Below, piece after piece: positions 1 to 64,000 of a stretch of 64,000 bases of DNA. The stretch comes from an uncultured Pseudomonadota bacterium (GTDB taxonomy: Bacteria; Pseudomonadota; Alphaproteobacteria; Rs-D84), in the NCBI GenBank assembly GCA_902771695.1, contig CACXXP010000003.1, positions 2,640-66,639 of the forward strand, written 5' to 3'. A program made the position numbers and the translations under genes. Positions within the stretch are counted from its first letter, which is position 1; each line of letters begins with the position of its first letter. The notes under the pieces were generated by a model, which worked only from the letters and a program-made list of their open reading frames with translations, was not told the origin of the DNA and ran no database searches.

Positions 1-267
1 GGTCCAAGATGGAATTTTGCAAGTGGACGAAGATTTCAAGCATACGGCAAAGTTGGATATACTCTGGATAGTTCTGACGATGTGGACATTGTTGTAGATG
101 GTATCGGCACAAAACAAGCGGTTGCAACAAATACCACAGAATTGGGTATAGGGTTTGATTATCGTGGTGTTGATAACTCTGCGGATATATATTTGGAAAC
201 ATCGTATATTACAGGCACTGATTATTCAGAAATGTCTGGAAATCTTGGTTTGAGATATAGCTTTTAA
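1..267 (+). CDS. Outer-membrane beta-barrel protein, C-terminal fragment (5' end outside window)
   Basis: Frame 1 is open from base 1. The tail has an alternating pattern and ends ...LGLRYSF with a terminal Phe, typical of an OMP beta-signal. Confidence 0.6.
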   Translation, partial: GPRWNFASGRRFQAYGKVGYTLDSSDDVDIVVDGIGTKQAVATNTTELGIGFDYRGVDNSADIYLETSYITGTDYSEMSGNLGLRYSF

Positions 268-444
268 TAATATATCGTAATCTATGCTGGCTACACGCAA
301 ACCATAACAATTTATATTCGTTTTTGTGCCGAAATCTGTTGTTTTTCAAATACAGTAATAACTTGGTTTCAATGCCTGTACCTATCCTATGTCCTGGATT
401 TGATAAAAACAAAAAAATGCCCCAAATGGGACATTTTACATTAC

Positions 445-534
445 TGGCGGATGGTGAGGGATTCGAACCCCCGGACGAGTTACCCCGTCAGCGGTTTTCA
501 AGACCGTCGCATTCGACCACTCTGCCAACCATCC
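445..534 (-). tRNA. tRNA-Ser (anticodon UGA), CCA encoded
   Basis: The reverse complement folds as a cloverleaf: acceptor GGATGGT/ACCATCC, anticodon loop CTTGAAA, long variable arm, T-loop GGTTCGAATCC, 3' GCCA. Confidence 0.9.
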
Positions 535-604
535 GAAACAGTCAGTGCCAACCAGCACCACAGACGCAATATTATAGCATTTTTTTCCAAAACGCAACTA
601 TAAA

Positions 605-1267
605 CTAATGTTGTTTTTTCTTTTCGCGAATTTGCCGTTTTAATTCGTTCATGCGTTCTTGGTTGTCCCACCATTCTTGGCATATTTGCGCAAATTCTTT
701 TATGGTGCAATCTGGCCCTTCGTCAGTTATTTTACCAAGGTCAAAGGATTCCAAAAAACATTCAAAGTTGTTTTCCTTGTTCGCATCATTAAATGCGTAG
801 ACATGTCCTTGGGAACATATAACATCCAATGGTGCCAATTCTTCGTCCGGAACCCCCAATATACCGATAACATCAAAGAATTTAGTAAGTGGCATATCTG
901 GTTTAATAGGAAATAGCATTTTTACATATTGATATTCCAAACTGGTTTCGCCGGCAAGTGCCTGGAAATATGGGGTCAGAACTTTGTTCAATTCAGCCAA
1001 TTCTTTTCTGCTGAAAAACAATCTCATGGTATATTTTTTATCTATACGGTCATAATATTTTTCCTGGGCAATATTGAACATTTTATAATTGGCTTCGGAC
1101 AAAGAATCGTATGTACGTTGCATGGCACGCAATTCTTTATTTGGTTTCTTGCCCTTTTGGGTGTTCTGGGCCGATAGAGAAGGGGCATTAAACATAAAAT
1201 TCGCACCAATCCCCAATACAGCCAGTAATGTAATTAGACGCTTTTTATTTGTATTATTTTGTTTCAT
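605..1267 (-). CDS. Hypothetical secreted protein (N-terminal signal peptide)
   Basis: 220-aa ORF with a hydrophobic N-terminus (LITLLAVLGIGANF...SAQ). No recognisable domain. Confidence 0.6.
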   Translation of the reverse strand: MKQNNTNKKRLITLLAVLGIGANFMFNAPSLSAQNTQKGKKPNKELRAMQRTYDSLSEANYKMFNIAQEKYYDRIDKKYTMRLFFSRKELAELNKVLTPYFQALAGETSLEYQYVKMLFPIKPDMPLTKFFDVIGILGVPDEELAPLDVICSQGHVYAFNDANKENNFECFLESFDLGKITDEGPDCTIKEFAQICQEWWDNQERMNELKRQIREKKKQH

Positions 1268-1325
1268 GTGTATATCCTATTTTTACAGCACCGCCCATTA
1301 TACAATAAAAAATTGGGAAGCAAAT

Positions 1326-1356
1326 GAAAAAAAATCCGCCAAATTGGCGGATTTTA
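1326..1356. terminator. Bidirectional intrinsic terminator hairpin downstream of gap
   Basis: Hairpin ATCCGCC-aaatt-GGCGGAT flanked by an A-run and a T-run. Confidence 0.6.
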
Positions 1357-1359
1357 TAA

Positions 1360-2358
1360 TTATAACAATTTGCCCATGGCAACGGCGGTATCACTCATGC
1401 GGTTAGAAAAGCCCCATTCGTTATCATACCATGCGGTCACATGAACCAATTTGTCGCCCAAAACGCGTGTCTGGGTGGAATCAAAAATAGAACTGTGTGC
1501 ATCATGCGTAAAATCAACCGACACCAAAGGCAATTCATTGTAGCCAAATGTCGCAGATGTAGATGCACGCATTGCATCATTAACTTCTTCTGCAGTCACA
1601 GATTTTTTCAGATTTACCACCAATTCAACAACCGATACATCGGGTGTTGGAACACGCATTGCGATGCCGTCCAGTTTGCCTGCCAAATTTGGTAATACCA
1701 AACCAATGGCCTTGGCGGCACCGGTGCTGGTTGGAATCATGGACAATGCGGCCGCACGTGCACGACGAAAATCTTTGTGATTTTTATCCAACAATTGTTG
1801 ATCGCCGGTATACGCATGAACAGTTGTCATCCATCCAGATTCAATGCCAAATTGTTTGTCCAAAACCGCAACAACAGGCGCCAAGCAATTCGTTGTGCAT
1901 GATGCGTTTGATACAATAATGTCTTGTTTGGTCAGTGTATCTTGGTTTACACCAAACACAATTGTTTTATCTGCGCCCGCAGACGGTGCCGAAACCAAAA
2001 CGCGCTTTGCACCACAATCAATATGAACGCGCGCTTTGTCTGCCGCAGTAAATAAACCTGTGCATTCCATTACAATATCAATGCCCATTTCGCCCCATGG
2101 CAATTTTGTTGGGTCTTTTTCAGCCAAACATTTAATGCGTTGTTTGCCGACAACAATTGTGTCACCGTCCAATTTTACATCCATTGGTAATTTGCCATGG
2201 ACAGAATCATATTGCAATAAATATGCATTTTGTTCTGCCGGTGCTAAATCGTTTACGGCGACAAATTCAATATCATCACGCCCAGATTCCAAGGCGGCAC
2301 GCAAAACCAAACGGCCAATACGACCAAACCCATTTATTGCGACTTTTACTTTTGACAT
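1360..2358 (-). CDS. gap: Glyceraldehyde-3-phosphate dehydrogenase
   Basis: Motifs INGFGRIGR, active site SNASCTTNCLAP, and WYDNEWG. Confidence 0.95.
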   Translation of the reverse strand: MSKVKVAINGFGRIGRLVLRAALESGRDDIEFVAVNDLAPAEQNAYLLQYDSVHGKLPMDVKLDGDTIVVGKQRIKCLAEKDPTKLPWGEMGIDIVMECTGLFTAADKARVHIDCGAKRVLVSAPSAGADKTIVFGVNQDTLTKQDIIVSNASCTTNCLAPVVAVLDKQFGIESGWMTTVHAYTGDQQLLDKNHKDFRRARAAALSMIPTSTGAAKAIGLVLPNLAGKLDGIAMRVPTPDVSVVELVVNLKKSVTAEEVNDAMRASTSATFGYNELPLVSVDFTHDAHSSIFDSTQTRVLGDKLVHVTAWYDNEWGFSNRMSDTAVAMGKLL

Positions 2359-2438
2359 AATACTTTTCCTTTTGTTGTTGTTTCAGGGCTAATACTAGCA
2401 CTTTATTGTGTAAAATTCAAACCAGAATTTATGCGACC

Positions 2439-2467
2439 TTGAAATTGCGAAAATAGGGCGGTATAAT
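2439..2467 (+). promoter_or_regulatory. Sigma70-type promoter placed for a leaderless miaA transcript
   Basis: TTGAAA-17 nt-TATAAT. The -10 ends exactly 7 nt before the miaA ATG (2475) and there is no SD. Confidence 0.5.
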
Positions 2468-2474
2468 CAAAAAC

Positions 2475-3374
2475 ATGAACAACAAGAAAGCATACATCAT
2501 TACTGGGCCAACCGCATCAGGCAAATCTGGATTTGCACATGCGTTGGCTGTGCGAATTGGTGGGGTTATTATAAATTGTGATAGTGTCCAGATTTATCGT
2601 AATATAGAAAATATATCGGCCAGTCCGTTCGCAAATCGTCCAATTACAGATGAAATAGACGGTGTGCCATACAGATTGTTTTCTGTTTTGCCATTATCGG
2701 AACAAATTAGTGTCGCAGAATATATTAAAATGGCACACCAAGAATATGAAGCGGCAATTGCAATGGGGCGGATTCCGATATTTGTCGGCGGCACGGGGTA
2801 TTACATAAACGGTATTATAAATGGTATCGCAGAAATTCCGGAAATATCGCATGAAAACAGAATGCGTGCACGCGAAATGGTTGCAAATGATTTAGATATG
2901 GCACGCCGTTTGGTGCCGAATTGTACCGCAACCGATCCCCAACGTATTGCACGCGCCGTAGAGGTGTTTTTGGAAACAGGGCGACATCTGAATGAATGGC
3001 AAAATTCTGCGCGCATGGGGGCAATTGAACCAACGCCATTTAGAATTTTGATAAATCCACCATTGGATGTTTTGCATAAACGCATCGCATCGCGTATCCC
3101 AGAAATGATTTCGGGGGGCGCAATTGATGAAGCACAATATATAATTGAAAACAACCTGGATTCACGGCGTGCAATTGGTGCCGAACAATTATGTGCGTTT
3201 TTGCGTGGCGATATAAATCAGGATGCCGCCATAGAAAATTGGATAACCAAAACCAATCAATATGCAAAACGGCAAAGAACGTGGTTCAGGACACAATTCT
3301 CTGCCGATTTCACAATAGATCATATTCCAAATGATAACGATTTAGATGCTGTTACATATGGTGTTCTTTCATAA
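2475..3374 (+). CDS. miaA: tRNA dimethylallyltransferase
   Basis: P-loop GPTASGKS, family-typical length, C-terminal KRQRTWFR motif. Confidence 0.9.
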   Translation: MNNKKAYIITGPTASGKSGFAHALAVRIGGVIINCDSVQIYRNIENISASPFANRPITDEIDGVPYRLFSVLPLSEQISVAEYIKMAHQEYEAAIAMGRIPIFVGGTGYYINGIINGIAEIPEISHENRMRAREMVANDLDMARRLVPNCTATDPQRIARAVEVFLETGRHLNEWQNSARMGAIEPTPFRILINPPLDVLHKRIASRIPEMISGGAIDEAQYIIENNLDSRRAIGAEQLCAFLRGDINQDAAIENWITKTNQYAKRQRTWFRTQFSADFTIDHIPNDNDLDAVTYGVLS

Positions 3375-3948
3375 CGCGGGCGTAATCTGCATCACGTTTT
3401 TGTTTATATTCTGTGATATTTTGATATGTAATTTTGTGTGCGCGTGAACCAACCCCAATCTTTTGGACAACCGAACCATCACTTTGGACTTCGCATATGG
3501 TGCGGGTTGCATCAATTGGTTTTGGTGTAACGATACGTTTCCGTTTGGCTTTTTTCTTGGCGGCTTTGCGATTCTTTTTTGTCGCTTCAACACCATCTAT
3601 CCATTTTGTGAACACACCGTTTAATACCAAACGTGCCGTTGCCTCTTTTTCTTGTTGGTTTTTGCAATTGGCATATTCTTTGGATTTTGAAGTATACACA
3701 GCCAAATACCCGGCGATGTAATTTGCTATTTTTTTACGGAAAACCAAATCCAAATCACCATCTAATAACGACATAAATAACAGAGATTTTGTGATAAGTT
3801 CGGCTTCTATGTCAATCTCGTATGCGCGTTCTTGGCGCCATGATTGCCGGGTTTCTTCAAGTGTTTTGTATGAAATGTGGTTGTTGTACATATACATCGC
3901 GATATAGTCCACATAATCATGTTTAGTTTGTAACAGTTTACGTGTCAT
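3352..3948 (-). CDS. Hypothetical basic protein with a Lys/Arg cluster
   Basis: 198-aa ORF containing KKNRKAAKKKAKRKR. Its 3' end overlaps the miaA 3' end by 23 nt (convergent). Confidence 0.55.
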   Translation of the reverse strand: MTRKLLQTKHDYVDYIAMYMYNNHISYKTLEETRQSWRQERAYEIDIEAELITKSLLFMSLLDGDLDLVFRKKIANYIAGYLAVYTSKSKEYANCKNQQEKEATARLVLNGVFTKWIDGVEATKKNRKAAKKKAKRKRIVTPKPIDATRTICEVQSDGSVVQKIGVGSRAHKITYQNITEYKQKRDADYARVMKEHHM

Positions 3949-4053
3949 AACATTCCCTTTTTGTTGATTTTTTGATGTCTTTATTATGGCACATTATTAT
4001 GATTTGTCAATAAAAATATGTGTAAAACCTAATATTACATTGAAAATGTTAAA

Positions 4054-4791
4054 TTATTTATTTGGATTGTTGCGCAATCTGTAATATTCCCACATTGCTT
4101 CGGGGCCAATATCAGTCAGACGCATTTTGCGACGAACGCGAAAAATTCCGAAAAATTCCCGTTTCAGTGAGCTGAAACGTGCATATTCCCAATCTATGAT
4201 GCCGGTTATTTTCATAGTTTTTGGGTTAACCAATATATTACTGCACATATCACCATGGGTCAAACCAATATCATGTGAATCGCCGGTTTTTGGGCGCAAA
4301 TCGTCTAATTCGGGAAATTTAGAATTGAACATAGTGTATATAATTTGACCAAGTTCCGCCCCGATTTGTCGGCGATATTCATATACTTTCTTGAATGGCA
4401 AAGTCAGTAATACTTTGCCAGGGATAAATTTTGTTTCGTATACGGTGAAGATGCCAATTTGATGAATTTTTATGTTTGGAACCCGAACCGGCAAAACTGA
4501 TCGAACCGCATCTGTTATACGTTTTTCATTGGTGAATTTGGTAACGGAATCGTCTGTTAGATGAAATTTGCGAATTTTATATATCGTGCCGTTTGGGGTA
4601 ATAAAGACCAAACTGCCACCGCCCTTGGCAAGACGAAAATGTCGCCAATTTTGACGTGGAAACGCATGTCGTAATGCCACCAATTTGGCGTGATAATCAA
4701 ATAATTTTTCGCGTCTGAACCATTCACGCCATGCGCGAACCGGTATAAAGCACGACAAGACATAAAGAATGTCAAAAAATGTACGCCACAT
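4054..4791 (-). CDS. Aminoglycoside/choline-kinase-like phosphotransferase family protein
   Basis: Catalytic-loop-like THGDMCSNILVN and IIDWEYA (APH/protein-kinase-like fold motifs). Confidence 0.6.
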   Translation of the reverse strand: MWRTFFDILYVLSCFIPVRAWREWFRREKLFDYHAKLVALRHAFPRQNWRHFRLAKGGGSLVFITPNGTIYKIRKFHLTDDSVTKFTNEKRITDAVRSVLPVRVPNIKIHQIGIFTVYETKFIPGKVLLTLPFKKVYEYRRQIGAELGQIIYTMFNSKFPELDDLRPKTGDSHDIGLTHGDMCSNILVNPKTMKITGIIDWEYARFSSLKREFFGIFRVRRKMRLTDIGPEAMWEYYRLRNNPNK

Positions 4792-4853
4792 ATTTTATAT
4801 ACCTCGATACAAATATTATTGAAACCTATAAAAAAAACAAGTATTTTGTTATC

Positions 4854-7055
4854 ATGTTCAAATCAGGTACTGTTGTAAAAGTTTTAATACCTAATGTTGT
4901 GAATTCTGGGTATGATTATCGTCTTACCGCGGATGCGGATTTGGGGACTTTCGTGCGTGTGACGGTTATGAATCGTCCGTATATCGGTGTTGTTTATGGT
5001 ATCGGCGATAGTGGTTTGAACGCAGATAAAATCAAAAATGTTACAAAAATATTTCCATATAAATTGTCTGTTCCCGATTTGCAATGGATACAAAAAATGT
5101 CTGAATGGACGTTGATGGCACCGGGTGCGGTATTGCGTTTAATTATAAATGTGCCGGACGCGTTTGATGAACCACGTATGGAACAACTGTATGCGTATAA
5201 TACGGAACATGCGGAAACAAAAATCACGGAATCCAGGCAGATGGTCATAGATGCATTTGATTTAAATGACAATGAACCAATGTCTGTATCAGACATACAA
5301 AATATTTCGCATGTTGGACCATCGGTTATCAAAACAATGATTTCACGTGGAATGTTGGTGCCAACATTGTCGCGTAAATTGGTTCAATCTTTTGCATATA
5401 ACTATGCGGATGTTGGTAATATTCAATTAAATGCCGAACAACAAAGTGCTGCCGATAAAATAGGGGCCGATATCGCCAGTGGTGGTTTTTCAGTAAATCT
5501 GTTGGATGGTATCACGGGCAGTGGTAAAACCCAGGTTTACTTTGATGCCGCGTGGCGTGCATATAGTGCGGGCAAATCTGTATTGTTGTTGATGCCGGAA
5601 ATCGCATTAACCGCGCAATTTATAAAACGTTTTGAATCGCGTTTTGGTATGCCACCGGTTGTGTGGCACAGCAATCTGACCGCGGCACGCCGTCGTGATA
5701 TTTGGCGTGGTGTGTTGAACGGCGACATCAGAATGTTGGTTGGCACGCGCAGTGCATTATTCTTGCCGTGGCAAAATTTGGGGCTGATTGTGGTGGACGA
5801 AGAGCACGATTCTTCGTACAAGCAAGAAGATATGGGAAATTATCATGGTCGTGACATGGCGATTTTGCGTGCAAAATTATCTGGGTTCCCGGTTGTATTG
5901 GCCAGTGCCACACCATCCGAAGAAACAATGCATAATATTGAACTGGGGCGCTTTGGGCATTTGGTATTGCGGTCGCGTTATGGTGGCGCCGAATTGCCCC
6001 GTATAGAAACAATAGATTTGCGCGAATACAGACCAACAGAATATAGCATGAATTCTGCAACCGAAGATGTTCGGCCCGGTGCATTGTCGCAAAAACTGTG
6101 TGATGAAATTGCGTCCACGTTGGAAAAACATCAACAAGTTATGCTGTTTATAAATCGTCGTGGTTTTGCACCAATTGTTCAATGCAAAAAGTGTGGTTGG
6201 GTTGCAACATGTGATGATTGTTCGTGTGGAATGACGTATCATAAACGGTTGGGAAAATTACTTTGCCATGTATGTGGCCGTACAATGACATTACCTGAAA
6301 AATGTCCTGATTGCGGAAACGAAGTTTCTATGCGTGGGGCGGGGTTGGAAAAAATAGAAGAAGAGGTTCATGCAAAATTTCCAAATGCCAGGACTGCGTT
6401 GGTTTCCAGCGATACCATTATTTCACGTGGAACATTAGAACGCCTTGTTGCCAAAATGGAATCTGGGGAATTGGATATAATAATTGGAACACAAATTTTG
6501 GCCAAAGGGCATCATTTCCCGAATTTAACATTGGTTGGTGTTGTTGACAGCGATATGGGATTATTCGGAACTGATTTTCGTAGCGCAGAACATACGTTTC
6601 AACAGTTGTTCCAAGTCGCCGGTCGTGCCGGTCGCGGTAAAATTGCCGGTCGTGTTTTATTGCAAACTTACCAACCAGACCACCCAGTGATTAAGGCGAT
6701 ATGTGCCGGAAATCGTGATGAATTTTTACATAATGATATGGATGCACGACGTGCAGCGAAAATGCCACCATTTGGTCAGTTGATTGCTATTATCATAGAA
6801 TCAAAAAAAGAATCAGTTCTAAAACAATTTTGTAACGATTTGGCCATGTGTGCCCCAAACGCAAATGGTGCAAAAATAATGGGACCTGTCATGGCACAGA
6901 TGTACCAAGTTCGTGGCTGGTTCCGTATGCGGTTCTTGGTTGCGGGTGACGAACGTGCGGCGTTGCAACCAATTGTTAAATTATGGATGGCACGGGCGGT
7001 TGTCCCGTCAAATGTTCGGATAAAAATAGATGTGAATCCACAGAACTTTATGTAA
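4854..7055 (+). CDS. priA: Primosomal protein N' (replication restart helicase PriA)
   Basis: Walker A DGITGSGKT, DEEHD box, Cys-rich zinc region CKKCGW..CDDCSC..CHVCG..CPDCG. The ATG at 4854 is preferred over the track start. Confidence 0.9.
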   Translation: MFKSGTVVKVLIPNVVNSGYDYRLTADADLGTFVRVTVMNRPYIGVVYGIGDSGLNADKIKNVTKIFPYKLSVPDLQWIQKMSEWTLMAPGAVLRLIINVPDAFDEPRMEQLYAYNTEHAETKITESRQMVIDAFDLNDNEPMSVSDIQNISHVGPSVIKTMISRGMLVPTLSRKLVQSFAYNYADVGNIQLNAEQQSAADKIGADIASGGFSVNLLDGITGSGKTQVYFDAAWRAYSAGKSVLLLMPEIALTAQFIKRFESRFGMPPVVWHSNLTAARRRDIWRGVLNGDIRMLVGTRSALFLPWQNLGLIVVDEEHDSSYKQEDMGNYHGRDMAILRAKLSGFPVVLASATPSEETMHNIELGRFGHLVLRSRYGGAELPRIETIDLREYRPTEYSMNSATEDVRPGALSQKLCDEIASTLEKHQQVMLFINRRGFAPIVQCKKCGWVATCDDCSCGMTYHKRLGKLLCHVCGRTMTLPEKCPDCGNEVSMRGAGLEKIEEEVHAKFPNARTALVSSDTIISRGTLERLVAKMESGELDIIIGTQILAKGHHFPNLTLVGVVDSDMGLFGTDFRSAEHTFQQLFQVAGRAGRGKIAGRVLLQTYQPDHPVIKAICAGNRDEFLHNDMDARRAAKMPPFGQLIAIIIESKKESVLKQFCNDLAMCAPNANGAKIMGPVMAQMYQVRGWFRMRFLVAGDERAALQPIVKLWMARAVVPSNVRIKIDVNPQNFM

Positions 7056-7060
7056 AGAAA

Positions 7061-8029
7061 CTATACAACCTCGGTCACGGCACGCAGTGAACCATCGCGC
7101 GATAATTGCACGACACGAATCTTTTTCTTCATTTCTTCTATCAATTCTGCGCGGTCGTATGCCGGTTGCGTGTGTAATATACGATCGGCAAATGCGGCAT
7201 AGGCGGCTTCGGCACTTTCTGCATGAATTGTTGTATAAAAATGTTCGTGTCCGGTTCCCAACATTTCCCACATAACCGCCGCATTATCGGTTGATATTTC
7301 ACCGCCAATTATAACATCGGGGGTCATACGAACAACCAAATCCAGCAACCGCGCATAGTTAAAATCGTTTGTTTGTTCGGTACGTGATAATACAAAATGA
7401 ACGCGATTTTTTTGTGGAACGATAACTTCGCGTGCATCTTCAACGGTTATAACACGGCTGTTCTGGTCAATCAGTGTCAGCATGTGATTTAGAAAGGTCG
7501 TTTTCCCAGTGGCTGTGGCGCCACTGATTAAAATAGGACTGCCGTCATTTATGGCAGACATCAATCGGTCGTATGGGTCATCAGGACGATTCGTATCACG
7601 TGGTTTGATACGCATAAGTTGTTCGCCGTGTTTAAGGTGATAGTTTTCAAAAGATGTTTCGGCAACACCGCCACCGCGGATATTAAGTGCAACGCCGCCC
7701 GTCACATCACGTTCATCGTATTGAACGTTCGGCCCAGCAATCGCGCTGAAACGATGATTGCCTGGTAATGTTGCATATACCACGGGCATGCCATGTATCG
7801 GGTCAAATGGACGTTCGTATATGTTTGCGATGGTATGAATCAAATCAACCAGGTATTGTTTTGACAATACCGGTGCGTCATATGCAACCCATGGAACGCG
7901 TGCGCCATGCAGACGCATCCATACTTCACCTTCGTGATTTATGGCGATTTCTTCAACAAAAGACGGTCGGTAAAATTCCGACAGAGGTTTCAGTAAAGAT
8001 TCCAATACAACATTTGTCATCAAAATCAT
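7061..8029 (-). CDS. virB11: VirB11-family type IV secretion ATPase (start uncertain: TTG 8056, ATG 8029 or ATG 8020)
   Basis: Walker A GATATGKTT, VRMTPDVIIGGEI, His-box GHEHFYTTIHA. About 320 aa, typical of VirB11/TrbB. Confidence 0.8.
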   Translation of the reverse strand: MILMTNVVLESLLKPLSEFYRPSFVEEIAINHEGEVWMRLHGARVPWVAYDAPVLSKQYLVDLIHTIANIYERPFDPIHGMPVVYATLPGNHRFSAIAGPNVQYDERDVTGGVALNIRGGGVAETSFENYHLKHGEQLMRIKPRDTNRPDDPYDRLMSAINDGSPILISGATATGKTTFLNHMLTLIDQNSRVITVEDAREVIVPQKNRVHFVLSRTEQTNDFNYARLLDLVVRMTPDVIIGGEISTDNAAVMWEMLGTGHEHFYTTIHAESAEAAYAAFADRILHTQPAYDRAELIEEMKKKIRVVQLSRDGSLRAVTEVV

Positions 8030-8096
8030 TTTATCATAAATCGTCACTTGAATCAAAAGAGTTTATTTGATAAAATCATAAAAAAGAGAGAACGAT

Positions 8097-8654
8097 ATGA
8101 AAAAAATATTTTTACTTTTTTTGTGTTCAACGCTTGCATTTGCGGGCTGTTCAAACGATCAACCGTATAATACGGAAGATTTTGCAAACGGTGGTGAAGA
8201 TGCGCCAATCTATAATGAACGCACCAGCACCTTTATGCAATCGGACAATCCTTTTGCAAATATAGATTCCTATCGGCCGAAAACCGATCTGGAAAAAGAG
8301 CAAATGAGCAAGCGTTGGTCAACATCACGTATGGAAACACGTTGGCAAGAATACAAGGGCGCAATGGTACGCGTTCAGATTTTATTAGGAAACAGTGATT
8401 TGCGCGAAATGCGTTTGCGCTTGATGCAAAATGCCGATGGTATGGATGTTGATGGTGATATTCGCAGTATCTTGGGCAAGGTCGCCGACTATGAAATGAA
8501 ACGTGTTTGTGGCCGTAATGCCGACAGCATTGTTTTGGTTTATGATAACCCATCGTTTGAGGCCACACGGCCAACGCCTTTCTTTGACTATCGTATAGAA
8601 GCCGAAGGCGCAACAATGCGCGAATATGGGTTTAGATGCGTTTTTAACAACTAA
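8097..8654 (+). CDS. Hypothetical lipoprotein
   Basis: Signal peptide with lipobox LAFAGC. No recognisable domain. Confidence 0.65.
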   Translation: MKKIFLLFLCSTLAFAGCSNDQPYNTEDFANGGEDAPIYNERTSTFMQSDNPFANIDSYRPKTDLEKEQMSKRWSTSRMETRWQEYKGAMVRVQILLGNSDLREMRLRLMQNADGMDVDGDIRSILGKVADYEMKRVCGRNADSIVLVYDNPSFEATRPTPFFDYRIEAEGATMREYGFRCVFNN

Positions 8655-8671
8655 CAAAAAGGAAAAAGCAA

Positions 8672-9004
8672 ATGAAAAAGATGTTTGGTGTTTTGGGTGT
8701 ATGCGGTGCACTGTTCTGCGCCGGTTGTGATGCAAGTGATGTGACTGCACAAAATGGGGACACGGTTATAATTGATTTTGCCGGGTTCTTGAACGGTGTC
8801 CAATTTGAAGGTGGTACCGCAAGCGCATTTCCATTGGTATTGGGCAGTGGCCAATTCGTTCCGGGATTTGAAGATCAATTGATTGGTGCCAAAAAAGGTG
8901 AAGAACGTGATGTTAATATCACATTCCCAACACAATATGTTCCAGATTTGGCCGGCAAAGATGTTGTGTTCAAAGTCAAAGTTGTGGACATCAAAAAGAA
9001 ATAA
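8672..9004 (+). CDS. FKBP-type peptidyl-prolyl isomerase domain lipoprotein (resembles the trigger-factor PPIase domain)
   Basis: Lipobox LFCAGC followed by GDTVIIDFAGFLNGVQFEGG...GSGQFVPGFEDQLIGAKKGE...FPTQY...LAGKDVVFKVKV. Confidence 0.75.
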   Translation: MKKMFGVLGVCGALFCAGCDASDVTAQNGDTVIIDFAGFLNGVQFEGGTASAFPLVLGSGQFVPGFEDQLIGAKKGEERDVNITFPTQYVPDLAGKDVVFKVKVVDIKKK

Positions 9005-9021
9005 TTATTTTGTATGATGAT

Positions 9022-9050
9022 AAAACACCGGAATTTTTTCCGGTGTTTTT
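9022..9050. terminator. Bidirectional intrinsic terminator between convergent genes
   Basis: Hairpin AAAACACCGG-aattttt-CCGGTGTTTT. Confidence 0.7.
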
Positions 9051-10731
9051 ATTTGCTTTGTTGTTTTGCTTTTTTCAATTGTGCGACGGAAATCAAATTT
9101 TCATAATCTTGGTATGTGCGGCAGCTCATCAATTTATCTACAGATACACTAATTCCCATGTCATACATCAAAACAACCTGCAATTTATCAAAATTTATGG
9201 TTGGATTCAACGCGCCCCACACAGGATCCATTTCTTCACGCGAAATCCGTGTAGAAATAGATATTCCACGTTCAATCAGTTTGTTATGAATTGCATCACA
9301 AATGTTACGCAACCGTAACTGTTCGTTTTCTTGGTCTATGGAAATGCCTATACTTTCAAGATCGGCATATACTGTTTGCAGATTACGATATTTGATAGGA
9401 TTGTCTGTTTTTATGCGTTGAGATAATTCATACATATTTGTATAACCTTGGACACTGCGCCCCATGGAAACCGCGCAATTTACCCTGTGTATGATGCCTG
9501 CAAAAATATCTTCACGTGTTATCATATTTATCTGACCTTTTTGCCGGGCTTCTTTATATGTTTTGCCGAATAATTTGTGGCGCAATTCCAAAATTTCTTC
9601 GCGTGTTGCTTTTAATTCAAATGGTTGTGGTTCTTGATATGTTTTATCAAACAATTTATATCGCAATTCTGGGGTTGCAGTCGTTTTTTTATAAATATAC
9701 TTGTACAATCTGCTTAATTTAGTTCCGGAAATATCGTAATCAACGGTCACACCAAAAACCTTTTGTGTGCTTTGTCTGATATACGCCACATCTTGTATGG
9801 GAATTACCACATCGGACATACTTTGTCGTGTAACCGATGGGTCACCTTTGAATACAATTTTGTTAACTTTATTTTTTACTGCCAATGTGGTGACATATTT
9901 GTCAAATTCTGCAAAAGATTTTAGTTTTGAAATTGTTTTTACAGATGTCCATATTCCAAAATCTGATAATAAAATATCCGTGACTGTGTCAAAAGTCATT
10001 GATTTGTACAATGGTATCCACAAAGGTGTCATCCCAGCAAATTCTATCTCTGGGGGCAAGGCCTTGCCACAATTAATCAACGCCTCCATTGTTTGATTGG
10101 CTATGGAATAAACACCAATTTTGTGATTTGATTTGGGGCCAGTCGTTGTATCTTGGGCCTCGGTTGTTATCTCTATGGGGGCATTGAATGTTTTTTGCAA
10201 CTGCTCTGTTAATAATTGATCAAAATTCACCTTGGTGCTAAGTTCTTTTTTCATTTGGGTGACACATTCAGTCGGAAAAATACGACGATTCATTATATCG
10301 CCCATGACTGTCAGAACAATACCATGCACCTGGTGACTGTTTAGCAAAAGTTTGTCATTTGAACCAGATGATTTGTTTTGCTTGGTTTGTTGCGGTTCTG
10401 TTTCGTCCGATTTTTTTGTCTGGGGCGTCACAGGCATTGTATTCAGAATTTCTTTTGTTAAATCTGATGAATTTTTAACATGTGTATAAATCAAATTGCA
10501 TAAATCTTCGGCAGTATAATTTGATATATCTTGGGAAATGGAAATATTCAATCTAAATTTTTTGGCAATACCTTGTTTAATAAGAGCGATATCGTCATCA
10601 CCAAATACGATTAAATCGGATATTTTATCGGTTGCATGAATGTTGTCTGCAAACGTACTGGCCAGTAATATATCTATGACTTTATCGACTATGAATTTTT
10701 TGATTATAAGTGTTTCGTTGGCCTGGTCCAT
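9049..10731 (-). CDS. Hypothetical 560-aa protein built from repeated roughly 80-aa helical modules (carrier-protein-like, no conserved Ser)
   Basis: Long ORF. The N-terminal module resembles an ACP (..DLIVFGDDDIALIKQGIAKKFRLNISI..) with DSL replaced by DDD. Similar modules recur. Confidence 0.5.
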   Translation of the reverse strand: MDQANETLIIKKFIVDKVIDILLASTFADNIHATDKISDLIVFGDDDIALIKQGIAKKFRLNISISQDISNYTAEDLCNLIYTHVKNSSDLTKEILNTMPVTPQTKKSDETEPQQTKQNKSSGSNDKLLLNSHQVHGIVLTVMGDIMNRRIFPTECVTQMKKELSTKVNFDQLLTEQLQKTFNAPIEITTEAQDTTTGPKSNHKIGVYSIANQTMEALINCGKALPPEIEFAGMTPLWIPLYKSMTFDTVTDILLSDFGIWTSVKTISKLKSFAEFDKYVTTLAVKNKVNKIVFKGDPSVTRQSMSDVVIPIQDVAYIRQSTQKVFGVTVDYDISGTKLSRLYKYIYKKTTATPELRYKLFDKTYQEPQPFELKATREEILELRHKLFGKTYKEARQKGQINMITREDIFAGIIHRVNCAVSMGRSVQGYTNMYELSQRIKTDNPIKYRNLQTVYADLESIGISIDQENEQLRLRNICDAIHNKLIERGISISTRISREEMDPVWGALNPTINFDKLQVVLMYDMGISVSVDKLMSCRTYQDYENLISVAQLKKAKQQSK

Positions 10732-10755
10732 GATATGTATTCCGTTGATGATTGG

Positions 10756-11151
10756 TTATTTGCTGCGACCTTGATGTGCTTTGGTCGCGACCGCATTAGC
10801 GGATTCAATATTCGTGTCTGTGGGGTCAAAACGACCACGTTTTTCAAGCCACCATTCCGCTACTGATGCCACATCATGAAGGGTATAGGTAGCATATATT
10901 TGAATGCCAAATGCACTTTCAATACTGTGTAATTGTTTTATTAAATTGGTGCTTGTTTTTCCATTGGTCCCAAACCATGCGTCCATTATATCGGCGTCAT
11001 ATAACAATTCTGCTACGGTTTTTTCTAAATCAACCCGCTGTTTTGTTGCACGTTTAAGTTTGGACATTATTGTTGCGTATATTTTGTAACGCGTCCACAT
11101 GAATTTGGATTTCTGGACAGGTTGCAAAGATTGTGTATCTGTATCTGGCAT
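10756..11151 (-). CDS. Hypothetical 131-aa protein with one similar helical module
   Basis: ORF sits between lpxI and the 560-aa ORF on the same strand. The segment WFGTNGKTSTNLIKQLHSIESAFGIQI is carrier-protein-like. Confidence 0.5.
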   Translation of the reverse strand: MPDTDTQSLQPVQKSKFMWTRYKIYATIMSKLKRATKQRVDLEKTVAELLYDADIMDAWFGTNGKTSTNLIKQLHSIESAFGIQIYATYTLHDVASVAEWWLEKRGRFDPTDTNIESANAVATKAHQGRSK

Positions 11152-11209
11152 ATAAAAACTCCGTTAAATTCGGAAACATTATAAACAAAAAACAATAATT
11201 GTCAATAAA

Positions 11210-12034
11210 TTATTCGTCTACAGCTACTATGAAAATGCCACGTTTATTGGCGGTTTTTATTACATTTGGCTTGTCCACGATAAAGCAAGTTTTTGTATTA
11301 ACTATGATGCCTTTCAGGTTTGCGTCCGCCACAGCGTTTACCGTATCAACGCCGATTGCGGGGATATCAATACGCAGGTCTTGTCCGGGTTTTGTCATTT
11401 TGGCGAAAACGCCGCTAACTTTTTTATGATTATGTCGCATTTCAACAACACGTTCCAACATTTTGGCTGTGCCTTCGGCGGCCTCTACGGCGATGACCTG
11501 TTTATCAACAACCACAGACGCACCAATATCGGCGGCACCGATTGTATGCGAAACCTCTATGGCGCGGTCAATGTTTTTCTTGTCACCACGTGTAGGTTTG
11601 GTTTTTGTTAGAACCCCGGCGTGTTCAAATGTCAATTCTGGGGCCAAATCTTGGGCCGCAACAACTGTGTATCCTGATTTTTTAAGTGTTTTTATAAATG
11701 CAACCGCCATTGAATCATACCCCCGTTGATTTTTAAGTATTCTAAAAAGTGCAAAAAATGTCCATAGGTCAGGCCGCAAATCAGACAGGTTCGGATGTCC
11801 CAATGCGCCGACAAATGTCATTTTATTTATGCCACGACGCCGAAATTCGCGCAACGCCCGTCCACCGCCACCAAGGCGTACAACCATATCGGGCTTTAAA
11901 CGTTTGTCATAGAAATTTTTAAGGCCGACCACAAAAACATCCCACCCGTTTTTACGTAACGCATCACGTGTATAAAACGGTAAATCCAACGCCCCCGCAA
12001 CCAGTGCAATTTTTTTATTATTATCTTTTTTCAT
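11210..12034 (-). CDS. lpxI: UDP-2,3-diacylglucosamine pyrophosphatase LpxI (DUF1009 family)
   Basis: About 274 aa, N-terminal IALVAGALDLP and C-terminal AVEAAEGTAKMLERV pattern typical of LpxI. Confidence 0.7.
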   Translation of the reverse strand: MKKDNNKKIALVAGALDLPFYTRDALRKNGWDVFVVGLKNFYDKRLKPDMVVRLGGGGRALREFRRRGINKMTFVGALGHPNLSDLRPDLWTFFALFRILKNQRGYDSMAVAFIKTLKKSGYTVVAAQDLAPELTFEHAGVLTKTKPTRGDKKNIDRAIEVSHTIGAADIGASVVVDKQVIAVEAAEGTAKMLERVVEMRHNHKKVSGVFAKMTKPGQDLRIDIPAIGVDTVNAVADANLKGIIVNTKTCFIVDKPNVIKTANKRGIFIVAVDE

Positions 12035-12121
12035 CTTAAGTTAATGTTAAGCATAAATCGCGCTGGAATCAAGTTCGTTTTTATGATAGAATCTTAACAA
12101 GTATAATCAGGTGGATTGCAA

Positions 12122-12934
12122 ATGAAGAAAATATACAATGTTGCATTGGCATTTGTTTCTTGCGCAGTTGCGGGTACCGCAAATGCGGCAAGTGATGGCC
12201 AATTCAAATCTGAAATTCTAAAAGGGCTGAACAGCGTCAGAACCCAATATACCTATGTCCCGGAAACAACATATACTGCGACTGTTGTTGACACAACAAC
12301 TTATGATGATGCCGGATATGGCGAATTGGGGCGCGAAGTGTTCTATGATATGCCAAGTGATGCGGATGATTCAGATTACGAATTGTTTATTCCGACATCA
12401 ATGTATGTCCGGGTCGGTGGCGGAATAAATTTTGGTTTGGCAACCAAAAAGGCACGCGTTGCGGATGAAACATTTCAATCCAGGGGTTCATGGAATGCCA
12501 CAATTGGTTTGGGATGGAATATGTCATCGTATGTGCGGACGGAAATTGCGTTCCAGGAATCTACATTTGAATTTAAAGATTTGTCAGATATGACCGCAAG
12601 TTATCATACATTGAACGGAATGCTGTATTTTGATTTCTTGCGTCGTTATGTGCAAAGTGGTGATATTACATACCGCCGCGTTTTTGTTCCGTTTATGGGG
12701 TTGGGCGCTGGATTAGGTGCGTATGATTTTGTGGGCGCGCACGGCGCCGGTGGTTTTGTCGTTGCGGCACCACGTGCAGAGTTGGGTATGAATTTTATGC
12801 TGAATGAAATGGTGGGAATAGATTTAGCGTACCAATATCAAATGTTCTTGGGACATGGTTTTGGTTGGAATACAAAACGCGCCGGCGTTGACGGTATCAG
12901 CAATATTATGGCAACAATAAGAGTAAATTTCTGA
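12122..12934 (+). CDS. Small beta-barrel outer membrane protein (Omp25/OmpA-barrel-like)
   Basis: SD AGGTGG, signal peptide ending ANA, Gly/aromatic-rich strands, C-terminal ...TIRVNF. Confidence 0.7.
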   Translation: MKKIYNVALAFVSCAVAGTANAASDGQFKSEILKGLNSVRTQYTYVPETTYTATVVDTTTYDDAGYGELGREVFYDMPSDADDSDYELFIPTSMYVRVGGGINFGLATKKARVADETFQSRGSWNATIGLGWNMSSYVRTEIAFQESTFEFKDLSDMTASYHTLNGMLYFDFLRRYVQSGDITYRRVFVPFMGLGAGLGAYDFVGAHGAGGFVVAAPRAELGMNFMLNEMVGIDLAYQYQMFLGHGFGWNTKRAGVDGISNIMATIRVNF

Positions 12935-12947
12935 TAAGGAATGCACA

Positions 12948-13589
12948 ATGAAAAGATTTTTAATTTGTTTATTATGTTTAATGCCAATGGTCGCCCAGGC
13001 AAAGATTATATACCGTACCCAACAGACAGGTTCGGTACCAGGTGCCAAGGTCGTTGAAAGCAAAGATACATTCGCAGACAGACACAGGGTATATGTTGGG
13101 GCAATGTATGATTTTTCAATGTGGCAAAACTATGACGACGGTGAAAATGTCATACATGGGGCGAATGAATCTGGGTTTGATGGATTGATTGGTTTCCGCC
13201 TTAGTGATATATTCCGTTTAGAAGCCGACTATATGTATAACCGCGCGAAGTGGAGTTCTTTTTCCATGAATACGCATACGATATTTTTCAATGCAATTGT
13301 TGATGCGCGCGTGGACAGTTTATATCGTATGTTCTATAACCAGAAGTTGGTTCCATATGTCGGTGCGGGCGCCGGTTTAACGTTCTATGATGCCAAGGGG
13401 TTGGAATTTGGAAATGATGCGAATGCATCATTGGCGGCAATGGCTGGATTGGGTGTAGAATTGGGCGAACATTTTACGCTTGATTTTGGATATCGTTATG
13501 TTTATATGTTTAAACCAAGTGTTGATATGGCACCAAATCTGTCACCGTCGGCCCATCAGATTCGTTTAGGTGCCAGAATAAATTTCTAG
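12948..13589 (+). CDS. Small beta-barrel outer membrane protein (paralog of the preceding gene)
   Basis: Signal peptide ...VAQA and C-terminal ...LGARINF. Confidence 0.7.
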   Translation: MKRFLICLLCLMPMVAQAKIIYRTQQTGSVPGAKVVESKDTFADRHRVYVGAMYDFSMWQNYDDGENVIHGANESGFDGLIGFRLSDIFRLEADYMYNRAKWSSFSMNTHTIFFNAIVDARVDSLYRMFYNQKLVPYVGAGAGLTFYDAKGLEFGNDANASLAAMAGLGVELGEHFTLDFGYRYVYMFKPSVDMAPNLSPSAHQIRLGARINF

Positions 13590-13598
13590 GTAAAATGT

Positions 13599-14522
13599 AT
13601 GAATAAATGTCCATGGTTTTCGGTTTGTGGTGGTTGCAGATATGATTTTTCCGCACCAAATTACCGTGATGACAAGAAAAAATTATTGGAAAAATGGGAA
13701 ATACATAGTGAACCGTTTTGGACACCGATTGGCATGCGCAGGCGTGCTGATTTTTGCTTTGCGGACGGTGTGTTTGGATTCTTTGAACGTGGAACAAAAA
13801 ATATAGTTCCAATAAAAAAATGTATGAATTTGGCACCGCAAATAAATGATATGTTGCCAAAGATATCGGCGTTGCCGTGGAATGGGGCTGGTTCTGCATT
13901 GGTAACGTTGTGTGATAACGGTATAGATTTGGCAATAACATCAAATGTTCCTTACTTTTCACGTGATTTCAAGGAAGCGGCGGAAAAGTTAGATTTAGTG
14001 CGTGTATCTTGGAATGGAACAATCGTTTTTCAACGGCGCATCCCACAAATAAAGTTTGGTGAATTTACAGTTGATTATCCAGTTGGTGCGTTCTTGCAAC
14101 CAACGGTGGCAAGTGAAACAGCAATGCGTGATTTTGTGTTGAAACACGCACAAGGTGCGCGCAAGACAGCTGATTTGTTTTGTGGCATAGGTAATTTTAC
14201 ATTTGCGCTGAATGCCGATGGTTTTGATATCGTTGGACCTTTTAATCAACGTGATTTGTTCAAGAAACCATTGACGGCGAAAATGCTGAACAAATACGAT
14301 TTGGTGGTAATGGATCCGCCACGTGCCGGTGCGTTGGCCCAGGTAACAGAATTGGCGTCATCAACTGTGCCGCGGATAATATATATTTCGTGTAATCCGG
14401 CCACATTACGGCGTGATGCGGCGATTCTGGTGCGGGCAGGGTATAAAATGACGGATATTGCCGCATTTGATCAATTTGTCGGCACAGAACACTGGGAATT
14501 AGGTGCTGTTTTTCAGAAATAA
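13599..14522 (+). CDS. RNA (uracil-5)-methyltransferase family protein (RumA/TrmA-like, no TRAM domain)
   Basis: Cys cluster CPWFSVCGGCRY and SAM-MTase motifs DLFCGIGNF and DLVVMDPPRAG. Confidence 0.7.
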   Translation: MNKCPWFSVCGGCRYDFSAPNYRDDKKKLLEKWEIHSEPFWTPIGMRRRADFCFADGVFGFFERGTKNIVPIKKCMNLAPQINDMLPKISALPWNGAGSALVTLCDNGIDLAITSNVPYFSRDFKEAAEKLDLVRVSWNGTIVFQRRIPQIKFGEFTVDYPVGAFLQPTVASETAMRDFVLKHAQGARKTADLFCGIGNFTFALNADGFDIVGPFNQRDLFKKPLTAKMLNKYDLVVMDPPRAGALAQVTELASSTVPRIIYISCNPATLRRDAAILVRAGYKMTDIAAFDQFVGTEHWELGAVFQK

Positions 14523-14532
14523 AAAATTGTAA

Positions 14533-15933
14533 TTACCGTTTCGCGCGTTGCGCAATAATTTGTTGCATCATAGATTCGGGATTTCCTTGTTGAAACGAAC
14601 CTATGTGATATGCCGAAAATTCTGTTGGGTGTGCTTTATAAACCATGTCCATTTCTTTTGTTTGTAATGGGCTATATGTTTTCGTAATTGGTGACATAGT
14701 TTCCCAATCCCATTTATCTTCGTGTTGGGTATCGAGCATAGAGAAGGGTAATTCAATGTGTTCTTTGGCTTTTTGTGCGCCAAGCATACCTAAATCTGGA
14801 ACTTGCCTATCTATTTCATGAGATTGTTCATGGACAACTGTTTCTAGTACATCATTGATTGTTAGGGGGGCATTCAGTGGTTTGTTATTATATTGTCGAA
14901 GTGCGTTTGCAACAATGCCAGATTCTGGGTCTTCAAAAACAACAGGTTTATACCCTTTTACATGTGTTATTTGGTCCAATCTTGCATGCAGTGCACGTAG
15001 AAATTCCTGCTTGTCCGCTATGGACAAATTAGAAAAATTTTGCGCCTGGGAAAATAACGTATCATCATTTGCAATTATGTCGATTAATTCTTGTCTGCGT
15101 GTTCGTGCAATTGTGTCAGCGACTTCTTTGGAAATAGACGCGTCAATCAGTTTGCTTTTTTCGTAATCTCTGGCAACTTTGTATCCCTGGATTAAATTTT
15201 CCAATAGTTGTTCTTTTTGGTAAATTGCCAATTCTTCTGGTGAATAATCAGGCTCACGCGGGGAACTGGTTCTGTCACGAAGATCATTTCGTTGTCCCGC
15301 CAAATCCTGTAATTCCGGTCCGTCCCAATCGTCGTATGTGGGACGCCTTCCCAACCTTGCTGCTGCAACTTGTTCTATTTTATCTAACTCTTTATATAGT
15401 GGAGACTGTCTTTTTAGTTGAATATCATGAAAAAACGTAAATAGCCTGCGTCGTTCTTGTTCTAGTGGAACGATTTCAGTGGCATATGCTGCATCAATGG
15501 CTTTCAATTTTCTGGATAATTCTGGGTCGTATGTTGAATAAGGGGCAGAATTATATACGGTGTTTGTGTTAAAGCCGCCCCGTATGTCATCGTTTTTGGT
15601 TAGAGGCTTTACTATATCTGGTTTTAAGCCGGCCAACAATGTGGCAATTTGTTCGTCGATTTCTGCCTCGGTCGTCCGTAGTATGTCGTCACGTTTTGTT
15701 TGAACCTTTACTGTATCTGGTTCAAAATCGGCCCATGCGGCAACTTGTTCATCAAATTCCGCCTCGGTAGTAAACATTTTTCTGAAATCATCAAAACTTT
15801 GATTTTGGGGAGCATATTTTTTATATGCGGCGCGTAATTTGTCTTCGGGTATAGCCGACTGGACGGGAGCATCCGCTTTCTCGCGCAATTTTTTCAATGC
15901 GTGTTTAAAAATATCTAATTTCATTGCGCCCAT
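14533..15933 (-). CDS. Hypothetical protein with an HExxH zinc-metalloprotease motif
   Basis: Contains VVHEQSHEID (HExxH). Has a tandem roughly 32-aa repeat (TEAEFDEQV.. / TEAEIDEQI..). SD AAGGTGGGG lies 7 nt upstream of the ATG. Confidence 0.6.
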   Translation of the reverse strand: MGAMKLDIFKHALKKLREKADAPVQSAIPEDKLRAAYKKYAPQNQSFDDFRKMFTTEAEFDEQVAAWADFEPDTVKVQTKRDDILRTTEAEIDEQIATLLAGLKPDIVKPLTKNDDIRGGFNTNTVYNSAPYSTYDPELSRKLKAIDAAYATEIVPLEQERRRLFTFFHDIQLKRQSPLYKELDKIEQVAAARLGRRPTYDDWDGPELQDLAGQRNDLRDRTSSPREPDYSPEELAIYQKEQLLENLIQGYKVARDYEKSKLIDASISKEVADTIARTRRQELIDIIANDDTLFSQAQNFSNLSIADKQEFLRALHARLDQITHVKGYKPVVFEDPESGIVANALRQYNNKPLNAPLTINDVLETVVHEQSHEIDRQVPDLGMLGAQKAKEHIELPFSMLDTQHEDKWDWETMSPITKTYSPLQTKEMDMVYKAHPTEFSAYHIGSFQQGNPESMMQQIIAQRAKR

Positions 15934-15986
15934 TAATTTTCCCCACCTTAGAGAATATAATTATATCATATTTTTACCATAGTACC

Positions 15987-16181
15987 AAAAAAAAGTACCG
16001 CCGTTTCCGGCGGTGTTTTCGAATGACCTGAAAGGAAGGAAAGGAGAAAAAGAAATGGTCATTCTACTAAACTTATGTCGGGGTCCAGAGTCCAGAGGAG
16101 AGAGAATGTAGGAGGGAGTCTGGAATCTCTGGGCCCCACGAACATTTAAGTGTTCGGTCAAAGATTGTTGCCTCTTTGACG
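15987..16181 (-). ncRNA. Candidate structured sRNA (four stem-loops plus intrinsic terminator, CU-rich loops)
   Basis: A consensus promoter lies upstream. Hairpins are at 16157-16180, 16139-16156, 16080-16137 and 16021-16064. Terminator GUACCGCCG-gaaa-CGGCGGUAC plus U8 is at 15987-16015. Loop sequences include CUCCCUCCU and CUCCUUUCCUUCC. Confidence 0.5.
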
Positions 16182-16187
16182 AATCGA

Positions 16188-16216
16188 AATATAATACAAC
16201 AAAATACATTTGTCAA
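16188..16216 (-). promoter_or_regulatory. Consensus sigma70 promoter for the candidate sRNA
   Basis: On the minus strand: TTGACA (16216-16211), 17-nt spacer, TATATT (16193-16188). Confidence 0.55.
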
Positions 16217-16344
16217 GTGTTTTTGTCAAAATAATTTTTTAGTCAAATTAAATGCCCCGATTTTCCTAGGAAAACCTGCTTGTTGCCGTTTTTATGGGGT
16301 TGGCATAAAATATGTCTTGTAATAGAGAAAATGGGGGAAATTTG

Positions 16345-16596
16345 ATGACACATGATGATGTTTGGCGCGCGATAGAACGATTCGCAATGGAACATGGAAA
16401 GTCGTGTTCGGGATTGGCACGGTGCAGCGGTTTAGACCCCACAACATTTAACCGCAGCAAGCGTTGGACCAAAGAAGGCCAACCGCGGTGGCCGTCAACC
16501 AACAGTATTTCTAAAATATTGGCGTCCACAGGGGCTTCTATCCAGGAATTTACCAAATTCATAGATAACAAGAACAACGAGCCCCCAAACAGATAA
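16345..16596 (+). CDS. Small helix-turn-helix DNA-binding protein (phage-repressor-like N-terminal domain only)
   Basis: MTHDDVWRAIERFAMEHGKSCSGLARCSGLDPTTFNRSKR...RWPSTNSISKIL. SD GGGGGA precedes the ATG at 16345. Confidence 0.65.
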   Translation: MTHDDVWRAIERFAMEHGKSCSGLARCSGLDPTTFNRSKRWTKEGQPRWPSTNSISKILASTGASIQEFTKFIDNKNNEPPNR

Positions 16597-16613
16597 TTTA
16601 TATATTTATTATT

Positions 16614-16645
16614 GCCGGCGGTATGTGATGCCGGCATTTTTTTAT
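16614..16645 (+). terminator. Intrinsic terminator
   Basis: TGCCGGC-10 nt-GCCGGCA followed by T8. Confidence 0.65.
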
Positions 16646-16680
16646 TGGACAGGTGCTATCTAATAGATTATTCTTGAAAT

Positions 16681-17100
16681 ATGCTGTCGGGAATACGTGT
16701 TTTTTCATCTGATGATTGTTGGATGCATATTGTGTCCGACTTGAATGCAACGTTGGTGGATGATGTAAGGTTTGCTGATGTAAACCTGGATTCGTTGAAT
16801 CTGCGCCTGCCGATTTCGCCAATTGAATTGAAAATGGCGATAATTGCTGCATCAGATGGTGACAATATTATAAAACAGGTTTTCGGAAAACACGTTGAAT
16901 TGTCGCCACTGCAAACACAAATTGTGACCAAACTTTATCAAAGTGGTGGTATGACCACCGAAGAATTGAAAATATCACTTGGGTATGCAGAAACGGCAAA
17001 AACCCACACCGTAGAAACGGCTGTTTACAGTTTGAGAAAATTGTTCGGACATGATTTTATAATTAACGATAACGGAATATTCAGAATTGGCGGGTTATAA
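16681..17100 (+). CDS. OmpR/PhoB-type winged-helix DNA-binding protein without a recognisable receiver domain
   Basis: C-terminal LSPLQTQIVTKLY..MTTEELKISLGY......HTVETAVYSLRKLFG...I.....IFRIGG resembles Trans_reg_C. Confidence 0.55.
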   Translation: MLSGIRVFSSDDCWMHIVSDLNATLVDDVRFADVNLDSLNLRLPISPIELKMAIIAASDGDNIIKQVFGKHVELSPLQTQIVTKLYQSGGMTTEELKISLGYAETAKTHTVETAVYSLRKLFGHDFIINDNGIFRIGGL

Positions 17101-17752
17101 AGTACTATCTTTTGATAAAATATCCAGTACGCAAACATATGCGCACGATATGATTGCAAACGGTAAAGCATCAGATCATATGGTTATCGTTGCGGCGGCT
17201 CAATTCGCAGGTCGTGGGCGATACAGACGTAAATGGGTGTCGCATCATGGAAATGTATATGCCAGTTTTATTTTTAATTCGCCAGAACGAGATCCGCGTC
17301 TGTCTTATGCTATTGCGGTGGCGGTGGCAGAAACGATAATATCATATGGTATATCACCACAGATAAAATGGCCAAACGATATTCTTATTAATAATGCAAA
17401 AATATCTGGGGTGCTGATTGAATATGCCGGGCAATATGTTATTGTCGGAATCGGAATAAATGTTCACACGAATCCGACTGTTCCAGAATATAAAACAACA
17501 CGTTTAGATGAATATGTAAATGTTGATTTAACAGATGTGATATCGCGTCTTGCCAAAAACATAGACAGGTTTATGAAATCTGATTTTGATTCGGTGCGTC
17601 GACGTTGGATGGAACTTGCCGCCGGGTTAAACAAGCTTGTAAAGTATCGTGGTGAAATGGTTGAACTTATCGGCGTTAATGATAATGGTGCGTTGGTCGT
17701 TCGGTGTGGTCCCGAATATTTATTGGTTCATGGTGATGAAATTTTAATGTGA
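17087..17752 (+). CDS. birA: Biotin-[acetyl-CoA-carboxylase] ligase
   Basis: FDKISSTQTYA and QFAGRGRYRRKW (GRGRxGRxW motif). The track start is TTG. Confidence 0.85.
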   Translation: MAGYKVLSFDKISSTQTYAHDMIANGKASDHMVIVAAAQFAGRGRYRRKWVSHHGNVYASFIFNSPERDPRLSYAIAVAVAETIISYGISPQIKWPNDILINNAKISGVLIEYAGQYVIVGIGINVHTNPTVPEYKTTRLDEYVNVDLTDVISRLAKNIDRFMKSDFDSVRRRWMELAAGLNKLVKYRGEMVELIGVNDNGALVVRCGPEYLLVHGDEILM

Positions 17753-17789
17753 TGTATGCCCCGGAAAACATGGTTTTTTTATAAATGTC

Positions 17790-17818
17790 TTGACTTTTGG
17801 GGCGTTTTGTGATACAAT
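17790..17818 (+). promoter_or_regulatory. Near-consensus sigma70 promoter at the head of the phage-like cluster
   Basis: TTGACT (17790-17795), 17-nt spacer, TACAAT (17813-17818). Confidence 0.6.
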
Positions 17819-17843
17819 ATAATACATCAAAAGGAAGAGTTGT

Positions 17844-17869
17844 GTTCACACGTTTGTGTGAATTTTTTT
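17844..17869 (+). terminator. Intrinsic terminator 1 in the leader of the phage-like cluster
   Basis: TTCACAC-gttt-GTGTGAA followed by T7. Confidence 0.6.
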
Positions 17870-17870
17870 A

Positions 17871-17897
17871 TGCCGCACGTCATGTGCGGTTTTTTCT
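17871..17897 (+). terminator. Intrinsic terminator 2 in the leader of the phage-like cluster
   Basis: CCGCAC-gtcat-GTGCGG followed by T6. Confidence 0.6.
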
Positions 17898-17919
17898 TTG
17901 CCCAAATAAGGAAAAAATA

Positions 17920-18330
17920 ATGCAGATGGAAATACCAGAAACGCAAAACGAAACAATTTGTTTGGCGTATAACGTCGCGCGAATCGTTTATGCCGAAACA
18001 TTGGCTGTGTCATTACGCGTTGTGGAAGCATTAACTTCTATGATTTTTAATGCGGCGCACAAAGATATTCACAATATTGCAAAAATATTACGCGATAAAA
18101 ATATTTTTGAATCATTGAATAACGAATCGGTGCGTCATAAATATTTATTTGTTGATGTGTCCAAACATGATTTCCAAATGTGTTTGCGTGTCGCAATGCG
18201 AATGTTGCACGGCAACTTAGGTGATTCTTGTAATCACGCAACAATGTTTCATCGCGATGAATTATTACCAGATTGGGCGGTTGCGCGCGGATATGTCGCC
18301 GACATAGACGGCATATTATTTTACGCATAA
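17920..18330 (+). CDS. Cell-wall hydrolase (SleB/Hydrolase_2-like), putative endolysin
   Basis: The pattern ARIVYAE...ALTSMIFNA ... ATMFH...PDWA ... GILFY resembles Hydrolase_2. SD AAGGAA. An in-frame GTG at 17842 is an alternative start. Confidence 0.6.
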   Translation: MQMEIPETQNETICLAYNVARIVYAETLAVSLRVVEALTSMIFNAAHKDIHNIAKILRDKNIFESLNNESVRHKYLFVDVSKHDFQMCLRVAMRMLHGNLGDSCNHATMFHRDELLPDWAVARGYVADIDGILFYA

Positions 18331-18346
18331 ATGTACAAGGTGATAT

Positions 18347-18535
18347 ATGAGCAGTTTTATTCATGGTGGATTCTTGGCGAATCGCAAGACACAAATAATG
18401 ACATGTGTTGGAATACTGTCCGCATTGTGTACATATTTGGTTGGCGATTCGGATATATACGCCACAATCCAAGCAATCATTGCGGTGTGCGGAGTTTACC
18501 TGTGGCATAAATCAAATAATAACAAAGGAAAATAA
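18347..18535 (+). CDS. Holin-like small membrane protein
   Basis: 62 aa with two predicted TM helices and a charged C-terminus HKSNNNKGK. It lies directly after the lysin. Confidence 0.5.
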   Translation: MSSFIHGGFLANRKTQIMTCVGILSALCTYLVGDSDIYATIQAIIAVCGVYLWHKSNNNKGK

Positions 18536-18536
18536 A

Positions 18537-19193
18537 ATGGAAAATATACCTGAAAAGTTTCTGAACAAAGATGGAACATTAAACAGTGATGCGTTGATAA
18601 AATCATATTCAGAATTAGAAAAGAAAATGGGAAATATGATTTCTGTGCCAGATGAAAAATCTGACGAAGCAGCGCAAACCCGCTTTCGCCGGGCGATTGG
18701 CGTTCCCGACAGTGCAGACGATTATCCGCATAATGAATTGTTTGATAATGAAAATGTGCGACAAGAATTTTATAAAATTGGTTTAACAGGTGCCCAAGTT
18801 GAAAAAATTTACAACATTGCAGAAGAATTTTTATCACCGATTGTTTCTGAAATAATTTCTGTGCAACAAGAATCAAATGCGATTTCAGAATTGAAAAAAT
18901 TTTTTGGTTCTGATGAAAAAATGCGTGATGCATTTATCGCAATAAAATCATTCGGAGAAAAGTTTTTACCAGCCGATGCATTTAATGAACTGTGCGCTAC
19001 ACCCCAGGGAATACAAGGCATATACAAGATGATGCAATCCATGGAACCAAGTGTTGAAACAAATGTTTCGGATGTACAAAATTTAACAGATACAGATTTA
19101 AGAAATATGATGCGTGATCCAAAATATTGGCGTGATCATGATGAAGAATACATACGAAAAATAGAAAACGGATTTAAAAAATTATATTCATGA
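18537..19193 (+). CDS. Putative capsid scaffolding/assembly protein
   Basis: Acidic, helical 218-aa ORF upstream of the capsid gene, in the T7 gp9 position. SD AAAGGAAA. Confidence 0.5.
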   Translation: MENIPEKFLNKDGTLNSDALIKSYSELEKKMGNMISVPDEKSDEAAQTRFRRAIGVPDSADDYPHNELFDNENVRQEFYKIGLTGAQVEKIYNIAEEFLSPIVSEIISVQQESNAISELKKFFGSDEKMRDAFIAIKSFGEKFLPADAFNELCATPQGIQGIYKMMQSMEPSVETNVSDVQNLTDTDLRNMMRDPKYWRDHDEEYIRKIENGFKKLYS

Positions 19194-19313
19194 TGAATAT
19201 TTTTTATAAAAATTTTACTTTTCTGCTTTACTAATTTTTTTCTTTCGTATAAAATAAAATCAAGAACAAAAAAAATTTGTTCTATCCAAAAACAAATACG
19301 AAAGGAGAGAAGA

Positions 19314-19622
19314 ATGGCATTCACATTCTTGAAACCAGCTGCAAAGAAACCAGCTGCAAAAAAACCAGCTGCTAAAAAGCCAGCTGCAAAGAAACCAGCT
19401 GTTAAAAAGCCAGCTGCAAAGAAACCAGCTGCTAAAAAGCCAGCAGTAAAGAAAGTTGCGGCCAAAAAACCAGTCGCAAAGAAAGTTGTTGCAAAGAAAC
19501 CAGCTGCAAAAAAACCAGCTGCAAAGAAAGTTGCAGCAAAAAAACCGGTTGCAAAAAAAGTTGCAGCAAAAAAGCCGGTTGCTAAAAAAGCTTGCGCAAA
19601 AAAATGTGCAAAGAAAAAATAA
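19314..19622 (+). CDS. Histone H1-like lysine/alanine/proline repeat protein
   Basis: MAFTFLK(PAAKK)n...CAKKCAKKK with strong SD GAAAGGAGAG. Resembles the AlgP, Hc1 and BpH class. Confidence 0.75.
19334..19612 (+). repeat. About 18 tandem 15-nt coding repeats (CCAGCTGCAAAGAAA variants)
   Basis: In-frame pentapeptide P/V-A/V-A-K-K units read directly from the sequence. Confidence 0.9.
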
Positions 19623-19641
19623 TATTGCATGATATTATGAA

Positions 19642-19668
19642 ATGCCCGTAAAATCGGGCATTTTTTTT
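19642..19668 (+). terminator. Intrinsic terminator after the H1-like gene
   Basis: ATGCCCG-taaaat-CGGGCAT followed by T8. Confidence 0.7.
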
Positions 19669-19679
19669 GTAAAAATTTT

Positions 19680-19712
19680 CAGTCAGATGAGTATATCTGA
19701 CTGAATTTTTTT
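19680..19712 (+). terminator. Second intrinsic terminator after the H1-like gene
   Basis: CAGTCAGAT-gagtat-ATCTGACTG followed by aaTTTTTTT. Confidence 0.65.
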
Positions 19713-19845
19713 ATTCAACGGATAATCCATTTTTTGATGGACCCAATTTGATTTGTTGTTGGCGTCATACGACATAACCAAAAATAAATTATTTTGTCGG
19801 CAAATTTTTTGCCTTGGTTTAATCATTTTAACAAAAGGAAAGATA

Positions 19846-20664
19846 ATGTCTGTTTCCATAGATCAAGTTTTTATTAAACAATTTGAAGCAGATGTCCATT
19901 TGGCATATCAGCAAATGGGAACCAAACTGCGTTCTACGATTCGCAGTAAATCTGGGGTTGTGGGTACATCTACAACATTTCAAAAAATTGGTAAAGGCAC
20001 GGCCAGCACAAAATCACGTCATGGTATTGTTCCAGTTATGAATCTGAATCATGCGCCGGTTGAATGCACCTTGCAAGATTATTATGCGGGCGATTGGGTT
20101 GATGCATTGGATGAATTAAAAACCAATATAGATGAACGCCGTGTTGTCGCATCCGCGGGAGCATATGCATTGGGACGCAAAACAGATGAATTAATTGTGT
20201 CCGCTATGAATACTGCAACGGCGTATGTTGGTGATTATTCTACAGGTCTTACCAAAACATTGATTTTAAGCGCATTGGAAAAGTTAAACGAAAAAGATGT
20301 TCCAGATGATGGTCGTAGATTCGGTGTTGTCGGTGTAAAACAATGGAATGAATTGTTGGGTATCACAGAATTTTCTTCGGCAGATTATGTCGGTGAAAAT
20401 TTGCCATTTATCAATGGGGCCGAAGCAAGAAAATGGCTTGGCATCACATGGGTTATGTATAACGATTTGCCATTGTCATCGTCAACACATCGTGATTGCT
20501 TTATCTATCACGCATCCAGCATCGGTCATGCATGTGGTCAAGAAGTCAAAACAGATATCACATGGCATGGTGAACGTGCCGCGCACTTTATCAGCAACAG
20601 CATGTCTCAAGGTGCCGTACTGATAGATGGTGATGGTATTGTGCGTGTTAAATGTGGCGAATAA
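19846..20664 (+). CDS. Major capsid protein, T7 gp10-like
   Basis: By-eye pattern match to T7 gp10 recalled from memory: FIKQFEADVHLAYQQ.., ..DELK.NIDERR..A.A..ALGRK.DE.. and C-terminal CFIYHASSIGHA. SD AAAAGGAAAG. Confidence 0.65.
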   Translation: MSVSIDQVFIKQFEADVHLAYQQMGTKLRSTIRSKSGVVGTSTTFQKIGKGTASTKSRHGIVPVMNLNHAPVECTLQDYYAGDWVDALDELKTNIDERRVVASAGAYALGRKTDELIVSAMNTATAYVGDYSTGLTKTLILSALEKLNEKDVPDDGRRFGVVGVKQWNELLGITEFSSADYVGENLPFINGAEARKWLGITWVMYNDLPLSSSTHRDCFIYHASSIGHACGQEVKTDITWHGERAAHFISNSMSQGAVLIDGDGIVRVKCGE

Positions 20665-20682
20665 AATAAAAGGGGGTAAGCA

Positions 20683-20913
20683 ATGGCTTTTCAGAACAAA
20701 AACTTATCAGTAATTGCATATGCAAATGGTTTTACATTATGGCACTATGCGGCAAATGAAACCTTGGCAACAATAACCGCCAGTGGTTATTTCAATATTG
20801 TTAAAACACTGATGAATACTGGGGATGTTATTATCATCAATGGTTCGGATAAAACGTCCATCAAGAAAATAGCAGTTGGCGATAGTGCAGTTACCACCGC
20901 CGCATTAGATTAA
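20683..20913 (+). CDS. Small phage-cluster protein (possible head decoration or accessory protein)
   Basis: 76-aa ORF with SD AAAGGGGG, immediately after the capsid gene. Confidence 0.45.
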   Translation: MAFQNKNLSVIAYANGFTLWHYAANETLATITASGYFNIVKTLMNTGDVIIINGSDKTSIKKIAVGDSAVTTAALD

Positions 20914-20923
20914 TTGTTAGATT

Positions 20924-20942
20924 GGGCCGGATTTTCCGGCCC
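20924..20942 (+). terminator. Hairpin with a weak U-tract (possible attenuating terminator)
   Basis: GGGCCGG-atttt-CCGGCCC followed by gcatttt. Confidence 0.4.
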
Positions 20943-20973
20943 GCATTTTAATTTTAATAAATAGGAATAAAAA

Positions 20974-21492
20974 ATGCTGACGAAAATAGATTTATGTTCA
21001 ATGGCATTGTTAAAACTTGGCGAGAAACCAATCCAATCTTTATCAGAAGATACGGCGGTCGCAAAATTGGGACGGACATTCATAGATGTTGTCATAGATG
21101 AGCTGTTGGCCATGCATCCATGGCGTTTCGCGTGTCAGTCATATGATTTAAATGCGAATACAGATGGAACATTTGATATACCAACAGATGTGTTGCGAAT
21201 CGTCAAGGTCAATGGCCAGATTATGCAAAATAAAATCATTTCACAAAACGACAAAACAACGATAAACGCCATTGTTCGTGTTCCACCAGAAAATTTTCCA
21301 AGTTATTTCGTAGCGGTTGTTGCAACCAGGTTGGCAATGGAATTTTGTATGCCGATTACTTCAGATCAAACGTTGTTTCGGACTTTGGTGGCATTATATG
21401 AAACAGAATTGCAAAATGCGAAGTTTATAGACAGCACAACATCCATCAATCCACGGATAGAAAATTTTTCTTTGATAGATGTTAGATTCTAA
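20974..21492 (+). CDS. Tail tubular protein A / gatekeeper, T7 gp11-like
   Basis: The N-terminus LCSMALLKLGEKPIQSLSED......HPWRFA parallels the remembered T7 gp11 ILASIGEPPVSTLEGD......GWTFN. 172 aa. Confidence 0.55.
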   Translation: MLTKIDLCSMALLKLGEKPIQSLSEDTAVAKLGRTFIDVVIDELLAMHPWRFACQSYDLNANTDGTFDIPTDVLRIVKVNGQIMQNKIISQNDKTTINAIVRVPPENFPSYFVAVVATRLAMEFCMPITSDQTLFRTLVALYETELQNAKFIDSTTSINPRIENFSLIDVRF

Positions 21493-21498
21493 AGGCAT

Positions 21499-23217
21499 AT
21501 GGGGGAAATTATGGGAAATTTTATTAAAACGCAAACATCGTTTGCCAATGGCGAAGTATCGCCAAATTTTTTTGCAAACTCCGATATACATGGTCTTGCC
21601 TATATGGAAAATATGGATGTTATACCCGGTGGTGGTATAGCGCGGCGTGCGGGGTTAAAATCTGTGGCAACCCTGCAATCCCAGGCAAGATTGGTTTCTT
21701 TTTCTGTATCAGAAAATGAGAATTATATTCTTGCCATTACAAATAACAGTATGCGCATATTTGCGAATGACCAATTGGTTCAAGATATTGTTGTGCCGTG
21801 GGCGGCATCTGATTTGCACCTGTTACAATATGCGCAACGATTTGGAACGATGATTTTTGTGCATCCGGATTACAAACCGCAAACGTTATTGCGCGAAAAT
21901 GGAATATTCAAACTTAAAGAGTTTGTGTTTTCTTATAACAATGCATCAGATAATATAAACATGCCATTTATGCGTTTTGAAGATTCAGAAAATATAACGA
22001 TTGATCTTGAAGCTGTGGCAGATGGCGTAAAATTGACCACTAATCATAACTTTTGGACAGCGGATAATGTTTATGGGCACCTGTCCATGTTGGGAAAAAC
22101 ATTTTTGATTATCCGTTATATAGATGAAAAAAATGTGATTGCAACATGTAATGGGGTATTCACATATCCAAATGCACCATTAAGTGATTGGGCCGAGGCC
22201 GTATTCAGTTATCGTCGTGGTTGGCCAACCAGTATCACATTTCACCAGAATCGTTTGGTTTTTGGCGGTTCTAAATCATGGCCGGGCGGCGTATGGATGT
22301 CATGTGTGGGCCAACATATGAACTTTGATACAGGAACAGGGTTAGATGATGAGGCAATATTTTTCACATTGCTGTCTGGACGCCGTCAACATATATGTAC
22401 ACTAATCAGCAGTGATAATTTACAAATCCTTACATCCGAAGGTGAATGGGCTGTATCAAATAAACCACTGACACCGGAATCTGTTGATGTCAAAATGCAT
22501 ACATCTGTGGGCAGTCCCGCGGACATATATTTGCCGCCACAATCCATAGAAGGTAAAACTATCTTTATATCAAAAAATAAAAAAGATATTCGTGAATTGG
22601 CATTGGATGATTTTGGTCAGAATTATAATGCAAATTGTCTGAGTACGATGTCGGCGCATTTAATAAATTTGCCAATAGATATTGCATATAATAAAAATGA
22701 TAAACGTTTGTTTGTTGTTATGAACGATGGAGATATGGCGGTATTAAATCACGATGAATCCGTCGGAATATCAGCGTGGGGGCGTTATACCACAAACGGT
22801 AAATTTTATTCTGTGGCGGTGTGTAATGGACGTACATTTGTTGTGACCAAACGAAATGATAGTTTCTATCTTGAACGATTTGACAATTCAGAAATGGTTG
22901 ATGCAACAAATAAAAAATATACGGTGCGAGCAATTGGTATGCCTATTATGTCGTCGGGGCATAATGTGCGAAAAATGCAAATCAGAAAAATCGTTGCCAG
23001 ATTGCACAATTCCAAAACGTTATTCATAAACAATTGGCGTGCAGAATTACCAACAGAAATATACGCAGACGGTGCAATTGGATATTCGGGTGATGTATCA
23101 CTGAATACCGTCGGTACATGCCGACCGATTGTTGATGCCCCGTGGGAAATATCAACAACCGATGCAATGCCGATGACGGTTCTTGGGGTAACCATTTACG
23201 GCAGATATCAAATATAA
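21499..23217 (+). CDS. Tail tubular protein B / nozzle, T7 gp12-like (shorter)
   Basis: FANGEVSPNFF......RRAGL and FHQNRLVFGGS....W.S.....NF parallel the remembered T7 gp12 GGISQQP....KRPPL and FFRNRLGFLS....NF. Confidence 0.55.
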   Translation: MGEIMGNFIKTQTSFANGEVSPNFFANSDIHGLAYMENMDVIPGGGIARRAGLKSVATLQSQARLVSFSVSENENYILAITNNSMRIFANDQLVQDIVVPWAASDLHLLQYAQRFGTMIFVHPDYKPQTLLRENGIFKLKEFVFSYNNASDNINMPFMRFEDSENITIDLEAVADGVKLTTNHNFWTADNVYGHLSMLGKTFLIIRYIDEKNVIATCNGVFTYPNAPLSDWAEAVFSYRRGWPTSITFHQNRLVFGGSKSWPGGVWMSCVGQHMNFDTGTGLDDEAIFFTLLSGRRQHICTLISSDNLQILTSEGEWAVSNKPLTPESVDVKMHTSVGSPADIYLPPQSIEGKTIFISKNKKDIRELALDDFGQNYNANCLSTMSAHLINLPIDIAYNKNDKRLFVVMNDGDMAVLNHDESVGISAWGRYTTNGKFYSVAVCNGRTFVVTKRNDSFYLERFDNSEMVDATNKKYTVRAIGMPIMSSGHNVRKMQIRKIVARLHNSKTLFINNWRAELPTEIYADGAIGYSGDVSLNTVGTCRPIVDAPWEISTTDAMPMTVLGVTIYGRYQI

Positions 23218-23236
23218 AAACCAAAGGAGGTAAAAT

Positions 23237-23584
23237 ATGGGACAGATTGTTTCAGATGTATCAAATATATTGGAATATCAAAATGACAAAAAGAACGCGG
23301 CCAAGACCAAAAAGCAAATTTTGGCCGATATCGCAAAAGATGATCAGGAAAAACAAAACTTGGTTAACAAAGTTCTTGCAAAGCAACGTGCAAAATATGG
23401 TGCATCGGGCATGGCAACCAAAGGTCAAACCGAAGATGCGGTATTGGCGCGTATGAAACAAGAAACCGAACAACCGTATGATTCTAAAAAAGCGGCAAAT
23501 ATTAAAAAATTGAAAAATACCAAAACAACAAAAAAGAATCTGTTGCTAACCATGCTTGCACGATTGGACAAATTGGTCGGATAA
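23237..23584 (+). CDS. Small Lys-rich coiled-coil phage-cluster protein (gp13-like or small-terminase position)
   Basis: 115-aa ORF with strong SD AAAGGAGG. No domain recognised. Confidence 0.45.
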   Translation: MGQIVSDVSNILEYQNDKKNAAKTKKQILADIAKDDQEKQNLVNKVLAKQRAKYGASGMATKGQTEDAVLARMKQETEQPYDSKKAANIKKLKNTKTTKKNLLLTMLARLDKLVG

Positions 23585-23588
23585 TGCA

Positions 23589-24182
23589 ATGAGTGTATAT
23601 AATCAGTTCCTGGATTCGTGGAATTCGGTTATCGGTTTCACCGCTCCAGAACATCACCACCAAATGACAGATTTCTTGGTGGGTGTCATGAACGGTGGTT
23701 CGCATCATGGATTGTTGATGGCATTCCGGCATTCTGGAAAATCAACAATAGTCGGAATTTTTGCCGCATGCACATTATTTTTGCATCCAGAAACACGCAT
23801 TTTGATATTATCTGCGGAAACTCATTTGGCCACGCGCATGGTGATGCATATTCGTAATATTTTGGAAAATCATCCGTGGTGCAGTGATTTGATTCCGAAA
23901 AACAAACGTGAATGGGCCGAAAACAAAATAACAATCAACAGGCCTGTTGGAATTCGTGAACCATCAGTGGTATGTCAAGGTGTATACGGAAACATAACTG
24001 GTATGCGCGCAGATTTAATAATATGTGACGATGTAGAGGTCCCGAATACATGCAACACGATGCGAAAACGTTCTGGGTTGCGGGATAAATTGCGTGAATT
24101 AGATTTTATACTGTCACCAAACGGAACGATGATTTACATCGGAACGCCACACACATTGGATACGATATACAGAACCGCTTAA
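23589..24182 (+). CDS. Terminase large subunit, N-terminal ATPase fragment
   Basis: Walker A FRHSGKST and Walker B DLIICDDVE. The ORF ends just after IYIGTPHTLDTIY. Confidence 0.7.
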   Translation: MSVYNQFLDSWNSVIGFTAPEHHHQMTDFLVGVMNGGSHHGLLMAFRHSGKSTIVGIFAACTLFLHPETRILILSAETHLATRMVMHIRNILENHPWCSDLIPKNKREWAENKITINRPVGIREPSVVCQGVYGNITGMRADLIICDDVEVPNTCNTMRKRSGLRDKLRELDFILSPNGTMIYIGTPHTLDTIYRTA

Positions 24183-24841
24183 TCTTGTTCGGAATCAGAT
24201 GATGCAGGTAAAGAACTGGTCAACGCATGCAGACGACGTAATAACTTTGTGCCTTCTTCGCCGAACATTGGCAAATATGTTTCATATTCGGGCATATCAA
24301 CCTGAAGTTGTGCACGTAAACGGTCGTTTATTGGTTTATCTACTACCTCGTTGGCATTCAGCCAGATTTTGTACGCATTCCACATACGTGCAATTTGGGT
24401 GAATTTATCAAACAAATCTGTGTCATTGGCCAATATTGCCTGTACAGACATGACCCAATCTTTACCAAAACTACGAATCACAGGTGTGGCAACAAATTTT
24501 TCAAGACCTTGCTGGTCAGGGGTAAAATCATTAATGGCTGTTATCAATTCGCGCAAATCATGTTCCGAAATTTCTGTGTGCAAAGATTTTTCGGCGAATG
24601 CACCACCATATGGCAATAATTCGCGTGCAATAGAATCGACGGGTGTCTTGCCACTGCGTAAATTATTTATATGTTCAACCAGAAACTTACCTGTGGGCAA
24701 CGCGGCAAGTTCATCAAGAATTTCATCCGTTGATTCAGCAATAAAGATCTTGTTTAACGCCACCCAACCACCTTCTATGACATGTGCTTGGCGGTACAAG
24801 TTTAACAATCTTTGTGCGATAACGCTTGCCTTGGCTTTCAT
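24179..24841 (-). CDS. Hypothetical protein (last gene of the dnaB module)
   Basis: 220-aa ORF. Its stop codon overlaps the terminase-N stop codon (24179-24182). No domain recognised. Confidence 0.55.
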   Translation of the reverse strand: MKAKASVIAQRLLNLYRQAHVIEGGWVALNKIFIAESTDEILDELAALPTGKFLVEHINNLRSGKTPVDSIARELLPYGGAFAEKSLHTEISEHDLRELITAINDFTPDQQGLEKFVATPVIRSFGKDWVMSVQAILANDTDLFDKFTQIARMWNAYKIWLNANEVVDKPINDRLRAQLQVDMPEYETYLPMFGEEGTKLLRRLHALTSSLPASSDSEQD

Positions 24842-24870
24842 CTCGTTTAATCCCCCTTGCTTAAACAGGT

Positions 24871-25881
24871 TTATTCAGACAAAACCATTATAACCTTGTG
24901 CATTGTCTGGGCGGTAATTTTTTCATCGGGCGAAACCATTTGACCATATATTTTGCCCTTGGAATCTTTACGAACAACCGCGATATTGGCCTGGATTGCA
25001 TCATCTGGTTTCAATGCTTTGAAATCTGTATCAATAAACACCGCCAAATCACCGACCGTTGCATTGATTTTAGAATCGGCAAACACGTATGATTTTTCCG
25101 GGATAAAACCGCCAAGACGTTTAGAATTCGGAACAATCGCATAAACACCTTTGCGGCCTTCAAGATTTGCCGGGGCATTAATCATCGTTTTGTCAGATTT
25201 TTTGAACGTAATATTTTTACCTTCGGCGCGTCCGAACACCGGAACCAATTTACGACGGGCGTTTTCATATAATTTGGCACTGTATAAATGTGCCTGGGAA
25301 TCACCGAAATCTGCGGTTGAATCACCGGGTGACAACACGGCTTTGACCCGTTCTTTGACCTTGTTCATTTGTTTGGTCAATTCACCGTTTTTGTATAATT
25401 CGGCAATTTTATCAAACATGCTTTCAACCGAGTGAGCAAAAGAACGCGCAAGTGGTTCAATTTCATTTTGATAAACTTCGCGTTGGCCGACCTCTATTTT
25501 ATGGTACACAGACAAAGTCATGCCGGCATCTTTTGCCGCCTGGGCAATTGTTTTTCCAGATTGTTGGCGAATTTTACGCAGACCGCTGCCGAATAATTTC
25601 AGACCGCTGTCTTCATTATCACTCATACGGCGGGTGATTTCATCCTGCCATTTTGATGCGACTTCGTCGGTATCCTTGATGAATATGTCTGAAAGTTTGC
25701 ACCCAAGTATGTTGCAAATATTCAATAACTGTTTTTGATTTAGGCGACGGACACCCTTTTCAATCTTGGAAACAGCCGACAACGACAAACCAGAACGACG
25801 GGCCAGTTCGGTCATTTTCATCCCTGCACCAAGGCGGATGTTACGAATATTATTTGGAAATATGATTTCTTCTTGGGCCAT
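24871..25881 (-). CDS. Dual-HTH XRE-family regulator with a C-terminal CI/LexA-like beta domain
   Basis: Two HTH_XRE-like segments (IRNIRLGAGMKMTELARRSGLSLSAVSKIEKG; LRKIRQQSGKTIAQAAKDAGMTLSVYHKIEVG). The C-terminus starts VPVFGRAEG, like the linker of S24 repressors. SD AAGGAG. Confidence 0.65.
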   Translation of the reverse strand: MAQEEIIFPNNIRNIRLGAGMKMTELARRSGLSLSAVSKIEKGVRRLNQKQLLNICNILGCKLSDIFIKDTDEVASKWQDEITRRMSDNEDSGLKLFGSGLRKIRQQSGKTIAQAAKDAGMTLSVYHKIEVGQREVYQNEIEPLARSFAHSVESMFDKIAELYKNGELTKQMNKVKERVKAVLSPGDSTADFGDSQAHLYSAKLYENARRKLVPVFGRAEGKNITFKKSDKTMINAPANLEGRKGVYAIVPNSKRLGGFIPEKSYVFADSKINATVGDLAVFIDTDFKALKPDDAIQANIAVVRKDSKGKIYGQMVSPDEKITAQTMHKVIMVLSE

Positions 25882-25903
25882 TTAAAACTCCTTGTATAAA
25901 ATC

Positions 25904-25922
25904 TTGACAAAATGATAGTCAA
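25904..25922. promoter_or_regulatory. Palindromic operator-like site in the regulator's promoter region
   Basis: TTGAC-N9-GTCAA lies between the dnaB stop and the regulator start. Confidence 0.35.
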
Positions 25923-25958
25923 TTTTTAGAAACATGGCAAGAAAATAATTATGCGAAA

Positions 25959-27518
25959 TTACAAATCAATATCATCTGGTATCGCATCAATGTCTATGGG
26001 GGTTGGTGCGCCAGATGATTCATCTGATTCTGGGATTGGCGTATCCACAAATTCAGGAACATGATTCGGCATATCGTCCAGATTATCAAATAAACTGAAT
26101 TCCGCCAAGAATGCCAAATGAATCGTGTCGGTGCGACCGTGACGGTTCTTGCCGATAATAAGGTCTGCCTTACCTTTTGCTTTTTCATAGCGCATTTGCC
26201 ATGAATTTACAGATTTTTCATTGGGTGTATTGGAAATTCTGTGCGATGGGTCACGGTTTTGCAGATAATATTCTTCACGGTATGTAAACAGTACGATGTC
26301 AGCATCTTGTTCAATGGACCCCGAATCACGCAAGTCCGCCAATTGTGGACGTTTATCATCGCGTGATTCAACACTGCGTGACAATTGAGATAACGCAATC
26401 ACAGGCACATTTAATTCTTTGGCCAGCATTTTTAACCCACGTGTAATTTCAGATAATTCTTGAACACGATTGTCTTTGTTTTTACCGCCCGGCGAGGTAA
26501 TAAGTTGCAAATAGTCAATCACAATCAGCGCCAAACCATTATATTTGCGGGCCAACCTGCGTGCACGTGTGCGAATCATCGGCACAGACATCCCCGGCGT
26601 GTCGTCAATAAACAATGGAATACGACTGATTGCATCAGAAAATTGGGTCAGTTTCAGAAAATCTTCATCGGTCAAAGATTTGCCTTCGCGCATCGCGGAT
26701 GCCGGAATACGCGATTGTGACGATAAAACACGTGCCGCCAATTCGGATGCGCCCATTTCCAAACTAAAAAATGCAACGGCACCTGTATATTGTGGATTGG
26801 CGCGTCCAGAATATATGGCGTTCGCCGCATTAAATGCGATATTCATTGCCAATGCGGTTTTACCCATACCTGGACGGCCGGCAATGATAATTAAGTTGGA
26901 TTTATGCATACCACTGATTGCATGATCCAAATCGGTCAGACCTGTTGTCAACCCAGATAAATTACCGTCGGCCTTGTACGCGATTTCGGTTTCCGTCAGT
27001 GCCTCTTTTAATGCATTTGCAATTGGAACAACATCGCGTCCGGTTTCGCCGGTTGTCGCCAAATTAAACAGTTTTTGTTCGGCTTTTTCTATTTGTGCCG
27101 ATACCGGATTGTCCAAATCTTCTACAAATGCGTCATCAGTAATGGATTGCCCCAGATTTATCAAATCGCGACGCAGGGCATTATCATGGACGATTCGCGC
27201 ATATTGTTCAACGTTTACAACGGTCGCACTGGCCCCGGCCAATTGGGTCAAGTAATCAACACCGCCCACAGATTCCAATACACCTTGTTGGTCCAAATAA
27301 TTCTTGATAGTGATTATATCAAACTGGGCCCCGGTTGCGAACAAGCGCATCGCCAGTTTATATATTTCTTGATGGGCGGGGTGCGAAAAATCTTCGGGTC
27401 GCAAGAAATCAGAAATCTTTTCTAATGCGCGGTTGCTGACCAATACCGCCGCCAAAACGGCCTGTTCGGCTTCTATATTCGTTGGTAAAGTTTTGGGAGT
27501 GAAGTCCATGTCTGACAT
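25959..27518 (-). CDS. dnaB: Replicative DNA helicase DnaB
   Basis: N-terminal LPTNIEAEQAVLAAVL, Walker A GRPGMGKTA, DYLQL and the RecA-like core. The true start is taken as MSDMDF (27518), not the 605-aa track ORF. Confidence 0.9.
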   Translation of the reverse strand: MSDMDFTPKTLPTNIEAEQAVLAAVLVSNRALEKISDFLRPEDFSHPAHQEIYKLAMRLFATGAQFDIITIKNYLDQQGVLESVGGVDYLTQLAGASATVVNVEQYARIVHDNALRRDLINLGQSITDDAFVEDLDNPVSAQIEKAEQKLFNLATTGETGRDVVPIANALKEALTETEIAYKADGNLSGLTTGLTDLDHAISGMHKSNLIIIAGRPGMGKTALAMNIAFNAANAIYSGRANPQYTGAVAFFSLEMGASELAARVLSSQSRIPASAMREGKSLTDEDFLKLTQFSDAISRIPLFIDDTPGMSVPMIRTRARRLARKYNGLALIVIDYLQLITSPGGKNKDNRVQELSEITRGLKMLAKELNVPVIALSQLSRSVESRDDKRPQLADLRDSGSIEQDADIVLFTYREEYYLQNRDPSHRISNTPNEKSVNSWQMRYEKAKGKADLIIGKNRHGRTDTIHLAFLAEFSLFDNLDDMPNHVPEFVDTPIPESDESSGAPTPIDIDAIPDDIDL

Positions 27519-28350
27519 AGTATATGAAAAAAATGTTTTTTCAACACCTTTTTTGGCTGGGTATGATGAATTGAAAATACCAATAATTGACAATACCGGA
27601 AATCCAGTTTGGCCGGCGGTTTTCCCAATTGACAAGATAAATAAAATCAAAGAAACCGTTGGTGAACGGCATTTTTTGGCCCAAATGATGTTGGAATATG
27701 TGCCAGATGGACGGGTCAGATTGGACCCCGGAACCATTAAAATGTATGACAATGATTTTGATGGTCGTTCATGCAAAATTGGTGATAATCAAATTACCGG
27801 GGTCGGTGTTTATTGGGACCCGTCCAGTGGACGTAAAAATGCCGATAACAGTGTATGTGTTTTGGTGTATCGTGACGATAAAAATAAAAGGGTCTTTATT
27901 CACGATATTTTGTATATGGTTGTACCAGATGCGGTTGAATACCCGCTGTCTTATCAATGTGATTTGGTATTGGATTTTGTGCGGCGGCACCGTGTGCCCA
28001 GTATTTCCATAGAAACAAATGGTATCGGTGGGGCGTTGCCCGAAATAATGCGAACAATTATTTCCCGCGAAAATCGTGGAATACAAATCCGCCCTGTAAA
28101 TAACAGTCGGAATAAACAAAATCGTATTTTAGATGCGATTGAACCATTATTAAATACAGGGCGTCTGTATGCGCATCGGCGAATAACCCAGACCCCAATA
28201 ATATCAGAAATGTTGGCCTGGACGCCATTTGGTGGTGGTGAACACGATGACGGATTGGATGCAATTGCAGGTGCGATTGCAATGCAACCAATTGCGATAC
28301 ATCCAATTGGTCAAAATGTTTTTACTGCAAATACAAACTTTAATGTTTAA
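27508..28350 (+). CDS. Terminase large subunit, C-terminal nuclease fragment
   Basis: RNaseH-like acidic motifs GVYWDPSSG and EHDDGLDAIAGA. The ATG at 27508 has SD GGGAG 8 nt upstream. Confidence 0.65.
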   Translation: MSDIVYEKNVFSTPFLAGYDELKIPIIDNTGNPVWPAVFPIDKINKIKETVGERHFLAQMMLEYVPDGRVRLDPGTIKMYDNDFDGRSCKIGDNQITGVGVYWDPSSGRKNADNSVCVLVYRDDKNKRVFIHDILYMVVPDAVEYPLSYQCDLVLDFVRRHRVPSISIETNGIGGALPEIMRTIISRENRGIQIRPVNNSRNKQNRILDAIEPLLNTGRLYAHRRITQTPIISEMLAWTPFGGGEHDDGLDAIAGAIAMQPIAIHPIGQNVFTANTNFNV

Positions 28351-28372
28351 CAAAAAAAACAAAGGAATAAAA

Positions 28373-29599
28373 ATGAAATACGATTTACAAAAAATGTATT
28401 CACGTGCAATTGCAATGCGTGAACCATGGATTACCCGTTGGGCCGATGCGCGCAAATATACAATGCCGACCACAAACGAAGATTCGGCGATGCTGTTTGA
28501 TGCAACGGCTGCAGATGCCGCAGATAATTTGGCGGCGTGTATATATTCACTATTAACACCGCCGGAATCATTGTGGTTAACCCTGGTTCCCGAAGGCCCC
28601 GATTCCCCAGATGCGTCTGTGGCAACGGCTGCACTGCGCGCAAATCTGAACGATTCTAATTTTTATACGACGGTTCATCAGTGCTATATGGATTTAGTGA
28701 CATTGGGAACCGCGTGTTTGTTCATGGCCGAAAGTCCGATTGGGACATCCAGTGCATTTTCATTTACGGCGATTCCAATGTCAGATATCGCCATTTTACC
28801 GAATGCAGTATTTCATACGGCATCTGTTTCAATTGCGGATGTTATGGCGCGTTATCCAGAATGGACACCAACACATGAAATCGCCGACAAATTAAAGAAA
28901 GATAATGATTTTTCTGTGCGTTTGGTGCAATCGTTGATTGGTACAGATTTTACTGCATGGTTGGATGTCGGGGGCGATATAGAAAACAATATAGTATCGC
29001 GTGGAACATTTGAAACAAATCCATATTTAATTTTTAGGTGGTCGGTAACATCTGGGGAACAATATGGGGTCGGCCCAATATTGCGTGCATTGCCCGATAT
29101 TAAGACAGCAAACAAGGTCGTTGAATTGGTGTTGAAAAACGCGACCATCGCCGTCAGTGGTATATGGCAGGCCGATGATGACGGGGTTATAAACCTGAAT
29201 AATATAAATTTAACCCCAGGCGCAATAATCCCCAAGGCCGTAGGCAGTACAGGTTTAACCCCACTGGCAACGGGTGCAAATTTTGACGTATCACAAATAA
29301 TATTGAAAGATTTGCGTGACCGCATACGGCACACATTACTTGCAGACCGATTGGGATTATTGTCTGATAAAGAAATGACTGCCACAGAAATTCTTGCACG
29401 CAATGCAGATATGTTGCGTATTTTAGGGGCAACGTACGGGCGTTTGTTGCATGAATTTATACGACCATTGTGTGACCGTGGATTGCAGATATTATCACGT
29501 CGTGGCGTCATAGATAAAGTATCACTGCACAGTGATGCAGAATTGAAATATATTGCACCGATTGCGCAAATGGTGGCAGAGAATAATACTCTGATTTAA
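28373..29599 (+). CDS. Portal (head-to-tail connector) protein, T7 gp8-like
   Basis: The N-terminal pattern AMREPWITRWADARKYTMP....DATAADAADNLAA..YSLLTPPESLW is typical of the gp8-type connector family as remembered. 408 aa, follows the terminase. Confidence 0.6.
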   Translation: MKYDLQKMYSRAIAMREPWITRWADARKYTMPTTNEDSAMLFDATAADAADNLAACIYSLLTPPESLWLTLVPEGPDSPDASVATAALRANLNDSNFYTTVHQCYMDLVTLGTACLFMAESPIGTSSAFSFTAIPMSDIAILPNAVFHTASVSIADVMARYPEWTPTHEIADKLKKDNDFSVRLVQSLIGTDFTAWLDVGGDIENNIVSRGTFETNPYLIFRWSVTSGEQYGVGPILRALPDIKTANKVVELVLKNATIAVSGIWQADDDGVINLNNINLTPGAIIPKAVGSTGLTPLATGANFDVSQIILKDLRDRIRHTLLADRLGLLSDKEMTATEILARNADMLRILGATYGRLLHEFIRPLCDRGLQILSRRGVIDKVSLHSDAELKYIAPIAQMVAENNTLI

Positions 29600-29610
29600 C
29601 GAGGATAAAA

Positions 29611-29817
29611 ATGCGAGATATAGAATTGGCATATGCCAAAACTTTTTCTGGGGAATCGGGTGCGATGGTAATATCGCACCTGCGCAAAATAACCATAGAA
29701 CGTGTGTTGGGACCAAATGCCACCGATGCGGAATTACGCGCAACTGAAGGCGCACGTGCATTGGTTCACCAAATAGAAAGTTTAATATTACGGGGGCGCG
29801 AAAATGCAAAAACATAA
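29611..29817 (+). CDS. Small phage-cluster protein
   Basis: 68-aa ORF with SD GAGGA. It overlaps the next ORF by 14 nt. Confidence 0.45.
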   Translation: MRDIELAYAKTFSGESGAMVISHLRKITIERVLGPNATDAELRATEGARALVHQIESLILRGRENAKT

Positions 29818-30061
29818 TGGAATTGCGGGAATCATTGACACATTACGCAACGGGTGGTTTTTAATAGCGTTTATCGCAGGACTGATTTATTGGGTGGCAC
29901 GTCAAGATAATGCGTTGGTGGAACTGGACAGGTTGACCGTTCGTATGACGACTTTGGAAAATCGCACAACAGTACTGGAAACAGGAATAGGGCAACTGCA
30001 ATTAAAGATAGATGGAATAAAGGAAGATTTAACCCTGATTAAAACGGCCGTTATTAAATAA
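29804..30061 (+). CDS. Small membrane-anchored coiled-coil protein (holin/spanin-like)
   Basis: One TM helix (WFLIAFIAGLIYWV) followed by heptad-like LTVRMTTLENRTTVLETGIGQLQLKIDGI. Confidence 0.45.
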   Translation: MQKHNGIAGIIDTLRNGWFLIAFIAGLIYWVARQDNALVELDRLTVRMTTLENRTTVLETGIGQLQLKIDGIKEDLTLIKTAVIK

Positions 30062-30159
30062 TTTATTGATATTTATTTCTTCGTTTGTCCCCAAAATTCC
30101 CATTGACACATAGTTGCGATTTCCTTCAAAATGTTATTGAGCAACGGAAAGGATACCCC

Positions 30160-32034
30160 ATGAGAAAATACCTTGTTTTAACATCTATATTTGCATTGTC
30201 TGCGTGTGGCGGCGGCGGTGGGTCCGGTGATTTCGGCGGACACGCGGCACACCCGACAACACCGGGCAATCCACCAATTCATATGCAGGGGTTTAGTGGC
30301 GGACAAACAGTACACGCAAATAATGCGACACTTACCAACATGTCTTCGTATACCGTAGATTATGGAACAGATGAAGACACAACCAAACAGGCAATGATTG
30401 ACTATGTTAATACACATCTAGGCAACAGTCGTGGCATTTCCCAAGACCGTTCTGCAACACGTTCTTCATCCATGCGTGCACGTGACGGTGAGGTAGATGC
30501 AGAAGAATTTGCCCGTGCTGATGCGGCGATTACCGAAATGAAACAGGTGCTGTATGACATGGTTGGAAAGCCGAATAATGCCGCATTAAGAACGTATGTC
30601 ACACGGTACAGATATGCCGTGGTTAACGCATTAAAAATGCAAGATGTTGACGTCACAAACGAAACAAGTATTGATGATTTGGTGGCCGCATTTAACACAT
30701 TGAAATCTGACAAGTCATGGACAACCGACAATATAATGGCGAATTTGGATGAATTTGATGCAACCGAGTTTCATATAACAAAATTTAGAATGGAAGACAA
30801 TGTCAAATTGCATGATGCAGGGGACGCAAATGCATATTTTCAATTTGATTTGGATTCCGGTGGCACCATTACCCGTGTAGCGCTGTTTGAAGGTGATGTA
30901 CCAAATGATTATGGTTGGTTTGATAAAAACAATAATCCAAATGGCAATCAGTTTGTAAAAACGACATATGGGTACAGATTTACAATGGGAAATTTGGCAA
31001 CTGATACGCCGGGCTTAACAGACAATCAAATTGCGGCATTTACTTGGTTTAATGGTATTACAGGTAAAGACGACATTACAAATCTGCGTTTTAATAACGA
31101 TGATTCAACACTTACCAATAGTGCCAAAAAGGCGGCCATGATACAAACCATTAATCGGGAATTTAATGACTTTAAACGGGGGCAACATGACCATGAACAC
31201 GATGATGATATCGAACTTGTGCGCGCGCAGTATCTTGCACTTATAAACGCTGCGTTTACAGATTTGGAAGACGATGGTCATGATGTTGTTTTTGGCCAAC
31301 AAGTTACGCCGTTGGATTTGACTGTGACAATGATTGGCGAGGGTAAAAATTTACATCTGCAATATTCTGATTTTGGGTATGCGGATTTAAAGGATGTACA
31401 TGAACAATCTAATGGTACATTCAAAGAAAGTCATACGTATGTTCCGTATGCCGGTGGATACGATGCCCGCATAGTCAATCCAGAGGAAGATGTGACATTT
31501 ACCGGAACTGTGGTTGCGGGTATTCAATGGAGCACCAAAGCCGCAAATGGCGACGAAGATGGTGATGGAATGTTGGTTCGAAATGAAAATGCGCAATTAA
31601 CATTTGATCATACAACGGGAAAGTCGACTTTAGTTATGAATAACCTGGTCAATGACGCTGGTAAGAAATGGTATAATGTCACGGTCAGTGGCGATTTCAG
31701 TGGCGATCGTGCGGCAGATTTAAGGTTCGAATTTGATGATACAGGAAAAACCACTGACGCCGCGTATGATTTTATTTCTAATCCAGAAGATATTTCATTC
31801 GCTGCAGAAGATTGGAATGAAAGTGATAATCTGTTTAAACAAACCAATTCTCTTGATGATACCATCGACTATCGTGGTAATGCGAGGGTAGATTACTATG
31901 GTGACAGCCCCACGTCTGCACCAGGGGAAGTTACCTCCACATTTAGTTTCAGTGAGGAACAACACATAAATGACGGCCATGGCAATGAAGACCATCATGA
32001 GATTGGAATCTATGGTGCATATGGTGGTCATTAG
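30160..32034 (+). CDS. Surface lipoprotein, TbpB/fHbp-style (poly-Gly linker, His-rich patches), putative Slam substrate
   Basis: Lipobox LSACGGGGGSG, His/Asp clusters GQHDHEHDDD and GHGNEDHHE, and C-terminal beta-rich segments ending EIGIYGAYGG as in TbpB-type barrel domains. Confidence 0.5.
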   Translation: MRKYLVLTSIFALSACGGGGGSGDFGGHAAHPTTPGNPPIHMQGFSGGQTVHANNATLTNMSSYTVDYGTDEDTTKQAMIDYVNTHLGNSRGISQDRSATRSSSMRARDGEVDAEEFARADAAITEMKQVLYDMVGKPNNAALRTYVTRYRYAVVNALKMQDVDVTNETSIDDLVAAFNTLKSDKSWTTDNIMANLDEFDATEFHITKFRMEDNVKLHDAGDANAYFQFDLDSGGTITRVALFEGDVPNDYGWFDKNNNPNGNQFVKTTYGYRFTMGNLATDTPGLTDNQIAAFTWFNGITGKDDITNLRFNNDDSTLTNSAKKAAMIQTINREFNDFKRGQHDHEHDDDIELVRAQYLALINAAFTDLEDDGHDVVFGQQVTPLDLTVTMIGEGKNLHLQYSDFGYADLKDVHEQSNGTFKESHTYVPYAGGYDARIVNPEEDVTFTGTVVAGIQWSTKAANGDEDGDGMLVRNENAQLTFDHTTGKSTLVMNNLVNDAGKKWYNVTVSGDFSGDRAADLRFEFDDTGKTTDAAYDFISNPEDISFAAEDWNESDNLFKQTNSLDDTIDYRGNARVDYYGDSPTSAPGEVTSTFSFSEEQHINDGHGNEDHHEIGIYGAYGGH

Positions 32035-32043
32035 GCATATATG

Positions 32044-32076
32044 AATCCGTTAGAATGAACATTCTAACGGATTTTA
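32044..32076 (+). terminator. Hairpin terminator after the lipoprotein gene
   Basis: AATCCGTTAGAATG-aac-ATTCTAACGGATT followed by tt. Confidence 0.5.
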
Positions 32077-32085
32077 TACGTTTTT

Positions 32086-33474
32086 ATGTTAAGGTTCATA
32101 ATTTGTTTTTTATTAATTTTTGTTCAGCCCATGTTATCGTGGGCTGCATCTGGTATAGGATATAAAGAAAAACAAATATCTGAAACAGTTCAATCTGATA
32201 ATACACCACATCTGGTTATGTCTGCATTAGATGCAATGAAACTTGCCGGGCAATTGGTTAAAAAAGGTGATTATGAACATGCGCAACAAATACTTACCAA
32301 ATTGCCACAGACAGATAATATAGAGGTTGAAACAGAACGTTGGTATTTGTTGGCACAAATTTTTCAACGCACCGGCGATTATGATAATGCGATAAAAATC
32401 TATCGTCAAATATTGGATGAACAACCTGATTTAGCGAAAGTTCGTTATGAATTGGCACTGTGTCATATGGCCCAGAAACAGTGGTATCGCGCCGATTATC
32501 ATTTGCGTCTTGCGATGGCCCATGATGATTTGCCGGATGAAGTGCATCGCATGATGAATTACTATAGATACTTTGTGCGTAAAAATAAAAATTGGAATGT
32601 GTGGTTTAACTTTGGCGCCGCCCCAGACAATAATGTGAATCAGGTGGCCGGCGGTGAAGAATGTATCACAAATGAATATGGGGTATTCTGTCATCAATTA
32701 CCGGATCCTATATCTGCCATTGGATACAATTTAACCTTGGGTGGAAATTATGAATCCAAATTAGGTGAACATTGGCGTTGGAAAAGTGATGCAAATCTGT
32801 ATTCTAATATTTACAGTAAACACGATTATGATGATTTATACCTTGGTGGTTCAACTGGACCACGTTATGTATGGAACAGTGGGGACATATGGGTTGCCGG
32901 AATATTTTCAAGACGATTCTATGGTTGGGATGGATACAATTTATCATATGGTGGTAAAATGGATGCAAATTTTGACTTGTCGCGACATTGGGGGGTGGGA
33001 CTAGCCCTTGCCATGACGAATAACCTGTATGATGATTATGCGAAATATATGAATGGACAGACATATTCAGGTAATTCGCGAATATCGTATTCTTTTGATG
33101 CATCAAAATATTTGATTCTGCGTGGTGGCGTCACACGTGAATATGCCAACAATGATATTTATAAAAATTGGCGGTACACATTGGCACTGGGATTTGGGGC
33201 GGAATTGCCGTGGGGATTTCATGTTTATATAGAACCATCTTTGGGACGGACGAAATACGATGGCCCACGTTGGGCGGTTAAAAATGGTTCATACAGGCAG
33301 ATTGTTGAAAATGATTGGACACAACGTTATGCGATATCATTATCAAATAATAAATTTGATATATGGGGATTTGTGCCTACATTAACCTTTTCGTACAGCC
33401 GTCGCGATTCAAATATATGGCAACGCGAATACGACAAAACAGCGATAGAATTTACATTTAACCAGCGATTCTAG
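32086..33474 (+). CDS. Surface lipoprotein assembly modifier (Slam, DUF560-like): TPR N-domain plus beta-barrel
   Basis: Signal peptide, TPR-like repeats (GDYEHAQQIL.., GDYDNAIKIYRQIL..), then WNVWFNFGAAPDNNVNQ and a Gly/Tyr-rich barrel ending ...FTFNQRF. Confidence 0.6.
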   Translation: MLRFIICFLLIFVQPMLSWAASGIGYKEKQISETVQSDNTPHLVMSALDAMKLAGQLVKKGDYEHAQQILTKLPQTDNIEVETERWYLLAQIFQRTGDYDNAIKIYRQILDEQPDLAKVRYELALCHMAQKQWYRADYHLRLAMAHDDLPDEVHRMMNYYRYFVRKNKNWNVWFNFGAAPDNNVNQVAGGEECITNEYGVFCHQLPDPISAIGYNLTLGGNYESKLGEHWRWKSDANLYSNIYSKHDYDDLYLGGSTGPRYVWNSGDIWVAGIFSRRFYGWDGYNLSYGGKMDANFDLSRHWGVGLALAMTNNLYDDYAKYMNGQTYSGNSRISYSFDASKYLILRGGVTREYANNDIYKNWRYTLALGFGAELPWGFHVYIEPSLGRTKYDGPRWAVKNGSYRQIVENDWTQRYAISLSNNKFDIWGFVPTLTFSYSRRDSNIWQREYDKTAIEFTFNQRF

Positions 33475-33812
33475 AATGCGTTTTTTATCCAGTTTATATG
33501 AAATCCGTGGATAATAATTACATCAAACCTGGCATCACAGTTTAAACGTTTTGTAAGCAAATATGTTTCGGCGGCACGGCGCAGACGTCCCTGTTGTGCG
33601 GTTGAAATTGCACCCCATGCGGCATCTATGGTTTTGCGATATTTTACTTCCACAAATACAATTAAATTACGACGACGGGCAACGATGTCTATTTCGGCAC
33701 GACCGGTATGTTTGCCGGTTGTATACCGCCGACATACAATCCGAAAACCGTGCAGAATCAAATACACGCATGCGATAAATTCAGAAAATAAACCTGTTTT
33801 ATACGAATCCAT
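33471..33812 (-). CDS. yraN: YraN-family (UPF0102) endonuclease-like protein
   Basis: GRAEIDIVARRRNLIVFVEVKYR motif. 113 aa. Confidence 0.8.
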   Translation of the reverse strand: MDSYKTGLFSEFIACVYLILHGFRIVCRRYTTGKHTGRAEIDIVARRRNLIVFVEVKYRKTIDAAWGAISTAQQGRLRRAAETYLLTKRLNCDARFDVIIIHGFHINWIKNAF

Positions 33813-33817
33813 ATCTT

Positions 33818-34642
33818 TTAGAAAGCATAAGGTTTCGCCGCAAAATTATCCATTGCTTGTTGAATATTTGTGGCACTATCATCGGCCTGGCGACCGCAAT
33901 CCACCAGTTCTAGTTCGCCATAGTATGCCGTCATTAACGGATCAAATGCGTTATCTGAACTGGCCCATTTATCATTACCGGCATTTGGTTCGCCATATTT
34001 TTCCAATACACCTTGCCACCATGCCATAATCTTTTTATTTTTTTGGTTTTCAAATTTTTCGTCCATGCCTTCTTCGTCATTGGCATCGTTTTTATAAACA
34101 ATTTTCCAAACGACATTATCGGTGGCATTACTGGTAAAATAGACATCAATCGTTTCACCGGTAACATCGCGTACCAAATGTAATTCAGATGCATACAGCA
34201 CCCCACGATTTCGTGCCAACGATTTTATACACTGATCCAATTTGGCGGGCATGTAAATCTGTTGACGACGACATTCATAATCCAGGTTATATTTCCAATC
34301 TTTGTGTATAGAATAAACAACACTGTCTTTGGGACGGTTTTTATACAACCCATTTTCACGCGCGACCATTTGTGCTTCGTCAAAGGTCATCCCCAACATA
34401 ATGCCGGCAATATCAAAACCGTTTGCGGCAACCGGCGCAGCGTCATTGTTTATCTGTATCTTTGTCATGCGACATTCGGTATTGTCATCATCTTCGGTTT
34501 CAATTGCATATTCACCCATATCATCGCCCAGGCCTTCTTCGCCAGAATCAAATTCTTCAAAATCAAATTCGTCCGCATTGCACAATGGCATTACGCATAA
34601 AATTGAACATATCGCAAACAAAAAAACAAATACGCGTTTCAT
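33818..34642 (-). CDS. Hypothetical secreted acidic protein
   Basis: Signal peptide and an Asp/Glu-rich N-terminal region. Last gene of the VirB7/VirB8-like operon. Confidence 0.55.
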   Translation of the reverse strand: MKRVFVFLFAICSILCVMPLCNADEFDFEEFDSGEEGLGDDMGEYAIETEDDDNTECRMTKIQINNDAAPVAANGFDIAGIMLGMTFDEAQMVARENGLYKNRPKDSVVYSIHKDWKYNLDYECRRQQIYMPAKLDQCIKSLARNRGVLYASELHLVRDVTGETIDVYFTSNATDNVVWKIVYKNDANDEEGMDEKFENQKNKKIMAWWQGVLEKYGEPNAGNDKWASSDNAFDPLMTAYYGELELVDCGRQADDSATNIQQAMDNFAAKPYAF

Positions 34643-34645
34643 CTA

Positions 34646-35305
34646 TTATTTCTCGTCAATAATTACATCATTTACATAGAACGTGAATACGACCGCCGGG
34701 TCAATTCCGTCATGCAGCGCCTCTTGAACTTCTTCAATCGGTTGTTTAACCTGAATTGGTTCATCTGGGTTTTCAATGTTCAAATACATTGTGCCACGTT
34801 TTACGGTTGGGACCTCGGTCATATCATTTGGTTTATACCACGTTTTTGTTTCGTAATCAACCTGCAAATAATCGCTGTGTTCCTGTTTCAGAACTTCGTC
34901 AAAAACATATACAGTGCGCCGTATTCCTTTGGACGCATCTTCACGAATTTTTGGTGCGACATCACGCCGCCATTTTTCAAACACATTTACGGATGACATA
35001 TACGACAACGGAGAATACATCCCATACGATGTCATGCGGGATTCTATATTAGATTCATTTGGTTCAACATACAAATATTCCCGAACATATTTTTGAACCA
35101 ACCAATCGCGTAATTTTCTGTGTTGCACTTCGGACAAGGCCTTTGGATTGCCAACTTGTTCGGTCGCCCGCAATCCTGTCCGAAAGAAATACGGTTCAAT
35201 TTTGACCTTGTCACTGGTATCGTATATCGCACCCGCCAGGTATATGGACGCAAAGACCCCACACATCACAACCAGTCCGATAAGAAAACCGAATAATTTT
35301 CGCAT
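34646..35305 (-). CDS. VirB8-like (NTF2-fold) membrane-anchored periplasmic protein
   Basis: N-terminal TM helix, KIEPYFFR, WLVQKYVREYLYVEP (compare VirB8 YWLSQYVIARETY) and the C-terminal VVFTFYVNDVIIDE pattern. Confidence 0.5.
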   Translation of the reverse strand: MRKLFGFLIGLVVMCGVFASIYLAGAIYDTSDKVKIEPYFFRTGLRATEQVGNPKALSEVQHRKLRDWLVQKYVREYLYVEPNESNIESRMTSYGMYSPLSYMSSVNVFEKWRRDVAPKIREDASKGIRRTVYVFDEVLKQEHSDYLQVDYETKTWYKPNDMTEVPTVKRGTMYLNIENPDEPIQVKQPIEEVQEALHDGIDPAVVFTFYVNDVIIDEK

Positions 35306-36003
35306 TATTGCTCCCTGTACGAATTAAAGTTTGACACATAATACCCCAATGTTTGCGGGTAACGTTCGATATCACGCATAACTTGGACATATGCGATTAT
35401 ATCAAAATTACCATTTATACTGGAACGTACGGTGGCGCGTACAATCCATTCTCCGCCCTGGTCAGTAATATTCCCGTTTTGATTTACAATTATCTTGGAT
35501 GGATTGACATACCAACGTTCCCCAAAAGATGCCGTTGTTTGATAAATTGGTAAAACATTTGTCGTAAAATTGCGGTAAAATTCATCGTCTGTCATACAAT
35601 ACAAATCACATCCGGCATGGGTATACAATGAACTGTCCACACGGGTGGCGCAAACTGTTCCCCGGTCACACGAATCCCACCGTTCTGCGTTTACGGTTGC
35701 ATCATCCGATAATGTGAACCATTTTTCTGTGAACAAACCGACCAATGCACGCTGCACAGATACATAATATGGCATATCTTGGTGTGTTTTCTGGGTGCCA
35801 ACCAATTCCCATGTTCCATTGGAACCATTAACATACACAACCAACGGATCAATAACAGTGTTTTTTTGCACCCACGGTAATGCCAAACAGCATACGATAA
35901 TAAGAAAAAAAGAAACCATTACCCAAATTCCCGCCGTTCGGGAAACAGCAATCCGTTTGCCCGCCGGGAATGCAGACGTATCAAAATCGTCTGGGTAATC
36001 CAT
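35305..36003 (-). CDS. VirB8-like (NTF2-fold) bitopic membrane protein
   Basis: Cytoplasmic tail, one TM helix, VIDPLVVYVNGSNGTWELV (compare VirB8 VPYLVRVNAQTG) and C-terminal TLGYYVSNFNSYRE (compare NPLGFNVTSYRVD). SD GGAGGGGG before the ATG at 36003. Confidence 0.55.
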   Translation of the reverse strand: MDYPDDFDTSAFPAGKRIAVSRTAGIWVMVSFFLIIVCCLALPWVQKNTVIDPLVVYVNGSNGTWELVGTQKTHQDMPYYVSVQRALVGLFTEKWFTLSDDATVNAERWDSCDRGTVCATRVDSSLYTHAGCDLYCMTDDEFYRNFTTNVLPIYQTTASFGERWYVNPSKIIVNQNGNITDQGGEWIVRATVRSSINGNFDIIAYVQVMRDIERYPQTLGYYVSNFNSYREQ

Positions 36004-36036
36004 AATATTGTCCCCCTCCAATTCGTGCAAGATTTA

Positions 36037-36183
36037 CTATGCACGATAAACCATGATGCATGCGCATGGACTTAATTTTAATTCGTTTGTGTCGTATCCA
36101 ACACCAACCGGTTCGCGGTCATAAATCTGGCCGCAACCCGCCAAAGCCAATCCAACAAATAATCCCAATATAATTTTTTTCAT
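36037..36183 (-). CDS. 48-aa lipoprotein (VirB7-like position), not in the supplied ORF track
   Basis: Translates as MKKIILGLFVGLALAGCGQIYDREPVGVGYDTNELKLSPCACIMVYRA. Lipobox LAGC and SD AGGGGGA. Confidence 0.55.
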   Translation of the reverse strand: MKKIILGLFVGLALAGCGQIYDREPVGVGYDTNELKLSPCACIMVYRA

Positions 36184-36213
36184 TTCTTTCCCCCTGAATT
36201 ATTTTGATTATAA

Positions 36214-36243
36214 AAAAATCGTATGTATTCGGTCAAGTGTAAA
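36214..36243 (-). promoter_or_regulatory. Sigma70 promoter for the lipoprotein/VirB8-like operon
   Basis: On the minus strand: TTGACC (36243-36238), 18-nt spacer, TATAAT (36219-36214). Confidence 0.5.
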
Positions 36244-36250
36244 ACGCGTA

Positions 36251-38509
36251 TTAAAATTGCGTTTCAAATGATAACAAAAACCGGCGTTCACGGTCATGTT
36301 TTCCCATATGCAGTGGCCAACCCCAACTGAAGTTCATTGGTCCCATCGGTGTATTCCAATAAATACCAAACCCCGCAGATGTACGGATACCGCTGTCTAT
36401 GAAATTGGGTTGGCCGTGGTATGTATTTTCACGTGCCGGTGGTTTGCCCAAAATACCATAATCAGTAAATACGAACCCTTTGACTTGGTATTCATCAGGG
36501 ATGAATATTGGGAAATTCAACTGTGTTGAACCATTGACTTTCCACATGCCCCCCAAAGAATACGACTGATACGCCCAATTACGACTGCCCACACCGGCAA
36601 TTTCAAACCCACGTAATGATTCCCCACCCAAGAAATAACGATAAACACGTGGAACATAATCATCACCAATCGTTTGAATATATCCGAAATCCAGCGATGT
36701 TTTTAATTGCCAACGATCATCCAAAAACTTTACCATTGCGGTTGTATCGGCACTGTATCGCATAAATGTTTCGGTTCCCCCAAACCCAGTGTATGCGATG
36801 CCAAAATTGCTGACCAAACCAGTATGAGTATTCTGCTCAAAATTTGTGTCCAAGTTATAATATTTCAAGTTCGTGCCAAGAGTATATAGCCGCGCCTCTT
36901 GCCATCCGCCCGATTGTAAATCATAATTTTGATCAAATGATGCAGATAAACGCATCGTTTGGGTCCAATGATCCGTCAGTTGCCAACCCAAGCGTCCCGC
37001 AATTGTCAACGAGTCACGGTCATATCCAAAACCGCCCAAATGTTTATAGTTATACATCGTATACGAGATATCAAACCCAGCCGATAATGCCCGCCCAAAC
37101 AAAAAAGGTTCGGTAAAACTGAATAGCGCCTGTTTTTGATACTGGGCAATAGAACCCCGCAATTGAACGGTTTGACCGCGTCCCATGAAATTATTTTCCG
37201 TAATCCCTGCATCCAACATAAAACCATTAATATTGGACCAACCAAATCCGCCCGACAATTCACCCGTCGGTTGTTCTTCAACTTTGATATCCAAATTCAT
37301 CATATTTGCATCGGCAATACGACTGGGGACCATTTGAACGTCCTTGAAATAACGTGTTCGCATCAGGCGTTGACGCCCCTGTTCAATTGTTTGCAACGAA
37401 AACGGGTCACCCGCACGCATGGGAATCAATTGATTAACCACAGAATCAAATGTTCTTACATTCCCAAGGATGTTCACAGAATTCAGATAAATACGATTGG
37501 TTTTCTGAATCTTGAAATCTAAATCTATGGTATGCGTATCATCATTTTTTGTTGGAACAGGTTCAACATTTATGAATGCATATCCATGTTCTGCAACAAC
37601 GCCGCGCAATTCAGAAATCGTTGATTCAACATCGTCGACATTGTACGTGTCACCTTTGTCCATTTTTAATGCATCGCGCAGTTCTTCGTTTGAAACATCA
37701 CCGAAAGGGCTGTCTATATTAACATTACCGATTTTGTATTTTTGACCTTCGTCCACAACAAATTCCACAGAATAATATTCGCGGTCGGGGGTAAACGTTC
37801 CCTTGGCGTTTTTAACCATGAAATCAACATAGCCATTACGTAGATAAAACTGACGCAGTAATTGTTGGTCGTATAAAATTCTGTCTTCGTCATATACATC
37901 AAATTGGCTTAAAAACCGCCACCAACGGTGTTCACGTGACAAAATTGCCCCGCGCAATGTCCGATCACTGAATTTTTCATTTCCCGAAAAAGAGATAGAA
38001 TCAATATATGTTGGATGGCCCTCTTTGATTTCATAAACAACATTTACACGATTATCGTCCAATGTGATTTTCTTTGGACTGATTTTCGTTCCGAAAAATC
38101 CCTTGCGTTGATATACAGTCAACATGCGACTGACATCGGCACCAACCACAGATTCATCAAATGCGGAACGTTCGGCCAATTTTATTTCTTTCTTTAAGTC
38201 ATCGGTTGAAATTTCATCGTTGCCTTCAACCGTGACCATGTTAACAATTGGGGCTTCGGCAACATTTATCTTAAGTGTATTGCCAACCATTTGAACCGCG
38301 ACCTTGGAAAAATATCCACTTTCTTGTAATTTTTTTGCGATTCGATTTGCGCCTTCGTCACCAATATTGTCACCAACCTTGACATCGGCCAATATGCGCA
38401 CAGATTCTGCGTCCATACGTTTTGTGCCGGTCACGTCAACACGAGACACCGTTGCCGCATTGGCAACACTGGTAAAGAACGCAATCATGATTACAATAAA
38501 TTTCTTCAT
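36251..38509 (-). CDS. bamA: Outer membrane protein assembly factor BamA
   Basis: 752 aa with a signal peptide, POTRA-like repeats and a C-terminal barrel ending ...LLSFETQF. Conserved rseP-bamA synteny. Confidence 0.9.
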   Translation of the reverse strand: MKKFIVIMIAFFTSVANAATVSRVDVTGTKRMDAESVRILADVKVGDNIGDEGANRIAKKLQESGYFSKVAVQMVGNTLKINVAEAPIVNMVTVEGNDEISTDDLKKEIKLAERSAFDESVVGADVSRMLTVYQRKGFFGTKISPKKITLDDNRVNVVYEIKEGHPTYIDSISFSGNEKFSDRTLRGAILSREHRWWRFLSQFDVYDEDRILYDQQLLRQFYLRNGYVDFMVKNAKGTFTPDREYYSVEFVVDEGQKYKIGNVNIDSPFGDVSNEELRDALKMDKGDTYNVDDVESTISELRGVVAEHGYAFINVEPVPTKNDDTHTIDLDFKIQKTNRIYLNSVNILGNVRTFDSVVNQLIPMRAGDPFSLQTIEQGRQRLMRTRYFKDVQMVPSRIADANMMNLDIKVEEQPTGELSGGFGWSNINGFMLDAGITENNFMGRGQTVQLRGSIAQYQKQALFSFTEPFLFGRALSAGFDISYTMYNYKHLGGFGYDRDSLTIAGRLGWQLTDHWTQTMRLSASFDQNYDLQSGGWQEARLYTLGTNLKYYNLDTNFEQNTHTGLVSNFGIAYTGFGGTETFMRYSADTTAMVKFLDDRWQLKTSLDFGYIQTIGDDYVPRVYRYFLGGESLRGFEIAGVGSRNWAYQSYSLGGMWKVNGSTQLNFPIFIPDEYQVKGFVFTDYGILGKPPARENTYHGQPNFIDSGIRTSAGFGIYWNTPMGPMNFSWGWPLHMGKHDRERRFLLSFETQF

Positions 38510-39561
38510 AAACCGAATACCCGTGCAATATCATTCCACATAGTTAACGCAAATACAAATGCCAGGAAAATCCACCCACATACAATGACAATTTCCATCC
38601 CTTTGCCACCAAGTTTTTTACGGGTTATGCCTTCTATAATTAAAATCAGCAAATATCCACCATCCAACACCGGCAACGGCAGTAAGTTTATAACCCCCAA
38701 ATTCACCGATAACAATGCAATAATAGACATCAGTGCAAAGAATCCAACCGCCATGGCTTGGCCAGAGATTTGAGCAATGGTGATAAATGATCCCAATTGT
38801 TTTGTTGAACGGTCACCCGTCACAATTTGTTTCAACACCGTCAACAATGTTTTAGATTGATAATATGTTTCGCGCGCGCCTGAATATATTGCCCCAAAGA
38901 AACCTTTCTTGCGGAATTCGGTTTTGCTGCCATCGGCGACCAACCCCCAACGTTCTGCCGGCGCAATTTTTACATTGACGGTTTCATCACCACGTGAAAC
39001 CACAATGTTTGCGTTGTGCATACCTGTCAATTCCTTGGCAATAACCAATTCGCCCCAGTTTGTAATTTCTTCGCCATTTATTTCAACGATTGTATCTCCA
39101 GATTTTATGCCGGCCTTGAATGCGGCGCTACCCTGGATAACCTGGCCAACCACAGGTAATTGGACCGTACGTGGTTTGAACATAAAAATGGAAGAATATA
39201 TTGACCATGCCAATATAAAATTCATAAATACACCGGCACCAATAATAATAAACTGTTTCCATGCTGGCACAGACAGGTAATGTCCGACCTTTTTCTGTTT
39301 TGGTAATTCATTATATTTTTTGCGATTGAACATGTCTTCTTGACCATAAATGGACACATATCCACCCAATGGTAAACATGCAATTTTCCAAACAGTTCCA
39401 TGCTTATCATGCCATTTGATAATTGCTGGACCAAATCCAATAGAAAACGCATCAACGCGCACGCCGGCCCACCGTGCCGCCAAAAAATGCCCCAGTTCGT
39501 GTATAAAAACCACAACCCCCAGAACAATCAACAACGCAACAATCGTCATCACAGTATGCAT
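38506..39561 (-). CDS. rseP: RIP zinc metalloprotease RseP (M50)
   Basis: HELGH motif in TM1, a PDZ-like centre and C-terminal NLLPLPVLDGG. Confidence 0.9.
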   Translation of the reverse strand: MHTVMTIVALLIVLGVVVFIHELGHFLAARWAGVRVDAFSIGFGPAIIKWHDKHGTVWKIACLPLGGYVSIYGQEDMFNRKKYNELPKQKKVGHYLSVPAWKQFIIIGAGVFMNFILAWSIYSSIFMFKPRTVQLPVVGQVIQGSAAFKAGIKSGDTIVEINGEEITNWGELVIAKELTGMHNANIVVSRGDETVNVKIAPAERWGLVADGSKTEFRKKGFFGAIYSGARETYYQSKTLLTVLKQIVTGDRSTKQLGSFITIAQISGQAMAVGFFALMSIIALLSVNLGVINLLPLPVLDGGYLLILIIEGITRKKLGGKGMEIVIVCGWIFLAFVFALTMWNDIARVFGL

Positions 39562-39575
39562 TCCTCATCCCCCTT

Positions 39576-40235
39576 TTATGCTTGCATCAAAACATAGAAC
39601 AGTACCGGCAAAACGTAAATCCATCCATCAAAACGGTCAATTATACCGCCATGGTTGCCAAGAACTTTACTGAAATCTTTGATACCCATTTTGCGCTTAA
39701 CAAAGCTGGCAGTTAAATCGCCGTATTGCGACAGTAATGATATACTGATACCAATCCACACCAATTGCGGCGCAAAAGAATTCAAGAACAAATGACCATA
39801 TGCAATTGCCGCCAATGTTCCACATGCAACACCCATAATTTGACCGGCCCAAGTTTTGTGTTCGGATACTCTTTCCCAAAGTTTATCGCCTCCAATAATG
39901 CGACCAAACAACCATGCACCAATATCTGCGGCCGCAACGATAACCAATGTCATAAGTATAATCATCGGACGGCGTCCAACCGTCATTAGTGATATAAAAT
40001 CCGCCACCAATAACGCCAAGAACCCAATAAACAAAGTAAGGTTTTTAATATTAAACATAACATCGCGTGGTGCACGCCACAGGCATGATAAAAACTCACA
40101 AATCATCGCGACCCCAACAATTAAACCCAACCAATACACTGCATGAAAAATGCCGTTATGTTCCAACCATGCGGCCACCAATGCAACAAAAATCAACCCA
40201 CACGCAACCAATACTCTATTTATTGTTTCAGACAT
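39576..40235 (-). CDS. cdsA: Phosphatidate cytidylyltransferase
   Basis: Polytopic membrane protein with the signature SFVKRKMGIKDFSKVLGNHGGIIDRFDG. Confidence 0.9.
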   Translation of the reverse strand: MSETINRVLVACGLIFVALVAAWLEHNGIFHAVYWLGLIVGVAMICEFLSCLWRAPRDVMFNIKNLTLFIGFLALLVADFISLMTVGRRPMIILMTLVIVAAADIGAWLFGRIIGGDKLWERVSEHKTWAGQIMGVACGTLAAIAYGHLFLNSFAPQLVWIGISISLLSQYGDLTASFVKRKMGIKDFSKVLGNHGGIIDRFDGWIYVLPVLFYVLMQA

Positions 40236-40244
40236 TTTTTATTC

Positions 40245-41006
40245 CTATTTTTTCTTAGCCCCAGAATAGTTTGCTTTTTTCCCGCCACCAAATCGGCGAT
40301 TGCGTTTTGCATATTCGTCCAACACAAATTGCCACAGTTTTTCAGATTTTACCAATTCTGGCCAATGTTCTGGCACGAACAATAATTCTGCATACGCCAA
40401 TTTCCACAACAAGAAATTAGAAATTCTAAATTCATTACTCGTGCGCACCATAAGGTCAACAGGTAACAATTCCCCGGTATCCAAGAACGTTTCAAATGTT
40501 TCGCGTGTGACCTGTTTGCCTTCGGCAATTGCATCATTGACCGCATTTATAATTTCATCTTGTCCACCATAATTCAGCGCGAACACAACTGTGCCAGCGG
40601 TGTTTTCTGCGGATTCTGTCTCTAATTTATCACACATATCGGCCAATTTTTTGGGCAACCGTGCACGTGAACCGATAACCCGATAGCGCAGATTTTTTTC
40701 CAATGCGTGTTTCAAGTTTTTCTTTAATTCGGTATAAAACAAATCCATCAAGAAACCGACTTCTTCATCGGAACGATTCCAATTTTCTGTTGAAAATATA
40801 AAAAACGTTATTGTCGTAACCCCACGCGCAATAAACCAATCAACCAGATTTTCAAAATTTGCGATTCCCGCACGGTGTCCCATTAACGGGGGCAGGCCAC
40901 GTGCCTCGGCCCAACGGCGATTTCCATCACATATAAATGCGATATGATTGGGAACCTTGGCGGGCATATCTTGTACAACAGATTTCTTTTTGAATAATTT
41001 CAACAT
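40245..41006 (-). CDS. uppS: Undecaprenyl diphosphate synthase
   Basis: HIAFICDGNRRWA and RTSNEFRISNFLLWKLAYAEL. Confidence 0.95.
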   Translation of the reverse strand: MLKLFKKKSVVQDMPAKVPNHIAFICDGNRRWAEARGLPPLMGHRAGIANFENLVDWFIARGVTTITFFIFSTENWNRSDEEVGFLMDLFYTELKKNLKHALEKNLRYRVIGSRARLPKKLADMCDKLETESAENTAGTVVFALNYGGQDEIINAVNDAIAEGKQVTRETFETFLDTGELLPVDLMVRTSNEFRISNFLLWKLAYAELLFVPEHWPELVKSEKLWQFVLDEYAKRNRRFGGGKKANYSGAKKK

Positions 41007-41045
41007 TTTTACACCGATATTTTACGTTAAACAATTCGCCAAATT

Positions 41046-41606
41046 TTACACAGACATGATGTCAGATTCTTTTTGTTTGGCAATAGAATCAACCTCGGCA
41101 GTGCGACTGTCAAAGATTTTTTGGATATCTGCTTCGTATTTGCGTTGGTCATCTTCGGATATTTCTTTATCGGTGACGGCGCGTTTGATTTTACCCATGG
41201 CATCTTGACGTATATTGCGCATAGAAATTTTTGCTTCTTCGGCATATTTACCGGCAACCTTGGTTAATTCTTTACGACGTTCTTCGGTAAGAGGTGGCAT
41301 GTTTAAACGAATAACTGCACCGGCACTCATCGGGTTCAGACCCAACCCAGAATCACGAATCGCTTTTTCAACCGGACCAACATTTGACATATCCCACACG
41401 GTGACAGCCAATGTTTGATTGTCTGGGGTTGAAACAGTGGCCAATTGGTTTAATGGCATATCAGAACCGTATGTATTAACGCGTACACCGTCCAGCAAGT
41501 GAACCGATGCACGTCCCGTGCGCAGACCGGCATATTCATTATGTAAAACTTCTATGGTTTGGGCTGTTTTTTGTTCTATTTCATTTTTTAGAGATTGAAT
41601 ATCCAT
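41046..41606 (-). CDS. frr: Ribosome recycling factor
   Basis: 186 aa with RRF-typical LDGVRVNTYG...L.Q.A.V and TEERRKELTK. SD AAGGAG 8 nt before the ATG at 41606. Confidence 0.95.
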   Translation of the reverse strand: MDIQSLKNEIEQKTAQTIEVLHNEYAGLRTGRASVHLLDGVRVNTYGSDMPLNQLATVSTPDNQTLAVTVWDMSNVGPVEKAIRDSGLGLNPMSAGAVIRLNMPPLTEERRKELTKVAGKYAEEAKISMRNIRQDAMGKIKRAVTDKEISEDDQRKYEADIQKIFDSRTAEVDSIAKQKESDIMSV

Positions 41607-41690
41607 GTATAACACTCCTTGAATCTAATCGCAGGTTAGCAAATATATTTGACATTTGGCAAGAAGAAATATAAAATACCTTTCCGAAAT

Positions 41691-41766
41691 GGGGTTGTAG
41701 CTCAGTTGGTAGAGCACTTGCATGGCATGCAAGGGGTCGTCGGTTCGAGTCCGATCAGCTCCACCA
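41691..41766 (+). tRNA. tRNA-Ala (anticodon GGC), CCA encoded
   Basis: Acceptor GGGGTTG with the G3:U70 identity pair, anticodon loop ATGGCAT, T-loop GGTTCGAGTCC. Confidence 0.9.
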
Positions 41767-41780
41767 AAGATTCTGTTTTG

Positions 41781-41802
41781 CCCGCACCAAAAGTGCGGGT
41801 TT
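41781..41802 (+). terminator. Hairpin terminator after tRNA-Ala
   Basis: CCCGCAC-caaaa-GTGCGGG followed by TTT. Confidence 0.55.
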
Positions 41803-41858
41803 AAAAATTATCAGATAATACCATTTGACATCTATTTCATTTATTTTATACTGACCGC

Positions 41859-42434
41859 ATGTTATACATTATGCGTCATGGCCAAACAGATTGGAACATT
41901 GGAAATAAAGTCCAAGGTACGTCTGATGTTGAATTGAATAATGCCGGATTAATTCAGGCAAATGAAGCGGCCGAATATTTAAAAAACGGAAATTTTGGCA
42001 TTAAACGTATCGTTACATCGGACCTTAAAAGGACGGCGCAAACGGCACAAATTATTGGCAACAAATTGCACATATTGGTTGATTACGACACGCGTCTGCG
42101 TGAATATAATTTTGGTCACCTAGAAGGGCGCGCCGTATCAACAATATCAGAAAGCACATTACACGAATTTATGAAAAATCCCAAGGCATTTGATGCCGAA
42201 CCGTTTGAAGACGCGTTTGCACGTGTATCATCGTTTCTTGCCGATGCCGATTATAATACAAACACACTGGTTATGTCGCATGGCATAATTATGCGAATTG
42301 TAATACACTATCTAGATGATGGTCATACATTTGATTTGCGCAAATTCATGGAACTTTTCCATACCACACGCATTAAAAATACATCAATGCTTGGTATTTC
42401 TGGATTGAATTCTAGAATTGAATACGTACGGTGA
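41859..42434 (+). CDS. Histidine phosphatase family protein (phosphoglycerate mutase-like)
   Basis: N-terminal RHGQTDWN motif and SDLKRTAQTA. Confidence 0.8.
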   Translation: MLYIMRHGQTDWNIGNKVQGTSDVELNNAGLIQANEAAEYLKNGNFGIKRIVTSDLKRTAQTAQIIGNKLHILVDYDTRLREYNFGHLEGRAVSTISESTLHEFMKNPKAFDAEPFEDAFARVSSFLADADYNTNTLVMSHGIIMRIVIHYLDDGHTFDLRKFMELFHTTRIKNTSMLGISGLNSRIEYVR

Positions 42435-42435
42435 A

Positions 42436-43359
42436 CTATACCGTCAAATAGATCAGGTACATTACATATGCAATCACAAACAGTATTCCGCCAAACCGCC
42501 CAAGTTTCAAATTTTTGGCCGTAAACATCATTAACATTGCAACCGCCAAAATCGCAATGGCACCATCAGTGATAAACGCGGCATCAAATGGCAACGGTGT
42601 TATTGCCGCAGATATCCCCAACACAAACAGAATATTAAATATATTTGACCCAACAATATTTCCAACCGCCATATCATATTCATGCTTTAATGCGGCGATA
42701 ACACACACAACCAATTCGGGTAAACTGGTACCTAATGCCACGATGGTCAGGCCGATTACACGTTCTGATACATGCGCATAACGTGCAATTTCCATTGCAG
42801 AATTAACAACCAAATTTCCCCCAATAATCAATGCGGCAATTCCGGCCACAATCATAATGCAGGTTTCAATCATTGGTATTGGTTTGTATGTTGGCTGTTG
42901 AACTTTTTCCCGTTTGGCGATAATGATGGTGTATATTACAAACGCGATAAACAGCCCCAAGAACATAAATGCCGATGTGCGTGATATGATTCCGAACCAT
43001 AACCCAATCAGTGACAACAGCATAGTAATTGTTGCCACAAAAGGTAATTCGTAATTTTTAGTGTTCTTGTTGATAACGGCGCCCCCAATAAGTGCGGTCA
43101 CCCCCAGTATAAGGAATATATTGGTAATATTACTGCCAATAATATTTCCAATTGAAACACCATCCGACCCACGTAATGCCGCGGCGATACTTATGGCGGC
43201 TTCGGGGGCGCTGGTTCCCATGGCGACAAGTGTGGTTCCAATTACTATGGATGGAATATGAAAACGGCGCGCAATACTGACGGCGCCATCAACGAATGTG
43301 TCCGCCCCACGAACCAATAAAACAAAGCCGATAACTAAAAAAATCAGTGATATAAACAT
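42436..43359 (-). CDS. CaCA-family cation/Ca2+ antiporter (YrbG-like)
   Basis: Two alpha-repeats, GTSAPE and GTSLPE, in a roughly 10-TM protein. Confidence 0.85.
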   Translation of the reverse strand: MFISLIFLVIGFVLLVRGADTFVDGAVSIARRFHIPSIVIGTTLVAMGTSAPEAAISIAAALRGSDGVSIGNIIGSNITNIFLILGVTALIGGAVINKNTKNYELPFVATITMLLSLIGLWFGIISRTSAFMFLGLFIAFVIYTIIIAKREKVQQPTYKPIPMIETCIMIVAGIAALIIGGNLVVNSAMEIARYAHVSERVIGLTIVALGTSLPELVVCVIAALKHEYDMAVGNIVGSNIFNILFVLGISAAITPLPFDAAFITDGAIAILAVAMLMMFTAKNLKLGRFGGILFVIAYVMYLIYLTV

Positions 43360-43456
43360 GCAAGTATATTAGCACAAATAGGTCTTTTTTTTAAGTGATT
43401 TTTGTGATAAAATAATATAAGTTATAAAAGAGTAAAAAAATAGGGGGAATTTCGTT

Positions 43457-46400
43457 ATGGCAGAAAATAATCAAACCAATACCGCAGAAATTGTACGTGA
43501 ACGCGCCAATACGTCGTCAAAAAATACGATTGTTATGTTGCCGGATATTATTCGTGCATACCATGAAATCGGATTGTTATCCGATGGTGAACGGGACGAA
43601 GTAAACGGTATAAAAAGTGACAGTGCGAAAATCACATATCTTAAAAATAAAATTCGCAGATTGACCCCTGAACACAAATTAAATTTCTGCGATGCGTTTG
43701 TTGGTGATGATTTGACCAATTTCCATGGCGCAACACCGGCGATTTTGGCGTTTGCGTATCGTGCGGCATACAGAAAAGCCCAAGAAGACGAAGGTCAAAA
43801 AGATCGTTTGCAAAAAATCGCAGCACACATAGATGATCTGTCTGCGGATTTCGCCAGTTCCAGCGGTATGATAGTTGATGGCAAGGTTGTTGATACAACA
43901 AATGTCGCAGATGTGTATGATGGATTTGCCGATATGTTGAAGGCCCGTATGGGTGATTTGGATGCGGAAGACGAAGAAAAAAATAATGCAAAACGTGCCG
44001 AGATGGAAAAATTGGGCGTTGCGTTGGATGAATCCAAGATAAATCAGATAAACAATAATTTTGATATTCTTGAAAGCGCGATTGGCGAATATGATGACAT
44101 TTGGGGACTTTCCAAAATTACATCTGCAAATGCATCAAAATTGGAAAATCGCTGGGATAAACTGGATTTCCGGGTTGCACGTGCAGAATTGTGGGGCGAA
44201 ACCAAAGAAGTGATGGCGCGGTACAAATTCTTGGACGACAAAGGTGATGAAATTCCACAATTTAAACGGAATGGACGCAAGGTCTTGAAAGACAGTCGTA
44301 TGGCCACAATCGTGGAATTGGCGCGTCATAATGTTATAAAACGGCATGCGGGAAAATTAGATGAAGAAATAGATTCCGATGCATTAGAAGAAGAATTTAA
44401 TGACGAAGTTTTGTTCTTGCTGTGGAACATGAAGACCCAGGGACAAAATGTGGAAACTTCTATGGATGATCCAGAAATATTCATGGATTATACCAAACGT
44501 GACGAAATTTTGGATACCCAGGCATACCAAGGTGGTGAAATATCAGATAAAGCATACTCGGGGATGTTATTTGCGCATACAAATGCAACGGCTGGTTGGT
44601 TGGCGCGTATCAAGAACAAGGCAGGTGTCGCGGCCCAGAAAGACGATATGGATCGTTTCTTTGATAAGGCCAGTTCTGTCGCAAATATGGATGCGCTCAT
44701 GAAAAAGCGTATGGAATTGTTTAAACGCATATTAAAGGGTTTTGCCAGCGCGTTTATCGCCAGTGCGCTTATTACAACGATTGCCACCGCGGCGGCGGCA
44801 ACGGCGGGAATTTCGTTGGCCGCAGGTCTTGCGATAACTGGATTTATCACGGCGTTGGGTATGGGGTTGGTTCAATATCATCGTTGGAAAAAAGCGCAAC
44901 AGGCCGCTGGTTTACCAACGGATCTTAAAACGATGTTATCTGATCCGCGTATGCTGACAGCATTGGGAACCAGTGCAATTGCTGTAATTGCAATGGTGTT
45001 TGGTGCCGCCGGTATGGCACAGGCCGCAATGATATGTGGATATGGTGCGTTGGCGTTGGGCGGAACCAAGAATGCAGTTGAACTGTATCGTGATGCACGT
45101 AACGCGAATATGTCAGTTGTTGAATCTTTGGCATGGTCAATTGCCGGTGCTGGTGCAATTGCGGGTGGTGGTTTTGCCGGACGTGCGGCGGCGCATGGTG
45201 TAATTGATTGGATTAATCATCGTTGGCCAGAAAATACAACGTTCCAACAGGAAGTTCATGGAACCAAAGAACATACTATTACCGGAGAAATAGAACACAG
45301 CAAGACCGTCACCAATTATCCGGACGGTATGGTGGATAGAGCCGAGGCCGCCGTCAGAAGTTGGTATGCACAGCAATATCCGGATAATCCAGAGGTATTA
45401 CAACAGCATATTGATGCAGTAAATCAATATAACGCGGACTATGGTACGGATTATAATCCATGGACAACATTGCGTGCAATGGCGTTGTGCGATGGTCACA
45501 GTGGTTATGGTTCGCCGGGTTGGATGCATCACTATGGATATACACCGGAACAAATCAATTCGGCGGCAAATGCGATTTATGCGGGTGGATATGATTCCGA
45601 TGGTATGGCACATCTGATAGATTTGCAAATGAATCATATGGATGCATACGGACATATTGGTCGTGCCGGGTCGTTTACAAACCAATTGTATTCGGACCTT
45701 GGGCCAACGCCATCACAACGTACAATAACATGGAATGAGCCATATACACAAACTGTTGAAATACCTGTTACACGTCACGAACCTGTACATGGGGATGGTA
45801 TGGCAATGTTTGGTAATTTTAACCCACGTGACCGTTTCCAGAAATTGCGTGAACGTGTTGGTTCGTTTGTGGACAGAATAAGAAAACGCGATAAAGAACC
45901 GGTGCCGGTTGATGAAGATGATCAAAAATTACTGGGGCCGGGTCGTGATGATAAAAAACCGTTGGAATTGGAACCGGGTCCTGATGATAAAATACCGTTG
46001 GAATTGGAACCGGGTCGTGATGATAAAAAAACGTTAGAATTAGGACCGGGTCGTGACAGTGGATTCTTGCCAAGACCAATCATAGATGAACATGACCAGG
46101 AACGTGTTTTGTGGGTTGATTACAGTTCGGCAAAACGTTGGAAAAATGCCCAAAAACAATTGAAAAAGGCAGAGACAAAAGCAGATAAGACCAGAATACA
46201 ACAAGAAATTAACCATTTGCGTAATCAGTTTGGGCATGCAACGGACGAAGAAATTGACCGCGGGGTTGAATTTGCAGAACTGCATGAAGAGCAATTGCAA
46301 ATTACAGAAGAACTGAAGACACTGCGTGCGAATAAGCCAGATATTGAACGTGGTGCAACAAAATGGGATGTAAAAAATTGGGAGAAAAAACAGGCGCAAT

Positions 46401-48088
46401 TGGTCGCACGGTTCAATGAATTGGATATTGAATTGGCCAAATATGATGTTTATCACAAAACACCAGACAAAGGTGTCCAGGCCAAAAAGAAAGAAGAACG
46501 TCGTGAACAGGCCGCATTGGTAAAACCGGTGGCCACACGTAAATCAAATTCCAAGTATCCAATGTCGGATAAAGTGGAAGAAATCATTAAAAATATGCCG
46601 ACACTTGATTTGAAAGTAAACCGTGATTCTTTGGCAAATATTCAACAATCTACTGCGGAACGTCCATATCCGCCGGTCAAGGCATTATGTGGCGTGTTCA
46701 CATGGTCACATGATATTGGTTTTGCAACCAATATATTGGAAATATTGCCAGATATGGCAGAACGTGAACAGTTGTTAAAGGAAGCACTGGATTATTACAA
46801 GGCGAATTATAGTAATGATGGACAATTCTTTGATGATTGGATTGTTAAAGATTTGGGCGCATTGGTATATGATGGAACGATTACATTGGATGTGTTCAAC
46901 GCATTGCGTGAATATTATGATACTGGGCGTGCCACAGAACCTGTGCAAGAACAGGCACACGAAGAACCGAAACCAGCGGAAGAACCAAAACAGGAAGATA
47001 TTGATTGGTCAAAATATCAGAGTCCGTTCGTATTTGATCACAATAAGATAGAGGTTGAAAGACCGTATGATTTGGGTGATAAATTTAATCTGTCGAATAA
47101 TATGGTGCGCGGTTTTGATATGTCTGATATGATTAAAAAGCCAGATCCAGCCGAAAGATCAGAAAAACCAAAGCCGACACCGAAACCAAAGCCGGTCAAG
47201 AAAGAAAAACCAAAGCCGAAAGCAAAAGCACGACGCAAGGTAAATACATTGATTGCGGCGGTTGAAGAGGCGTATGGCAAATTGGTTCAGCAGCACGAAG
47301 GGCGTGAATATCATGTCCCAGCAACCTTGGAAGATTTGGCCAACGAAGGCGATATAACCCAATTAACAATCGGAAAATATAATGGTTTGCCGTTCAGTTT
47401 GATGAATATAAATGATAATGGTAATCCATTTGTTGAAAGTGAAGATGGTCCGGTTGTGCTTGTTAATTGGCAAGGCATAGTGATTCCTTTCGTGCAGGCC
47501 ACAGGGATGAACACGGATAATCCAGTGACCCCAGGAAAATGGTATCCAGTATCAAACGTACAGGGCAATGGGCATTTGTGGACTCCGTCGCACATAATGG
47601 AACAAAATAGATATGAATACGAGGTTGAACACAAACAAGATCACGAAGCAGAATACGGTATGTTGATGCAAATGGCCGGCGTATTGGATGACGCTGTTGG
47701 TGATATCCGTAATTACAAAGATATCGAATTGACACGTCAATATCATGAAAACGGTGGTGACCCACAAAACTTCGTCGGTGGGTGTGATGTTATACCAACC
47801 GCAGACAGTGATGTCATATTGCGTACATTGGGAAATTCAGTGTATTACTATGACGGCGTGGATCATTCTGTTTATGGTACATACGGAACATCTGCAACAC
47901 GTGATAAGGCATTGACGTATCGTGCGTTGAACAGAATTGTAGACCAGAAATGGTTCAAGGATCATTCGTTCCTTGGTAGATTGCGTCGCGGGGTAAATCG
48001 TGCTGAGGTGTGGGTTCGTCAGATGGTACAAAATGCTGAACAAAGCTTTAACAATTTGTTTGGCAAAGACCCCAGAGAGAATTATTAA
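43457..48088 (+). CDS. Giant (1543 aa) orphan protein with a central multi-TM hydrophobic block, tandem repeats and a Pro/Lys-rich linker; candidate secreted effector
   Basis: Single uninterrupted ORF with SD GGGGGA. Ala/Gly-rich hydrophobic stretches lie around aa 425-590. Contains the PGRDDKKPLELE repeats and KPKPTPKPKPVKKEKPKPKAKARRK. Confidence 0.7.
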   Translation: MAENNQTNTAEIVRERANTSSKNTIVMLPDIIRAYHEIGLLSDGERDEVNGIKSDSAKITYLKNKIRRLTPEHKLNFCDAFVGDDLTNFHGATPAILAFAYRAAYRKAQEDEGQKDRLQKIAAHIDDLSADFASSSGMIVDGKVVDTTNVADVYDGFADMLKARMGDLDAEDEEKNNAKRAEMEKLGVALDESKINQINNNFDILESAIGEYDDIWGLSKITSANASKLENRWDKLDFRVARAELWGETKEVMARYKFLDDKGDEIPQFKRNGRKVLKDSRMATIVELARHNVIKRHAGKLDEEIDSDALEEEFNDEVLFLLWNMKTQGQNVETSMDDPEIFMDYTKRDEILDTQAYQGGEISDKAYSGMLFAHTNATAGWLARIKNKAGVAAQKDDMDRFFDKASSVANMDALMKKRMELFKRILKGFASAFIASALITTIATAAAATAGISLAAGLAITGFITALGMGLVQYHRWKKAQQAAGLPTDLKTMLSDPRMLTALGTSAIAVIAMVFGAAGMAQAAMICGYGALALGGTKNAVELYRDARNANMSVVESLAWSIAGAGAIAGGGFAGRAAAHGVIDWINHRWPENTTFQQEVHGTKEHTITGEIEHSKTVTNYPDGMVDRAEAAVRSWYAQQYPDNPEVLQQHIDAVNQYNADYGTDYNPWTTLRAMALCDGHSGYGSPGWMHHYGYTPEQINSAANAIYAGGYDSDGMAHLIDLQMNHMDAYGHIGRAGSFTNQLYSDLGPTPSQRTITWNEPYTQTVEIPVTRHEPVHGDGMAMFGNFNPRDRFQKLRERVGSFVDRIRKRDKEPVPVDEDDQKLLGPGRDDKKPLELEPGPDDKIPLELEPGRDDKKTLELGPGRDSGFLPRPIIDEHDQERVLWVDYSSAKRWKNAQKQLKKAETKADKTRIQQEINHLRNQFGHATDEEIDRGVEFAELHEEQLQITEELKTLRANKPDIERGATKWDVKNWEKKQAQLVARFNELDIELAKYDVYHKTPDKGVQAKKKEERREQAALVKPVATRKSNSKYPMSDKVEEIIKNMPTLDLKVNRDSLANIQQSTAERPYPPVKALCGVFTWSHDIGFATNILEILPDMAEREQLLKEALDYYKANYSNDGQFFDDWIVKDLGALVYDGTITLDVFNALREYYDTGRATEPVQEQAHEEPKPAEEPKQEDIDWSKYQSPFVFDHNKIEVERPYDLGDKFNLSNNMVRGFDMSDMIKKPDPAERSEKPKPTPKPKPVKKEKPKPKAKARRKVNTLIAAVEEAYGKLVQQHEGREYHVPATLEDLANEGDITQLTIGKYNGLPFSLMNINDNGNPFVESEDGPVVLVNWQGIVIPFVQATGMNTDNPVTPGKWYPVSNVQGNGHLWTPSHIMEQNRYEYEVEHKQDHEAEYGMLMQMAGVLDDAVGDIRNYKDIELTRQYHENGGDPQNFVGGCDVIPTADSDVILRTLGNSVYYYDGVDHSVYGTYGTSATRDKALTYRALNRIVDQKWFKDHSFLGRLRRGVNRAEVWVRQMVQNAEQSFNNLFGKDPRENY
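45935..46057 (+). repeat. 3.4 copies of a 36-nt in-frame tandem repeat
   Basis: GGNCCGGGTCGTGATGATAAAAAACCGTTGGAATTG variants, encoding PGRDDKKPLELE. Confidence 0.9.
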
Positions 48089-48092
48089 AAAA

Positions 48093-48121
48093 ATGCGGGG
48101 AATTTTTCCCGCATTTTTTTT
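48093..48121 (+). terminator. Intrinsic terminator after the giant ORF
   Basis: TGCGGG-gaattttt-CCCGCA followed by T8. Confidence 0.7.
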
Positions 48122-48153
48122 CGCATAAATATATTTTTTATTCATTAATTTTG

Positions 48154-48162
48154 TGATATAAT
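48154..48162 (+). promoter_or_regulatory. Extended -10 promoter element placed for a leaderless OMP transcript
   Basis: TGaTATAAT ends 7 nt before the ATG at 48170. No SD. Confidence 0.4.
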
Positions 48163-48169
48163 ATACAGC

Positions 48170-49123
48170 ATGAGAAGTAGGATATTACATTTTATCATTT
48201 GTGCATGCGCATTAAATGTTGGTACGGCGTGCGCGAATTGGCAATATTCTGGCGAATATACATATGATATGGCATATCGTGACAATGGCGAACGCGCGAC
48301 AGTGTCTTTGCGTGGCGGCATGACATATGCGATGTCCAAAATTGAAAATAATGTTGGTTCTATTGTAACATCGTTTTGTGTGAATCGCACCACAGGCGAA
48401 GTTATACCGTTGGGTAATGGTGAAGATTGTTCGTCATATTCCGGATTTGAAGATGCGGGTACCGGAAATTATGGAAAATTGGGTGCATCTGATTTATCTG
48501 GGGTTGCTTTTTCGGGGGGTGCAAGTATTGGTTGGGTCTTGCCTGATCGCCCACAATGGCGTTTGGAATTGGGATGGGATCATTTTTCCGAAATTGATTA
48601 TAACCAATCACCGTTATTTTCAGGTAATATAAAATTGTCCGGGGGCGACACAATAACCATAGAAAGTGGTGCCGTTCAATCAACCATATCTTCGGATATT
48701 ATAAGTGTTATGGCATATTACGATTTCTTTGATGGTGTGCGTAAACCATTGAACGAAATGATACCATACATTGGTTTGGGTTTCGGATATGCCGATGTTA
48801 AAACAGTTATGAATTTATCGGACCCATGGGGCGATTTATCCCAAGTTGAAGATTTAACCAACTTTGGAACGCTAAATGAAAATGGGGTATTGCAATTTTA
48901 TCGTTCTAAAACAAATACATCAACGGTTGCGGGTATTGCGGCACTTGGCGTTTCATATGGTTTGAACCAATATTTGTTCTTGGATTTTGGCGCACGTGTT
49001 TCATATATTCCGCGTGTGAAATATCGTTTGGTTAATGTTGATGACACACGCCGCATGGATTTGTTCAGTGCCAAAAATTTGTTCTATGCCAATGTTATGT
49101 TGGGTATCAGATTTGAGTTCTAA
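48170..49123 (+). CDS. Beta-barrel outer membrane protein
   Basis: Signal peptide ...GTACA and C-terminal ...MLGIRFEF. Confidence 0.7.
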   Translation: MRSRILHFIICACALNVGTACANWQYSGEYTYDMAYRDNGERATVSLRGGMTYAMSKIENNVGSIVTSFCVNRTTGEVIPLGNGEDCSSYSGFEDAGTGNYGKLGASDLSGVAFSGGASIGWVLPDRPQWRLELGWDHFSEIDYNQSPLFSGNIKLSGGDTITIESGAVQSTISSDIISVMAYYDFFDGVRKPLNEMIPYIGLGFGYADVKTVMNLSDPWGDLSQVEDLTNFGTLNENGVLQFYRSKTNTSTVAGIAALGVSYGLNQYLFLDFGARVSYIPRVKYRLVNVDDTRRMDLFSAKNLFYANVMLGIRFEF

Positions 49124-50649
49124 TTTGATTTAACACCGTATTTGCCACGATTTATCGGACGATAAGAAATCGCTTCGGCCAAATCTTGCATTTCAATGTC
49201 GCCGGCGCCACGCAAATCTGCAATTGTGCGTGCAATACGTTTTATCCGGTTATATCCGCGTGCCGACATGCCCATCTTTTCTGCCGCCATATTCAGAAAG
49301 TTTGTTAATTCGTCTGATAATTTAACATATCGTTCTAAATCAGCACCGTCCAGTAATGCATTGACATAACCTTGGCGGGCAATTTGACGATTGCGTGCGG
49401 CAATTACGCGTGCACGAATGGTTGCGCTTGATTCATTGTGTTCGTCTTTGGTCTTGTTCATTTCCCACGGATTTACCGCATCAACATCCACATGTAAATC
49501 TATACGATCCAACAATGGCCCCGATATTTTGTTCTGGTATGCTTCGGCACAACGTGGCGCACGTGAACAAGACAATGCGGCATTTCCCAAATGACCGCAC
49601 GGACATGGATTCATTGCCGCAATCAGTTGAAAGCGTGCGGGATATGTGGCATTACGCCGGGCACGTGAAATCATTATTTTGCCCGATTCCATCGGTTGAC
49701 GCAGTATTTCCAGTGTTGCCCGATTAAATTCAGGTAATTCGTCCAAGAATAAAACACCATTATGTGCCAATGATATTTCGCCGGGGCGTGCATCCGAACC
49801 ACCGCCGGCCAATGCGACTGGACTTGATGTGTGGTGAACACTGCGGAATGGGCGATGTGACATCAGTGTATTATTATCCAATCCACCTGCAATAGAATAT
49901 ATTATGGATGTTTCCAATACTTCATCTGATGTCATTTCCGGCATAATGGTTGCAAGACGTGATGCCAACATGGTTTTGCCCGATCCTGGTGGCCCAACCA
50001 TTAACATTGCGTGTCCGCCCGCGGCCGCGATTTCCAGTGCACGTTTTGCGGCGGCCTGGCCATGAACTTCGGACATATCTGGACCCGTATTTTTTGTGGC
50101 GTTTGATGATTCCGGCATTTCCGGTGTTGGCAACAAACATTTTCCATTAAAATGATTTATCAATTCCAATACATGAAACGGTGCAAGTATATTTGTATGT
50201 CCGGCAAATCGTGCCTCGGGGCCTTGGGGACCGGGACAGATTACACCATATCCATTTTTGTTTGCCCAAACACTTGCGGCCAATACAGCATTTGTCTTTA
50301 CAATTGTTCCGTTCAGGCCGACTTCGCCAATAATGATATATTTGGACATTTGTTCTTCGGGTAATACGTTAAATGCACACAGTATCCCACACAGTATCGG
50401 CAGGTCAAAATGAGAACCACTTTTTTCCACATCTGCCGGCGACAGGTTAACCGTCAAACGTTTCGGTGGTAATTGTAATCCCAATGCCGCCAACACATTA
50501 CGAATACGTTCCGCAGATTCTTTGACCGCCCGGTCGGCAAGCCCGATTATATTGAATTCCGGCCGTGCCAGACCCGCAGAAATCTGAACCTGGACATCAA
50601 TCTTGGTGGCGTCCATACCATTAAAAATAATAGAACTTAAAGAAATCAT
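49120..50649 (-). CDS. comM: YifB/ComM family Mg-chelatase-like ATPase
   Basis: Lon-like N-domain, Walker A GPPGSGKTM, LFLDELPEF and a C-terminal ChlI-like region. Confidence 0.9.
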   Translation of the reverse strand: MISLSSIIFNGMDATKIDVQVQISAGLARPEFNIIGLADRAVKESAERIRNVLAALGLQLPPKRLTVNLSPADVEKSGSHFDLPILCGILCAFNVLPEEQMSKYIIIGEVGLNGTIVKTNAVLAASVWANKNGYGVICPGPQGPEARFAGHTNILAPFHVLELINHFNGKCLLPTPEMPESSNATKNTGPDMSEVHGQAAAKRALEIAAAGGHAMLMVGPPGSGKTMLASRLATIMPEMTSDEVLETSIIYSIAGGLDNNTLMSHRPFRSVHHTSSPVALAGGGSDARPGEISLAHNGVLFLDELPEFNRATLEILRQPMESGKIMISRARRNATYPARFQLIAAMNPCPCGHLGNAALSCSRAPRCAEAYQNKISGPLLDRIDLHVDVDAVNPWEMNKTKDEHNESSATIRARVIAARNRQIARQGYVNALLDGADLERYVKLSDELTNFLNMAAEKMGMSARGYNRIKRIARTIADLRGAGDIEMQDLAEAISYRPINRGKYGVKSN

Positions 50650-50731
50650 GATTTTTACATTATAAACTTGCCATAATTGAATTCAAGTTATAAAATGCCA
50701 AACATACAATTGTCACAAAAAAGGAAAGATT

Positions 50732-51610
50732 ATGCCTATGAAGTCAAAAAATCGTATGCGTGAATGGTTTGATACACTGTTTTACGGAATATTGATTGCC
50801 ATTGTTTTTCGCAGTTTATTTTTGGAACCATTCAATATACCGTCTGGGTCAATGATACCGACACTGCATATCGGCGACCATATTTTTGTGACCAAATGGT
50901 CATACGGTTATTCGCGGTATTCTTTCCCGTTTGGTTCGTGGAAATTATGGAACGGCCGTGTATTCGGACGCACGCCAAAGGTTGGCGATGTAATCGTATT
51001 TCGCAATCCGGTTGATGAATCTGTGGATTATGTAAAACGTCTGGTGGCGTTGCCGGGTGACACGGTTCAGGTTAAACATGGGCGCCTGTACATAAATGGT
51101 CAAATGCTGGAACGTAAAGACCCACGTCCGTATGTTGTTGCGGTATTGCCACGTTCACTGCGTTCGGTTGGATATTATCATGAAAACATGACGGTAAAGG
51201 GTAATAAAATCTGGGTTGATAATGAACCCGCAAAGTTTAATTACACCATTGAATACAAAAGTGACAAACAGTGTCGCGAAAACGAAGGTATGTGCGGTGT
51301 GTTTAATGCCACAGAATATACCGAGGTTTTACCCAACGGTGTTGAACACAGCATCATAGAATTTACGGACGAAGGTTATATGGATAATACAGATGAATAC
51401 TTGGTCCCAGAAAAGCATTTATTCTTTATGGGTGATAACCGCGACAACAGCAACGACAGCCGCGCAGACGTCGGTTTTGTGCCAATGGATAATGTGTTGG
51501 GGCGTGTATGGTTTATATGGTATTCTCATAACTATGCGGCGCCGATGTTGACATTCTGGAATTGGAATTCCAAAATGCGCTGGGACAGATTTGGTAAAGG
51601 AATACATTAA
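50732..51610 (+). CDS. lepB: Signal peptidase I
   Basis: Catalytic PSGSMIPTL, VKRLVALPGD and GDNRDNSNDSR. Confidence 0.9.
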   Translation: MPMKSKNRMREWFDTLFYGILIAIVFRSLFLEPFNIPSGSMIPTLHIGDHIFVTKWSYGYSRYSFPFGSWKLWNGRVFGRTPKVGDVIVFRNPVDESVDYVKRLVALPGDTVQVKHGRLYINGQMLERKDPRPYVVAVLPRSLRSVGYYHENMTVKGNKIWVDNEPAKFNYTIEYKSDKQCRENEGMCGVFNATEYTEVLPNGVEHSIIEFTDEGYMDNTDEYLVPEKHLFFMGDNRDNSNDSRADVGFVPMDNVLGRVWFIWYSHNYAAPMLTFWNWNSKMRWDRFGKGIH

Positions 51611-51611
51611 A

Positions 51612-52241
51612 ATGAAGTTGAAATATAAATTCAAGAACCAAGATTTATTTGCGTTGGCCATGACCCAAAGCGGTGTTGATGGTGTGCATAATAATGAAAA
51701 GTTAGAATTTGTTGGCGATCGTGTATTGGGGTTAAGTGTATCTTCTATGTTATACACAATGTTCCCAAATGAAACCGAAGGCGAATTGGCACGGCGATAT
51801 GCATCATTGGTTTCAACCGAAACGTTGGCAGATGTCGCAATAAAGTTGGAATTGGAAAAATCGTTGCATCATGGACACATTACAGGCGGTCGTAAACGTC
51901 ACATGCTGGCCAATGCGATGGAGGCGGTTCTTGGGGCAATATTTTTTGATTCTGGGTTTGATGCCGCACGTGAAGTTATTTGTGATATATGGCGTGATTT
52001 GGCCGCCGCCGAATTAGAAGCCCCCAAAGATTCTAAAACAAAACTGCAAGAATTCGTCCAGAAACACGCAAACGGGCTGTTGCCATCGTATGAATATTCG
52101 GAAACAACCGGTGCACCACATTGCCCAATGTTCACGGTGACCGTGACGGCAATGGGACAAATGGCCACGGGCCAGGGGACATCTAAGAAAGATGCCAGTA
52201 CCGCCGCCGCAGACGCATTGTTGAAAAAACTTGCAATTTAG
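51612..52241 (+). CDS. rnc: Ribonuclease III
   Basis: NEKLEFVGDRVLG signature and a C-terminal dsRBD (..DSKTKLQEFVQ..). The ATG at 51612 follows the lepB stop. Confidence 0.9.
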   Translation: MKLKYKFKNQDLFALAMTQSGVDGVHNNEKLEFVGDRVLGLSVSSMLYTMFPNETEGELARRYASLVSTETLADVAIKLELEKSLHHGHITGGRKRHMLANAMEAVLGAIFFDSGFDAAREVICDIWRDLAAAELEAPKDSKTKLQEFVQKHANGLLPSYEYSETTGAPHCPMFTVTVTAMGQMATGQGTSKKDASTAAADALLKKLAI

Positions 52242-52292
52242 TATTTGGGTAATTAAAATTGGGTAAATCAAAATAAATCAAAGGAATAAAAA

Positions 52293-52727
52293 ATGTTTTC
52301 AATTTTGTTGGTATTATTGATAATTGTCGCAGTATTTATGACCGGTATCATTTTGTTACAGAAATCCGAAGGCAGTGGCATGTCCGGTTCATCGGCGGCA
52401 TCCATGTTCGGTGGCGCATTAACAGGGGCCGCGGCGGGTAATTTCCTGACCAAATTGACGACATGGTTGGCGGTAATATTCTTTGTGTTATGTGCGGCAT
52501 TGGCATTGGTTTCATCAAAATCAAACATGGCAAACCCACAAAATGATATTCGTGCCGAATTGGTTGCGGGCGAACAGGCCGGCGAAAAGACCGCCGAAGA
52601 TACGGCCAAAGAAGCTGGGTTGAACCCTGAATCCGTAACACCGGCGGAACCAGCAACGACAGAAGAAAAAGCCGAAGAGCCAAAACCAGAACCTGCAAAA
52701 GAATCTAAAAAGACAACCAAGAAATAA
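52293..52727 (+). CDS. secG: Preprotein translocase subunit SecG with a long acidic/Pro-rich C-terminal extension
   Basis: GIILLQKSEGSGMSG motif and two TM helices in the first roughly 75 aa. The remaining roughly 70 aa are low-complexity E/K/P/A/T. Confidence 0.8.
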   Translation: MFSILLVLLIIVAVFMTGIILLQKSEGSGMSGSSAASMFGGALTGAAAGNFLTKLTTWLAVIFFVLCAALALVSSKSNMANPQNDIRAELVAGEQAGEKTAEDTAKEAGLNPESVTPAEPATTEEKAEEPKPEPAKESKKTTKK

Positions 52728-52753
52728 AAAAAAACGCCCAAACGGGCGTTTCT

Positions 52754-54094
52754 TTATATCTTGGCACCTTGCATTTGTTCGGTTTTTCGTTTGGCAATCA
52801 TTGTTTCCATTTCTTTAATCCAGTTATAACTTTTTTCTGGGTCTTTTGGATCGCCATACATCGCAGTTTTAAGGAATTCGCCAAGTTCGGCCAAATCACG
52901 TCCACGATTAAACGTTTGTCCTTTCTTTTCATCAAACGCCATCAAGAACGTTTTTATTGCACCGATTTTTATTTCCAATATCTTCATGAGGTGTTCTTGT
53001 TCTGCGCTATTTTGTGTTGATGCTTTATTTAATTCTGCAATTTGTGTCTCGTACTTCTGGCTTGCTTCTTCCTGTGCGGTACGTTCTTCTTGCAATTGTT
53101 GTTTTGCTTTTGTTAATTCCGTTTCTGTGGCCGTTTTAGATTTTTCTAATTCTGCCACTTGGTCCTGTAACTGTTTATTTTCCTGTACCGTTTCGGCAAT
53201 GGATGCTGATACAGATTGTTCAAAATCTTGGAAATAACTATCACCATGAAAATCCAAGATAGTTTTCAAATCATATTTAACTGTCAAAAGCTCTTTCCGA
53301 ATTGTAATTTTTTCGTCTAATTTTTGTCTATCTGAATCAGGTAAACGGTAATGCATCACATTCAAAATCTCATTCAAATCTTGGATGGCATCTTGTAACA
53401 ATTGTTTCAATTCATCGGGATTGCCAAAATCCCCACGTTCTGGGTGTGGAACGGCCCCTTCTATTTGTGAATCAATAATTTGTTCTGCGCGTGCGTAAAC
53501 CCCTTCTAATTCATCTGGTTTACATACACTTGCATAAACAAGTAAATCTTTGACGGTCGCGTTTGGATGTGTTGCCATCTTATAGTAGACTTCGTTCTTA
53601 ATATCCTGGTTTGTTGATTTATTTTTCAAGACCGTTAGGTAATAATATTGGACATCTGGATCGGATATACCGTTTTCCCCTATACTTTTTAACAACATTC
53701 CACTAAGTACCGGATCGATGTTACTTTTTGCTATTGATGCGACAACGCGCATCATATTAATAAACTTTTTCGCCTCTGGGTCTGGGTATTCGCGAAGGGC
53801 ACGTGCGACCTGGGGATATATTATTTTTTCTGATGGGGCGGCATACAAGTTCTTTTCTTCGTATCGTTTGAGCCCTTGGGCTAGTCTTTCTCCGACATAT
53901 CGCATGGCATCTGTTTGTCTTTCCTTGGGAATAGCTACAAAATCAGCGTATTCGCCATCTAATATATCCGCCAACAGCCATGCGGGCCAATTTGGAATGC
54001 CGGTCTGTGCCCGAGAGGCTTTCATAAGTTCCATAAAAGCACGTGCAAAATCATTGATGTTCATGTATTCTGGTTGCATCGCTATTTCCGCCAT
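52754..54094 (-). CDS. Hypothetical 446-aa protein with a long C-terminal coiled coil
   Basis: Long ORF with heptad-rich QE/KE segments (..LQDQVAELEKSKTATETELTKAKQQLQEERTAQEE..). No domain recognised. Confidence 0.55.
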   Translation of the reverse strand: MAEIAMQPEYMNINDFARAFMELMKASRAQTGIPNWPAWLLADILDGEYADFVAIPKERQTDAMRYVGERLAQGLKRYEEKNLYAAPSEKIIYPQVARALREYPDPEAKKFINMMRVVASIAKSNIDPVLSGMLLKSIGENGISDPDVQYYYLTVLKNKSTNQDIKNEVYYKMATHPNATVKDLLVYASVCKPDELEGVYARAEQIIDSQIEGAVPHPERGDFGNPDELKQLLQDAIQDLNEILNVMHYRLPDSDRQKLDEKITIRKELLTVKYDLKTILDFHGDSYFQDFEQSVSASIAETVQENKQLQDQVAELEKSKTATETELTKAKQQLQEERTAQEEASQKYETQIAELNKASTQNSAEQEHLMKILEIKIGAIKTFLMAFDEKKGQTFNRGRDLAELGEFLKTAMYGDPKDPEKSYNWIKEMETMIAKRKTEQMQGAKI

Positions 54095-54145
54095 AATTTT
54101 CTCCTTCCTTGATGGAATAATTATATCACAAAAAGCGTAATAATA

Positions 54146-54180
54146 AAATAAAAATGCCCGTAATATTAATTACGGACATT
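54146..54180 (-). terminator. Intrinsic terminator after the 129-aa ORF
   Basis: Hairpin GTCCGTAAT-taat-ATTACGGGC (one mismatch) followed by a U-run on the minus strand. Confidence 0.5.
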
Positions 54181-54200
54181 TACAGATAAAAAGTGTGGAA

Positions 54201-54590
54201 TTATTTTGCCTTGACTGCAAACAGACGACCAAAGAATCCAGCACGCTTTGGATTTTTAACATATTTGCCGTCTTTATCCAGATAGTAATGTTTATCACGC
54301 CATCTGTGGCACAGTTCTTTCAATTTGGTAACTTTTCTGAATTCTTTGGCGTTTGTCCAATCAAAATTATAATCTTGACCATCAACCTTGATGTTTGCCG
54401 CGCCGGTCGCCCATGTTATTTCAAATGTGCCGTCGCGTTTTGTTTTACCGGTAATAACTTCTTTTTCCACTTTACCGGCGGCATTTTTGGTTTCCGTTAT
54501 AACCAAATCCAAATCAATTCCAAAACGCAACAGGAATTTAACACGTGCGATAACGTATTTCATCACTTTTTCGTTTCCACTTTTCGCCAT
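54201..54590 (-). CDS. Hypothetical 129-aa basic protein
   Basis: The ATG at 54590 is preceded by SD AAGGAG. The upstream part of the track ORF has no support. Confidence 0.55.
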   Translation of the reverse strand: MAKSGNEKVMKYVIARVKFLLRFGIDLDLVITETKNAAGKVEKEVITGKTKRDGTFEITWATGAANIKVDGQDYNFDWTNAKEFRKVTKLKELCHRWRDKHYYLDKDGKYVKNPKRAGFFGRLFAVKAK

Positions 54591-54671
54591 TATATTCTCC
54601 TTTTGTTTTTTATGACATTGCAATTGTACCATAAAAATCAAATAAAAACAAGGTAATGTTATGGCATATGA

Positions 54672-54687
54672 CACCCAGAAGGATTCG
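54672..54687 (-). repeat. 16-nt direct duplicate of the tRNA-Arg 3' end (att-like)
   Basis: CACCCAGAAGGATTCG is identical at 54672-54687 and 54871-54886. Confidence 0.85.
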
Positions 54688-54825
54688 CTCGCGCGGCACA
54701 TAAATATGTGCCGGCTGCGCGCAACCCGTGACGATTTCGCTGCACTCCGTTTGCAAAATCTACTTGGTTTCGAACCCTGCGTTGCTTCGCAACTTGTCGG
54801 GTTCGCATGCCCGGGGGCGACGATA

Positions 54826-54861
54826 AAAATAAAACACGGTGTTGAACCGTGTTTTATTTTT
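54826..54861 (-). terminator. Hairpin terminator directly downstream of tRNA-Arg
   Basis: AAAACACGGT-gttga-ACCGTGTTTT flanked by A/T runs. Confidence 0.65.
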
Positions 54862-54865
54862 ATCC

Positions 54866-54942
54866 TGGCGCACCCAGAAGGATTCGAACCCTCAGTCTTC
54901 TGATCCGTAGTCAGACGCTTTATCCAGTTGAGCTATGGGTGC
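54866..54942 (-). tRNA. tRNA-Arg (anticodon ACG), CCA encoded
   Basis: Acceptor GCACCCA/TGGGTGC, anticodon arm TCTGA-CTACGGA-TCAGA, T-loop GGTTCGAATCC. Confidence 0.9.
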
Positions 54943-55022
54943 AACAGCACATATTCTATATCAAATATTTTCAATTGCAAGAAAAAAACGTTTTATAATA
55001 TAATCTTGGCAAAGGGCATAAA

Positions 55023-55619
55023 ATGGCGATTTTTTTGTTGTGGTTCATTATAATTTTTGCGGCCGCTTTTGAAATATTATTGTTGTTTGTGTTGGGGGAA
55101 TATATATATGCCACAACAGTTCGTCATCAATATCCGGCTGTGTCGGCCTGTGTGGAACATCGTAGGGCCATTGTTGATGAAATCATAAAACATTACCCAA
55201 ATACCAAAACCATTGTTGATATCGGCGCAGGACACGGACGATTGGCGCGTGCAATGGGGCGGATTAGTAATGTGCACATAATTGCCGTTGAAAATATAGG
55301 ATTTAGTGTGTTTGTAATGCGTGTGTTGAACCATATATTTGATGCCCAAAATGTTCAGGTCGTTTATGCTGATGCATTTGAATATATAAAAAAATCACCC
55401 AGAAAATATGATGTTGGGGTTGCGTATCTGGGGCCGGCAATGAACGCGCGGTTGGGCGATATTGCAAATAATTTTCGTGTGATTATAACACTGGATGCGG
55501 AAATTCCGGGTATGCGTGCTACACGAATCATAGATATTTCAGATGGCAAATATACATACTATCCCCACGTTGGGAAATATCCGCACCGTCTGTTTATTTA
55601 TGAATTTAACAAAATTTAA
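55023..55619 (+). CDS. Class I SAM-dependent methyltransferase with an N-terminal TM helix
   Basis: Motif I IVDIGAGHGRLARAM. Confidence 0.65.
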   Translation: MAIFLLWFIIIFAAAFEILLLFVLGEYIYATTVRHQYPAVSACVEHRRAIVDEIIKHYPNTKTIVDIGAGHGRLARAMGRISNVHIIAVENIGFSVFVMRVLNHIFDAQNVQVVYADAFEYIKKSPRKYDVGVAYLGPAMNARLGDIANNFRVIITLDAEIPGMRATRIIDISDGKYTYYPHVGKYPHRLFIYEFNKI

Positions 55620-56191
55620 TGCGCACCACGATTATAGTATAATTCATAAAAGTGGTTCCGGCACACCGATTTGTAATTGTCATCGCCCAATGCAAATTGT
55701 TCGCCTTCGCGTATGACTTTACCGTGGGCATCAAAACGCAGATGATGTGTGGCCAGACATTTACAACCGTTCATTTGGCATGTTGATTTCAACCGATGCA
55801 GTTTTGCACCGACCTCTATTAACCGTTTTGATGCCGGGAACATGTGTTCGTTGCTGTCAACCAACAATCCATAGCACATAACAATCTTGCCCTGGGTATC
55901 GGCGATATGGACCAGTTTATTAATATCATCTGGGGTAAAGAATTGGACTTCGTCTACGAATAAAACATCAGTATTTGGATTGATTGCGTATTCGTTCAAA
56001 CTTTTCAATGCAACCGCATCCGCCGACAGTCCGATACGAGAAGTGACTTTTGTGGCACCAAATCGTGTATCGTATGCGGGTTTTATAATTTCTGTATGGA
56101 TTTTATTTTGATTATAGTTGTACGAATTTATAAGCAGGGCGGCTGATTTGGAACTGCCCATGACACCATAATAAAAATGCAGGTTAGCCAT
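55616..56191 (-). CDS. tdk: Thymidine kinase
   Basis: P-loop GVMGSSKSA, VDEVQFF and a C-terminal Cys zinc ribbon C..C....C. Confidence 0.9.
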   Translation of the reverse strand: MANLHFYYGVMGSSKSAALLINSYNYNQNKIHTEIIKPAYDTRFGATKVTSRIGLSADAVALKSLNEYAINPNTDVLFVDEVQFFTPDDINKLVHIADTQGKIVMCYGLLVDSNEHMFPASKRLIEVGAKLHRLKSTCQMNGCKCLATHHLRFDAHGKVIREGEQFALGDDNYKSVCRNHFYELYYNRGAH

Positions 56192-56214
56192 TTCTTATTC
56201 TCCTTTACCTTGGG

Positions 56215-57141
56215 TTACATAGATTCCAATCGTTTTATTCTCTCTTTAACAGGCGGATGGGTCGCCATCAGTTCCCCAAAAAATGCCCGTTTCCCCGATG
56301 GGTTTGCAATACATACCGATGCCATTGAATTTTGTTTCGCCAATGATTCAACATGTGAATTGCCCGAAATCTTGCGCAAGGCATTTGCCAATGCATGTGG
56401 ATTGCGGGTTATTTGTGCACCGCACGCATCTGCCGCAAATTCACGCTTGCGCGAAATTGCCATATGCAAAATTGGACTGATAATAACATTGAAAACCATA
56501 AATGCCAACCAAACCATAAACATAACCGCCGCCGTGTTGTTTTTACCGTCATTATCCGACCGAGAATATGTTATGCCGCGCAACAATGCGTCCGCAATAA
56601 ATACGGTTACACCAATTCCGGTAATAACAAACATATCAAGACGAATGTCGCGATTACCAATATGTGCCATTTCGTGCGCAATTACACCTTCCAGTTCCAA
56701 ACGATCCAATTTTTCAACAATGCCGCGTGTCAAGGCAACGGTTGCATCGCGTGGACTGCGCCCGGTGGCAAACGCATTCAGACCAGAATCATTTATGACA
56801 TAAACGCGCGGTGTGGGCAATCCCGCCGCCAGTGCCACATTTTCTACAGATTTATAAATATATCTGTAATCTGGGTCGGCATCATTTATTTGGGTCGCCC
56901 CCGCCATAGACAACATCATAGAATCACCAAATGCCCATGATATCAGCATCCACACCAAACATACAACACCCGTTGGTATTGCAACCGATATCGCCGTGTT
57001 CAATGCATCGCGTGGGGGCATGATAATCCATGTGAATAAAAACACCAATGCAATAAAAATCACTGGGAACAAAACAACCAATACGGCCGTTTTAATATTA
57101 TTGGAACGAATATGATCGTAAACAGTTTTGACTTTTTTCAT
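56215..57141 (-). CDS. htpX: Protease HtpX (M48)
   Basis: HEMAHIGNRD motif and four TM segments. The start is taken at MKKVKTVYDH (57141). Confidence 0.85.
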   Translation of the reverse strand: MKKVKTVYDHIRSNNIKTAVLVVLFPVIFIALVFLFTWIIMPPRDALNTAISVAIPTGVVCLVWMLISWAFGDSMMLSMAGATQINDADPDYRYIYKSVENVALAAGLPTPRVYVINDSGLNAFATGRSPRDATVALTRGIVEKLDRLELEGVIAHEMAHIGNRDIRLDMFVITGIGVTVFIADALLRGITYSRSDNDGKNNTAAVMFMVWLAFMVFNVIISPILHMAISRKREFAADACGAQITRNPHALANALRKISGNSHVESLAKQNSMASVCIANPSGKRAFFGELMATHPPVKERIKRLESM

Positions 57142-57216
57142 ATTTATGATGGTATACAAAAAATATTCATGGTTCAACAGATTTATTTTTATCCAAAAAC
57201 GTGCTAAAATACCGAT

Positions 57217-58104
57217 ATGGCGGTTATGTGGAAAAAGATTTGTTTGATTGCAATTTGTGTTGCATGCGTGCCTGCGTATGCTGGTTTTTTGCAACCAACA
57301 TCTTTTCCAAAAACAATTGACGATTTATCTTTTATTGACCGGTTGGCACTGAAAAGGGCGGCATACGAACAATTTGAAAGCGAATATGATGAAAACGGGA
57401 ACTGTATTTCGGGGTGCGCGTATGCATTGCCCAAATGGGAAGACGAATTGGCGGCCATGGAACGTTATAATCACCTGTCGCGTCAAGAATTGGTCACGCA
57501 ACACGGGTATACCGAAAACCCAGATGGAACTGTGACGCCACCTGCGCCAACGGCACCTTTACAGGTTCAATTCCCAGATGTCACGCCCCCCGCACAACCG
57601 ACACAACCCGCACAACCGACACAACCCGTACAACCAACGCCCCCCGTTGTTGCAGATGCAAATTGTGCAGACCGAAACCCCAGTTTTGGAAATCGTGATA
57701 TTCCATATGGAAACCCATTGGGACATATTGTGTGTATATCTTCGCCGTACGGTCCGCGTGATTTATTCGGCCGCAAATTTCATTATGGTATGGATTTTGC
57801 CGCCCCAACTGGAACACCAGTATATGCACCGGCAAATGGTGTTGTGGACATAGTGTTCGTGCAAAATAAAAGTTGTGGAAACGGTCTGGTGATTGAACAT
57901 TCTGCGGGTTATTCCACCCAGTATTGCCATTTCAGTTCTGTATCGGTTAAAAAGGGCGACAAAGTATCGGCGGGGTGTTTAATCGGTAAAAGTGGCAACA
58001 CCGGACAAAGTACAGGTCCACACCTGCATTATGCTGTTATCAAAGATGGACATAAAATTGACCCTGCGGACTTTATTGAACCGGGTCATAAACGTTGTCA
58101 TTGA
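57217..58104 (+). CDS. M23-family peptidoglycan endopeptidase with a Pro/Gln/Thr repeat linker
   Basis: HYGMDFAAPTGTPVYA and GNTGQSTGPHLHY. Linker PAQPTQPAQPTQPVQPTPP. Confidence 0.85.
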   Translation: MAVMWKKICLIAICVACVPAYAGFLQPTSFPKTIDDLSFIDRLALKRAAYEQFESEYDENGNCISGCAYALPKWEDELAAMERYNHLSRQELVTQHGYTENPDGTVTPPAPTAPLQVQFPDVTPPAQPTQPAQPTQPVQPTPPVVADANCADRNPSFGNRDIPYGNPLGHIVCISSPYGPRDLFGRKFHYGMDFAAPTGTPVYAPANGVVDIVFVQNKSCGNGLVIEHSAGYSTQYCHFSSVSVKKGDKVSAGCLIGKSGNTGQSTGPHLHYAVIKDGHKIDPADFIEPGHKRCH

Positions 58105-58462
58105 CTTTGCGAAATTTTACACCAAAACTGCCGTTATTTAATGGGGTGCAAGAAATTATATATGGGCTAAGCACGCTGTCGCGGACCCATTCTTGAAACT
58201 TTATTTTCAATATGCCACTGGCACCAGTGATGATTGTTGCGCTTTTCGCCCCAGATTTCGCAATTAACATAATTTCACCCCACGCCTGTTCTATTGTGTA
58301 CATATGCAAATCCAATGTGACATGCGATGGAATTTGGGATTGTTGTGGAATGCGGCGTGACAGTTTCAATTCGCCACGGACGCGTTTTCGTGTATCATTA
58401 TCATCGGGCGTAAATTCTGCCCCAATCATATCGGCAATATCTTTGTCGGTAAGGTTTCGCAT
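58073..58462 (-). CDS. Smr-domain protein
   Basis: LDLHMYTIEQAW....TIITGASG pattern of Smr/MutS2-C domains. Confidence 0.7.
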   Translation of the reverse strand: MRNLTDKDIADMIGAEFTPDDNDTRKRVRGELKLSRRIPQQSQIPSHVTLDLHMYTIEQAWGEIMLIAKSGAKSATIITGASGILKIKFQEWVRDSVLSPYIISCTPLNNGSFGVKFRKVNDNVYDPVQ

Positions 58463-58463
58463 A

Positions 58464-59189
58464 TTACTTTTTCAACTTTTTTGCCCAATCGCTGTCCGGA
58501 AAATTCAATTTCAACATTTCCGCATAACCATCGGCTTGTTCGGTCAGTCCGATTGCGGTATATGCTTCGGTCAGACGATACATTGCTTCGGCCGGCATAA
58601 CGGTGTCTTGGGCATCGGTTATAACAGATTGTAATTTTGTAATTGCACTGGCCCAATTTTCTTTACGCATATCAACACGTGCAGAATACATGACCTTGCC
58701 CGCGATATAGTTTTTCAGAATATTGATTTTGTTTTTCGCATTTTTTGCATACGGTGAATTTGGAAAACGATTTGTTAATTGCTGAAATTGTTGCAGAGCA
58801 TAAACCGACATGCCGGGTTCACGACGAACATCACTGACCTGGCGATAATAGCACATACCACGCAAATACAGCATGTATGGAACATCCGAATGTCCCGGGT
58901 GGAATCGCATAAACCGGTCAATTGTTAAAATTGCCGATGGAAATTCATTGTCCAAATATTGCGAATATGCCGCCATTACCAATGCGTCTGCGGCCCATTC
59001 ACTGGCGGGATATTGTGTTTCTGCCGTTAAAAACTTTTCTGCGGCATCGTCATAATCTTTATCTTCAAATTCGCGATACGCCGCATCGTAAATGTCTGCC
59101 AACGGTTCTTGGGGAACGATTTCTTGACCATCACCACCACATCCGGCCAACAAAACACACGTAAAAAATGCAAGAAATATTTTTTTCAT
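58464..59189 (-). CDS. bamD: Outer membrane protein assembly factor BamD
   Basis: Lipobox LLAGCGG and a TPR-like YfiO pattern (..YPASEWA.DA....AY..). Confidence 0.85.
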   Translation of the reverse strand: MKKIFLAFFTCVLLAGCGGDGQEIVPQEPLADIYDAAYREFEDKDYDDAAEKFLTAETQYPASEWAADALVMAAYSQYLDNEFPSAILTIDRFMRFHPGHSDVPYMLYLRGMCYYRQVSDVRREPGMSVYALQQFQQLTNRFPNSPYAKNAKNKINILKNYIAGKVMYSARVDMRKENWASAITKLQSVITDAQDTVMPAEAMYRLTEAYTAIGLTEQADGYAEMLKLNFPDSDWAKKLKK

Positions 59190-59243
59190 ATCTGTTTATT
59201 CCTGTCTTGATTTTGGTTATTTGACTTTAGTATAATCTAAACC

Positions 59244-60707
59244 ATGAAACTTGGCAAACATATTTTCGGCGTTGGTCTTATGACCGGAATAAGTCGCATA
59301 TTTGGGTTTATTCGCGATATGCTGATTGCGCGTGTATTGGGGGCAGGGCGACTGTCAGACATATTTTTGGCGGCATTTAAATTACCAAATTTATTTCGTG
59401 ATTTGTTGGGCGAAGGTGCATTGTCCGCAATTTTTATTCCTATGTACGCCGATTCCAAACACGATGAATCATTTGCAAAAAATGTTTTTTCATGGTTGAT
59501 GGTGGTCTTGTTGGGTATCACGGTTGTGTTTGAAATATTTATGCCGTTGGTGGTTTGGGTTTTGGCACCTGGGTTTGCGGACGATCCCGGTAAAATGGAA
59601 TTGACCGTTGTTATTTCCCGTATAATGTTTTTCTATGTTATTTTTGTGTGCAGCGCCGCGTTCTTGGCGGCGGTTTTGAACGCATTTTCACGGTTTGTTT
59701 TGGCGGCATTTATGCCGGTAATGTTAAATATTATGCTGATTATTGCATTGTTGGCATCGGCATATATGGGGGCATCTGATTCCGTACTTTATATCATGGC
59801 GGGAACGGTGGTACTGTCTGGGATAATTCAATGCCTGGTGTTGTTGTCCCGTATACGCAGTCGCCATTTCGGTTTACGCTTGGTGATACCGCGTTGGACA
59901 AATGGCATAAAGACAATGTTCAAACGTTTTGGGGTCAGTATCATTGGAAACGGATTTTACCAAATTACAATTATCCTTGGAACATTGGTGGCAAGTTTTG
60001 AAAGTGGGGCGGTTTCGTGGTTGTATTATTCCGATCGTATTGTTCAATTGCCTTTTGCGATGATTGGTTTGGCGGTTGGGACTGTTTTGATGTCGTCTAT
60101 TTCTAATGCACTTGCCGAAAAGAATATGCGCAGTGTGTATATCCAACAGAATTCATCTATGCGTCAATCTATGATGCTGATAATGCCGTGTTTGGTGGGG
60201 CTGTTTGTATTGGCGGAACCGATAATAAAATATCTGTTTGAATATGGTGCATGGACGCCACATTCCACACATGCCGTTGCGGTTGCAATTATGATTCAGG
60301 TGTTCGTATTGCCTGCCATGTTAATCAGCCAGATTTACAGCAAGACATTATATGCAAGCCAAGATGTTAAAACGCCGGTCAAAACCAGTGTTATATCATT
60401 GGCGGTGGCATCCATTTTGTATGTAGGATTGTTCTGGTTCGTTGGATATTTGGCAATACCAATTGGTGTTGTGGTTAGCGGATATGTGAAAAATTACCTG
60501 TTGGGACGGGCATGTCGTCGCAAAGGTTTGGTTAAAATAGACGGTCGGACAATTCGTGCGATGGTGGTGTTTGCCGTATTGTCAGGGGTTTTGGGTGCGG
60601 TATTATGGTTTGTTCCGATTACTGGATTTATATCACTGGGGTTGGCAATTGCGGGTTTTGGAATGGTTTACTTGCCAATCGCATTTGTATTGAACCGCAA
60701 AATATAA
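59244..60707 (+). CDS. murJ: Lipid II flippase MurJ
   Basis: N-terminal GLMTGISRIFGFIRDMLIARVLGAG. About 14 TM segments. Confidence 0.9.
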   Translation: MKLGKHIFGVGLMTGISRIFGFIRDMLIARVLGAGRLSDIFLAAFKLPNLFRDLLGEGALSAIFIPMYADSKHDESFAKNVFSWLMVVLLGITVVFEIFMPLVVWVLAPGFADDPGKMELTVVISRIMFFYVIFVCSAAFLAAVLNAFSRFVLAAFMPVMLNIMLIIALLASAYMGASDSVLYIMAGTVVLSGIIQCLVLLSRIRSRHFGLRLVIPRWTNGIKTMFKRFGVSIIGNGFYQITIILGTLVASFESGAVSWLYYSDRIVQLPFAMIGLAVGTVLMSSISNALAEKNMRSVYIQQNSSMRQSMMLIMPCLVGLFVLAEPIIKYLFEYGAWTPHSTHAVAVAIMIQVFVLPAMLISQIYSKTLYASQDVKTPVKTSVISLAVASILYVGLFWFVGYLAIPIGVVVSGYVKNYLLGRACRRKGLVKIDGRTIRAMVVFAVLSGVLGAVLWFVPITGFISLGLAIAGFGMVYLPIAFVLNRKI

Positions 60708-60778
60708 TATAAAATAAAGTTGAAACCTTGCTTTTTATATGATAGAATACATCGTATAAGAATGTAAGGAGTCCTTCT

Positions 60779-61648
60779 ATGAAAAAATTGGTATCTGTTG
60801 CAGTATTAGCTGCGTTACTTGGGGCCTGTGCGGAAACGACACAGCCGAATGAATACGGTTCCGATGGGTTTGCCGAAGAAGCGTTGGTTTCAGAAAATTT
60901 GAACGATGCATATTTGTTGGCGCCGGCACCACGTTATTACATTGGTAATGCGTACAAGGTTGAAGATGTACAGTATATACCAACCGAAGATTATTCATAT
61001 AACCAAACTGGGATGGCGGGCATAATTCCGGCCGAATTAAATGGTACGAAAACCAGCAACGGTGAAACATATAACATGAATCAAATGGTCGCAACCAGTA
61101 AAACTTTGCCATTGCCGACAATCGCAAAGGTCACAAACCTGGAAAATGGCGAAGATGTTATTGTTCGTGTGAACAATCGTGGCCCGTTTGTTAATACTAG
61201 AATTATGGATTTGTCTGCGGCCGCGGCCCAGAAAATTGGTTTGACCAATCAGTCAAAAATCCAAATCCAAGTTTTGCCAGAACAATCTATGGCGGTCAAA
61301 AATGCAACATTAGGCGTTGCACCAGCGGCCAAAGAAGTTGAAACAACCGAAGAACCGGCACCGGTTGCACAACCGCAGCCAGAACCGAAACCGGCCCCAG
61401 CCGCCACGGGTGATTACAGCGTCCAAGTCGCGGCTTTCTATGCCGAAGACAGTGCAAATGCATTGCAGAGCCGTATGCGTAATTATGGCGACGCGGTTGT
61501 CGTAAAAGAAGGTGACATGTACAAGGTTCGTATTGTTAACCTGGATGCAACGGGTGCACGTCGTGTAATTGATACACTGCGCAGCAACGAAGGCATGGCA
61601 CCGGGTCTGTTAAAGAACGGCCGCTGGATAAATGCAGACAGCATTTAA
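60779..61648 (+). CDS. rlpA: Septal ring lytic transglycosylase RlpA-family lipoprotein (DPBB plus SPOR)
   Basis: Lipobox LLGACAE, DPBB region TSNGETYN..ATSKTLPLPT.AKVTNLENG..V.VRVNNRGPF and SPOR region YSVQVAAF. Confidence 0.85.
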   Translation: MKKLVSVAVLAALLGACAETTQPNEYGSDGFAEEALVSENLNDAYLLAPAPRYYIGNAYKVEDVQYIPTEDYSYNQTGMAGIIPAELNGTKTSNGETYNMNQMVATSKTLPLPTIAKVTNLENGEDVIVRVNNRGPFVNTRIMDLSAAAAQKIGLTNQSKIQIQVLPEQSMAVKNATLGVAPAAKEVETTEEPAPVAQPQPEPKPAPAATGDYSVQVAAFYAEDSANALQSRMRNYGDAVVVKEGDMYKVRIVNLDATGARRVIDTLRSNEGMAPGLLKNGRWINADSI

Positions 61649-61670
61649 TACCAATTGCAGATATATAAAA

Positions 61671-61698
61671 ATTCCCACGTTATGTGGGAATTTTTTTT
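61671..61698 (+). terminator. Intrinsic terminator after rlpA
   Basis: ATTCCCAC-gttat-GTGGGAAT followed by T8. Confidence 0.7.
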
Positions 61699-61767
61699 AT
61701 ATTTATAATCTTGTGTTTTTTCAAGTTTTTAATTCACTTTTGGAAATAGTGTGTTATTCTTCTGGTT

Positions 61768-62661
61768 ATGACAAAGACATATTCTGGATTTATTACAATT
61801 GTGGGACCGACAAATGCCGGCAAAAGTACCTTGTTGAATCAAATTATGGGACGCAAGGTATCAATTGTTTCGCACAAGGTTCAAACCACACGAACAAATT
61901 TTCGGGCGATAAAAATGGTTGGCAATCGCCAATTGATTTTTACCGATACCCCGGGGATTTTCCGTCCAAATCGGCGCTTGGATCGGGCGATGGTTGGGGC
62001 GGTGATGGACGCACTGGCAGACGCAGATGCAGTATTGCTGATTATTGATGCGACCAAGGGGATTACAGATACCGTGCGTGGCATTGTTGATAAAATTCGC
62101 GATAACAAAAATCTGTTTGTTGCATTGAATAAAACAGATGCCGTTAAAAAAGGCGATTTGTTGCCAATTGCTGCGGAATTAAACGAAATGGCAAACTTTC
62201 GGGAAATATTTATGATTTCGGCCATGAAAAATGACGGAATCGCAGAAATGTTGGATGGTTTGGCGGCTGTTATGCCGGAATCACCGTATCTGTTTGATGC
62301 GCACGATGATGTTGATATCCCAGATAATTTGTATTTGTCAGAATTAACACGTGAAAAGATATATCGGTATATCCACCAAGAATTGCCGTATCACATAAAC
62401 GTTGTCACGGAACACGTGGATGTTGATAACGAAGGCGTATTGGATATATACCAAAAAATTGTTGTGGCCAGCGAGGCACACAAAAAGATTGTCGTGGGAC
62501 GTGGCGGTGCCCAATTAAAACAAATAGGTGTGGCCGCCCGGCACGATATACAAGACCAATGGGGGGTGAACGCGCGATTGCATTTGTTTGTGCGTGTGGA
62601 AGAAAATTGGGAAGATATGGCGGAAAATTACACCGACCAAGGTCTAGAATTCAAGAAATAA
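61768..62661 (+). CDS. era: GTPase Era
   Basis: G1 GPTNAGKST, G3 DTPG, G4 NKTD and a C-terminal KH domain. Confidence 0.95.
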   Translation: MTKTYSGFITIVGPTNAGKSTLLNQIMGRKVSIVSHKVQTTRTNFRAIKMVGNRQLIFTDTPGIFRPNRRLDRAMVGAVMDALADADAVLLIIDATKGITDTVRGIVDKIRDNKNLFVALNKTDAVKKGDLLPIAAELNEMANFREIFMISAMKNDGIAEMLDGLAAVMPESPYLFDAHDDVDIPDNLYLSELTREKIYRYIHQELPYHINVVTEHVDVDNEGVLDIYQKIVVASEAHKKIVVGRGGAQLKQIGVAARHDIQDQWGVNARLHLFVRVEENWEDMAENYTDQGLEFKK

Positions 62662-62671
62662 AGGGTTAAAT

Positions 62672-63028
62672 ATGAAAAAAAATATAAAAAATGCGGCATT
62701 TTTGTCGTTGCTTGCGTTGATGGGGTGTACACATCATAAAAATGTTGTTCAAAATGCGACTATGACACGCGCATTGTTGAAAGATGCAAAAACAGGCCAA
62801 GAAAGAATCTATGAATGTCCAAATAATGATGATATGAAAAGAGTTCTTATTTGGCTGGATAACGGCGCAACGGTTGATATTGTTTCGCGTGATTATGATA
62901 ACACGTTGATACTGACACCGGAAAATTGCAGATTTTTGTATGACAAAGAACAAGTAAACCGTTACATGCAAGAATTAGAATTGGCAAAAAAGAAGGCCGA
63001 AATGAATTATATGGAAATCTCAAAATAA
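62672..63028 (+). CDS. Hypothetical lipoprotein
   Basis: Lipobox LALMGC. 118 aa. Confidence 0.6.
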   Translation: MKKNIKNAAFLSLLALMGCTHHKNVVQNATMTRALLKDAKTGQERIYECPNNDDMKRVLIWLDNGATVDIVSRDYDNTLILTPENCRFLYDKEQVNRYMQELELAKKKAEMNYMEISK

Positions 63029-64000
63029 ATGCTACATACATCAGATTTTGATTTTGAATTACCGACCGAACTAATCGCGTCGCATCCACTGGAACGTCGC
63101 GATGCATCGCGTATGTTGGTTGTGCGTGGCATCGATATTGTCGATAAACATATTCGTGATTTCTTGGATTATTTGCAACCTGGCGATGTTGTGGTGTTTA
63201 ATAATTCCCGCGTTATACCGGCGCGTTTTGACGCCGACGGACATGAAATAACGTTGCATACCGCGGTTGATGATAAAACGTGGTGGGGACTTTGCAAAAA
63301 ATTTAACAAGATAAATATCGGCGACACATTAACAATGACCGATGGCACAAAAATAACCATTATGGATAAAGACGAAGAAAGCGGTTTATTGCTACGTTTT
63401 GATTGTGATAATGTTTTTGATGTGCTGGGCCGGGTTGGTAAAATGCCATTGCCACCATATATGAAACGTGAAGCCGAAGTTGCAGACCAAACCCGTTATC
63501 AAACGGTTTATGCCGATCCATTGGGGTCCATGGCGGCGCCAACGGCGGGGTTGCATTTCACCGATGAATTGTTGGCGGAAATAGAAAAACATGGTGCCAA
63601 AATTGTAAAAGTTACTTTACATGTCGGTGCAGGAACATGGATGCCGGTTAAAACAGAAAACCTTGCCGAACATAAAATGCACAGCGAATGGTGTTGTATC
63701 ACCCCAGAACAGGCGGATATTATAAACAATGCAGAACGCGTGATTGCGGTTGGAACGACGTCTATGCGAACATTGGAAAGTGCCGCACGAAATGCGGTGG
63801 ATGGCAACCGTGTTGCGCCAATTTGCCAAACCACAGATATATTCATCACGCCGGGTTATAAATTCCGCGCGGTTGATGTGTTGCTGACTAATTTCCATTT
63901 ACCTAAATCAACATTGTTTATGTTGGTATCTGCGTTTGCGGGGTTGGACGAAATGAAGGCCGCATATGCACACGCCGTCGCCGAAAAATATCGTTTTTTC
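63029..64000 (+). CDS. queA: S-adenosylmethionine:tRNA ribosyltransferase-isomerase (3' end outside window); not in the supplied ORF track
   Basis: Frame open from the ATG at 63029 to the window end. Translates MLHTSDFDFELPTELIASHPLERRDASRMLVV..., ...MPLPPYM.R..., ...TNFHLPKSTLFML.... Confidence 0.9.
   Translation, partial: MLHTSDFDFELPTELIASHPLERRDASRMLVVRGIDIVDKHIRDFLDYLQPGDVVVFNNSRVIPARFDADGHEITLHTAVDDKTWWGLCKKFNKINIGDTLTMTDGTKITIMDKDEESGLLLRFDCDNVFDVLGRVGKMPLPPYMKREAEVADQTRYQTVYADPLGSMAAPTAGLHFTDELLAEIEKHGAKIVKVTLHVGAGTWMPVKTENLAEHKMHSEWCCITPEQADIINNAERVIAVGTTSMRTLESAARNAVDGNRVAPICQTTDIFITPGYKFRAVDVLLTNFHLPKSTLFMLVSAFAGLDEMKAAYAHAVAEKYRFF

Follow-up and report, generated by a model that had tools for sequence, protein, structure and literature searches.

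A podovirus-derived gene module with a two-gene terminase in Candidatus Enterousia, a candidate gene transfer agent of a new kind

Why should a rumen bacterium with a genome of less than 1 Mb carry a stripped-down T7-like set of phage head, neck and lysis genes? The question is raised by positions 17790-30061 of a stretch of 64,000 nucleotides (the window) from a metagenome-assembled genome of Candidatus Enterousia (order Rs-D84), in which a sequence-only reading had seen either a domesticated particle system or an unusual cryptic prophage. We are moderately confident that the module descends from a T7-like (HTVC010P-type) podovirus as its domesticated remnant, inherited vertically in Enterousia and related gut Alphaproteobacteria and most likely still building particles like those of gene transfer agents (GTAs). 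This makes it a strong candidate for a GTA of a new kind, for which both particles and transfer are predicted.

The module begins beyond the birA stop (17752) with the −35 hexamer of a conserved promoter at 17790 and ends with the orf85 stop at 30061, after which comes a lineage-specific Slam locus; these are the edges first proposed. A ComM-like gene also lies within the 64-kb window. The gene order is lysin, holin, scaffold, Lys-rich gene, capsid, orf76, gp11, gp12, gp14-like gene, the terminase halves placed around a dnaB block, portal, orf68 and orf85. HMM searches of each ORF against phage families (Pfam, PHROGs, PDB), the check that the sequence-only reading had proposed, confirmed the phage gene types it had listed, with support far above chance. 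The structural and lysis genes are as follows.

17920..18330, plus strand: SleB/Hydrolase_2-like lysin, all matches being weak (PF07486 at 7e-4, short of the Pfam cut-off; phrog_938 endolysin at 3e-5)
18347..18535, plus strand: putative holin of 62 aa, with two TM segments and a basic tail
18537..19193, plus strand: T7 gp9-type scaffold (PF05396, 6.8e-8; dN/dS 0.16)
19314..19622, plus strand: Lys-rich histone H1/HC2-like protein with an AKKP repeat, pI 11 (PF07382, 2.2e-17)
19846..20664, plus strand: major capsid protein (PF19821, 9e-72; phrog_3437, 8e-73)
20683..20913, plus strand: orf76, a 76-aa head-associated protein (phrog_18004; dN/dS 0.059)
20974..21492, plus strand: gp11-like adaptor, tail tubular protein A (phrog_394, 1.8e-34; PF17212, weak)
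21499..23217, plus strand: gp12-like nozzle, tail tubular protein B (phrog_376, 2.7e-84; PF25675, 2.2e-5)
23237..23584, plus strand: orf115, a gp14-like internal virion protein (hhalign probability 97%, E 2.5e-11)
28373..29599, plus strand: T7 gp8-type portal (PF12236, 1.5e-76; dN/dS 0.069)
29611..29817, plus strand: orf68, a Bbp19-like small phage protein (PF25181, 1.8e-9)
29804..30061, plus strand: orf85, 85 aa, with an N-terminal TM segment and a coiled coil (dN/dS 0.063)

The most distinctive and conserved feature of the module is its two-gene terminase. In Enterousia the two halves of the large subunit (TerL) flank the cellular dnaB gene; in related gut lineages it is ftsZ that lies between them. 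The halves in this genome, and the block between them, are these.

23556..24182, plus strand: TerN, the N-terminal piece of TerL, with Walker A, Walker B and motif III (23589 is the start given by public gene callers)
24179..24841, minus strand: orf220, all-helical, in 77 loci (AF2 pLDDT 80.5)
24871..25881, minus strand: regulator with two XRE-type HTH domains (PF01381 twice) and a C-terminal domain
25959..27518, minus strand: cellular replicative helicase DnaB; the start common to all loci is the ATG at 27509-27507
27508..28350, plus strand: TerC, the C-terminal piece of TerL, with the ATPase lid region and the RNase H-like nuclease
27517..27544, minus strand: putative dnaB promoter (TTGAAA-16-TACTAT), conserved and lying inside the first terC codons

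Each half matches phrog_38 at ~1e-40, TerN over profile positions 273-460 and TerC over 468-702; TerN also aligns to residues 43-210 of T7 gp19 (PDB 4bij, 8e-23), and TerC matches PF22530 at 2.6e-9. Compared with an intact phage TerL the cut is clean, with terN corresponding to residues 20-214 and terC to residues 222-488. The dnaB insert had at first been set aside, but it splits the terminase into two genes in 76/76 loci covering the region; in other lineages the two halves are likewise encoded apart, in at least four different layouts. All split-terminase copies form one clade in the capsid tree (bootstrap 89/100), and its sister group consists of phage-like contigs with an intact terminase. 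Profile searches of the module (Pfam, PHROGs) recognised no small terminase, which is compatible with the packaging of random DNA by GTAs but is also a point against the main reading.

The helicase is a cellular one, scoring 608.8 bits with NF006606 (cut-off 540) and 515 with TIGR00665 (cut-off 385), with a dN/dS of 0.064; assignment as a phage helicase was rejected, the phage_DnaB model scoring below its own cut-off. dnaB is divergent to the module, whereas ftsZ is co-oriented between the terminase halves. The terC and dnaB starts share one CATG, terC having an SD site, GGGAG, at 27495-27499. Third-position entropy is low in the terC codons that overlap the putative dnaB promoter, the position of which would imply a leaderless dnaB mRNA. 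The two-XRE regulator has a median identity of 73.5% and a dN/dS of 0.08, and the candidate nucleophile Ser in its C-terminal domain is not conserved. For orf220, searches of Pfam, NCBIfam and Foldseek gave no match.

Among the remaining genes, the lysin is present in 70 loci (median identity 52%, dN/dS 0.23) and the holin-like ORF is kept in 69/70. The capsid, for which 4,513 homologues were found, is at least 83% identical across 80 species loci, with a dN/dS of 0.059. It had been read as gp10-like; it does occupy the gene 10 position, but its nearest relatives are those of HTVC010P-type podophages and not T7 gp10. Nor is an equivalent of gp14 missing, as had been thought: the hhalign targets of orf115 are positional homologues in ftsZ-type loci, one of which matches PF24072 (T7_gp14) at 7.6e-5. 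The phage relatives too have orf76 directly after the capsid gene, and orf68 accompanies their portal. A gene of orf85-type build, judged by eye, stands first in the module, before the lysin, in the loci L140, L166 and L168, and orf85 is possibly a lysis accessory.

How such an operon might be controlled is indicated by conserved elements upstream of and within it.

17790..17818, plus strand: sigma-70 promoter with an extended −10 (TTGACT-17-TACAAT, TG upstream), near-invariant in 65 Enterousia loci
17844-17863 and 17872-17890, plus strand: two intrinsic terminators in tandem within the 5' leader, a T run following each
19639-19664 and 19678-19705, plus strand: terminator-like hairpins before the capsid gene, at least one being present at this junction in 64/72 loci
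20923..20943, plus strand: terminator-like hairpin of 9 bp (7 GC) after orf76, present at this junction in 52/80 loci

The promoter stays while its flanks diverge across the 65 Enterousia loci, and a similar promoter is found in the ftsZ-type lineages. The leader terminators are present in 64/66 loci (mean 1.8 per locus). Their stems covary, with 94.6% of cells paired, 10/13 pairs varying on both sides, and 79 compensatory cells as against 19.7 ± 6.6 in shuffles (0/500). Terminator-like hairpins were found at none of five other junctions and in 2/70 loci at a sixth. Late control in lambda runs through PR', tR' and Q. As in lambda, and as in the Caulobacter CcGTA, which is under GafYZ antitermination (PMC11150451), the module has a promoter and then terminators to bypass upstream of its structural genes, with further terminators inside the cluster; the conserved promoter and the two covarying leader terminators thus suggest control by antitermination. 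Unlike those systems, the module has no GafY, GafZ or Q family match, and its antitermination is argued from conserved sequence and structure alone. That no antiterminator was identified counts against the main reading; orf220 has no fold match, and orf139 is only a weak OmpR-type wHTH.

Put together, these elements would most likely yield DNA-filled, short-tailed particles released by lysis, GTA-like and of new ancestry. The strong sigma-70 promoter would fire into the leader and its two terminators, leaving the operon off by default, until a putative antitermination signal allowed RNA polymerase to read through from the lysin to the terN genes, with the terminators that precede the capsid gene and follow orf76 setting stoichiometry. 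Procapsids would form from scaffold, capsid and portal, and the two-piece terminase would dock on the portal, TerN supplying the ATPase core and TerC the lid region and nuclease. Whatever DNA is present would be packaged by the headful, non-specifically because no small terminase is recognisable; gp11 and gp12 would close the neck, and holin and lysin would release the particle. Should the head be T=7, as it is in related phages, there would be room for more than the 12-kb cluster, and the classical mark of a GTA, that it cannot package itself, would not obviously hold. Two further observations weigh against this reading, namely that no promoter was found for terC-portal-orf68-orf85 and that plus-strand terminator-like hairpins occur within the dnaB block in 31/76 loci.

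A functional module might instead have been repurposed beyond gene transfer, for packaging or sequestering DNA without delivery, for a role in replication or division, or for interaction with a partner organism, and we consider this unlikely. The delivery parts are reduced: gp15, gp16 and a fibre gene were absent from the scanned ORFs of the 64-kb window, as the sequence-only reading had it, and a 182-aa N-terminal fibre stub is present in only 18/77 Enterousia loci and missing in 59/77. With no gp15/gp16 and no receptor-binding fibre at the locus, entry of DNA into a recipient is unaccounted for under the GTA-like reading. Essential dnaB or ftsZ (with mipZ alongside) is repeatedly embedded, and the Lys-rich ORF, of a DNA-binding type and specific to the clade, occupies the gap between the scaffold and capsid genes of essentially every locus, and also of four loci of the ftsZ type (L166, L168, L169, L170), but is absent from the phage relatives L082 and L086. 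The same question has been raised for the head-only RcGTA-like clusters of endosymbionts (PMC9254644). Against repurposing, lysin and holin head the operon in every lineage, consistent with release by lysis, and gp11, gp12 and the gp14-like protein, which are sensible only for a particle that ejects DNA, are under purifying selection.

It is more doubtful still that capsid and portal function while the split terminase no longer packages, giving empty or protein-filled shells, a compartment of encapsulin type. This would suit a cut that falls within the ATPase fold, ~10 residues past motif III, and we found in the literature no characterised precedent for a natural two-gene TerL or for a cut inside that fold, the latter being a point against the main reading as well. 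The packaging ATPase of phi29-type phages, gp16, shows that such an enzyme can work when its chain has no nuclease domain, and phi29 has no nuclease partner at all; in the module, unlike gp16, the chain that carries the nuclease also carries the lid part of the ATPase. However, the Walker A, Walker B and motif III residues and the acidic motifs of the nuclease are invariant in 76 orthologues, dN/dS is low for both halves (0.059 for TerN and 0.157 for TerC), and the halves have been kept through several independent rearrangements, which is hard to explain without enzymatic function.

That the locus is simply a decaying cryptic prophage, intact by chance, we regard as highly improbable, even though it lacks genes for replication and integration as well as most of those for tail and ejection, and one relative, L167, is an ordinary degraded prophage. 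The gene order adjoining birA is identical in 80/80 species-representative genomes fetched, a single internal stop occurs in 1,132 gene copies, in line with the early impression of intact ORFs, and the dN/dS of every module gene, at 0.059-0.23, is far under 1 and in the same range as that of birA, dnaB and the methyltransferase (0.06-0.14). Module divergence tracks that of birA and dnaB (Mantel r = 0.879, 0/999 permutations), and the regulatory RNA structures are conserved with compensatory changes. Decay calls for dN/dS near 1 and frequent disruptions, neither of which is seen. From the order kept in 80 genomes, the single stop, the low dN/dS and the co-divergence it therefore follows that this is a vertically inherited, domesticated module and not a prophage; of the two options of the sequence-only reading the first stands, also by its own tests of conservation at the same locus and dN/dS below 1, and the second is dropped. 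Strain-specific presence, att repeats, a larger prophage and relaxed selection, any of which would have spoken the other way, were not seen. The GC content of the module equals that of the host, a further point for domestication. As in GTAs, phage-derived structural genes are fixed in the chromosome under purifying selection, and functions for integration, replication and excision were absent from the scanned ORFs of the 64-kb window and from ±10 kb of the 80 loci.

Repeated integration beside birA by an active temperate phage or a satellite of one is just as improbable, for although many copies are entered as viral genomes in IMG/VR and genuine phage-like relatives with 57-66% capsid identity occur in gut viromes, no integrase, polymerase or replication module was found among the scanned ORFs of the 64-kb window, nor att repeats at the edges (as first noted for integrase, polymerase and att repeats), host essential genes lie within the module, its tree follows host genes, and the phage relatives have an intact TerL, another gene order and no Lys-rich gene.

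These relatives also indicate the ancestry of the proposed GTA. The capsid is 45% identical to that of Pelagibacter phage EXVC031P, an HTVC010P-type podophage, and such phages together with gut contigs (MT838907; IMG/VR L086 and L135) hold the nearest capsid, portal, orf76, gp11 and gp12, although gp11 was not detected in EXVC031P itself. Unlike the module, the phage-like contigs encode an intact TerL of 505-536 aa, carry additional genes beyond gp12, and are placed outside the clade with the split terminase. The order TerL-lysin-portal-orf68-scaffold-capsid-orf76-gp11-gp12, displayed by these phages and contigs, is likely the ancestral one. With T7 class III the module shares homologues of genes 8, 9, 11, 12, 14 and 19, but differs in its permuted order, its two terminase genes and its capsid family, PF19821. 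The RNA polymerase, complete 8-19 set and single-chain gp19 of T7-like phages (Autographiviridae) are not present, and gp18 and a full gp17 fibre were likewise not found in the window.

Among known GTAs, the RcGTA-like elements (Rhodogtaviriformidae) resemble the module as alphaproteobacterial chromosomal clusters, vertically inherited under purifying selection, without replication or integration genes and with an incomplete tail in very small genomes; head-only clusters are so kept in the reduced endosymbionts of the Rickettsiales and Holosporaceae (PMC9254644). The ancestry is nevertheless unrelated. The RcGTA set is of HK97-siphovirus type, and the module, with a T7-type portal, scaffold, gp11/gp12 neck and gp19-type terminase, matches PF19821, PF12236, PF05396 and PF22530 and shows no homology to RcGTA head genes; moreover its terminase is split, essential host genes lie inside it, and it is known from its genes alone. 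The Bartonella BaGTA is likewise an independently domesticated phage module, genus-wide in a host-associated alphaproteobacterium; it differs in being coupled to run-off replication and, compared by gene lengths only, in having an intact terminase (448 aa, beside a 621-aa portal) (PMC3610622). Literature searches turned up no previous account of a T7-type GTA.

New here are the terminase that is always two genes, its flanking of dnaB or ftsZ, the single capsid clade, and the promoter with covarying leader terminators. To our knowledge the characterised GTAs are few, each arising from a domestication of its own, and one derived from a podovirus would, if confirmed, add a further lineage. The hosts are abundant, uncultured bacteria of the rumen and human gut; in genomes below 1 Mb the 9 kb retained has to earn its keep, and the exchange of genes could offset decay by mutation. 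A TerL naturally split across many species and rearrangements offers a ready test of the packaging motor as two chains, the conserved promoter and double leader terminators give a concrete handle on the regulator, and a connection of particle production with the cell cycle, suggested by the recurrent presence of dnaB or ftsZ inside the module, can be put to the test. At its boldest, and here we are doubtful, the ancient podovirus-derived particle system with its two-chain terminase would be a core cellular trait of several reduced-genome lineages of gut Alphaproteobacteria, physically interlocked with dnaB or ftsZ such that switching it on is mechanically coupled to the shutdown or re-tuning of replication or division, and would amount to a previously undescribed kind of programmed, altruistic switch for gene exchange and lysis. 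We note, finally, that chromosomal loci of this kind entered in IMG/VR as viral can be mistaken for phages, and counted as such, when gut viromes are surveyed.

Between positions 17790 and 30061 of the window, genes for podovirus structure and lysis form a compact set on the plus strand, and HMM matches to Pfam and PHROGs families confirm the podovirus head, neck and lysis module that the sequence-only reading had placed there.

Module products and their profile matches
Scaffold, T7 gp9-type: PF05396, 6.8e-8
Major capsid protein, 272 aa: PF19821, 9e-72; phrog_3437, 8e-73
gp11-like adaptor: phrog_394, 1.8e-34
gp12/nozzle-like protein: phrog_376, 2.7e-84
Portal, T7 gp8-type: PF12236, 1.5e-76
Large terminase (TerL) in two pieces, N-terminal (terN, 23556-24182, plus strand) and C-terminal (terC, 27508-28350, plus strand): phrog_38 profile positions 273-460 and 468-702, each ~1e-40
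Lysin: SleB/Hydrolase_2-like, weakly
Holin-like ORF: 62 aa, two TM segments
Bbp19-like protein: PF25181
Lys-rich protein with AKKP repeat, histone H1/HC2-like: PF07382, 2.2e-17

The GC content of the module is that of the remaining window. No integrase, polymerase, gp15/gp16 or fibre gene was seen among the scanned ORFs of the 64-kb window, in keeping with the earlier list of absent gene types; that list also included a gp14 equivalent, an entry that falls, as profile comparison shows orf115 (115 aa) to be homologous to gp14-like proteins at related loci. Direct BLAST of orf115 and orf220 (220 aa) against their positional counterparts in the related contig L166 was not significant, and profile comparison recovered orf115 only. 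Antisense to the AKKP-repeat gene, a 164-aa ORF of FFA/GFF repeats (window 19136-19630, minus strand) mirrors it and is almost certainly no gene.

Capsid homologues numbered 4,513, the best 120 of which are all at least 82% identical, and searching a single genome for each GTDB species gave 464 matching stretches, the best 80 of which were taken for comparison. All 80 loci derive from MAGs of rumen or gut origin that bear the label Candidatus Enterousia or unclassified Alphaproteobacteria; the assembly matched by the window is GCA_017543505.1. Enterousia, a member of order Rs-D84, has genomes that are mostly below 1 Mb and metabolically dependent on partners, and phage genes are unmentioned in the paper describing it (PMC12306168). 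Among the 80 loci, all those that extend far enough have the identical layout: on the left flank a methyltransferase gene, orf139 and birA; then lysin, holin, scaffold, Lys-rich ORF, capsid, orf76, gp11, gp12, orf115 and terN; on the opposite strand orf220, a two-HTH XRE regulator (xre336) and dnaB; and finally terC, portal, orf68 and orf85.

Across 1,132 gene-by-locus instances of module and flanking genes a single internal stop was found, in the portal gene of locus L055; lying at about residue 65, it may be a sequencing error or mark a real pseudogene. Nei-Gojobori dN/dS values, which are rough with dS near saturation and yet all far below 1, are 0.059 for capsid, orf76 and terN, 0.063 for orf85, 0.069 for portal, 0.09-0.11 for gp12 and gp11, 0.16 for terC and scaffold, and 0.20-0.23 for orf115, orf68 and lysin, compared with 0.10 (birA), 0.14 (methyltransferase) and 0.064 (dnaB). 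Loci that differ more in birA and dnaB also differ more in capsid, portal and gp12 (Mantel test on pairwise distances, r = 0.879, 0 of 999 permutations). Because the layout is fixed, stops are limited to one in 1,132, dN/dS is low and the genes co-diverge with their neighbors, the module is vertically inherited under selection and is no prophage. The conservation at one locus and the dN/dS below 1 on which a domesticated system had been predicated are thus both borne out, whereas the alternative of a cryptic prophage is not; the reported lack of att repeats at the edges also holds, with no repeats bracketing either the cluster or its internal block.

The terminase is divided between two genes. 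terN retains motif III (IGTPHT) and both Walker motifs, A (AFRHSGKST) and B (DLIICDDVE, which includes the catalytic Glu), and aligns with residues 43-210 of T7 gp19 (PDB 4bij, 8e-23); terC encodes a T7-type RNase H-like nuclease (PF22530). The catalytic motifs of both are all invariant among 76 orthologues. The cut is clean and nothing has been lost, since the two pieces cover residues 20-214 and 222-488, respectively, of intact 505-536-aa terminases from related phage-like contigs. Placed on the known TerL framework of an ATPase domain with a lid region followed by a nuclease, the cut appears to fall about 10 residues past motif III, so that the lid region, the last ~70 residues of the ATPase domain, would reside on terC with the nuclease. 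Such splitting is rare, as TerL relatives in a library of 1.84 billion proteins are mostly intact at 450-600 aa.

The genes between the halves are closely interlocked with them. The orf220 stop overlaps that of terN, and a shared CATG contains both the terC start (ATG 27508-27510, with SD GGGAG) and the conserved dnaB start (27509-27507, minus strand). A conserved candidate dnaB promoter, TTGAAA-16-TACTAT, lies inside terC codons 4-12 (within window 27507-27544), and this position, together with the lack of an SD for dnaB, suggests that the dnaB mRNA may be leaderless. Restoration of an intact terminase by excision or inversion was considered and rejected: the 3.3-kb block has neither flanking direct or inverted repeats nor a recombinase, and the intervening genes differ in other lineages. 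An intein or intron is likewise rejected, the profile alignment being continuous (460 to 468) with no extra sequence. Rfam has no match in the window or in the 335-nt gap between the halves at the related locus L140. A phage origin of dnaB as a helicase gene is dismissed, the protein scoring above the cellular equivalog cut-offs (NF006606 and TIGR00665) and below that of phage_DnaB. An AF2 model of fused TerN and TerC from a single sequence (pLDDT 35) is meaningless.

Among characterised phages, the closest capsids are those of HTVC010P-type podophages (45% identity, Pelagibacter phage EXVC031P) and Vibrio podophages. MT838907, a human faecal virome scaffold with a capsid 65% identical, shows portal-scaffold-capsid-orf76-gp11-gp12, the canonical order, and lacks the Lys-rich gene. 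IMG/VR matches form two groups. The first consists of Enterousia-type loci of identical split architecture filed as viral genomes; many of the IMG/VR entries L088-L131 are chromosomal copies of the Enterousia module, some with birA and dnaB. The second comprises phage-like contigs with intact TerL and capsid identity of 57-66%, ordered TerL-lysin-portal-orf68-scaffold-capsid-orf76-gp11-gp12 and followed by ~3.6 kb of further genes.

TerL N-terminal pieces of ~200 aa also occur in other alphaproteobacterial MAGs, with the same module and the same cut in different arrangements. In four contigs ftsZ takes the place between the halves: three of them (L166, L169 and L170) are MAG contigs rich in AT, one or more of which come from a human gut sample, and the fourth, L168, is from a 'Rickettsiales bacterium' MAG. 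Their order is orf85-like, lysin, holin, scaffold, Lys-rich protein, membrane protein, capsid, orf76, gp11, gp12, gp14-like, a T7 fibre N-terminal-like protein (233-240 aa; uncalled in L169), terN, ftsZ (same strand), portal, terC and Bbp19. The terN-ftsZ gap of 1-1.4 kb holds only a 50-aa minus-strand ORF in L166 (10613-11658) and no called gene in L170 (10610-12001); in L169 the interval contains 580-aa and 192-aa ORFs of no family. At L140 and L173 terN and terC are adjacent yet separate, 270-335 nt apart. At L174 portal-terC and terN lie several kb apart among host genes, and the dispersed module, in which host and toxin-antitoxin genes come between these and a phage lysozyme gene, is reminiscent of RcGTA with its several loci. 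L167 was rejected as a further member, being an ordinary degraded prophage.

On a neighbor-joining capsid tree all split-terminase loci form one clade (bootstrap 89/100), within which Enterousia is monophyletic (100/100), and the intact-TerL contigs L082, L086 and L087 are its sister group (100/100). The simplest reading is that there was one domestication and one split, after which the halves acted as independent genes while further rearrangements took place. Between orf115 and terN, 18 of 77 Enterousia loci retain a gene for a 182-aa protein resembling a fibre N terminus; the window's lineage has lost it.

The conserved 167-nt spacer between birA and the lysin gene contains a promoter, TTGACT-17-TACAAT, with an extended -10 and a conserved CATCAA, followed by two hairpins, each with a T run, and then by the SD and lysin start. 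These hairpins recur in 64 of 66 loci; among 37 distinct sequences 94.6% of cells are paired, with changes on both sides at 10 of 13 pairs, compensatory cells number 79 against 19.7 +/- 6.6 in shuffles (0/500), and the covariation score is 0.50 against at most 0.19 in slid controls. The ftsZ-type lineages have the same promoter-hairpin-terminator leader. Internal terminator-like hairpins lie before the capsid gene (64/72 loci) and after orf76 (52/80); five other junctions have none and a sixth has them in 2 of 70 loci, and the whole region has 33 against 13.4 +/- 3.9 expected. A promoter firing into terminators is the arrangement of lambda PR'/Q. The module leader follows the same logic as that system and as the Caulobacter GTA cluster, which depends on antitermination by GafZ (PMC11150451), and by this analogy the operon would terminate by default and be read through conditionally.

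A candidate antiterminator is orf220, whose AF2 model is confident and helical (pLDDT 80.5); Foldseek against PDB and BFVD returned nothing similar, and the protein matches no family. LexA-like self-cleavage of xre336 is unlikely because the nucleophile is not conserved, and a LexA/CI-type repressor was rejected: there is no Peptidase_S24 match, and orthologues have A, P, V, T or N in place of the candidate Ser. Just upstream of the module lies a gene for a small winged-helix protein of OmpR type, a possible regulator, both in the window (orf139, 16681-17100, before birA; at best a weak match) and in the human-gut ftsZ-type contig L169 (2280-2786), with weak pairwise similarity (E = 6e-4). The search for promoters found none serving the terC operon; transcription running on from the first operon over the antisense dnaB block is unsupported, plus-strand terminator-like hairpins occurring in the block in 31 of 76 loci.

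The best-supported reading of these gene sets is that the module is a domesticated, still functional, particle-forming system of podovirus ancestry and a candidate gene transfer agent. We regard it as highly probable that the module is functional and vertically inherited, and as moderately likely that it works by producing particles that package DNA and are released by lysis. TerN and TerC chains would assemble and, without a small terminase, package host DNA by headful; the Lys-rich protein may help to condense or neutralise that DNA, holin and lysin would release the particles, and the DNA would reach other cells. The weak points of this reading are the missing ejection and receptor-binding parts and the unprecedented terminase cut. 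The nearest precedent is presented by RcGTA-like head genes with incomplete tails, retained under purifying selection in reduced endosymbionts, whose function is open (PMC9254644). Judged by published gene lengths, the BaGTA terminase is intact (PMC3610622); here it is encoded by two genes. We rate the module as one of a known kind, a domesticated phage or GTA-like system, distinguished by its two-gene terminase, embedded dnaB or ftsZ, clade-specific H1-like protein and double-terminator leader. Literature searches on Enterousia/Rs-D84 phage or GTA, T7-like GTA, split terminase and ftsZ-portal clusters found no prior description of the module, of any T7-type GTA or of a naturally occurring large terminase in two genes; the suggestion that a T7-type GTA would be new stands as to precedent, with gene transfer itself a candidate function.

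Elsewhere in the window, the scanned large ORFs that could be identified belong to the usual cellular repertoire (priA, a ComM-like ATPase, a T2SSE-type ATPase, a tRNA methyltransferase and UPF0102), additional ORFs resemble by eye gap, miaA, bamA, rseP, uppS and frr, and several further scanned ORFs have no Pfam match. Four features of the window outside the module are as follows.

14533-15933, minus strand: 466-aa ORF, no Pfam match
30085-33474: 649-aa lipoprotein and Slam (PF04575) outer-membrane translocator, between orf85 and the UPF0102 gene
43457-48088, plus strand: 1,543-aa ORF without a Pfam family
49120-50649, minus strand: ComM/YifB-type Mg-chelatase-like ATPase

The 466-aa ORF, which has a homologue at none of the 80 species loci, recurs in contigs L083-L085 from the same species and is probably a lineage-specific insertion. 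The lipoprotein-Slam pair is seen only in close relatives of the window, and elsewhere UPF0102/orf274 directly follows orf85 in many species; the Slam locus is a local insertion, and the right flank is variable across loci. ComM-type proteins aid recombination of incoming DNA, and the presence of one within a reduced genome would matter if particles deliver DNA.

Follow-up and report, generated by a model that had tools for sequence, protein, structure and literature searches.

Lambda-type late control, in which the promoter pR' and the terminator tR' operate together with Q, is also known from phages 82 and 21 and, with gp23, from P22. In phage HK022, the put element consists of two stem-loops of the nascent RNA which bind polymerase and are devoid of U-tracts. 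Among terminated leaders that release small RNAs are GraL, the leader of greA in E. coli, and riboswitch leaders such as SreA of Listeria. To our knowledge, antitermination switches have been described for a few phage families and, from 2024 on, for one gene transfer agent (GTA). The GTA cluster of Caulobacter crescentus is under the control of GafYZ, which provide both activation and anti-termination: its promoter needs the activator GafY together with upstream-bound IHF, the -35 and -10 boxes flank a palindrome to which GafZ binds, and the terminator is made up of three 150-bp G+C-rich repeats located after the first gene (PMC11150451). FpGTA of Faecalibacterium has been reported as the first podovirus-like GTA (PMC12946183).

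In the 64-kb window (the whole stretch of 64,000 nucleotides analysed here), a control leader of 110 bp with one promoter and two terminators lies immediately downstream of the host gene birA, and fronts a putative holin-endolysin pair followed by a complete podovirus-type set of head, tail and packaging genes (Table 1). Promoter and terminators alike prove genuine and conserved, belong to the untranslated part of the mRNA ahead of the lysin gene, and very probably constitute a gate deciding the expression of the lysis and capsid genes. A preliminary description of this DNA had pointed to the promoter TTGACT-17-TACAAT at 17790-17818, to two back-to-back hairpin-plus-U-tract terminators ahead of the ATG at 17920, and to three further terminators within the cluster, two after the H1-like gene and a weaker one at about 20924. 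All of these were recovered, and comparison across related genomes bears out the leader elements, as detailed below.

Table 1. Features of the leader and of the surrounding gene cluster (positions in the 64-kb window).
Feature	Position	Strand	Basis or remarks
Candidate regulator p94, small Cro/CI-type HTH	16345..16596	+	
Candidate regulator p139, OmpR/PhoB-like winged helix, clade-restricted	16681..17100	+	
birA-type biotin-protein ligase	17087..17752	+	Pfam PF03099, E 9e-21; syntenic in 65 loci
A/T-rich UP-like stretch, then invariant C at -36	17778..17789	+	Position-wise conservation, 65 sequences
Sigma-70-type promoter: -35 TTGACT 17790-17795, 17-bp spacer, TG 17810-17811, -10 TACAAT 17813-17818	17790..17818	+	17-bp spacing and TG in 64/64 related loci
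Predicted start C17825/A17826 and initial transcribed region to 17843	17825..17843	+	Start placed from the -10 box
Intrinsic terminator 1: 8-bp hairpin (17844-17863), then U7 (T7 run); predicted RNA ~45 nt	17844..17869	+	
Intrinsic terminator 2: 7-8-bp G+C-rich hairpin (17872-17890, 5 G-C pairs), then U6 (T6 run); predicted RNA ~70 nt	17872..17896	+	
RNA boundary at 3' foot of terminator 2	17888..17891	+	Three RNA contigs
Endolysin-like cell-wall hydrolase, first gene past the leader	17920..18330	+	Pfam Hydrolase_2 (weak), phrog_938 endolysin
Holin-like 62-aa protein, two hydrophobic segments, basic C-terminus	18347..18535	+	Translation; kept in 68 loci
T7-type scaffold (capsid assembly) protein	18537..19193	+	Pfam PF05396
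Lys/Ala/Pro-rich H1/HC2-like protein	19314..19622	+	Pfam PF07382, E 2e-17; low-complexity sequence
Internal terminator A: GCCCG..CGGGC stem (hairpin 19639-19664), then U8 (T8)	19639..19668	+	Conserved, covarying stems
Hairpin B: 12-bp stem CAGTCAGAU..GUCUGACUG (stem-loop 19678-19705), then U7 (T7)	19676..19712	+	Sequence unusually conserved
Capsid 5' untranslated region, conserved and structured	19713..19842	+	Alignment of 80 loci
Major capsid protein	19843..20664	+	Pfam PF19821, E 6e-72
Internal terminator after capsid and p76: hairpin 20923-20943, weak U-tract 20944-20952	20923..20952	+	67/81 sequences
gp11-like adaptor, gp12-like nozzle, 115-aa basic protein, N-terminal half of large terminase	20974..24182	+	
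Candidate regulators p220 (all-helical orphan) and p336 (double XRE-HTH)	24179..25881	-	

The promoter agrees with the consensus at 10 of 12 positions and in addition has an extended -10 region (T at -17, TG at -15/-14). The pattern TTGAC[T/A]-17-TAnnnT with TG at -15/-14 is present in 64/64 related loci, i.e. in every related species-level genome having a comparable birA-lysin spacer, and a scan of the window returned a single perfect match in 64 kb, with no other copies. Such invariance with exact spacing across 64 species excludes a chance match. The interval between the boxes, to which both Q of lambda and GafZ of Caulobacter bind in their own promoters, is poorly conserved (0.2-0.7 bit from -27 to -21) and contains no conserved motif, palindrome or operator. 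In distant species, moreover, birA ends directly against the -35 box; this leaves little room for control of initiation. The purine-rich initial transcribed region is moderately conserved, as (C)AUCAAnAG..RRARAUUnU, at about 1 bit per position versus 0.2-0.5 bit in the promoter spacer. The nearest approach in it to a -10-like pause element is a weak RARATT at +12 to +17. A DnaA-box-like element was also noted at +15 to +26 of the leader; no skew minimum indicative of a replication origin was found near the locus.

A strict scan recovered a pair of terminators, each a hairpin with a T-run of 4-8, from 63 of 65 sequences, and the first of them always starts at about +19 to +24 (65 sequences). 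One distant lineage (L106) has kept terminator 1, with terminator 2 absent. On the alignment, 89.4% of stem cells are paired, compared to 75.3% in shuffled alignments and at most 72% when partners are slid. Changes on both sides were detected in 13 of the 14 stem pairs, with compensatory change in 6/7 pairs of terminator 1 and 7/7 pairs of terminator 2, and the covariation score (0.518 versus 0.261) was reached by none of 500 shuffles. Selection appears to act on the structure of the hairpins, not on their sequence. Chance controls on the single sequence were only moderate (32 terminator-like sites in the 13-kb region versus 12.9 expected; leader folding z = -2.6), and it is the comparative control across species which is decisive. 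About 60 of 64 loci keep the lysin ATG, which is preceded by an AAGGA Shine-Dalgarno sequence, and the interval from terminator 2 to this ATG measures 22-50 nt across loci, too little to accommodate a second promoter. Polymerase can therefore get to the lysis and structural genes solely by reading through the terminators.

At least two terminators are found between the scaffold and capsid genes in 62 of 70 loci, and conserved extra terminators are confined to two junctions besides the leader, before the capsid gene and after p76. The capsid 5' untranslated region carries the motifs GGAUAAU[stem]ACCC and GGCGCA..UGCAUAACCA. No Rfam family matches this region or the leader: at gathering score, the 64-kb window yielded three tRNAs and nothing else, and a permissive scan of 17700-19900 gave sub-threshold, chance terminator-like matches only. 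A candidate capsid promoter, GATAAT at 19721-19726 with CTGACT as -35 box, was rejected on the grounds that a covarying stem begins at its last base and that no purine occurs at the expected start. Complementarity over 8 nt between the 5' end of the leader and the loop of a hairpin in the capsid 5' region was also discarded, being lost in other species.

The hosts of the cluster are uncultured gut and rumen alphaproteobacteria, Candidatus Enterousia and its relatives. The gene order from p94 to dnaB is common to about 65 species-level genomes, and capsid proteins from 80 genome loci are 83-97% identical at the amino acid level, versus 48-86% for birA. Judged from these comparisons, the cluster is a podovirus-type, GTA-like, phage-derived element fixed at one chromosomal site across the lineage. 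Structural and lysis genes at a single chromosomal site, with apparent vertical inheritance and purifying selection, are the features expected of a GTA, and the cluster is a probable new GTA type, known here from genes and RNA contigs. No near-identical phage DNA was found by searching; the nearest cultured phages are Pelagibacter podophages, with capsid identities of 33-45%. Elements of about 18 kb in high-G+C relatives are without a comparable promoter-terminator leader, and the cluster showed no gene for a phage polymerase. The assignment of the 62-aa protein as a holin is putative.

Evidence on transcription comes from assembled contigs of a few rumen metatranscriptomes, four of which (X25-X28) contain the present strain, and thus from contig limits rather than read ends. 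One RNA contig extends from inside birA to 17888. Two others, of the snap-back kind, have their turning points at 17889 and 17891, which places the 5' limit of lysin RNA at the 3' foot of terminator 2. Read-through does occur, since lysin RNA is present beyond terminator 2, and RNA of the structural genes is readily detected downstream of several terminators. RNA depth is 2-6 for the lysin gene, about 40 for the capsid gene and 7-10 for the nozzle gene, and past the 20923 terminator it declines from about 40 to values of 0 to about 10. Capsid RNA exceeds lysin and scaffold RNA about 10-fold and has its 5' limit at 19704-19713, at the 3' foot of hairpin B; the RNA contigs leave 19538-19703 uncovered. 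One read-through transcript on its own does not account for all of this, given the excess of capsid RNA and its own 5' limit. Misassembly at hairpins was rejected as the cause of the RNA limits: contigs from DNA metagenomes run unbroken across both the foot of terminator 2 and the capsid RNA limit.

The best reading of these data, with about an even chance of being correct, is that conditional processive antitermination opens the leader of a lysis-plus-structural operon. RNA would start at about 17825/17826 from a sigma-70 promoter consisting of the UP-like stretch, the -35 box and the TG-extended -10 box, and the nascent RNA would fold into hairpin 1 (+20) and hairpin 2 (about +47), both of them followed by a U-tract. 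By default most polymerases would release an RNA of 45-70 nt, and the endolysin and holin-like genes would stay silent. Expression of the operon would require polymerase to pass both leader terminators, and next the two pre-capsid terminators and the one behind the capsid gene. A factor, or else an RNA element, beyond homology recognition would establish antitermination at the promoter or directly downstream of it. Terminator hairpins in the read-through RNA may then become sites of processing, with cleavage in the U-tract at their 3' foot and accumulation of a stable capsid segment. The start site, termination efficiency, conditionality, factor and processing in this scheme are those that we infer. 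The invariant promoter, the terminators at fixed distance in 63/65 sequences, their covariation and the conserved ATG all appear to argue for antitermination, and leaky expression of the endolysin and holin-like genes is costly. The precedent of the Caulobacter GTA gives further support (PMC11150451). Against this reading, a separate start for capsid RNA explains its roughly 10-fold excess and its limit at 19704-19713 equally well, and factor-free leaky terminators can reproduce the observed depths (lysin 2-6, capsid 40, nozzle 7-10).

No antiterminator was matched by Pfam, PHROGs or NCBIfam searches of all neighbouring proteins, among which no factor of the Q, N, GafZ or RfaH/LoaP type was recognised; family-profile searches also gave no match to GafY. 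The remark in the preliminary description that no obvious Q-like gene is present holds for Pfam, PHROG and NCBIfam as well as for the structural models of p139 and p220, neither of which matched a Q-like fold. The model of p139 (pLDDT 89) gave just weak matches to winged helices of the OmpR/PhoB type, and that of p220 (pLDDT 82), all-helical, had no structural match better than E 0.4. Relatives of p94 stand at the left end of the structural-gene-only elements of about 18 kb in other genomes. The C-terminal domain of p336 is apparently LexA/CI-like, as judged by eye from its sequence. The small HTH, winged-helix and dual-HTH proteins had been put forward as possible factors. This suggestion did not gain ground, as p94, p139 and p336 are DNA-binding proteins of ordinary types, none of which is marked as an antiterminator.

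An unlikely but serious alternative is that the leader is a constitutive, factor-independent attenuator, in which the terminators hold the output of a very strong promoter down to a small, constant amount of lysin and holin. GraL of E. coli offers a parallel. The capsid unit would then have its own start, and the terminator after p76 would, in the manner of T-phi in T7, fix the proportion of capsid to tail. The RNA depths across the cluster fit serial partial termination, and the U-tract at 20944-20952 is weak, in keeping with a partial terminator. The lack of a recognisable antiterminator or operator among the neighbouring proteins and leaders compared is also as this alternative predicts, and lineage L106 manages with one terminator. 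Nevertheless, no conserved sigma-70 promoter was found in a place from which capsid RNA would start at 19704-19713. A strong promoter constantly leaking into a holin-endolysin pair would be odd in an element that kills its producer, and a simple throttle leaves unexplained why a perfect promoter, and not a weaker one, has been retained in 64 of 64 loci.

It is rather improbable that the leader is primarily a small-RNA gene, encoding a trans-acting RNA of 45-70 nt, with lysin expression a by-product of leakage or the leader having a dual function. The anatomy is classic for such a gene, with a strong promoter, a 5' segment (+1 to +19) conserved at about 1 bit per position, and a pair of U-tailed hairpins. 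It thus has its own promoter, intrinsic termination and a conserved unpaired region, and conservation outside the stems exceeds the need of a bare terminator. The conserved 5' region, however, is purine-rich and not anti-Shine-Dalgarno-like, and its predicted pairing with the start regions of 13 genes, all of them neighbours and most assessed in 62-64 species, does not surpass the pairing obtained with a shuffled seed. Other points against a small-RNA gene are the lack of an Rfam family match and the retention, in every species, of its place directly before a gene without other promoter. The short leader RNA did not appear among the RNA contigs, though standard libraries would lose RNAs of 45-70 nt. 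No short leader RNA was seen in the size-fractionated rumen library X34, where coverage of the organism is minimal and only the low-complexity H1-like region was represented.

That the hairpins serve instead to end transcription of the p94-p139-birA operon that lies upstream, with the promoter as a separate feature or a chance match, is very unlikely. Distant species have no further terminator after birA, and the RNA contig running from inside birA to 17888 would fit such a role. Close relatives, however, carry an extra hairpin immediately 3' of birA, and the promoter is invariant, with exact spacing, in all 64 species. Transcripts from this promoter must in any case meet the terminators, because it lies upstream of them, and service to birA as well would be compatible with antitermination rather than an alternative to it. 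Finally, a lysin start at the in-frame GTG at 17842, which would make the hairpins mere coding sequence and which the frame, open in the window from 17797 to the ATG, would permit, is already refuted by the comparative data: the position reads GTA, CTA, ATA or TTA in many other species, differences in spacer length are not multiples of three, substitutions keep base pairs and not codons, the ATG at 17920 is kept with its Shine-Dalgarno sequence in about 60 of 64 loci, and any leader peptide was rejected along with it since no start codon is conserved at 17842. The GTG start, which the preliminary description named as a case that would refute its reading, is thereby answered, with the hairpins placed in untranslated leader.

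If read-through proves to be conditional, there is a new antiterminator to be found, and the DNA that controls it is small enough for a reporter test. The 64 natural sequence variants already define which bases matter in the 110-bp leader. If read-through is not conditional, the locus offers a clean natural case of attenuation of a lethal gene pair by tandem terminators. As a probable new GTA type expressed in vivo in abundant uncultured gut and rumen bacteria, the element bears on the movement of genes within these communities. It is tempting, if somewhat doubtful, to see in it an undescribed podovirus-type GTA, carried by the whole lineage, in which a tandem-terminator leader behind a constitutive consensus promoter is opened by antitermination bearing no relation to that of Q, N, put or GafZ. 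A new protein, for which p220, p94 and p139 are candidates, could then be responsible, or else the conserved 5' RNA or DNA of the leader with its DnaA-box-like element.

Among known systems, the proposed likeness to the pR'-tR'-Q control of lambda stands as regards layout. Both have a strong sigma-70 promoter that needs no activator, followed at once by an intrinsic terminator that yields, or here is predicted to yield, a short RNA, with a lysis cassette first, head genes next and terminators inside the operon; the RNA found beyond the terminators also agrees. The likeness fails for the regulator and its site, as neither a Q homologue nor a conserved element between -35 and -10 was found in the cluster, and no clear -10-like pause signal is apparent. 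Moreover, lambda has one terminator at +194 and is a phage, whereas the present locus has two in tandem, predicted to act at about +45 and +70, and a podovirus-type structural module in a chromosomally fixed element. The parallel drawn with the Caulobacter GTA is similarly partial: both are domesticated alphaproteobacterial phage-like clusters in which polymerase must pass internal terminators. Neither the spacer palindrome nor the dependence of the promoter on an activator and IHF has a counterpart here, where the promoter is of consensus type, many species offer no room upstream and the spacer is unconserved. The terminators, too, are classic hairpins with U-tracts situated in the leader.

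GraL and SreA share with this locus a promoter followed by a terminator in the 5' leader, a layout in which a short RNA and a full mRNA would come from the same start. They have neither a tandem pair of terminators nor a lysis cassette to gate, and the likeness is anatomical only; the Rfam greA-leader match, at 18 bits, falls far short of the threshold of 60. HK022 put resembles the leader in having two stem-loops just downstream of the promoter and no recognisable protein factor, but in both hairpins described here the U-tract is invariant, as is characteristic of genuine terminators. As with T-phi of T7, an apparently partial terminator directly follows a podovirus-type capsid gene and RNA depth falls across it; in the present case it would act on host polymerase and not on a phage polymerase. 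FpGTA, compared by description, is likewise a podovirus-type GTA-like element of a gut bacterium, and belongs to another phylum.

The preliminary description placed a promoter followed by two tandem terminators ahead of the lysin ATG, an arrangement borne out by the sequence, by the fold and by comparison of 65 loci. The predicted fold of the leader ahead of the lysin gene consists of exactly hairpins 1 and 2 (-27.4 kcal/mol, z = -2.6). The birA-lysin spacer measures 144-197 nt in 64 of the 65 loci having both genes, and TTGAC[T/A], exactly 17 bp and TAnnnT with a preceding TG are found in all 64 comparable loci. Position by position, C-36, TTGACTT, T-17, T-15, G-14, T-12, A-11 and T-7 are invariant or nearly so, with an A/T-rich stretch upstream, and the mid-spacer (-27 to -21) varies freely.

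Features of the cluster and its leader (window positions)
Feature	Position	Strand	Details
p94	16345-16596		Cro/CI-type HTH protein, ~80 aa
p139	16681-17100
birA-type biotin ligase	17087-17752		upstream neighbour of leader
Promoter	17789-17818	+	CTTGACTTTTGGGGCGTTTTGTGATACAAT; -35 TTGACT, 17-bp spacer, TG one base ahead of -10, -10 TACAAT
Hairpin 1	17844-17863	+	GTTCACAC-GTTT-GTGTGAAT, then T7; ~25 nt past predicted start
Hairpin 2	17872-17890	+	GCCGCAC-GTCAT-GTGCGGT, then T6; begins two bases after hairpin 1 T-run
Lysin start	ATG 17920	+	AAGGA Shine-Dalgarno before ATG, both 3' of hairpin 2
Endolysin-like cell-wall hydrolase	17920-18330	+
Holin-like protein, 62 aa	18347-18535	+	two hydrophobic segments, GD.D turn, basic tail
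T7-type scaffold protein	18537-19193	+
H1/HC2-like Lys/Ala-rich protein	19314-19622	+
Terminator A	19639-19668		precedes hairpin B
Hairpin B	19676-19712		12-bp stem CAGTCAGAT / GTCTGACTG
Capsid 5' untranslated region	19713-19842		conserved, structured, 130 nt
Major capsid protein	19843-20664	+
76-aa protein (p76), gp11-like adaptor, gp12-like nozzle		+	3' of capsid gene
115-aa basic protein (p115)		+	3' of nozzle gene
Large terminase, N-terminal half (terN)	23556-24182	+
Large terminase, C-terminal ORF	27508-28350	+
Portal	28229-29599		after second terminase half
649-aa orphan protein	30085-32034		after second terminase half

A strict per-sequence scan detected two hairpin-plus-T-run terminators in 63 of the 65 sequences, with terminator 1 beginning at +19 to +24; both exceptions come down to one imperfect stem. 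The U-tracts of both terminators are invariant, and the stems change between species in paired fashion (UUCACAC/GUGUGAA, UCCGCAA/UUGCGGA and CGCACCG/GGUGUG for hairpin 1; GCCGCAC/GUGCGGU, GCCACGC/GCGUGGC, GGUCGCA/UGCGACC and CCCUGUG/CACAGGG for hairpin 2). RNAalifold recovered both helices, with compensatory change in 12 of 12 predicted pairs. In a separate test of 14 specified stem pairs, with shuffled and slid partners as controls, 89.4% of cells were pairing (shuffled 75.3%, slid at most 72%), two-sided changes occurred at 13 of the 14, and the covariation score of 0.518 (control 0.261) was reached by none of 500 shuffles. Judged by these comparisons, the leader is conserved as a promoter plus terminators. 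In lineage L106, which is more distant (capsid 76%), the leader has retained terminator 1 along with the promoter (TTGATT-17-TGcTATACT) and the purine-rich start region, and lacks the second terminator. In this strain only, AUGCCCC after the birA stop can pair with GGGGCGU of the promoter spacer (17757-17806), which in read-through RNA would leave the -35 box in a loop; other species have not conserved this pairing.

A lysin start at the in-frame GTG at 17842, originally mentioned as an alternative that would turn the hairpins into coding sequence, was ruled out by cross-species comparison: the position equivalent to 17920 is ATG in about 60 of 64 loci, that of the GTG reads GTA, CTA, ATA or TTA in other loci, and spacer lengths differ by amounts other than multiples of three. 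The unannotated-looking 62-aa ORF between the lysin and scaffold genes is kept in 68 related loci, and its product is probably a holin.

RNA data were available as assembled contigs of public runs only and are coarse. In four rumen metatranscriptomes about 99% identical to the window, depth was about 40 over the capsid gene, some 10-fold above its neighbours, 2-6 over the lysin and scaffold genes, 4-10 over the nozzle and terminase genes, and 0 over the birA operon. Two runs contain snap-back contigs that follow the lysin gene down and reverse direction at 17889 and 17891, the pattern expected of reverse transcriptase on meeting a stable hairpin or the 5' end of an RNA. A contig of a further run, which begins within birA, passes through the promoter and terminator 1 and ends at 17888. 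In all four runs capsid contigs start at the 3' foot of hairpin B (19704, 19707, 19712 and 19713), and 19538-19703 is covered by no contig of these metatranscriptomes. Since contigs from DNA metagenomes are unbroken at both places, the limits are properties of the RNA. Each coincides with the foot of a terminator hairpin and has the sequence G/A-N↓A/U-U-U. RNase E prefers R-N↓W-U-U, which suggests that read-through transcripts may be cleaved at the hairpin feet. Whatever causes the limit, RNA is present directly 3' of terminator 2, where no promoter fits, and read-through of this terminator therefore happens. Within the H1-like gene (19503-19591), joints at which RNA contigs of runs X32 and X29 go back 42 nt indicate that strains differ in how many copies they have of a 42-nt (14-codon) repeat.

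Beyond the leader, conserved terminators occur at two further cluster junctions only, with at least two between scaffold and capsid genes in 62 of 70 loci and one between p76 and gp11 in 67 of 81, so that the three internal terminators noted earlier proved to be real and conserved. The stem of hairpin B (CAGTCAGAU/GUCUGACUG) is itself conserved in sequence well past the need of pairing, and may double as a protein-binding palindrome or processing signal. The capsid 5' untranslated region carries GGAUAAU and ACCC on either side of a covarying stem, then GGCGCA..UGCAUAACCA, then another hairpin, and matches no Rfam family. The region before the capsid gene is more than a terminator pair.

It is difficult to account for the conserved anatomy if the terminators are not the control point: a perfect promoter without operator room and two terminators precede a lethal gene pair and structural genes with more terminators. 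The simplest means of activating an operon of this kind in a few cells would be a conditional, processive antitermination step, and we regard the chances for and against it as about balanced. Of the antitermination-type control put forward in the preliminary description, the promoter and terminator layout and the read-through RNA speak in favour; the lack of an antiterminator match and the unconserved promoter spacer speak against. The RNA depths would be fitted equally well by a fixed leaky attenuator, the capsid message being separately started or more stable, and this rather unlikely alternative requires no unknown factor. A trans-acting small RNA, whose expected anatomy the leader fits, is still less probable, as no local target was found and the invariable site ahead of a promoterless gene is left unexplained. 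In addition to their use as a control point, and not as an alternative to it, the terminators probably serve to end birA operon transcription.

The window matches DNA metagenomes of cattle and other guts. When each species was represented by one genome, a scan for capsid relatives gave more than 545 stretches encoding one; the best 80 are MAGs carrying the labels Candidatus Enterousia, Alphaproteobacteria or "Rickettsiales" (capsid identity 83-97%). These loci have the identical gene order p94-p139-birA-[leader]-lysin-holin-scaffold-(H1)-capsid-p76-gp11-gp12-p115-terN, and the opposite-strand genes that follow (p220, p336, dnaB) are likewise constant. Across the same loci identity drops to 42% for the lysin and 48% for birA, the capsid being better conserved than this housekeeping neighbour. 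In about 65 species-level genomes (loci L001-L080) the cluster (16312-32034) has fixed synteny and lies between host genes, and no replication or integration genes were seen adjoining it. That a phage structural and lysis module has stayed at a single chromosomal site through many speciations is the signature of a domesticated element resembling a gene transfer agent (GTA), and the whole cluster looks like a podovirus-type GTA.

The two large terminase ORFs match contiguous halves of one PHROG profile (273-460 and 468-702) and are parted by a 3.3-kb segment on the opposite strand (24179-27521, -) encoding p220, the double-HTH regulator p336 and the replicative helicase DnaB. This split is kept in all related loci extending that far; the halves are adjacent in more distant ~18-kb relatives. 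The start codons of the C-terminal ORF (+) and dnaB (-) overlap in the palindrome ATGTCTGACAT (27508-27521), both products beginning with MSD, so that each promoter would sit within the coding sequence of the other gene. The junction resembles a scar left by an old inversion. Certain ~18-kb contigs of a viral-contig collection (L121, L124, L126 and L129-L133) have a capsid about 60% identical, structural and packaging genes only, and a p94-like HTH gene at one end; L124, the sole one checked for base composition, is high in G+C. These contigs may represent a broader group of small podovirus-type elements or satellites.

No obvious Q-like gene had been noticed at the outset, and in family profile searches the neighbouring proteins matched no antiterminator family. 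The candidate regulators named then are indeed of HTH, winged-helix and double-HTH types, but this search lent them no support as antiterminators. Other genomes contain ~18-kb elements made up of structural genes only, at whose left end relatives of p94 are encoded on the opposite strand; this position suggests that p94 belonged to the ancestral element. The model of p139, a protein found in this clade only, combines a small domain at the N-terminus with an OmpR/PhoB-type winged helix (pLDDT 89). Two XRE-type HTH domains are present in p336, whose C-terminal domain reads as LexA/CI-like; the model of p220 is all-helical, and no structural relative of it was found. The purine-rich start region may resemble the first transcribed stretch of strong phage early promoters, e.g. 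T7 A1. A TTATNCACA-like motif reminiscent of a DnaA box (17838-17851) comprises the bases before hairpin 1 and its 5' arm, with at most two mismatches to TTATCCACA in 17 of 65 sequences (1.6 expected from shuffles) and a perfect match in locus L064; given the relatedness of the sequences and a stem that is conserved in any case, it is only a lead.

The first podovirus-like GTA was reported in 2026 from Faecalibacterium (PMC12946183), and our literature search gave no description of a podovirus-type GTA in the present lineage. The Caulobacter GTA promoter requires upstream-bound GafY and IHF, and the site bound by GafZ is a palindrome that lies between -35 and -10 (PMC11150451). Unlike in the GafYZ system, the promoter spacer here is unconserved and in many species birA ends, with its stop codon, directly at the -35 box; the sole conserved sequence left for a regulator is that from +1 to about +26.

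Follow-up and report, generated by a model that had tools for sequence, protein, structure and literature searches.

Large terminases are the textbook single-chain motors. Essential enzymes divided by inserted DNA are known from the T4-like "genes in pieces", namely NrdA of Aeh1 (split by mobE), the split gp43 DNA polymerase and T4 gp39/gp60, and their products are thought to reassemble. The TerL-homologous gene UL15 of herpesviruses consists, throughout the lineage, of two coding pieces about 3.5 kb apart with opposite-strand genes between them (PMC3079670). Among the GTAs, FpGTA has been called the first podovirus-like GTA-like element (PMC12946183).

Here, we describe a phage-derived cluster of approximately 12 kb (17.8–30.1 kb of the window, i.e. 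of the whole 64-kb stretch of DNA that was analysed), which is of T7/BPP-1-like podovirus ancestry and resides in a Candidatus Enterousia-type chromosome. Its large terminase is encoded in two pieces (TerL-N and TerL-C), between which three minus-strand genes code for a 220-aa protein (p220), a double-HTH regulator and DnaB (Table 1). The gene order and the overlapping junctions were confirmed in the window, and the ORF coordinates, motifs and gene order of a preliminary description of this DNA were all correct. We consider it probable that the two pieces represent a functional two-polypeptide terminase within a vertically inherited, GTA-like cluster of podoviral origin that carries a host dnaB operon in a loop of terL.

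Table 1. Features of the phage-derived cluster and of the nested dnaB operon (window coordinates).
Feature	Position	Strand	Evidence
Sigma-70-type promoter heading the cluster, TTGACT-17-TACAAT, extended -10 TG	17790..17818	+	scores 10/12
Two tandem terminator-like hairpins with U-runs, leader before first gene	17844-17863, 17872-17890	+	covariation
136-aa cell-wall-hydrolase-like protein, putative endolysin, first cluster gene	17920..18330	+	weak Pfam/PHROG matches
62-aa protein	18347..18535	+	called in related loci
Scaffold, T7 capsid assembly protein family	18537..19193	+	Pfam PF05396, E = 3.9e-8
102-aa lysine-rich AKKP-repeat protein, histone-H1/HC2-like	19314..19622	+	Pfam HC2, E = 2.2e-17
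Major capsid protein	19846..20664	+	Pfam Phage_capsid_2, E = 9e-72; 77-96% identity across clade
76-aa conserved phage protein	20683..20913	+	phrog_18004, E = 7e-12
Tail tubular protein A / adaptor-like	20974..21492	+	phrog_394, E = 1.8e-34
Nozzle / tail tubular protein B-like	21499..23217	+	phrog_376, E = 2.7e-84; dN/dS 0.088
115-aa protein directly 5' of TerL-N	23237..23584	+	intact 79/79 loci; dN/dS 0.17
TerL-N, ATPase core through Walker A, Walker B, motif III (GTP)	23589..24182	+	197 aa; PHROG 38 276-460
p220, all-helical, last gene of dnaB operon	24179..24841	-	1101 homologues; dN/dS 0.078
XRE-type regulator, two HTH domains and C-terminal domain	24871..25881	-	Pfam HTH_3 x2; dN/dS 0.060
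DnaB, host-type replicative helicase	25959..27509 (ORF to 27518)	-	NF006606 equivalog; dN/dS 0.047
TerL-C, last core strand and lid helices of ATPase domain, linker, RNase H-like nuclease	27508..28350	+	280 aa; PHROG 38 468-702
dnaB promoter embedded in terL-C codons, TTGAAA-16-TACTAT	27517..27544	-	motif 79/82 loci; third-position entropy dip
Portal, head-to-tail connector	28373..29599	+	Pfam PF12236, E = 1e-76; dN/dS 0.044
Bbp19-like small phage protein	29611..29817	+	Pfam PF25181, E = 1.8e-9
85-aa protein, last conserved cluster gene	29804..30061	+	intact 75/75 loci; dN/dS 0.076

The terminase shows Walker A and B, motif III, an RNase H-like nuclease and a neighbouring portal gene, all in common with T7 gp19 and PhiV-1-type TerL (PDB 4BIJ and 8DGC at about 8e-26 by sequence and 7e-29 by Foldseek). 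TerL-N, with the motifs RHSGKST, LIICDDVE and GTP and the C-terminal end IGTPHTLDTIYRTA directly before its stop codon, matches Pfam Terminase_6N with a score at the cut-off and the PHROG 38 TerL profile with 1.6e-40. TerL-C contains VYWDPSSG and HDDGLDAI and matches Pfam Terminase-T7_RNaseH-like (PF22530, 2.7e-9) and secondly PF17289 (2.2e-5). Since the halves cover positions 276-460 and 468-702 of PHROG 38, they are adjacent, non-overlapping parts of one terminase that lacks no large segment. An alignment to intact homologues led to the same result, so that the comparison with intact terminases proposed earlier shows contiguous halves.

The preliminary description spoke of a split into ATPase and nuclease ORFs. 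The two ORFs are there but the break does not follow the domain boundary: the chain is interrupted in a variable loop which follows closely on motif III and still belongs to the ATPase domain. The intact homologue P0074 was modelled with AlphaFold2 (AF2; TerL fold, pLDDT 90.6), and in this model the break maps to a 21-residue coil between the core strands 189-198 and 220-224, which leaves one core strand and the lid helices of the domain to TerL-C. Among intact homologues the loop comprises 5 to 13 aa. In another lineage TerL was split independently at the same loop into two overlapping ORFs (ATGGGTGA; two assemblies), and the break site shows where the TerL fold tolerates fragmentation.

An identical layout was found in 80/80 species-level genomes of Ca. 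Enterousia and relatives, which were retrieved via DnaB, and in all other contigs examined. Because it recurs in all 80 species-level loci this arrangement is not a matter of chance. DnaB identities across the loci sampled range from 72 to 93% (80 species), and in every species the two terminase ORFs are 3.3 kb apart with ATPase and nuclease not on one polypeptide. Looking at the orthologous locus in relatives had been proposed before, with frameshifts or stops as a sign of pseudogenisation. None were seen, both halves being intact in every locus (TerL-N in 82/82, TerL-C in 80/80). Walker A, Walker B and motif III do not vary among 82 sequences, nor do the acidic nuclease motifs WDPS, ETNG and HDDGLDA of TerL-C across the clade. 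With dN/dS values of 0.051 for TerL-N and 0.090 for TerL-C (for comparison, DnaB 0.047 and portal 0.044) both halves and all structural genes are, as judged from substitution patterns, under purifying selection; the rate of evolution of TerL-C is about double that of TerL-N. Plain prophage decay, in which an insertion destroyed the terminase and left two pseudogene remnants, would be in line with the interrupted gene, the small cluster and the absence of integrase and replication genes. It is nevertheless very improbable in view of intact ORFs in 80 and more loci with DnaB identities down to 72%, the low dN/dS (0.05 and 0.09), the invariant catalytic residues and the strongly reduced host genomes (<1 Mb).

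The pairwise divergence of the cluster genes tracks that of DnaB (r = 0.79-0.88), and birA adjoins the cluster in 69/82 loci, i.e. the chromosomal position is conserved. By this co-divergence and the birA flank the cluster is vertically inherited; as is typical of GTAs, it is fixed in the host lineage and under purifying selection. The earlier proposals of a functional two-polypeptide terminase and of a domesticated packaging machine fit these observations, namely the intact halves, the invariant motifs, dN/dS of 0.05/0.09, the co-divergence with DnaB and the position next to birA. The host genomes are smaller than 1 Mb, and the retention of 12 kb of viral genes in genomes of this size argues for a real benefit.

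The intervening DnaB reaches a full-length score of 608.8 bits with the NCBIfam equivalog NF006606 (cut-off 540) and 417 with phage_DnaB TIGR03600, below the cut-off of 498.65. By these family scores it is the alphaproteobacterial host-type replicative helicase, and its interpretation as phage replication module was rejected. Thus, the previously considered capture of a replication module is half right, in that the module does not derive from a phage. This host-type dnaB is the sole replication gene at the locus; among the called genes within ±10 kb (L001-L010) no integrase, excision or phage replication functions were found. Because the host genomes are smaller than 1 Mb, they are unlikely to keep a further helicase gene or phage DNA without a use. 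The XRE-type regulator (70-94% identity within the clade) does not resemble the S24 repressors of relatives with intact TerL. For p220 neither a Pfam domain nor an informative name was found among the 120 matches listed of 1101 homologues, and its AF2 model (pLDDT 81.6) gave no PDB fold match.

On the left side the stop codons of terL-N and p220 overlap in TTAA (24179-24182). This junction without spacer, as reported before, holds for the window and for 58/81 loci but not for the remaining ones, which range from -84 to +16 nt. On the right side, the 11-nt palindrome and the common MSD start of both proteins occur in a subset of species and are not a general feature: the ATG at 27518 is species-specific (ATA in 48/81 loci), whereas the conserved dnaB start is the ATG at 27509. 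Therefore, the loci generally have a pair of start codons sharing CATG. The GGGAG Shine-Dalgarno sequence 8 nt upstream of the TerL-C ATG was confirmed (27495-27499); it falls within the first dnaB codons, and together with the ATG it is conserved across loci.

A conserved dnaB promoter (TTGAAA-N16-TAnnnT) lies within codons 1-18 of terL-C. It was detected in 79/82 loci, and in 63 of these exactly 7 nt separate the -10 element from the ATG. In this region the third-position entropy of terL-C drops to 0.36-0.51 (gene mean 1.24), the sole such dip in eight genes. As the -10 element ends 7 nt before the ATG at 27509, a leaderless dnaB mRNA is suggested. For terL-C itself no conserved promoter was detected; only the first approximately 10 dnaB codons show reduced synonymous diversity. 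The resemblance of DTIY and DIVY on either side of the break, formerly seen as a diverged duplication, is doubtful as such and may be due to this dnaB promoter, the -10 element of which coincides with those TerL-C codons.

The tidy junctions and this short peptide likeness would speak for a programmed rearrangement, in which the 3.3-kb module would be excised in particle-producing cells to restore terL, comparable to the nifD element or the skin element in sigK. Such cells might tolerate the loss of dnaB, being bound to lyse in any case. We regard this as very improbable, since no recombinase is present in or near the module, junction repeats do not exceed chance (the longest string common to the junction windows averages 6.4 nt versus 7.2 nt in random windows), the left junction differs between species by the range given above, and among 5.8 billion proteins searched no TerL in one piece exceeded 46% identity to the joined halves. 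Moreover, both halves are equipped with a start codon, a stop codon and a ribosome-binding site of their own. Joining at the RNA or protein level, either by intron splicing as in herpesvirus UL15 (exons flanking the opposite-strand UL16 and UL17), by trans-splicing or by a split intein, has this similar architecture in its favour and is still extremely improbable. There is no Rfam intron family at E ≤ 1 and no Hint, intein domain or endonuclease ORF at the break (Pfam, PHROG, NCBIfam), and as the coverage of the PHROG profile is contiguous there is no room for an intein. In addition, the TerL-N tails vary from 1 to 30 residues while Shine-Dalgarno sequence and ATG of TerL-C are conserved. With no intein, intron, recombinase or junction repeats found, any rejoining of the halves is unlikely.

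The cluster is headed by a promoter that ranks among the top-scoring promoter-like sites of the region (10/12) and is found as CTTGAC[T/A]T in 68/70 loci, being near-invariant in the 59 loci aligned. In the same alignment the two terminator hairpins exhibit compensatory double changes in 8/9 predicted pairs. The putative endolysin (Pfam Hydrolase_2 5e-4, below cut-off, and PHROG endolysin 3e-5, both weak) and the lysozyme adjoining intact TerL in relatives are members of one family. The AKKP-repeat protein was detected by tblastn in 35/82 loci, and the 62-aa protein has no significant Pfam or PHROG match. In some species a 182-aa gene precedes TerL-N, which looks fibre-like by eye only. Pfam and PHROG searches of the cluster in the window revealed no recognisable tail fibre or small terminase. 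The 115-aa protein, which matches no family in Pfam, PHROG or NCBIfam, is possibly a small terminase or an internal protein.

The lack of a clear small terminase is among the points that would suit a functional cluster whose TerL halves no longer package DNA, with empty or protein-carrying particles or with separate new roles of the halves; the others are that the break cuts the RecA core and that TerL-C evolves faster than TerL-N. This is rather unlikely, because all catalytic motifs of ATPase and nuclease are invariant, both halves stay beside the portal and co-diverge with it, and in the second lineage, too, a split of TerL in this loop is tolerated.

For a functional two-polypeptide terminase the following scenario is probable. 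In an ancient event the host operon dnaB–HTH regulator–p220 would have entered, in reverse orientation, the variable surface loop of TerL after motif III, and the terminase would have been made as two polypeptides since then. TerL-N would hold most of the RecA-like ATPase core, TerL-C would contribute the next core strand, the lid helices and the nuclease, and both would associate non-covalently to form the packaging ATPase–nuclease. The junctions have probably been compacted later, with the dnaB promoter coming to lie within the first approximately 18 terL-C codons and the start codons sharing CATG. From these comparative data we infer that the TerL halves assemble into an active terminase and that the cluster makes GTA-like particles. 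The late operon would have a constitutive-looking promoter gated by two terminators, and transcription from the promoter at 17.8 kb presumably passes the double terminator there by antitermination and crosses the dnaB operon in antisense direction before it arrives at terL-C and portal.

If so, particle production and helicase expression would collide head-on, each acting on the other, as an either/or switch between replication and particle formation. The complete picture of a working podovirus-type GTA with an obligate two-chain ATPase split in the RecA core, a late operon running antisense through the only dnaB operon and such a switch is put forward tentatively, as a possibility with less than even prospects. 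The locus can be considered as a candidate GTA-like element of podovirus type, carried by uncultured Alphaproteobacteria of gut and rumen whose genomes are below 1 Mb. It would provide an evolution-validated break in the ATPase core of a packaging motor, kept during the radiation of a genus-level clade, and, ready for use, a motor in two pieces on which assembly can be studied. It is also a case of extreme gene nesting, with an essential host operon inside a viral gene, overlapping starts and a host promoter in viral codons.

Compared with the canonical T7 gp19-type TerL, a single chain, the terminase described here consists of two polypeptides broken in the ATPase domain and encoded 3.3 kb apart. 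Akin to the present cluster are compact podovirus-like clusters of about 10-13 kb in other Alphaproteobacteria (L011, L012, L013, L174 and L175; IMG/VR contigs mostly 10-17 kb). These relatives have the same families of portal, Bbp19, scaffold, capsid, tube A, nozzle, TerL and Hydrolase_2 lysozyme, but their TerL (approximately 42-46% identical to the split one) is intact, and they differ in a divergent S24 LexA-like repressor at one end, in gene order and in their varied chromosomal sites. Elements of the skin or nifD type possess their own recombinase and direct repeats at the borders, neither of which was found here. The divided genes of T4-like phages contain homing endonucleases or short inserts and belong to replicating phages, in contrast with a host operon in a chromosomally fixed element. 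With RcGTA, BaGTA and FpGTA the cluster shares phage-derived head and tail genes without integrase and replication genes, vertical inheritance, purifying selection and lysis gene(s). RcGTA is of siphovirus type, whereas here the ancestry is T7/BPP-1-type podoviral, and unlike them the present cluster has a split terminase with an essential host operon nested inside. Its layout converges on that of herpesvirus UL15, as in both cases two coding segments flank opposite-strand genes. However, UL15 is spliced at the mRNA level into one protein and its intervening genes are viral, whereas here each piece has its own Shine-Dalgarno sequence, ATG and stop codon with no sign of splicing, and the intervening DNA carries host housekeeping genes (dnaB).

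Pfam and PHROG both assign TerL-N and TerL-C, the products of two plus-strand ORFs, to a single large terminase (TerL) of T7 type, and the ORF, motif and junction positions named in the preliminary description were borne out on re-reading the window. Aligned to the PHROG 38 profile the halves occupy adjacent spans (276-460 and 468-702) with no large gap or duplication, which means that nothing substantial is missing or duplicated between them. The split gene is held by a compact phage-derived cluster at about 17.8 to 30.1 kb. Its order is lysozyme-like 136-aa protein, 62-aa ORF, T7-type scaffold, HC2-like lysine-rich protein, capsid, 76-aa protein, tubular protein A, nozzle, 115-aa ORF (p115), TerL-N, three minus-strand genes, TerL-C, portal, Bbp19-like protein and 85-aa protein (p85). 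The related loci examined have no integrase or phage replication gene within 10 kb, and elsewhere the window is ordinary chromosome, bearing tRNAs and ORFs of housekeeping size.

Genes of the split terminase locus with median Nei-Gojobori dN/dS (pairs with 0.05 < dS < 1; dS is high in most pairs, so the values come from the closer pairs only)
Product	Position	Strand	Remarks	dN/dS
TerL-N	23589-24182	+	197 aa; Pfam and PHROG	0.051
p220	24179-24841	-	220 aa	0.078
HTH regulator	24871-25881	-	two XRE-type HTH domains	0.060
DnaB	25959-27518	-	conserved start 27509	0.047
TerL-C	27508-28350	+	280 aa; Pfam and PHROG	0.090
Portal				0.044
Nozzle				0.088

Some members of the neighbourhood are less constant. 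The lysine-rich AKKP-repeat ORF between scaffold and capsid (19314-19622, 102 aa, good Shine-Dalgarno sequence) matches Pfam HC2 (histone H1-like, E = 2e-17), and its product might condense DNA; tblastn found it in only 35/82 related loci, with low complexity possibly hiding others. Downstream of the cluster (30085-33474) lie a surface-lipoprotein gene and a Slam-type (TPR_Slam/SlipAM) gene. They are absent in the related loci L009 and L010, where UPF0102 or other genes adjoin the cluster instead, and they look like a lineage-specific insertion outside the element. In some species, though not that of the window, a further 182-aa gene stands between p115 and TerL-N (related locus L038, 13956-14504, minus strand); by eye the N-terminus of its product resembles a phage tail-fibre start.

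Intact relatives of the terminase (463-505 aa, about 42-46% identical) read ...GTPHTxxTIYNTx(0-7)xDGFLxGxxxLKIP... in the region of the break, where TerL-N ends in ...GTPHTLDTIYRTA and a stop codon, and TerL-C reads MSDIVYEKNVFSTPFLAGYDELKIP.... An AlphaFold2 model of the intact homologue P0074 (mean pLDDT 90.6) matches solved terminases, namely PhiV-1 TerL at 7e-29 and also T4 gp17, HK97 and Sf6. In this model a strand (189-198) leads to motif III (GTP, 199-201), a 21-residue coil and the LKIP strand (220-224), followed by the lid helices (241-259) and, from about residue 278, the nuclease. By this layout the predicted break lies on the surface, in a coil that joins two strands of the RecA-like core, away from the ATPase-nuclease linker. 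The coil is variable among intact homologues (5 to 13 residues). The division into an ATPase ORF and a nuclease ORF proposed earlier does not hold, since by model and alignment the break falls inside the ATPase core. As modelled, the ATPase needs TerL-C for one of its core strands and for the lid, and the arrangement would be fragment complementation rather than domain separation.

The split layout is old and stable in its lineage as far as the compared genomes, all metagenome-assembled, reveal. At least 22 contigs encode a TerL-N identical to that of the window in the same layout, and many uncultured Alphaproteobacteria have TerL-C-only proteins of 280-282 aa (57-99% identical). One longer TerL-C homologue (P0003, 402 aa) contains an internal tandem duplication of about 120 residues that could be either an assembly artefact or real. 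A DnaB scan of one genome per GTDB species yielded 80 loci from Candidatus Enterousia or gut/rumen Alphaproteobacteria, and all DnaB matches listed fall within the split clade. Enterousia belongs to the order Rs-D84, with genomes mostly <1 Mb (PMC12306168). In every sufficiently long orthologous locus the order and orientation p85-Bbp19-portal-TerL-C / DnaB-HTH-p220 / TerL-N-p115-nozzle-capsid are constant, and birA adjoins the cluster in 69/82 loci. Frameshifts or stops in relatives were looked for and none appeared: among loci with complete sequence the ORFs are intact for TerL-N (82/82, 196-232 aa), TerL-C (80/80, 280-283 aa), DnaB (83/83) and portal (76/76). The motifs AFRHSGKST, ADLIICDDVEVPNT, GTPHT.DTIY, YWDPS, ETNG and HDDGLDA show no or almost no variation among split-clade TerL sequences, and the phage-derived genes diverge in step with DnaB (pairwise protein distances, r = 0.79-0.88). 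Together with the low dN/dS values this rules out simple pseudogenisation of terL and, at the level of sequence, argues for a cluster that is inherited vertically as a functional unit.

At the right junction the overlapping starts described earlier were recovered, with the exception that ATG 27518 is not the conserved dnaB start: it reads ATA in 48/81 loci. The conserved start is 27509 (MDFTPK...), and therefore the dnaB and terL-C start codons share CATG. On the dnaB strand 79/82 loci have TTGAAA-N16-TAnnnT, and in 63 of these 79 its -10 element ends exactly 7 nt before the dnaB ATG, which suggests a leaderless dnaB mRNA. An inserted leader of 22-40 nt occurs in 16 loci and, in the single one read, carries a GAAGGAA-type ribosome-binding site. 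This promoter occupies terL-C codons ~4-13. In terL-C, third-position entropy drops there to 0.36 over codons 1-10 and 0.51 over codons 11-20 (gene mean 1.24), the sole window <0.55 among eight genes and about 2,650 codons. Entropy falls less over the opening ten codons of dnaB (0.63 vs 1.17), in keeping with the terL-C ribosome-binding site (GGGAG or AGGGG) located in them. The reading of the DTIY/DIVY resemblance at the break as a short duplication is doubtful: the dnaB -10 hexamer is complementary to the I-V codons of DIVY, and a subclade with -10 TAACAT has M-L instead, so the likeness may reflect the promoter. In all species the terL-C frame meets no stop for ~25-70 codons before its ATG (27433-27507, plus strand) because it is antisense to the conserved dnaB N-terminus, which also accounts for a long "TTG" ORF in mechanical ORF lists.

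The left junction is looser. The 4-nt overlap of the TerL-N and p220 stop codons, correctly noted for the window, is found in 58/81 loci and is not general; the remaining ends overlap by up to 84 nt or leave a gap of up to 16 nt. TerL-N tails are variable and often acidic, and third-position entropy indicated no synonymous-site constraint at this junction. Searches for a means of rejoining the halves were negative throughout: an Rfam scan of 16-33 kb at E <= 1 gave no introns and only chance-level sRNA matches, Pfam and PHROG no intein or endonuclease domain, and the related loci examined no recombinase. The junction windows share no excess of sequence (6.4 vs 7.2 nt in random windows), and protein searches returned no fused TerL closer than ~46% identity to the joined halves.

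Concerning the genes between the halves, capture of a replication module had been considered, but DnaB scores 608.8 bits on NCBIfam NF006606 (equivalog cut-off 540) and below the cut-off of the phage_DnaB model. NF006606/PRK09165 we take, by elimination among the PRK DnaB models, to be the alphaproteobacterial DnaB model. DnaB and portal are the slowest-evolving genes of the locus. A second replicative helicase is unlikely in genomes <1 Mb, and we infer that dnaB and terL are both sole copies. The HTH regulator combines two XRE HTH domains, the only part with PDB sequence matches, with a C-terminal half lacking a family match; comparison with the S24 repressors found beside intact TerL gave no resemblance, and it was rejected as their counterpart. 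The all-helical p220 has no match in Pfam, PHROG or NCBIfam and no PDB fold match with E < 1, and among 120 listed of its 1101 homologues none has a Pfam domain or informative name.

Conserved expression signals mark the cluster head (17790-17890). CTTGAC[T/A]T precedes the first gene in 68/70 loci (pattern search), and in 59 aligned loci the -35 and extended -10 (TGnTAnnAT) are strongly conserved. Two tandem hairpin-plus-U-run terminators follow in the leader of the first gene, with compensatory double changes in 8/9 stem pairs. A generic promoter scan showed no enrichment (51 sites vs 46.1 ± 6.8 in shuffles), and only the two conserved sites were kept. The head looks like an antitermination-gated late promoter and resembles lambda PR'-tR', a late promoter gated by termination. 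Given this apparent gating, and as a synonymous-site scan revealed no conserved terL-C promoter inside dnaB, terL-C, portal, Bbp19 and p85 would be reached by antiterminated read-through, antisense across the dnaB operon. Strong terminator-like hairpins also stand inside the same-strand run after the scaffold/HC2 genes (19639-19705) and after the capsid gene (20923-20943), and they fit a need for antitermination of downstream genes. The first includes a perfect 12-bp inverted repeat (19678-19705) that could terminate in both directions. Its role as an operator shared with the junction palindrome was discarded, given this bidirectional-terminator look and a motif that is not convincingly enriched.

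The same loop is broken elsewhere. In the unrelated lineage of L176 (8001-9480) and L177 (8001-9441), one of them on a 1.47-Mb contig, TerL is divided there into two ORFs that overlap in ATGGGTGA, and the C piece opens with a PKFPE-repeat linker; this supports the view that the motif III loop tolerates a break. No capsid genes were found near these split genes. A 149-aa ORF lies upstream, and neighbours differ between the two assemblies. A soil metagenome TerL (L178, 3310-4047) has an in-frame TAA at this loop (..IYDEKIANG*DSLIIPLF..) shortly before the contig ends; pseudogenisation, a sequencing error or recoding could account for it.

Five relatives with intact TerL (L011, L012, L013, L174, L175) are 10-13 kb clusters of the same families at different chromosomal sites, with an S24 repressor at one end and lysozyme after TerL, and IMG/VR holds many intact-TerL contigs of mostly 10-17 kb (L094-L173). 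Integrase-less podovirus-like clusters of 10-13 kb are widespread in Alphaproteobacteria (L011, L012, L174, L175; L094-L173). They encode S24 repressor, portal, Bbp19, scaffold, capsid, tube A, nozzle, TerL and lysozyme, and may be mini-prophages, satellites or gene transfer agents (GTAs). In L013, from a 2.1-Mb genome, the run of structural genes includes opposite-strand, host-type PilZ (1000-1389) and EamA (3630-4550) genes. In a few split-clade species (L060, 8123-9160, minus strand; also L058) an outer-membrane beta-barrel-like gene of ~1 kb, whose product in L060 has a signal peptide and a C-terminal ...RLTF, separates TerL-C from portal. The dnaB insertion is therefore an extreme case of a general tendency to host-gene interspersion. 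The split-clade order (lysis-scaffold...TerL-N / dnaB / TerL-C-portal) differs from that of the relatives (portal...TerL-lysis) by more than this insertion; simple insertion, inversion or the reciprocal loss of parts of two copies may each have been the route.

Among known systems, the "genes in pieces" of T4-like phages are the closest functional parallels to the split terL. The closest architectural parallel is herpesvirus UL15, whose two exons flank opposite-strand genes (PMC3079670); UL15 is spliced, whereas the split terL has no intron family. The literature searched describes neither a split terminase nor this element, and gave no prior account of a podovirus-type alphaproteobacterial GTA. 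Judged from its genes and their conservation, the cluster appears to behave like a gene transfer agent, and FpGTA was described in 2026 as the first podovirus-like GTA-like element (PMC12946183).
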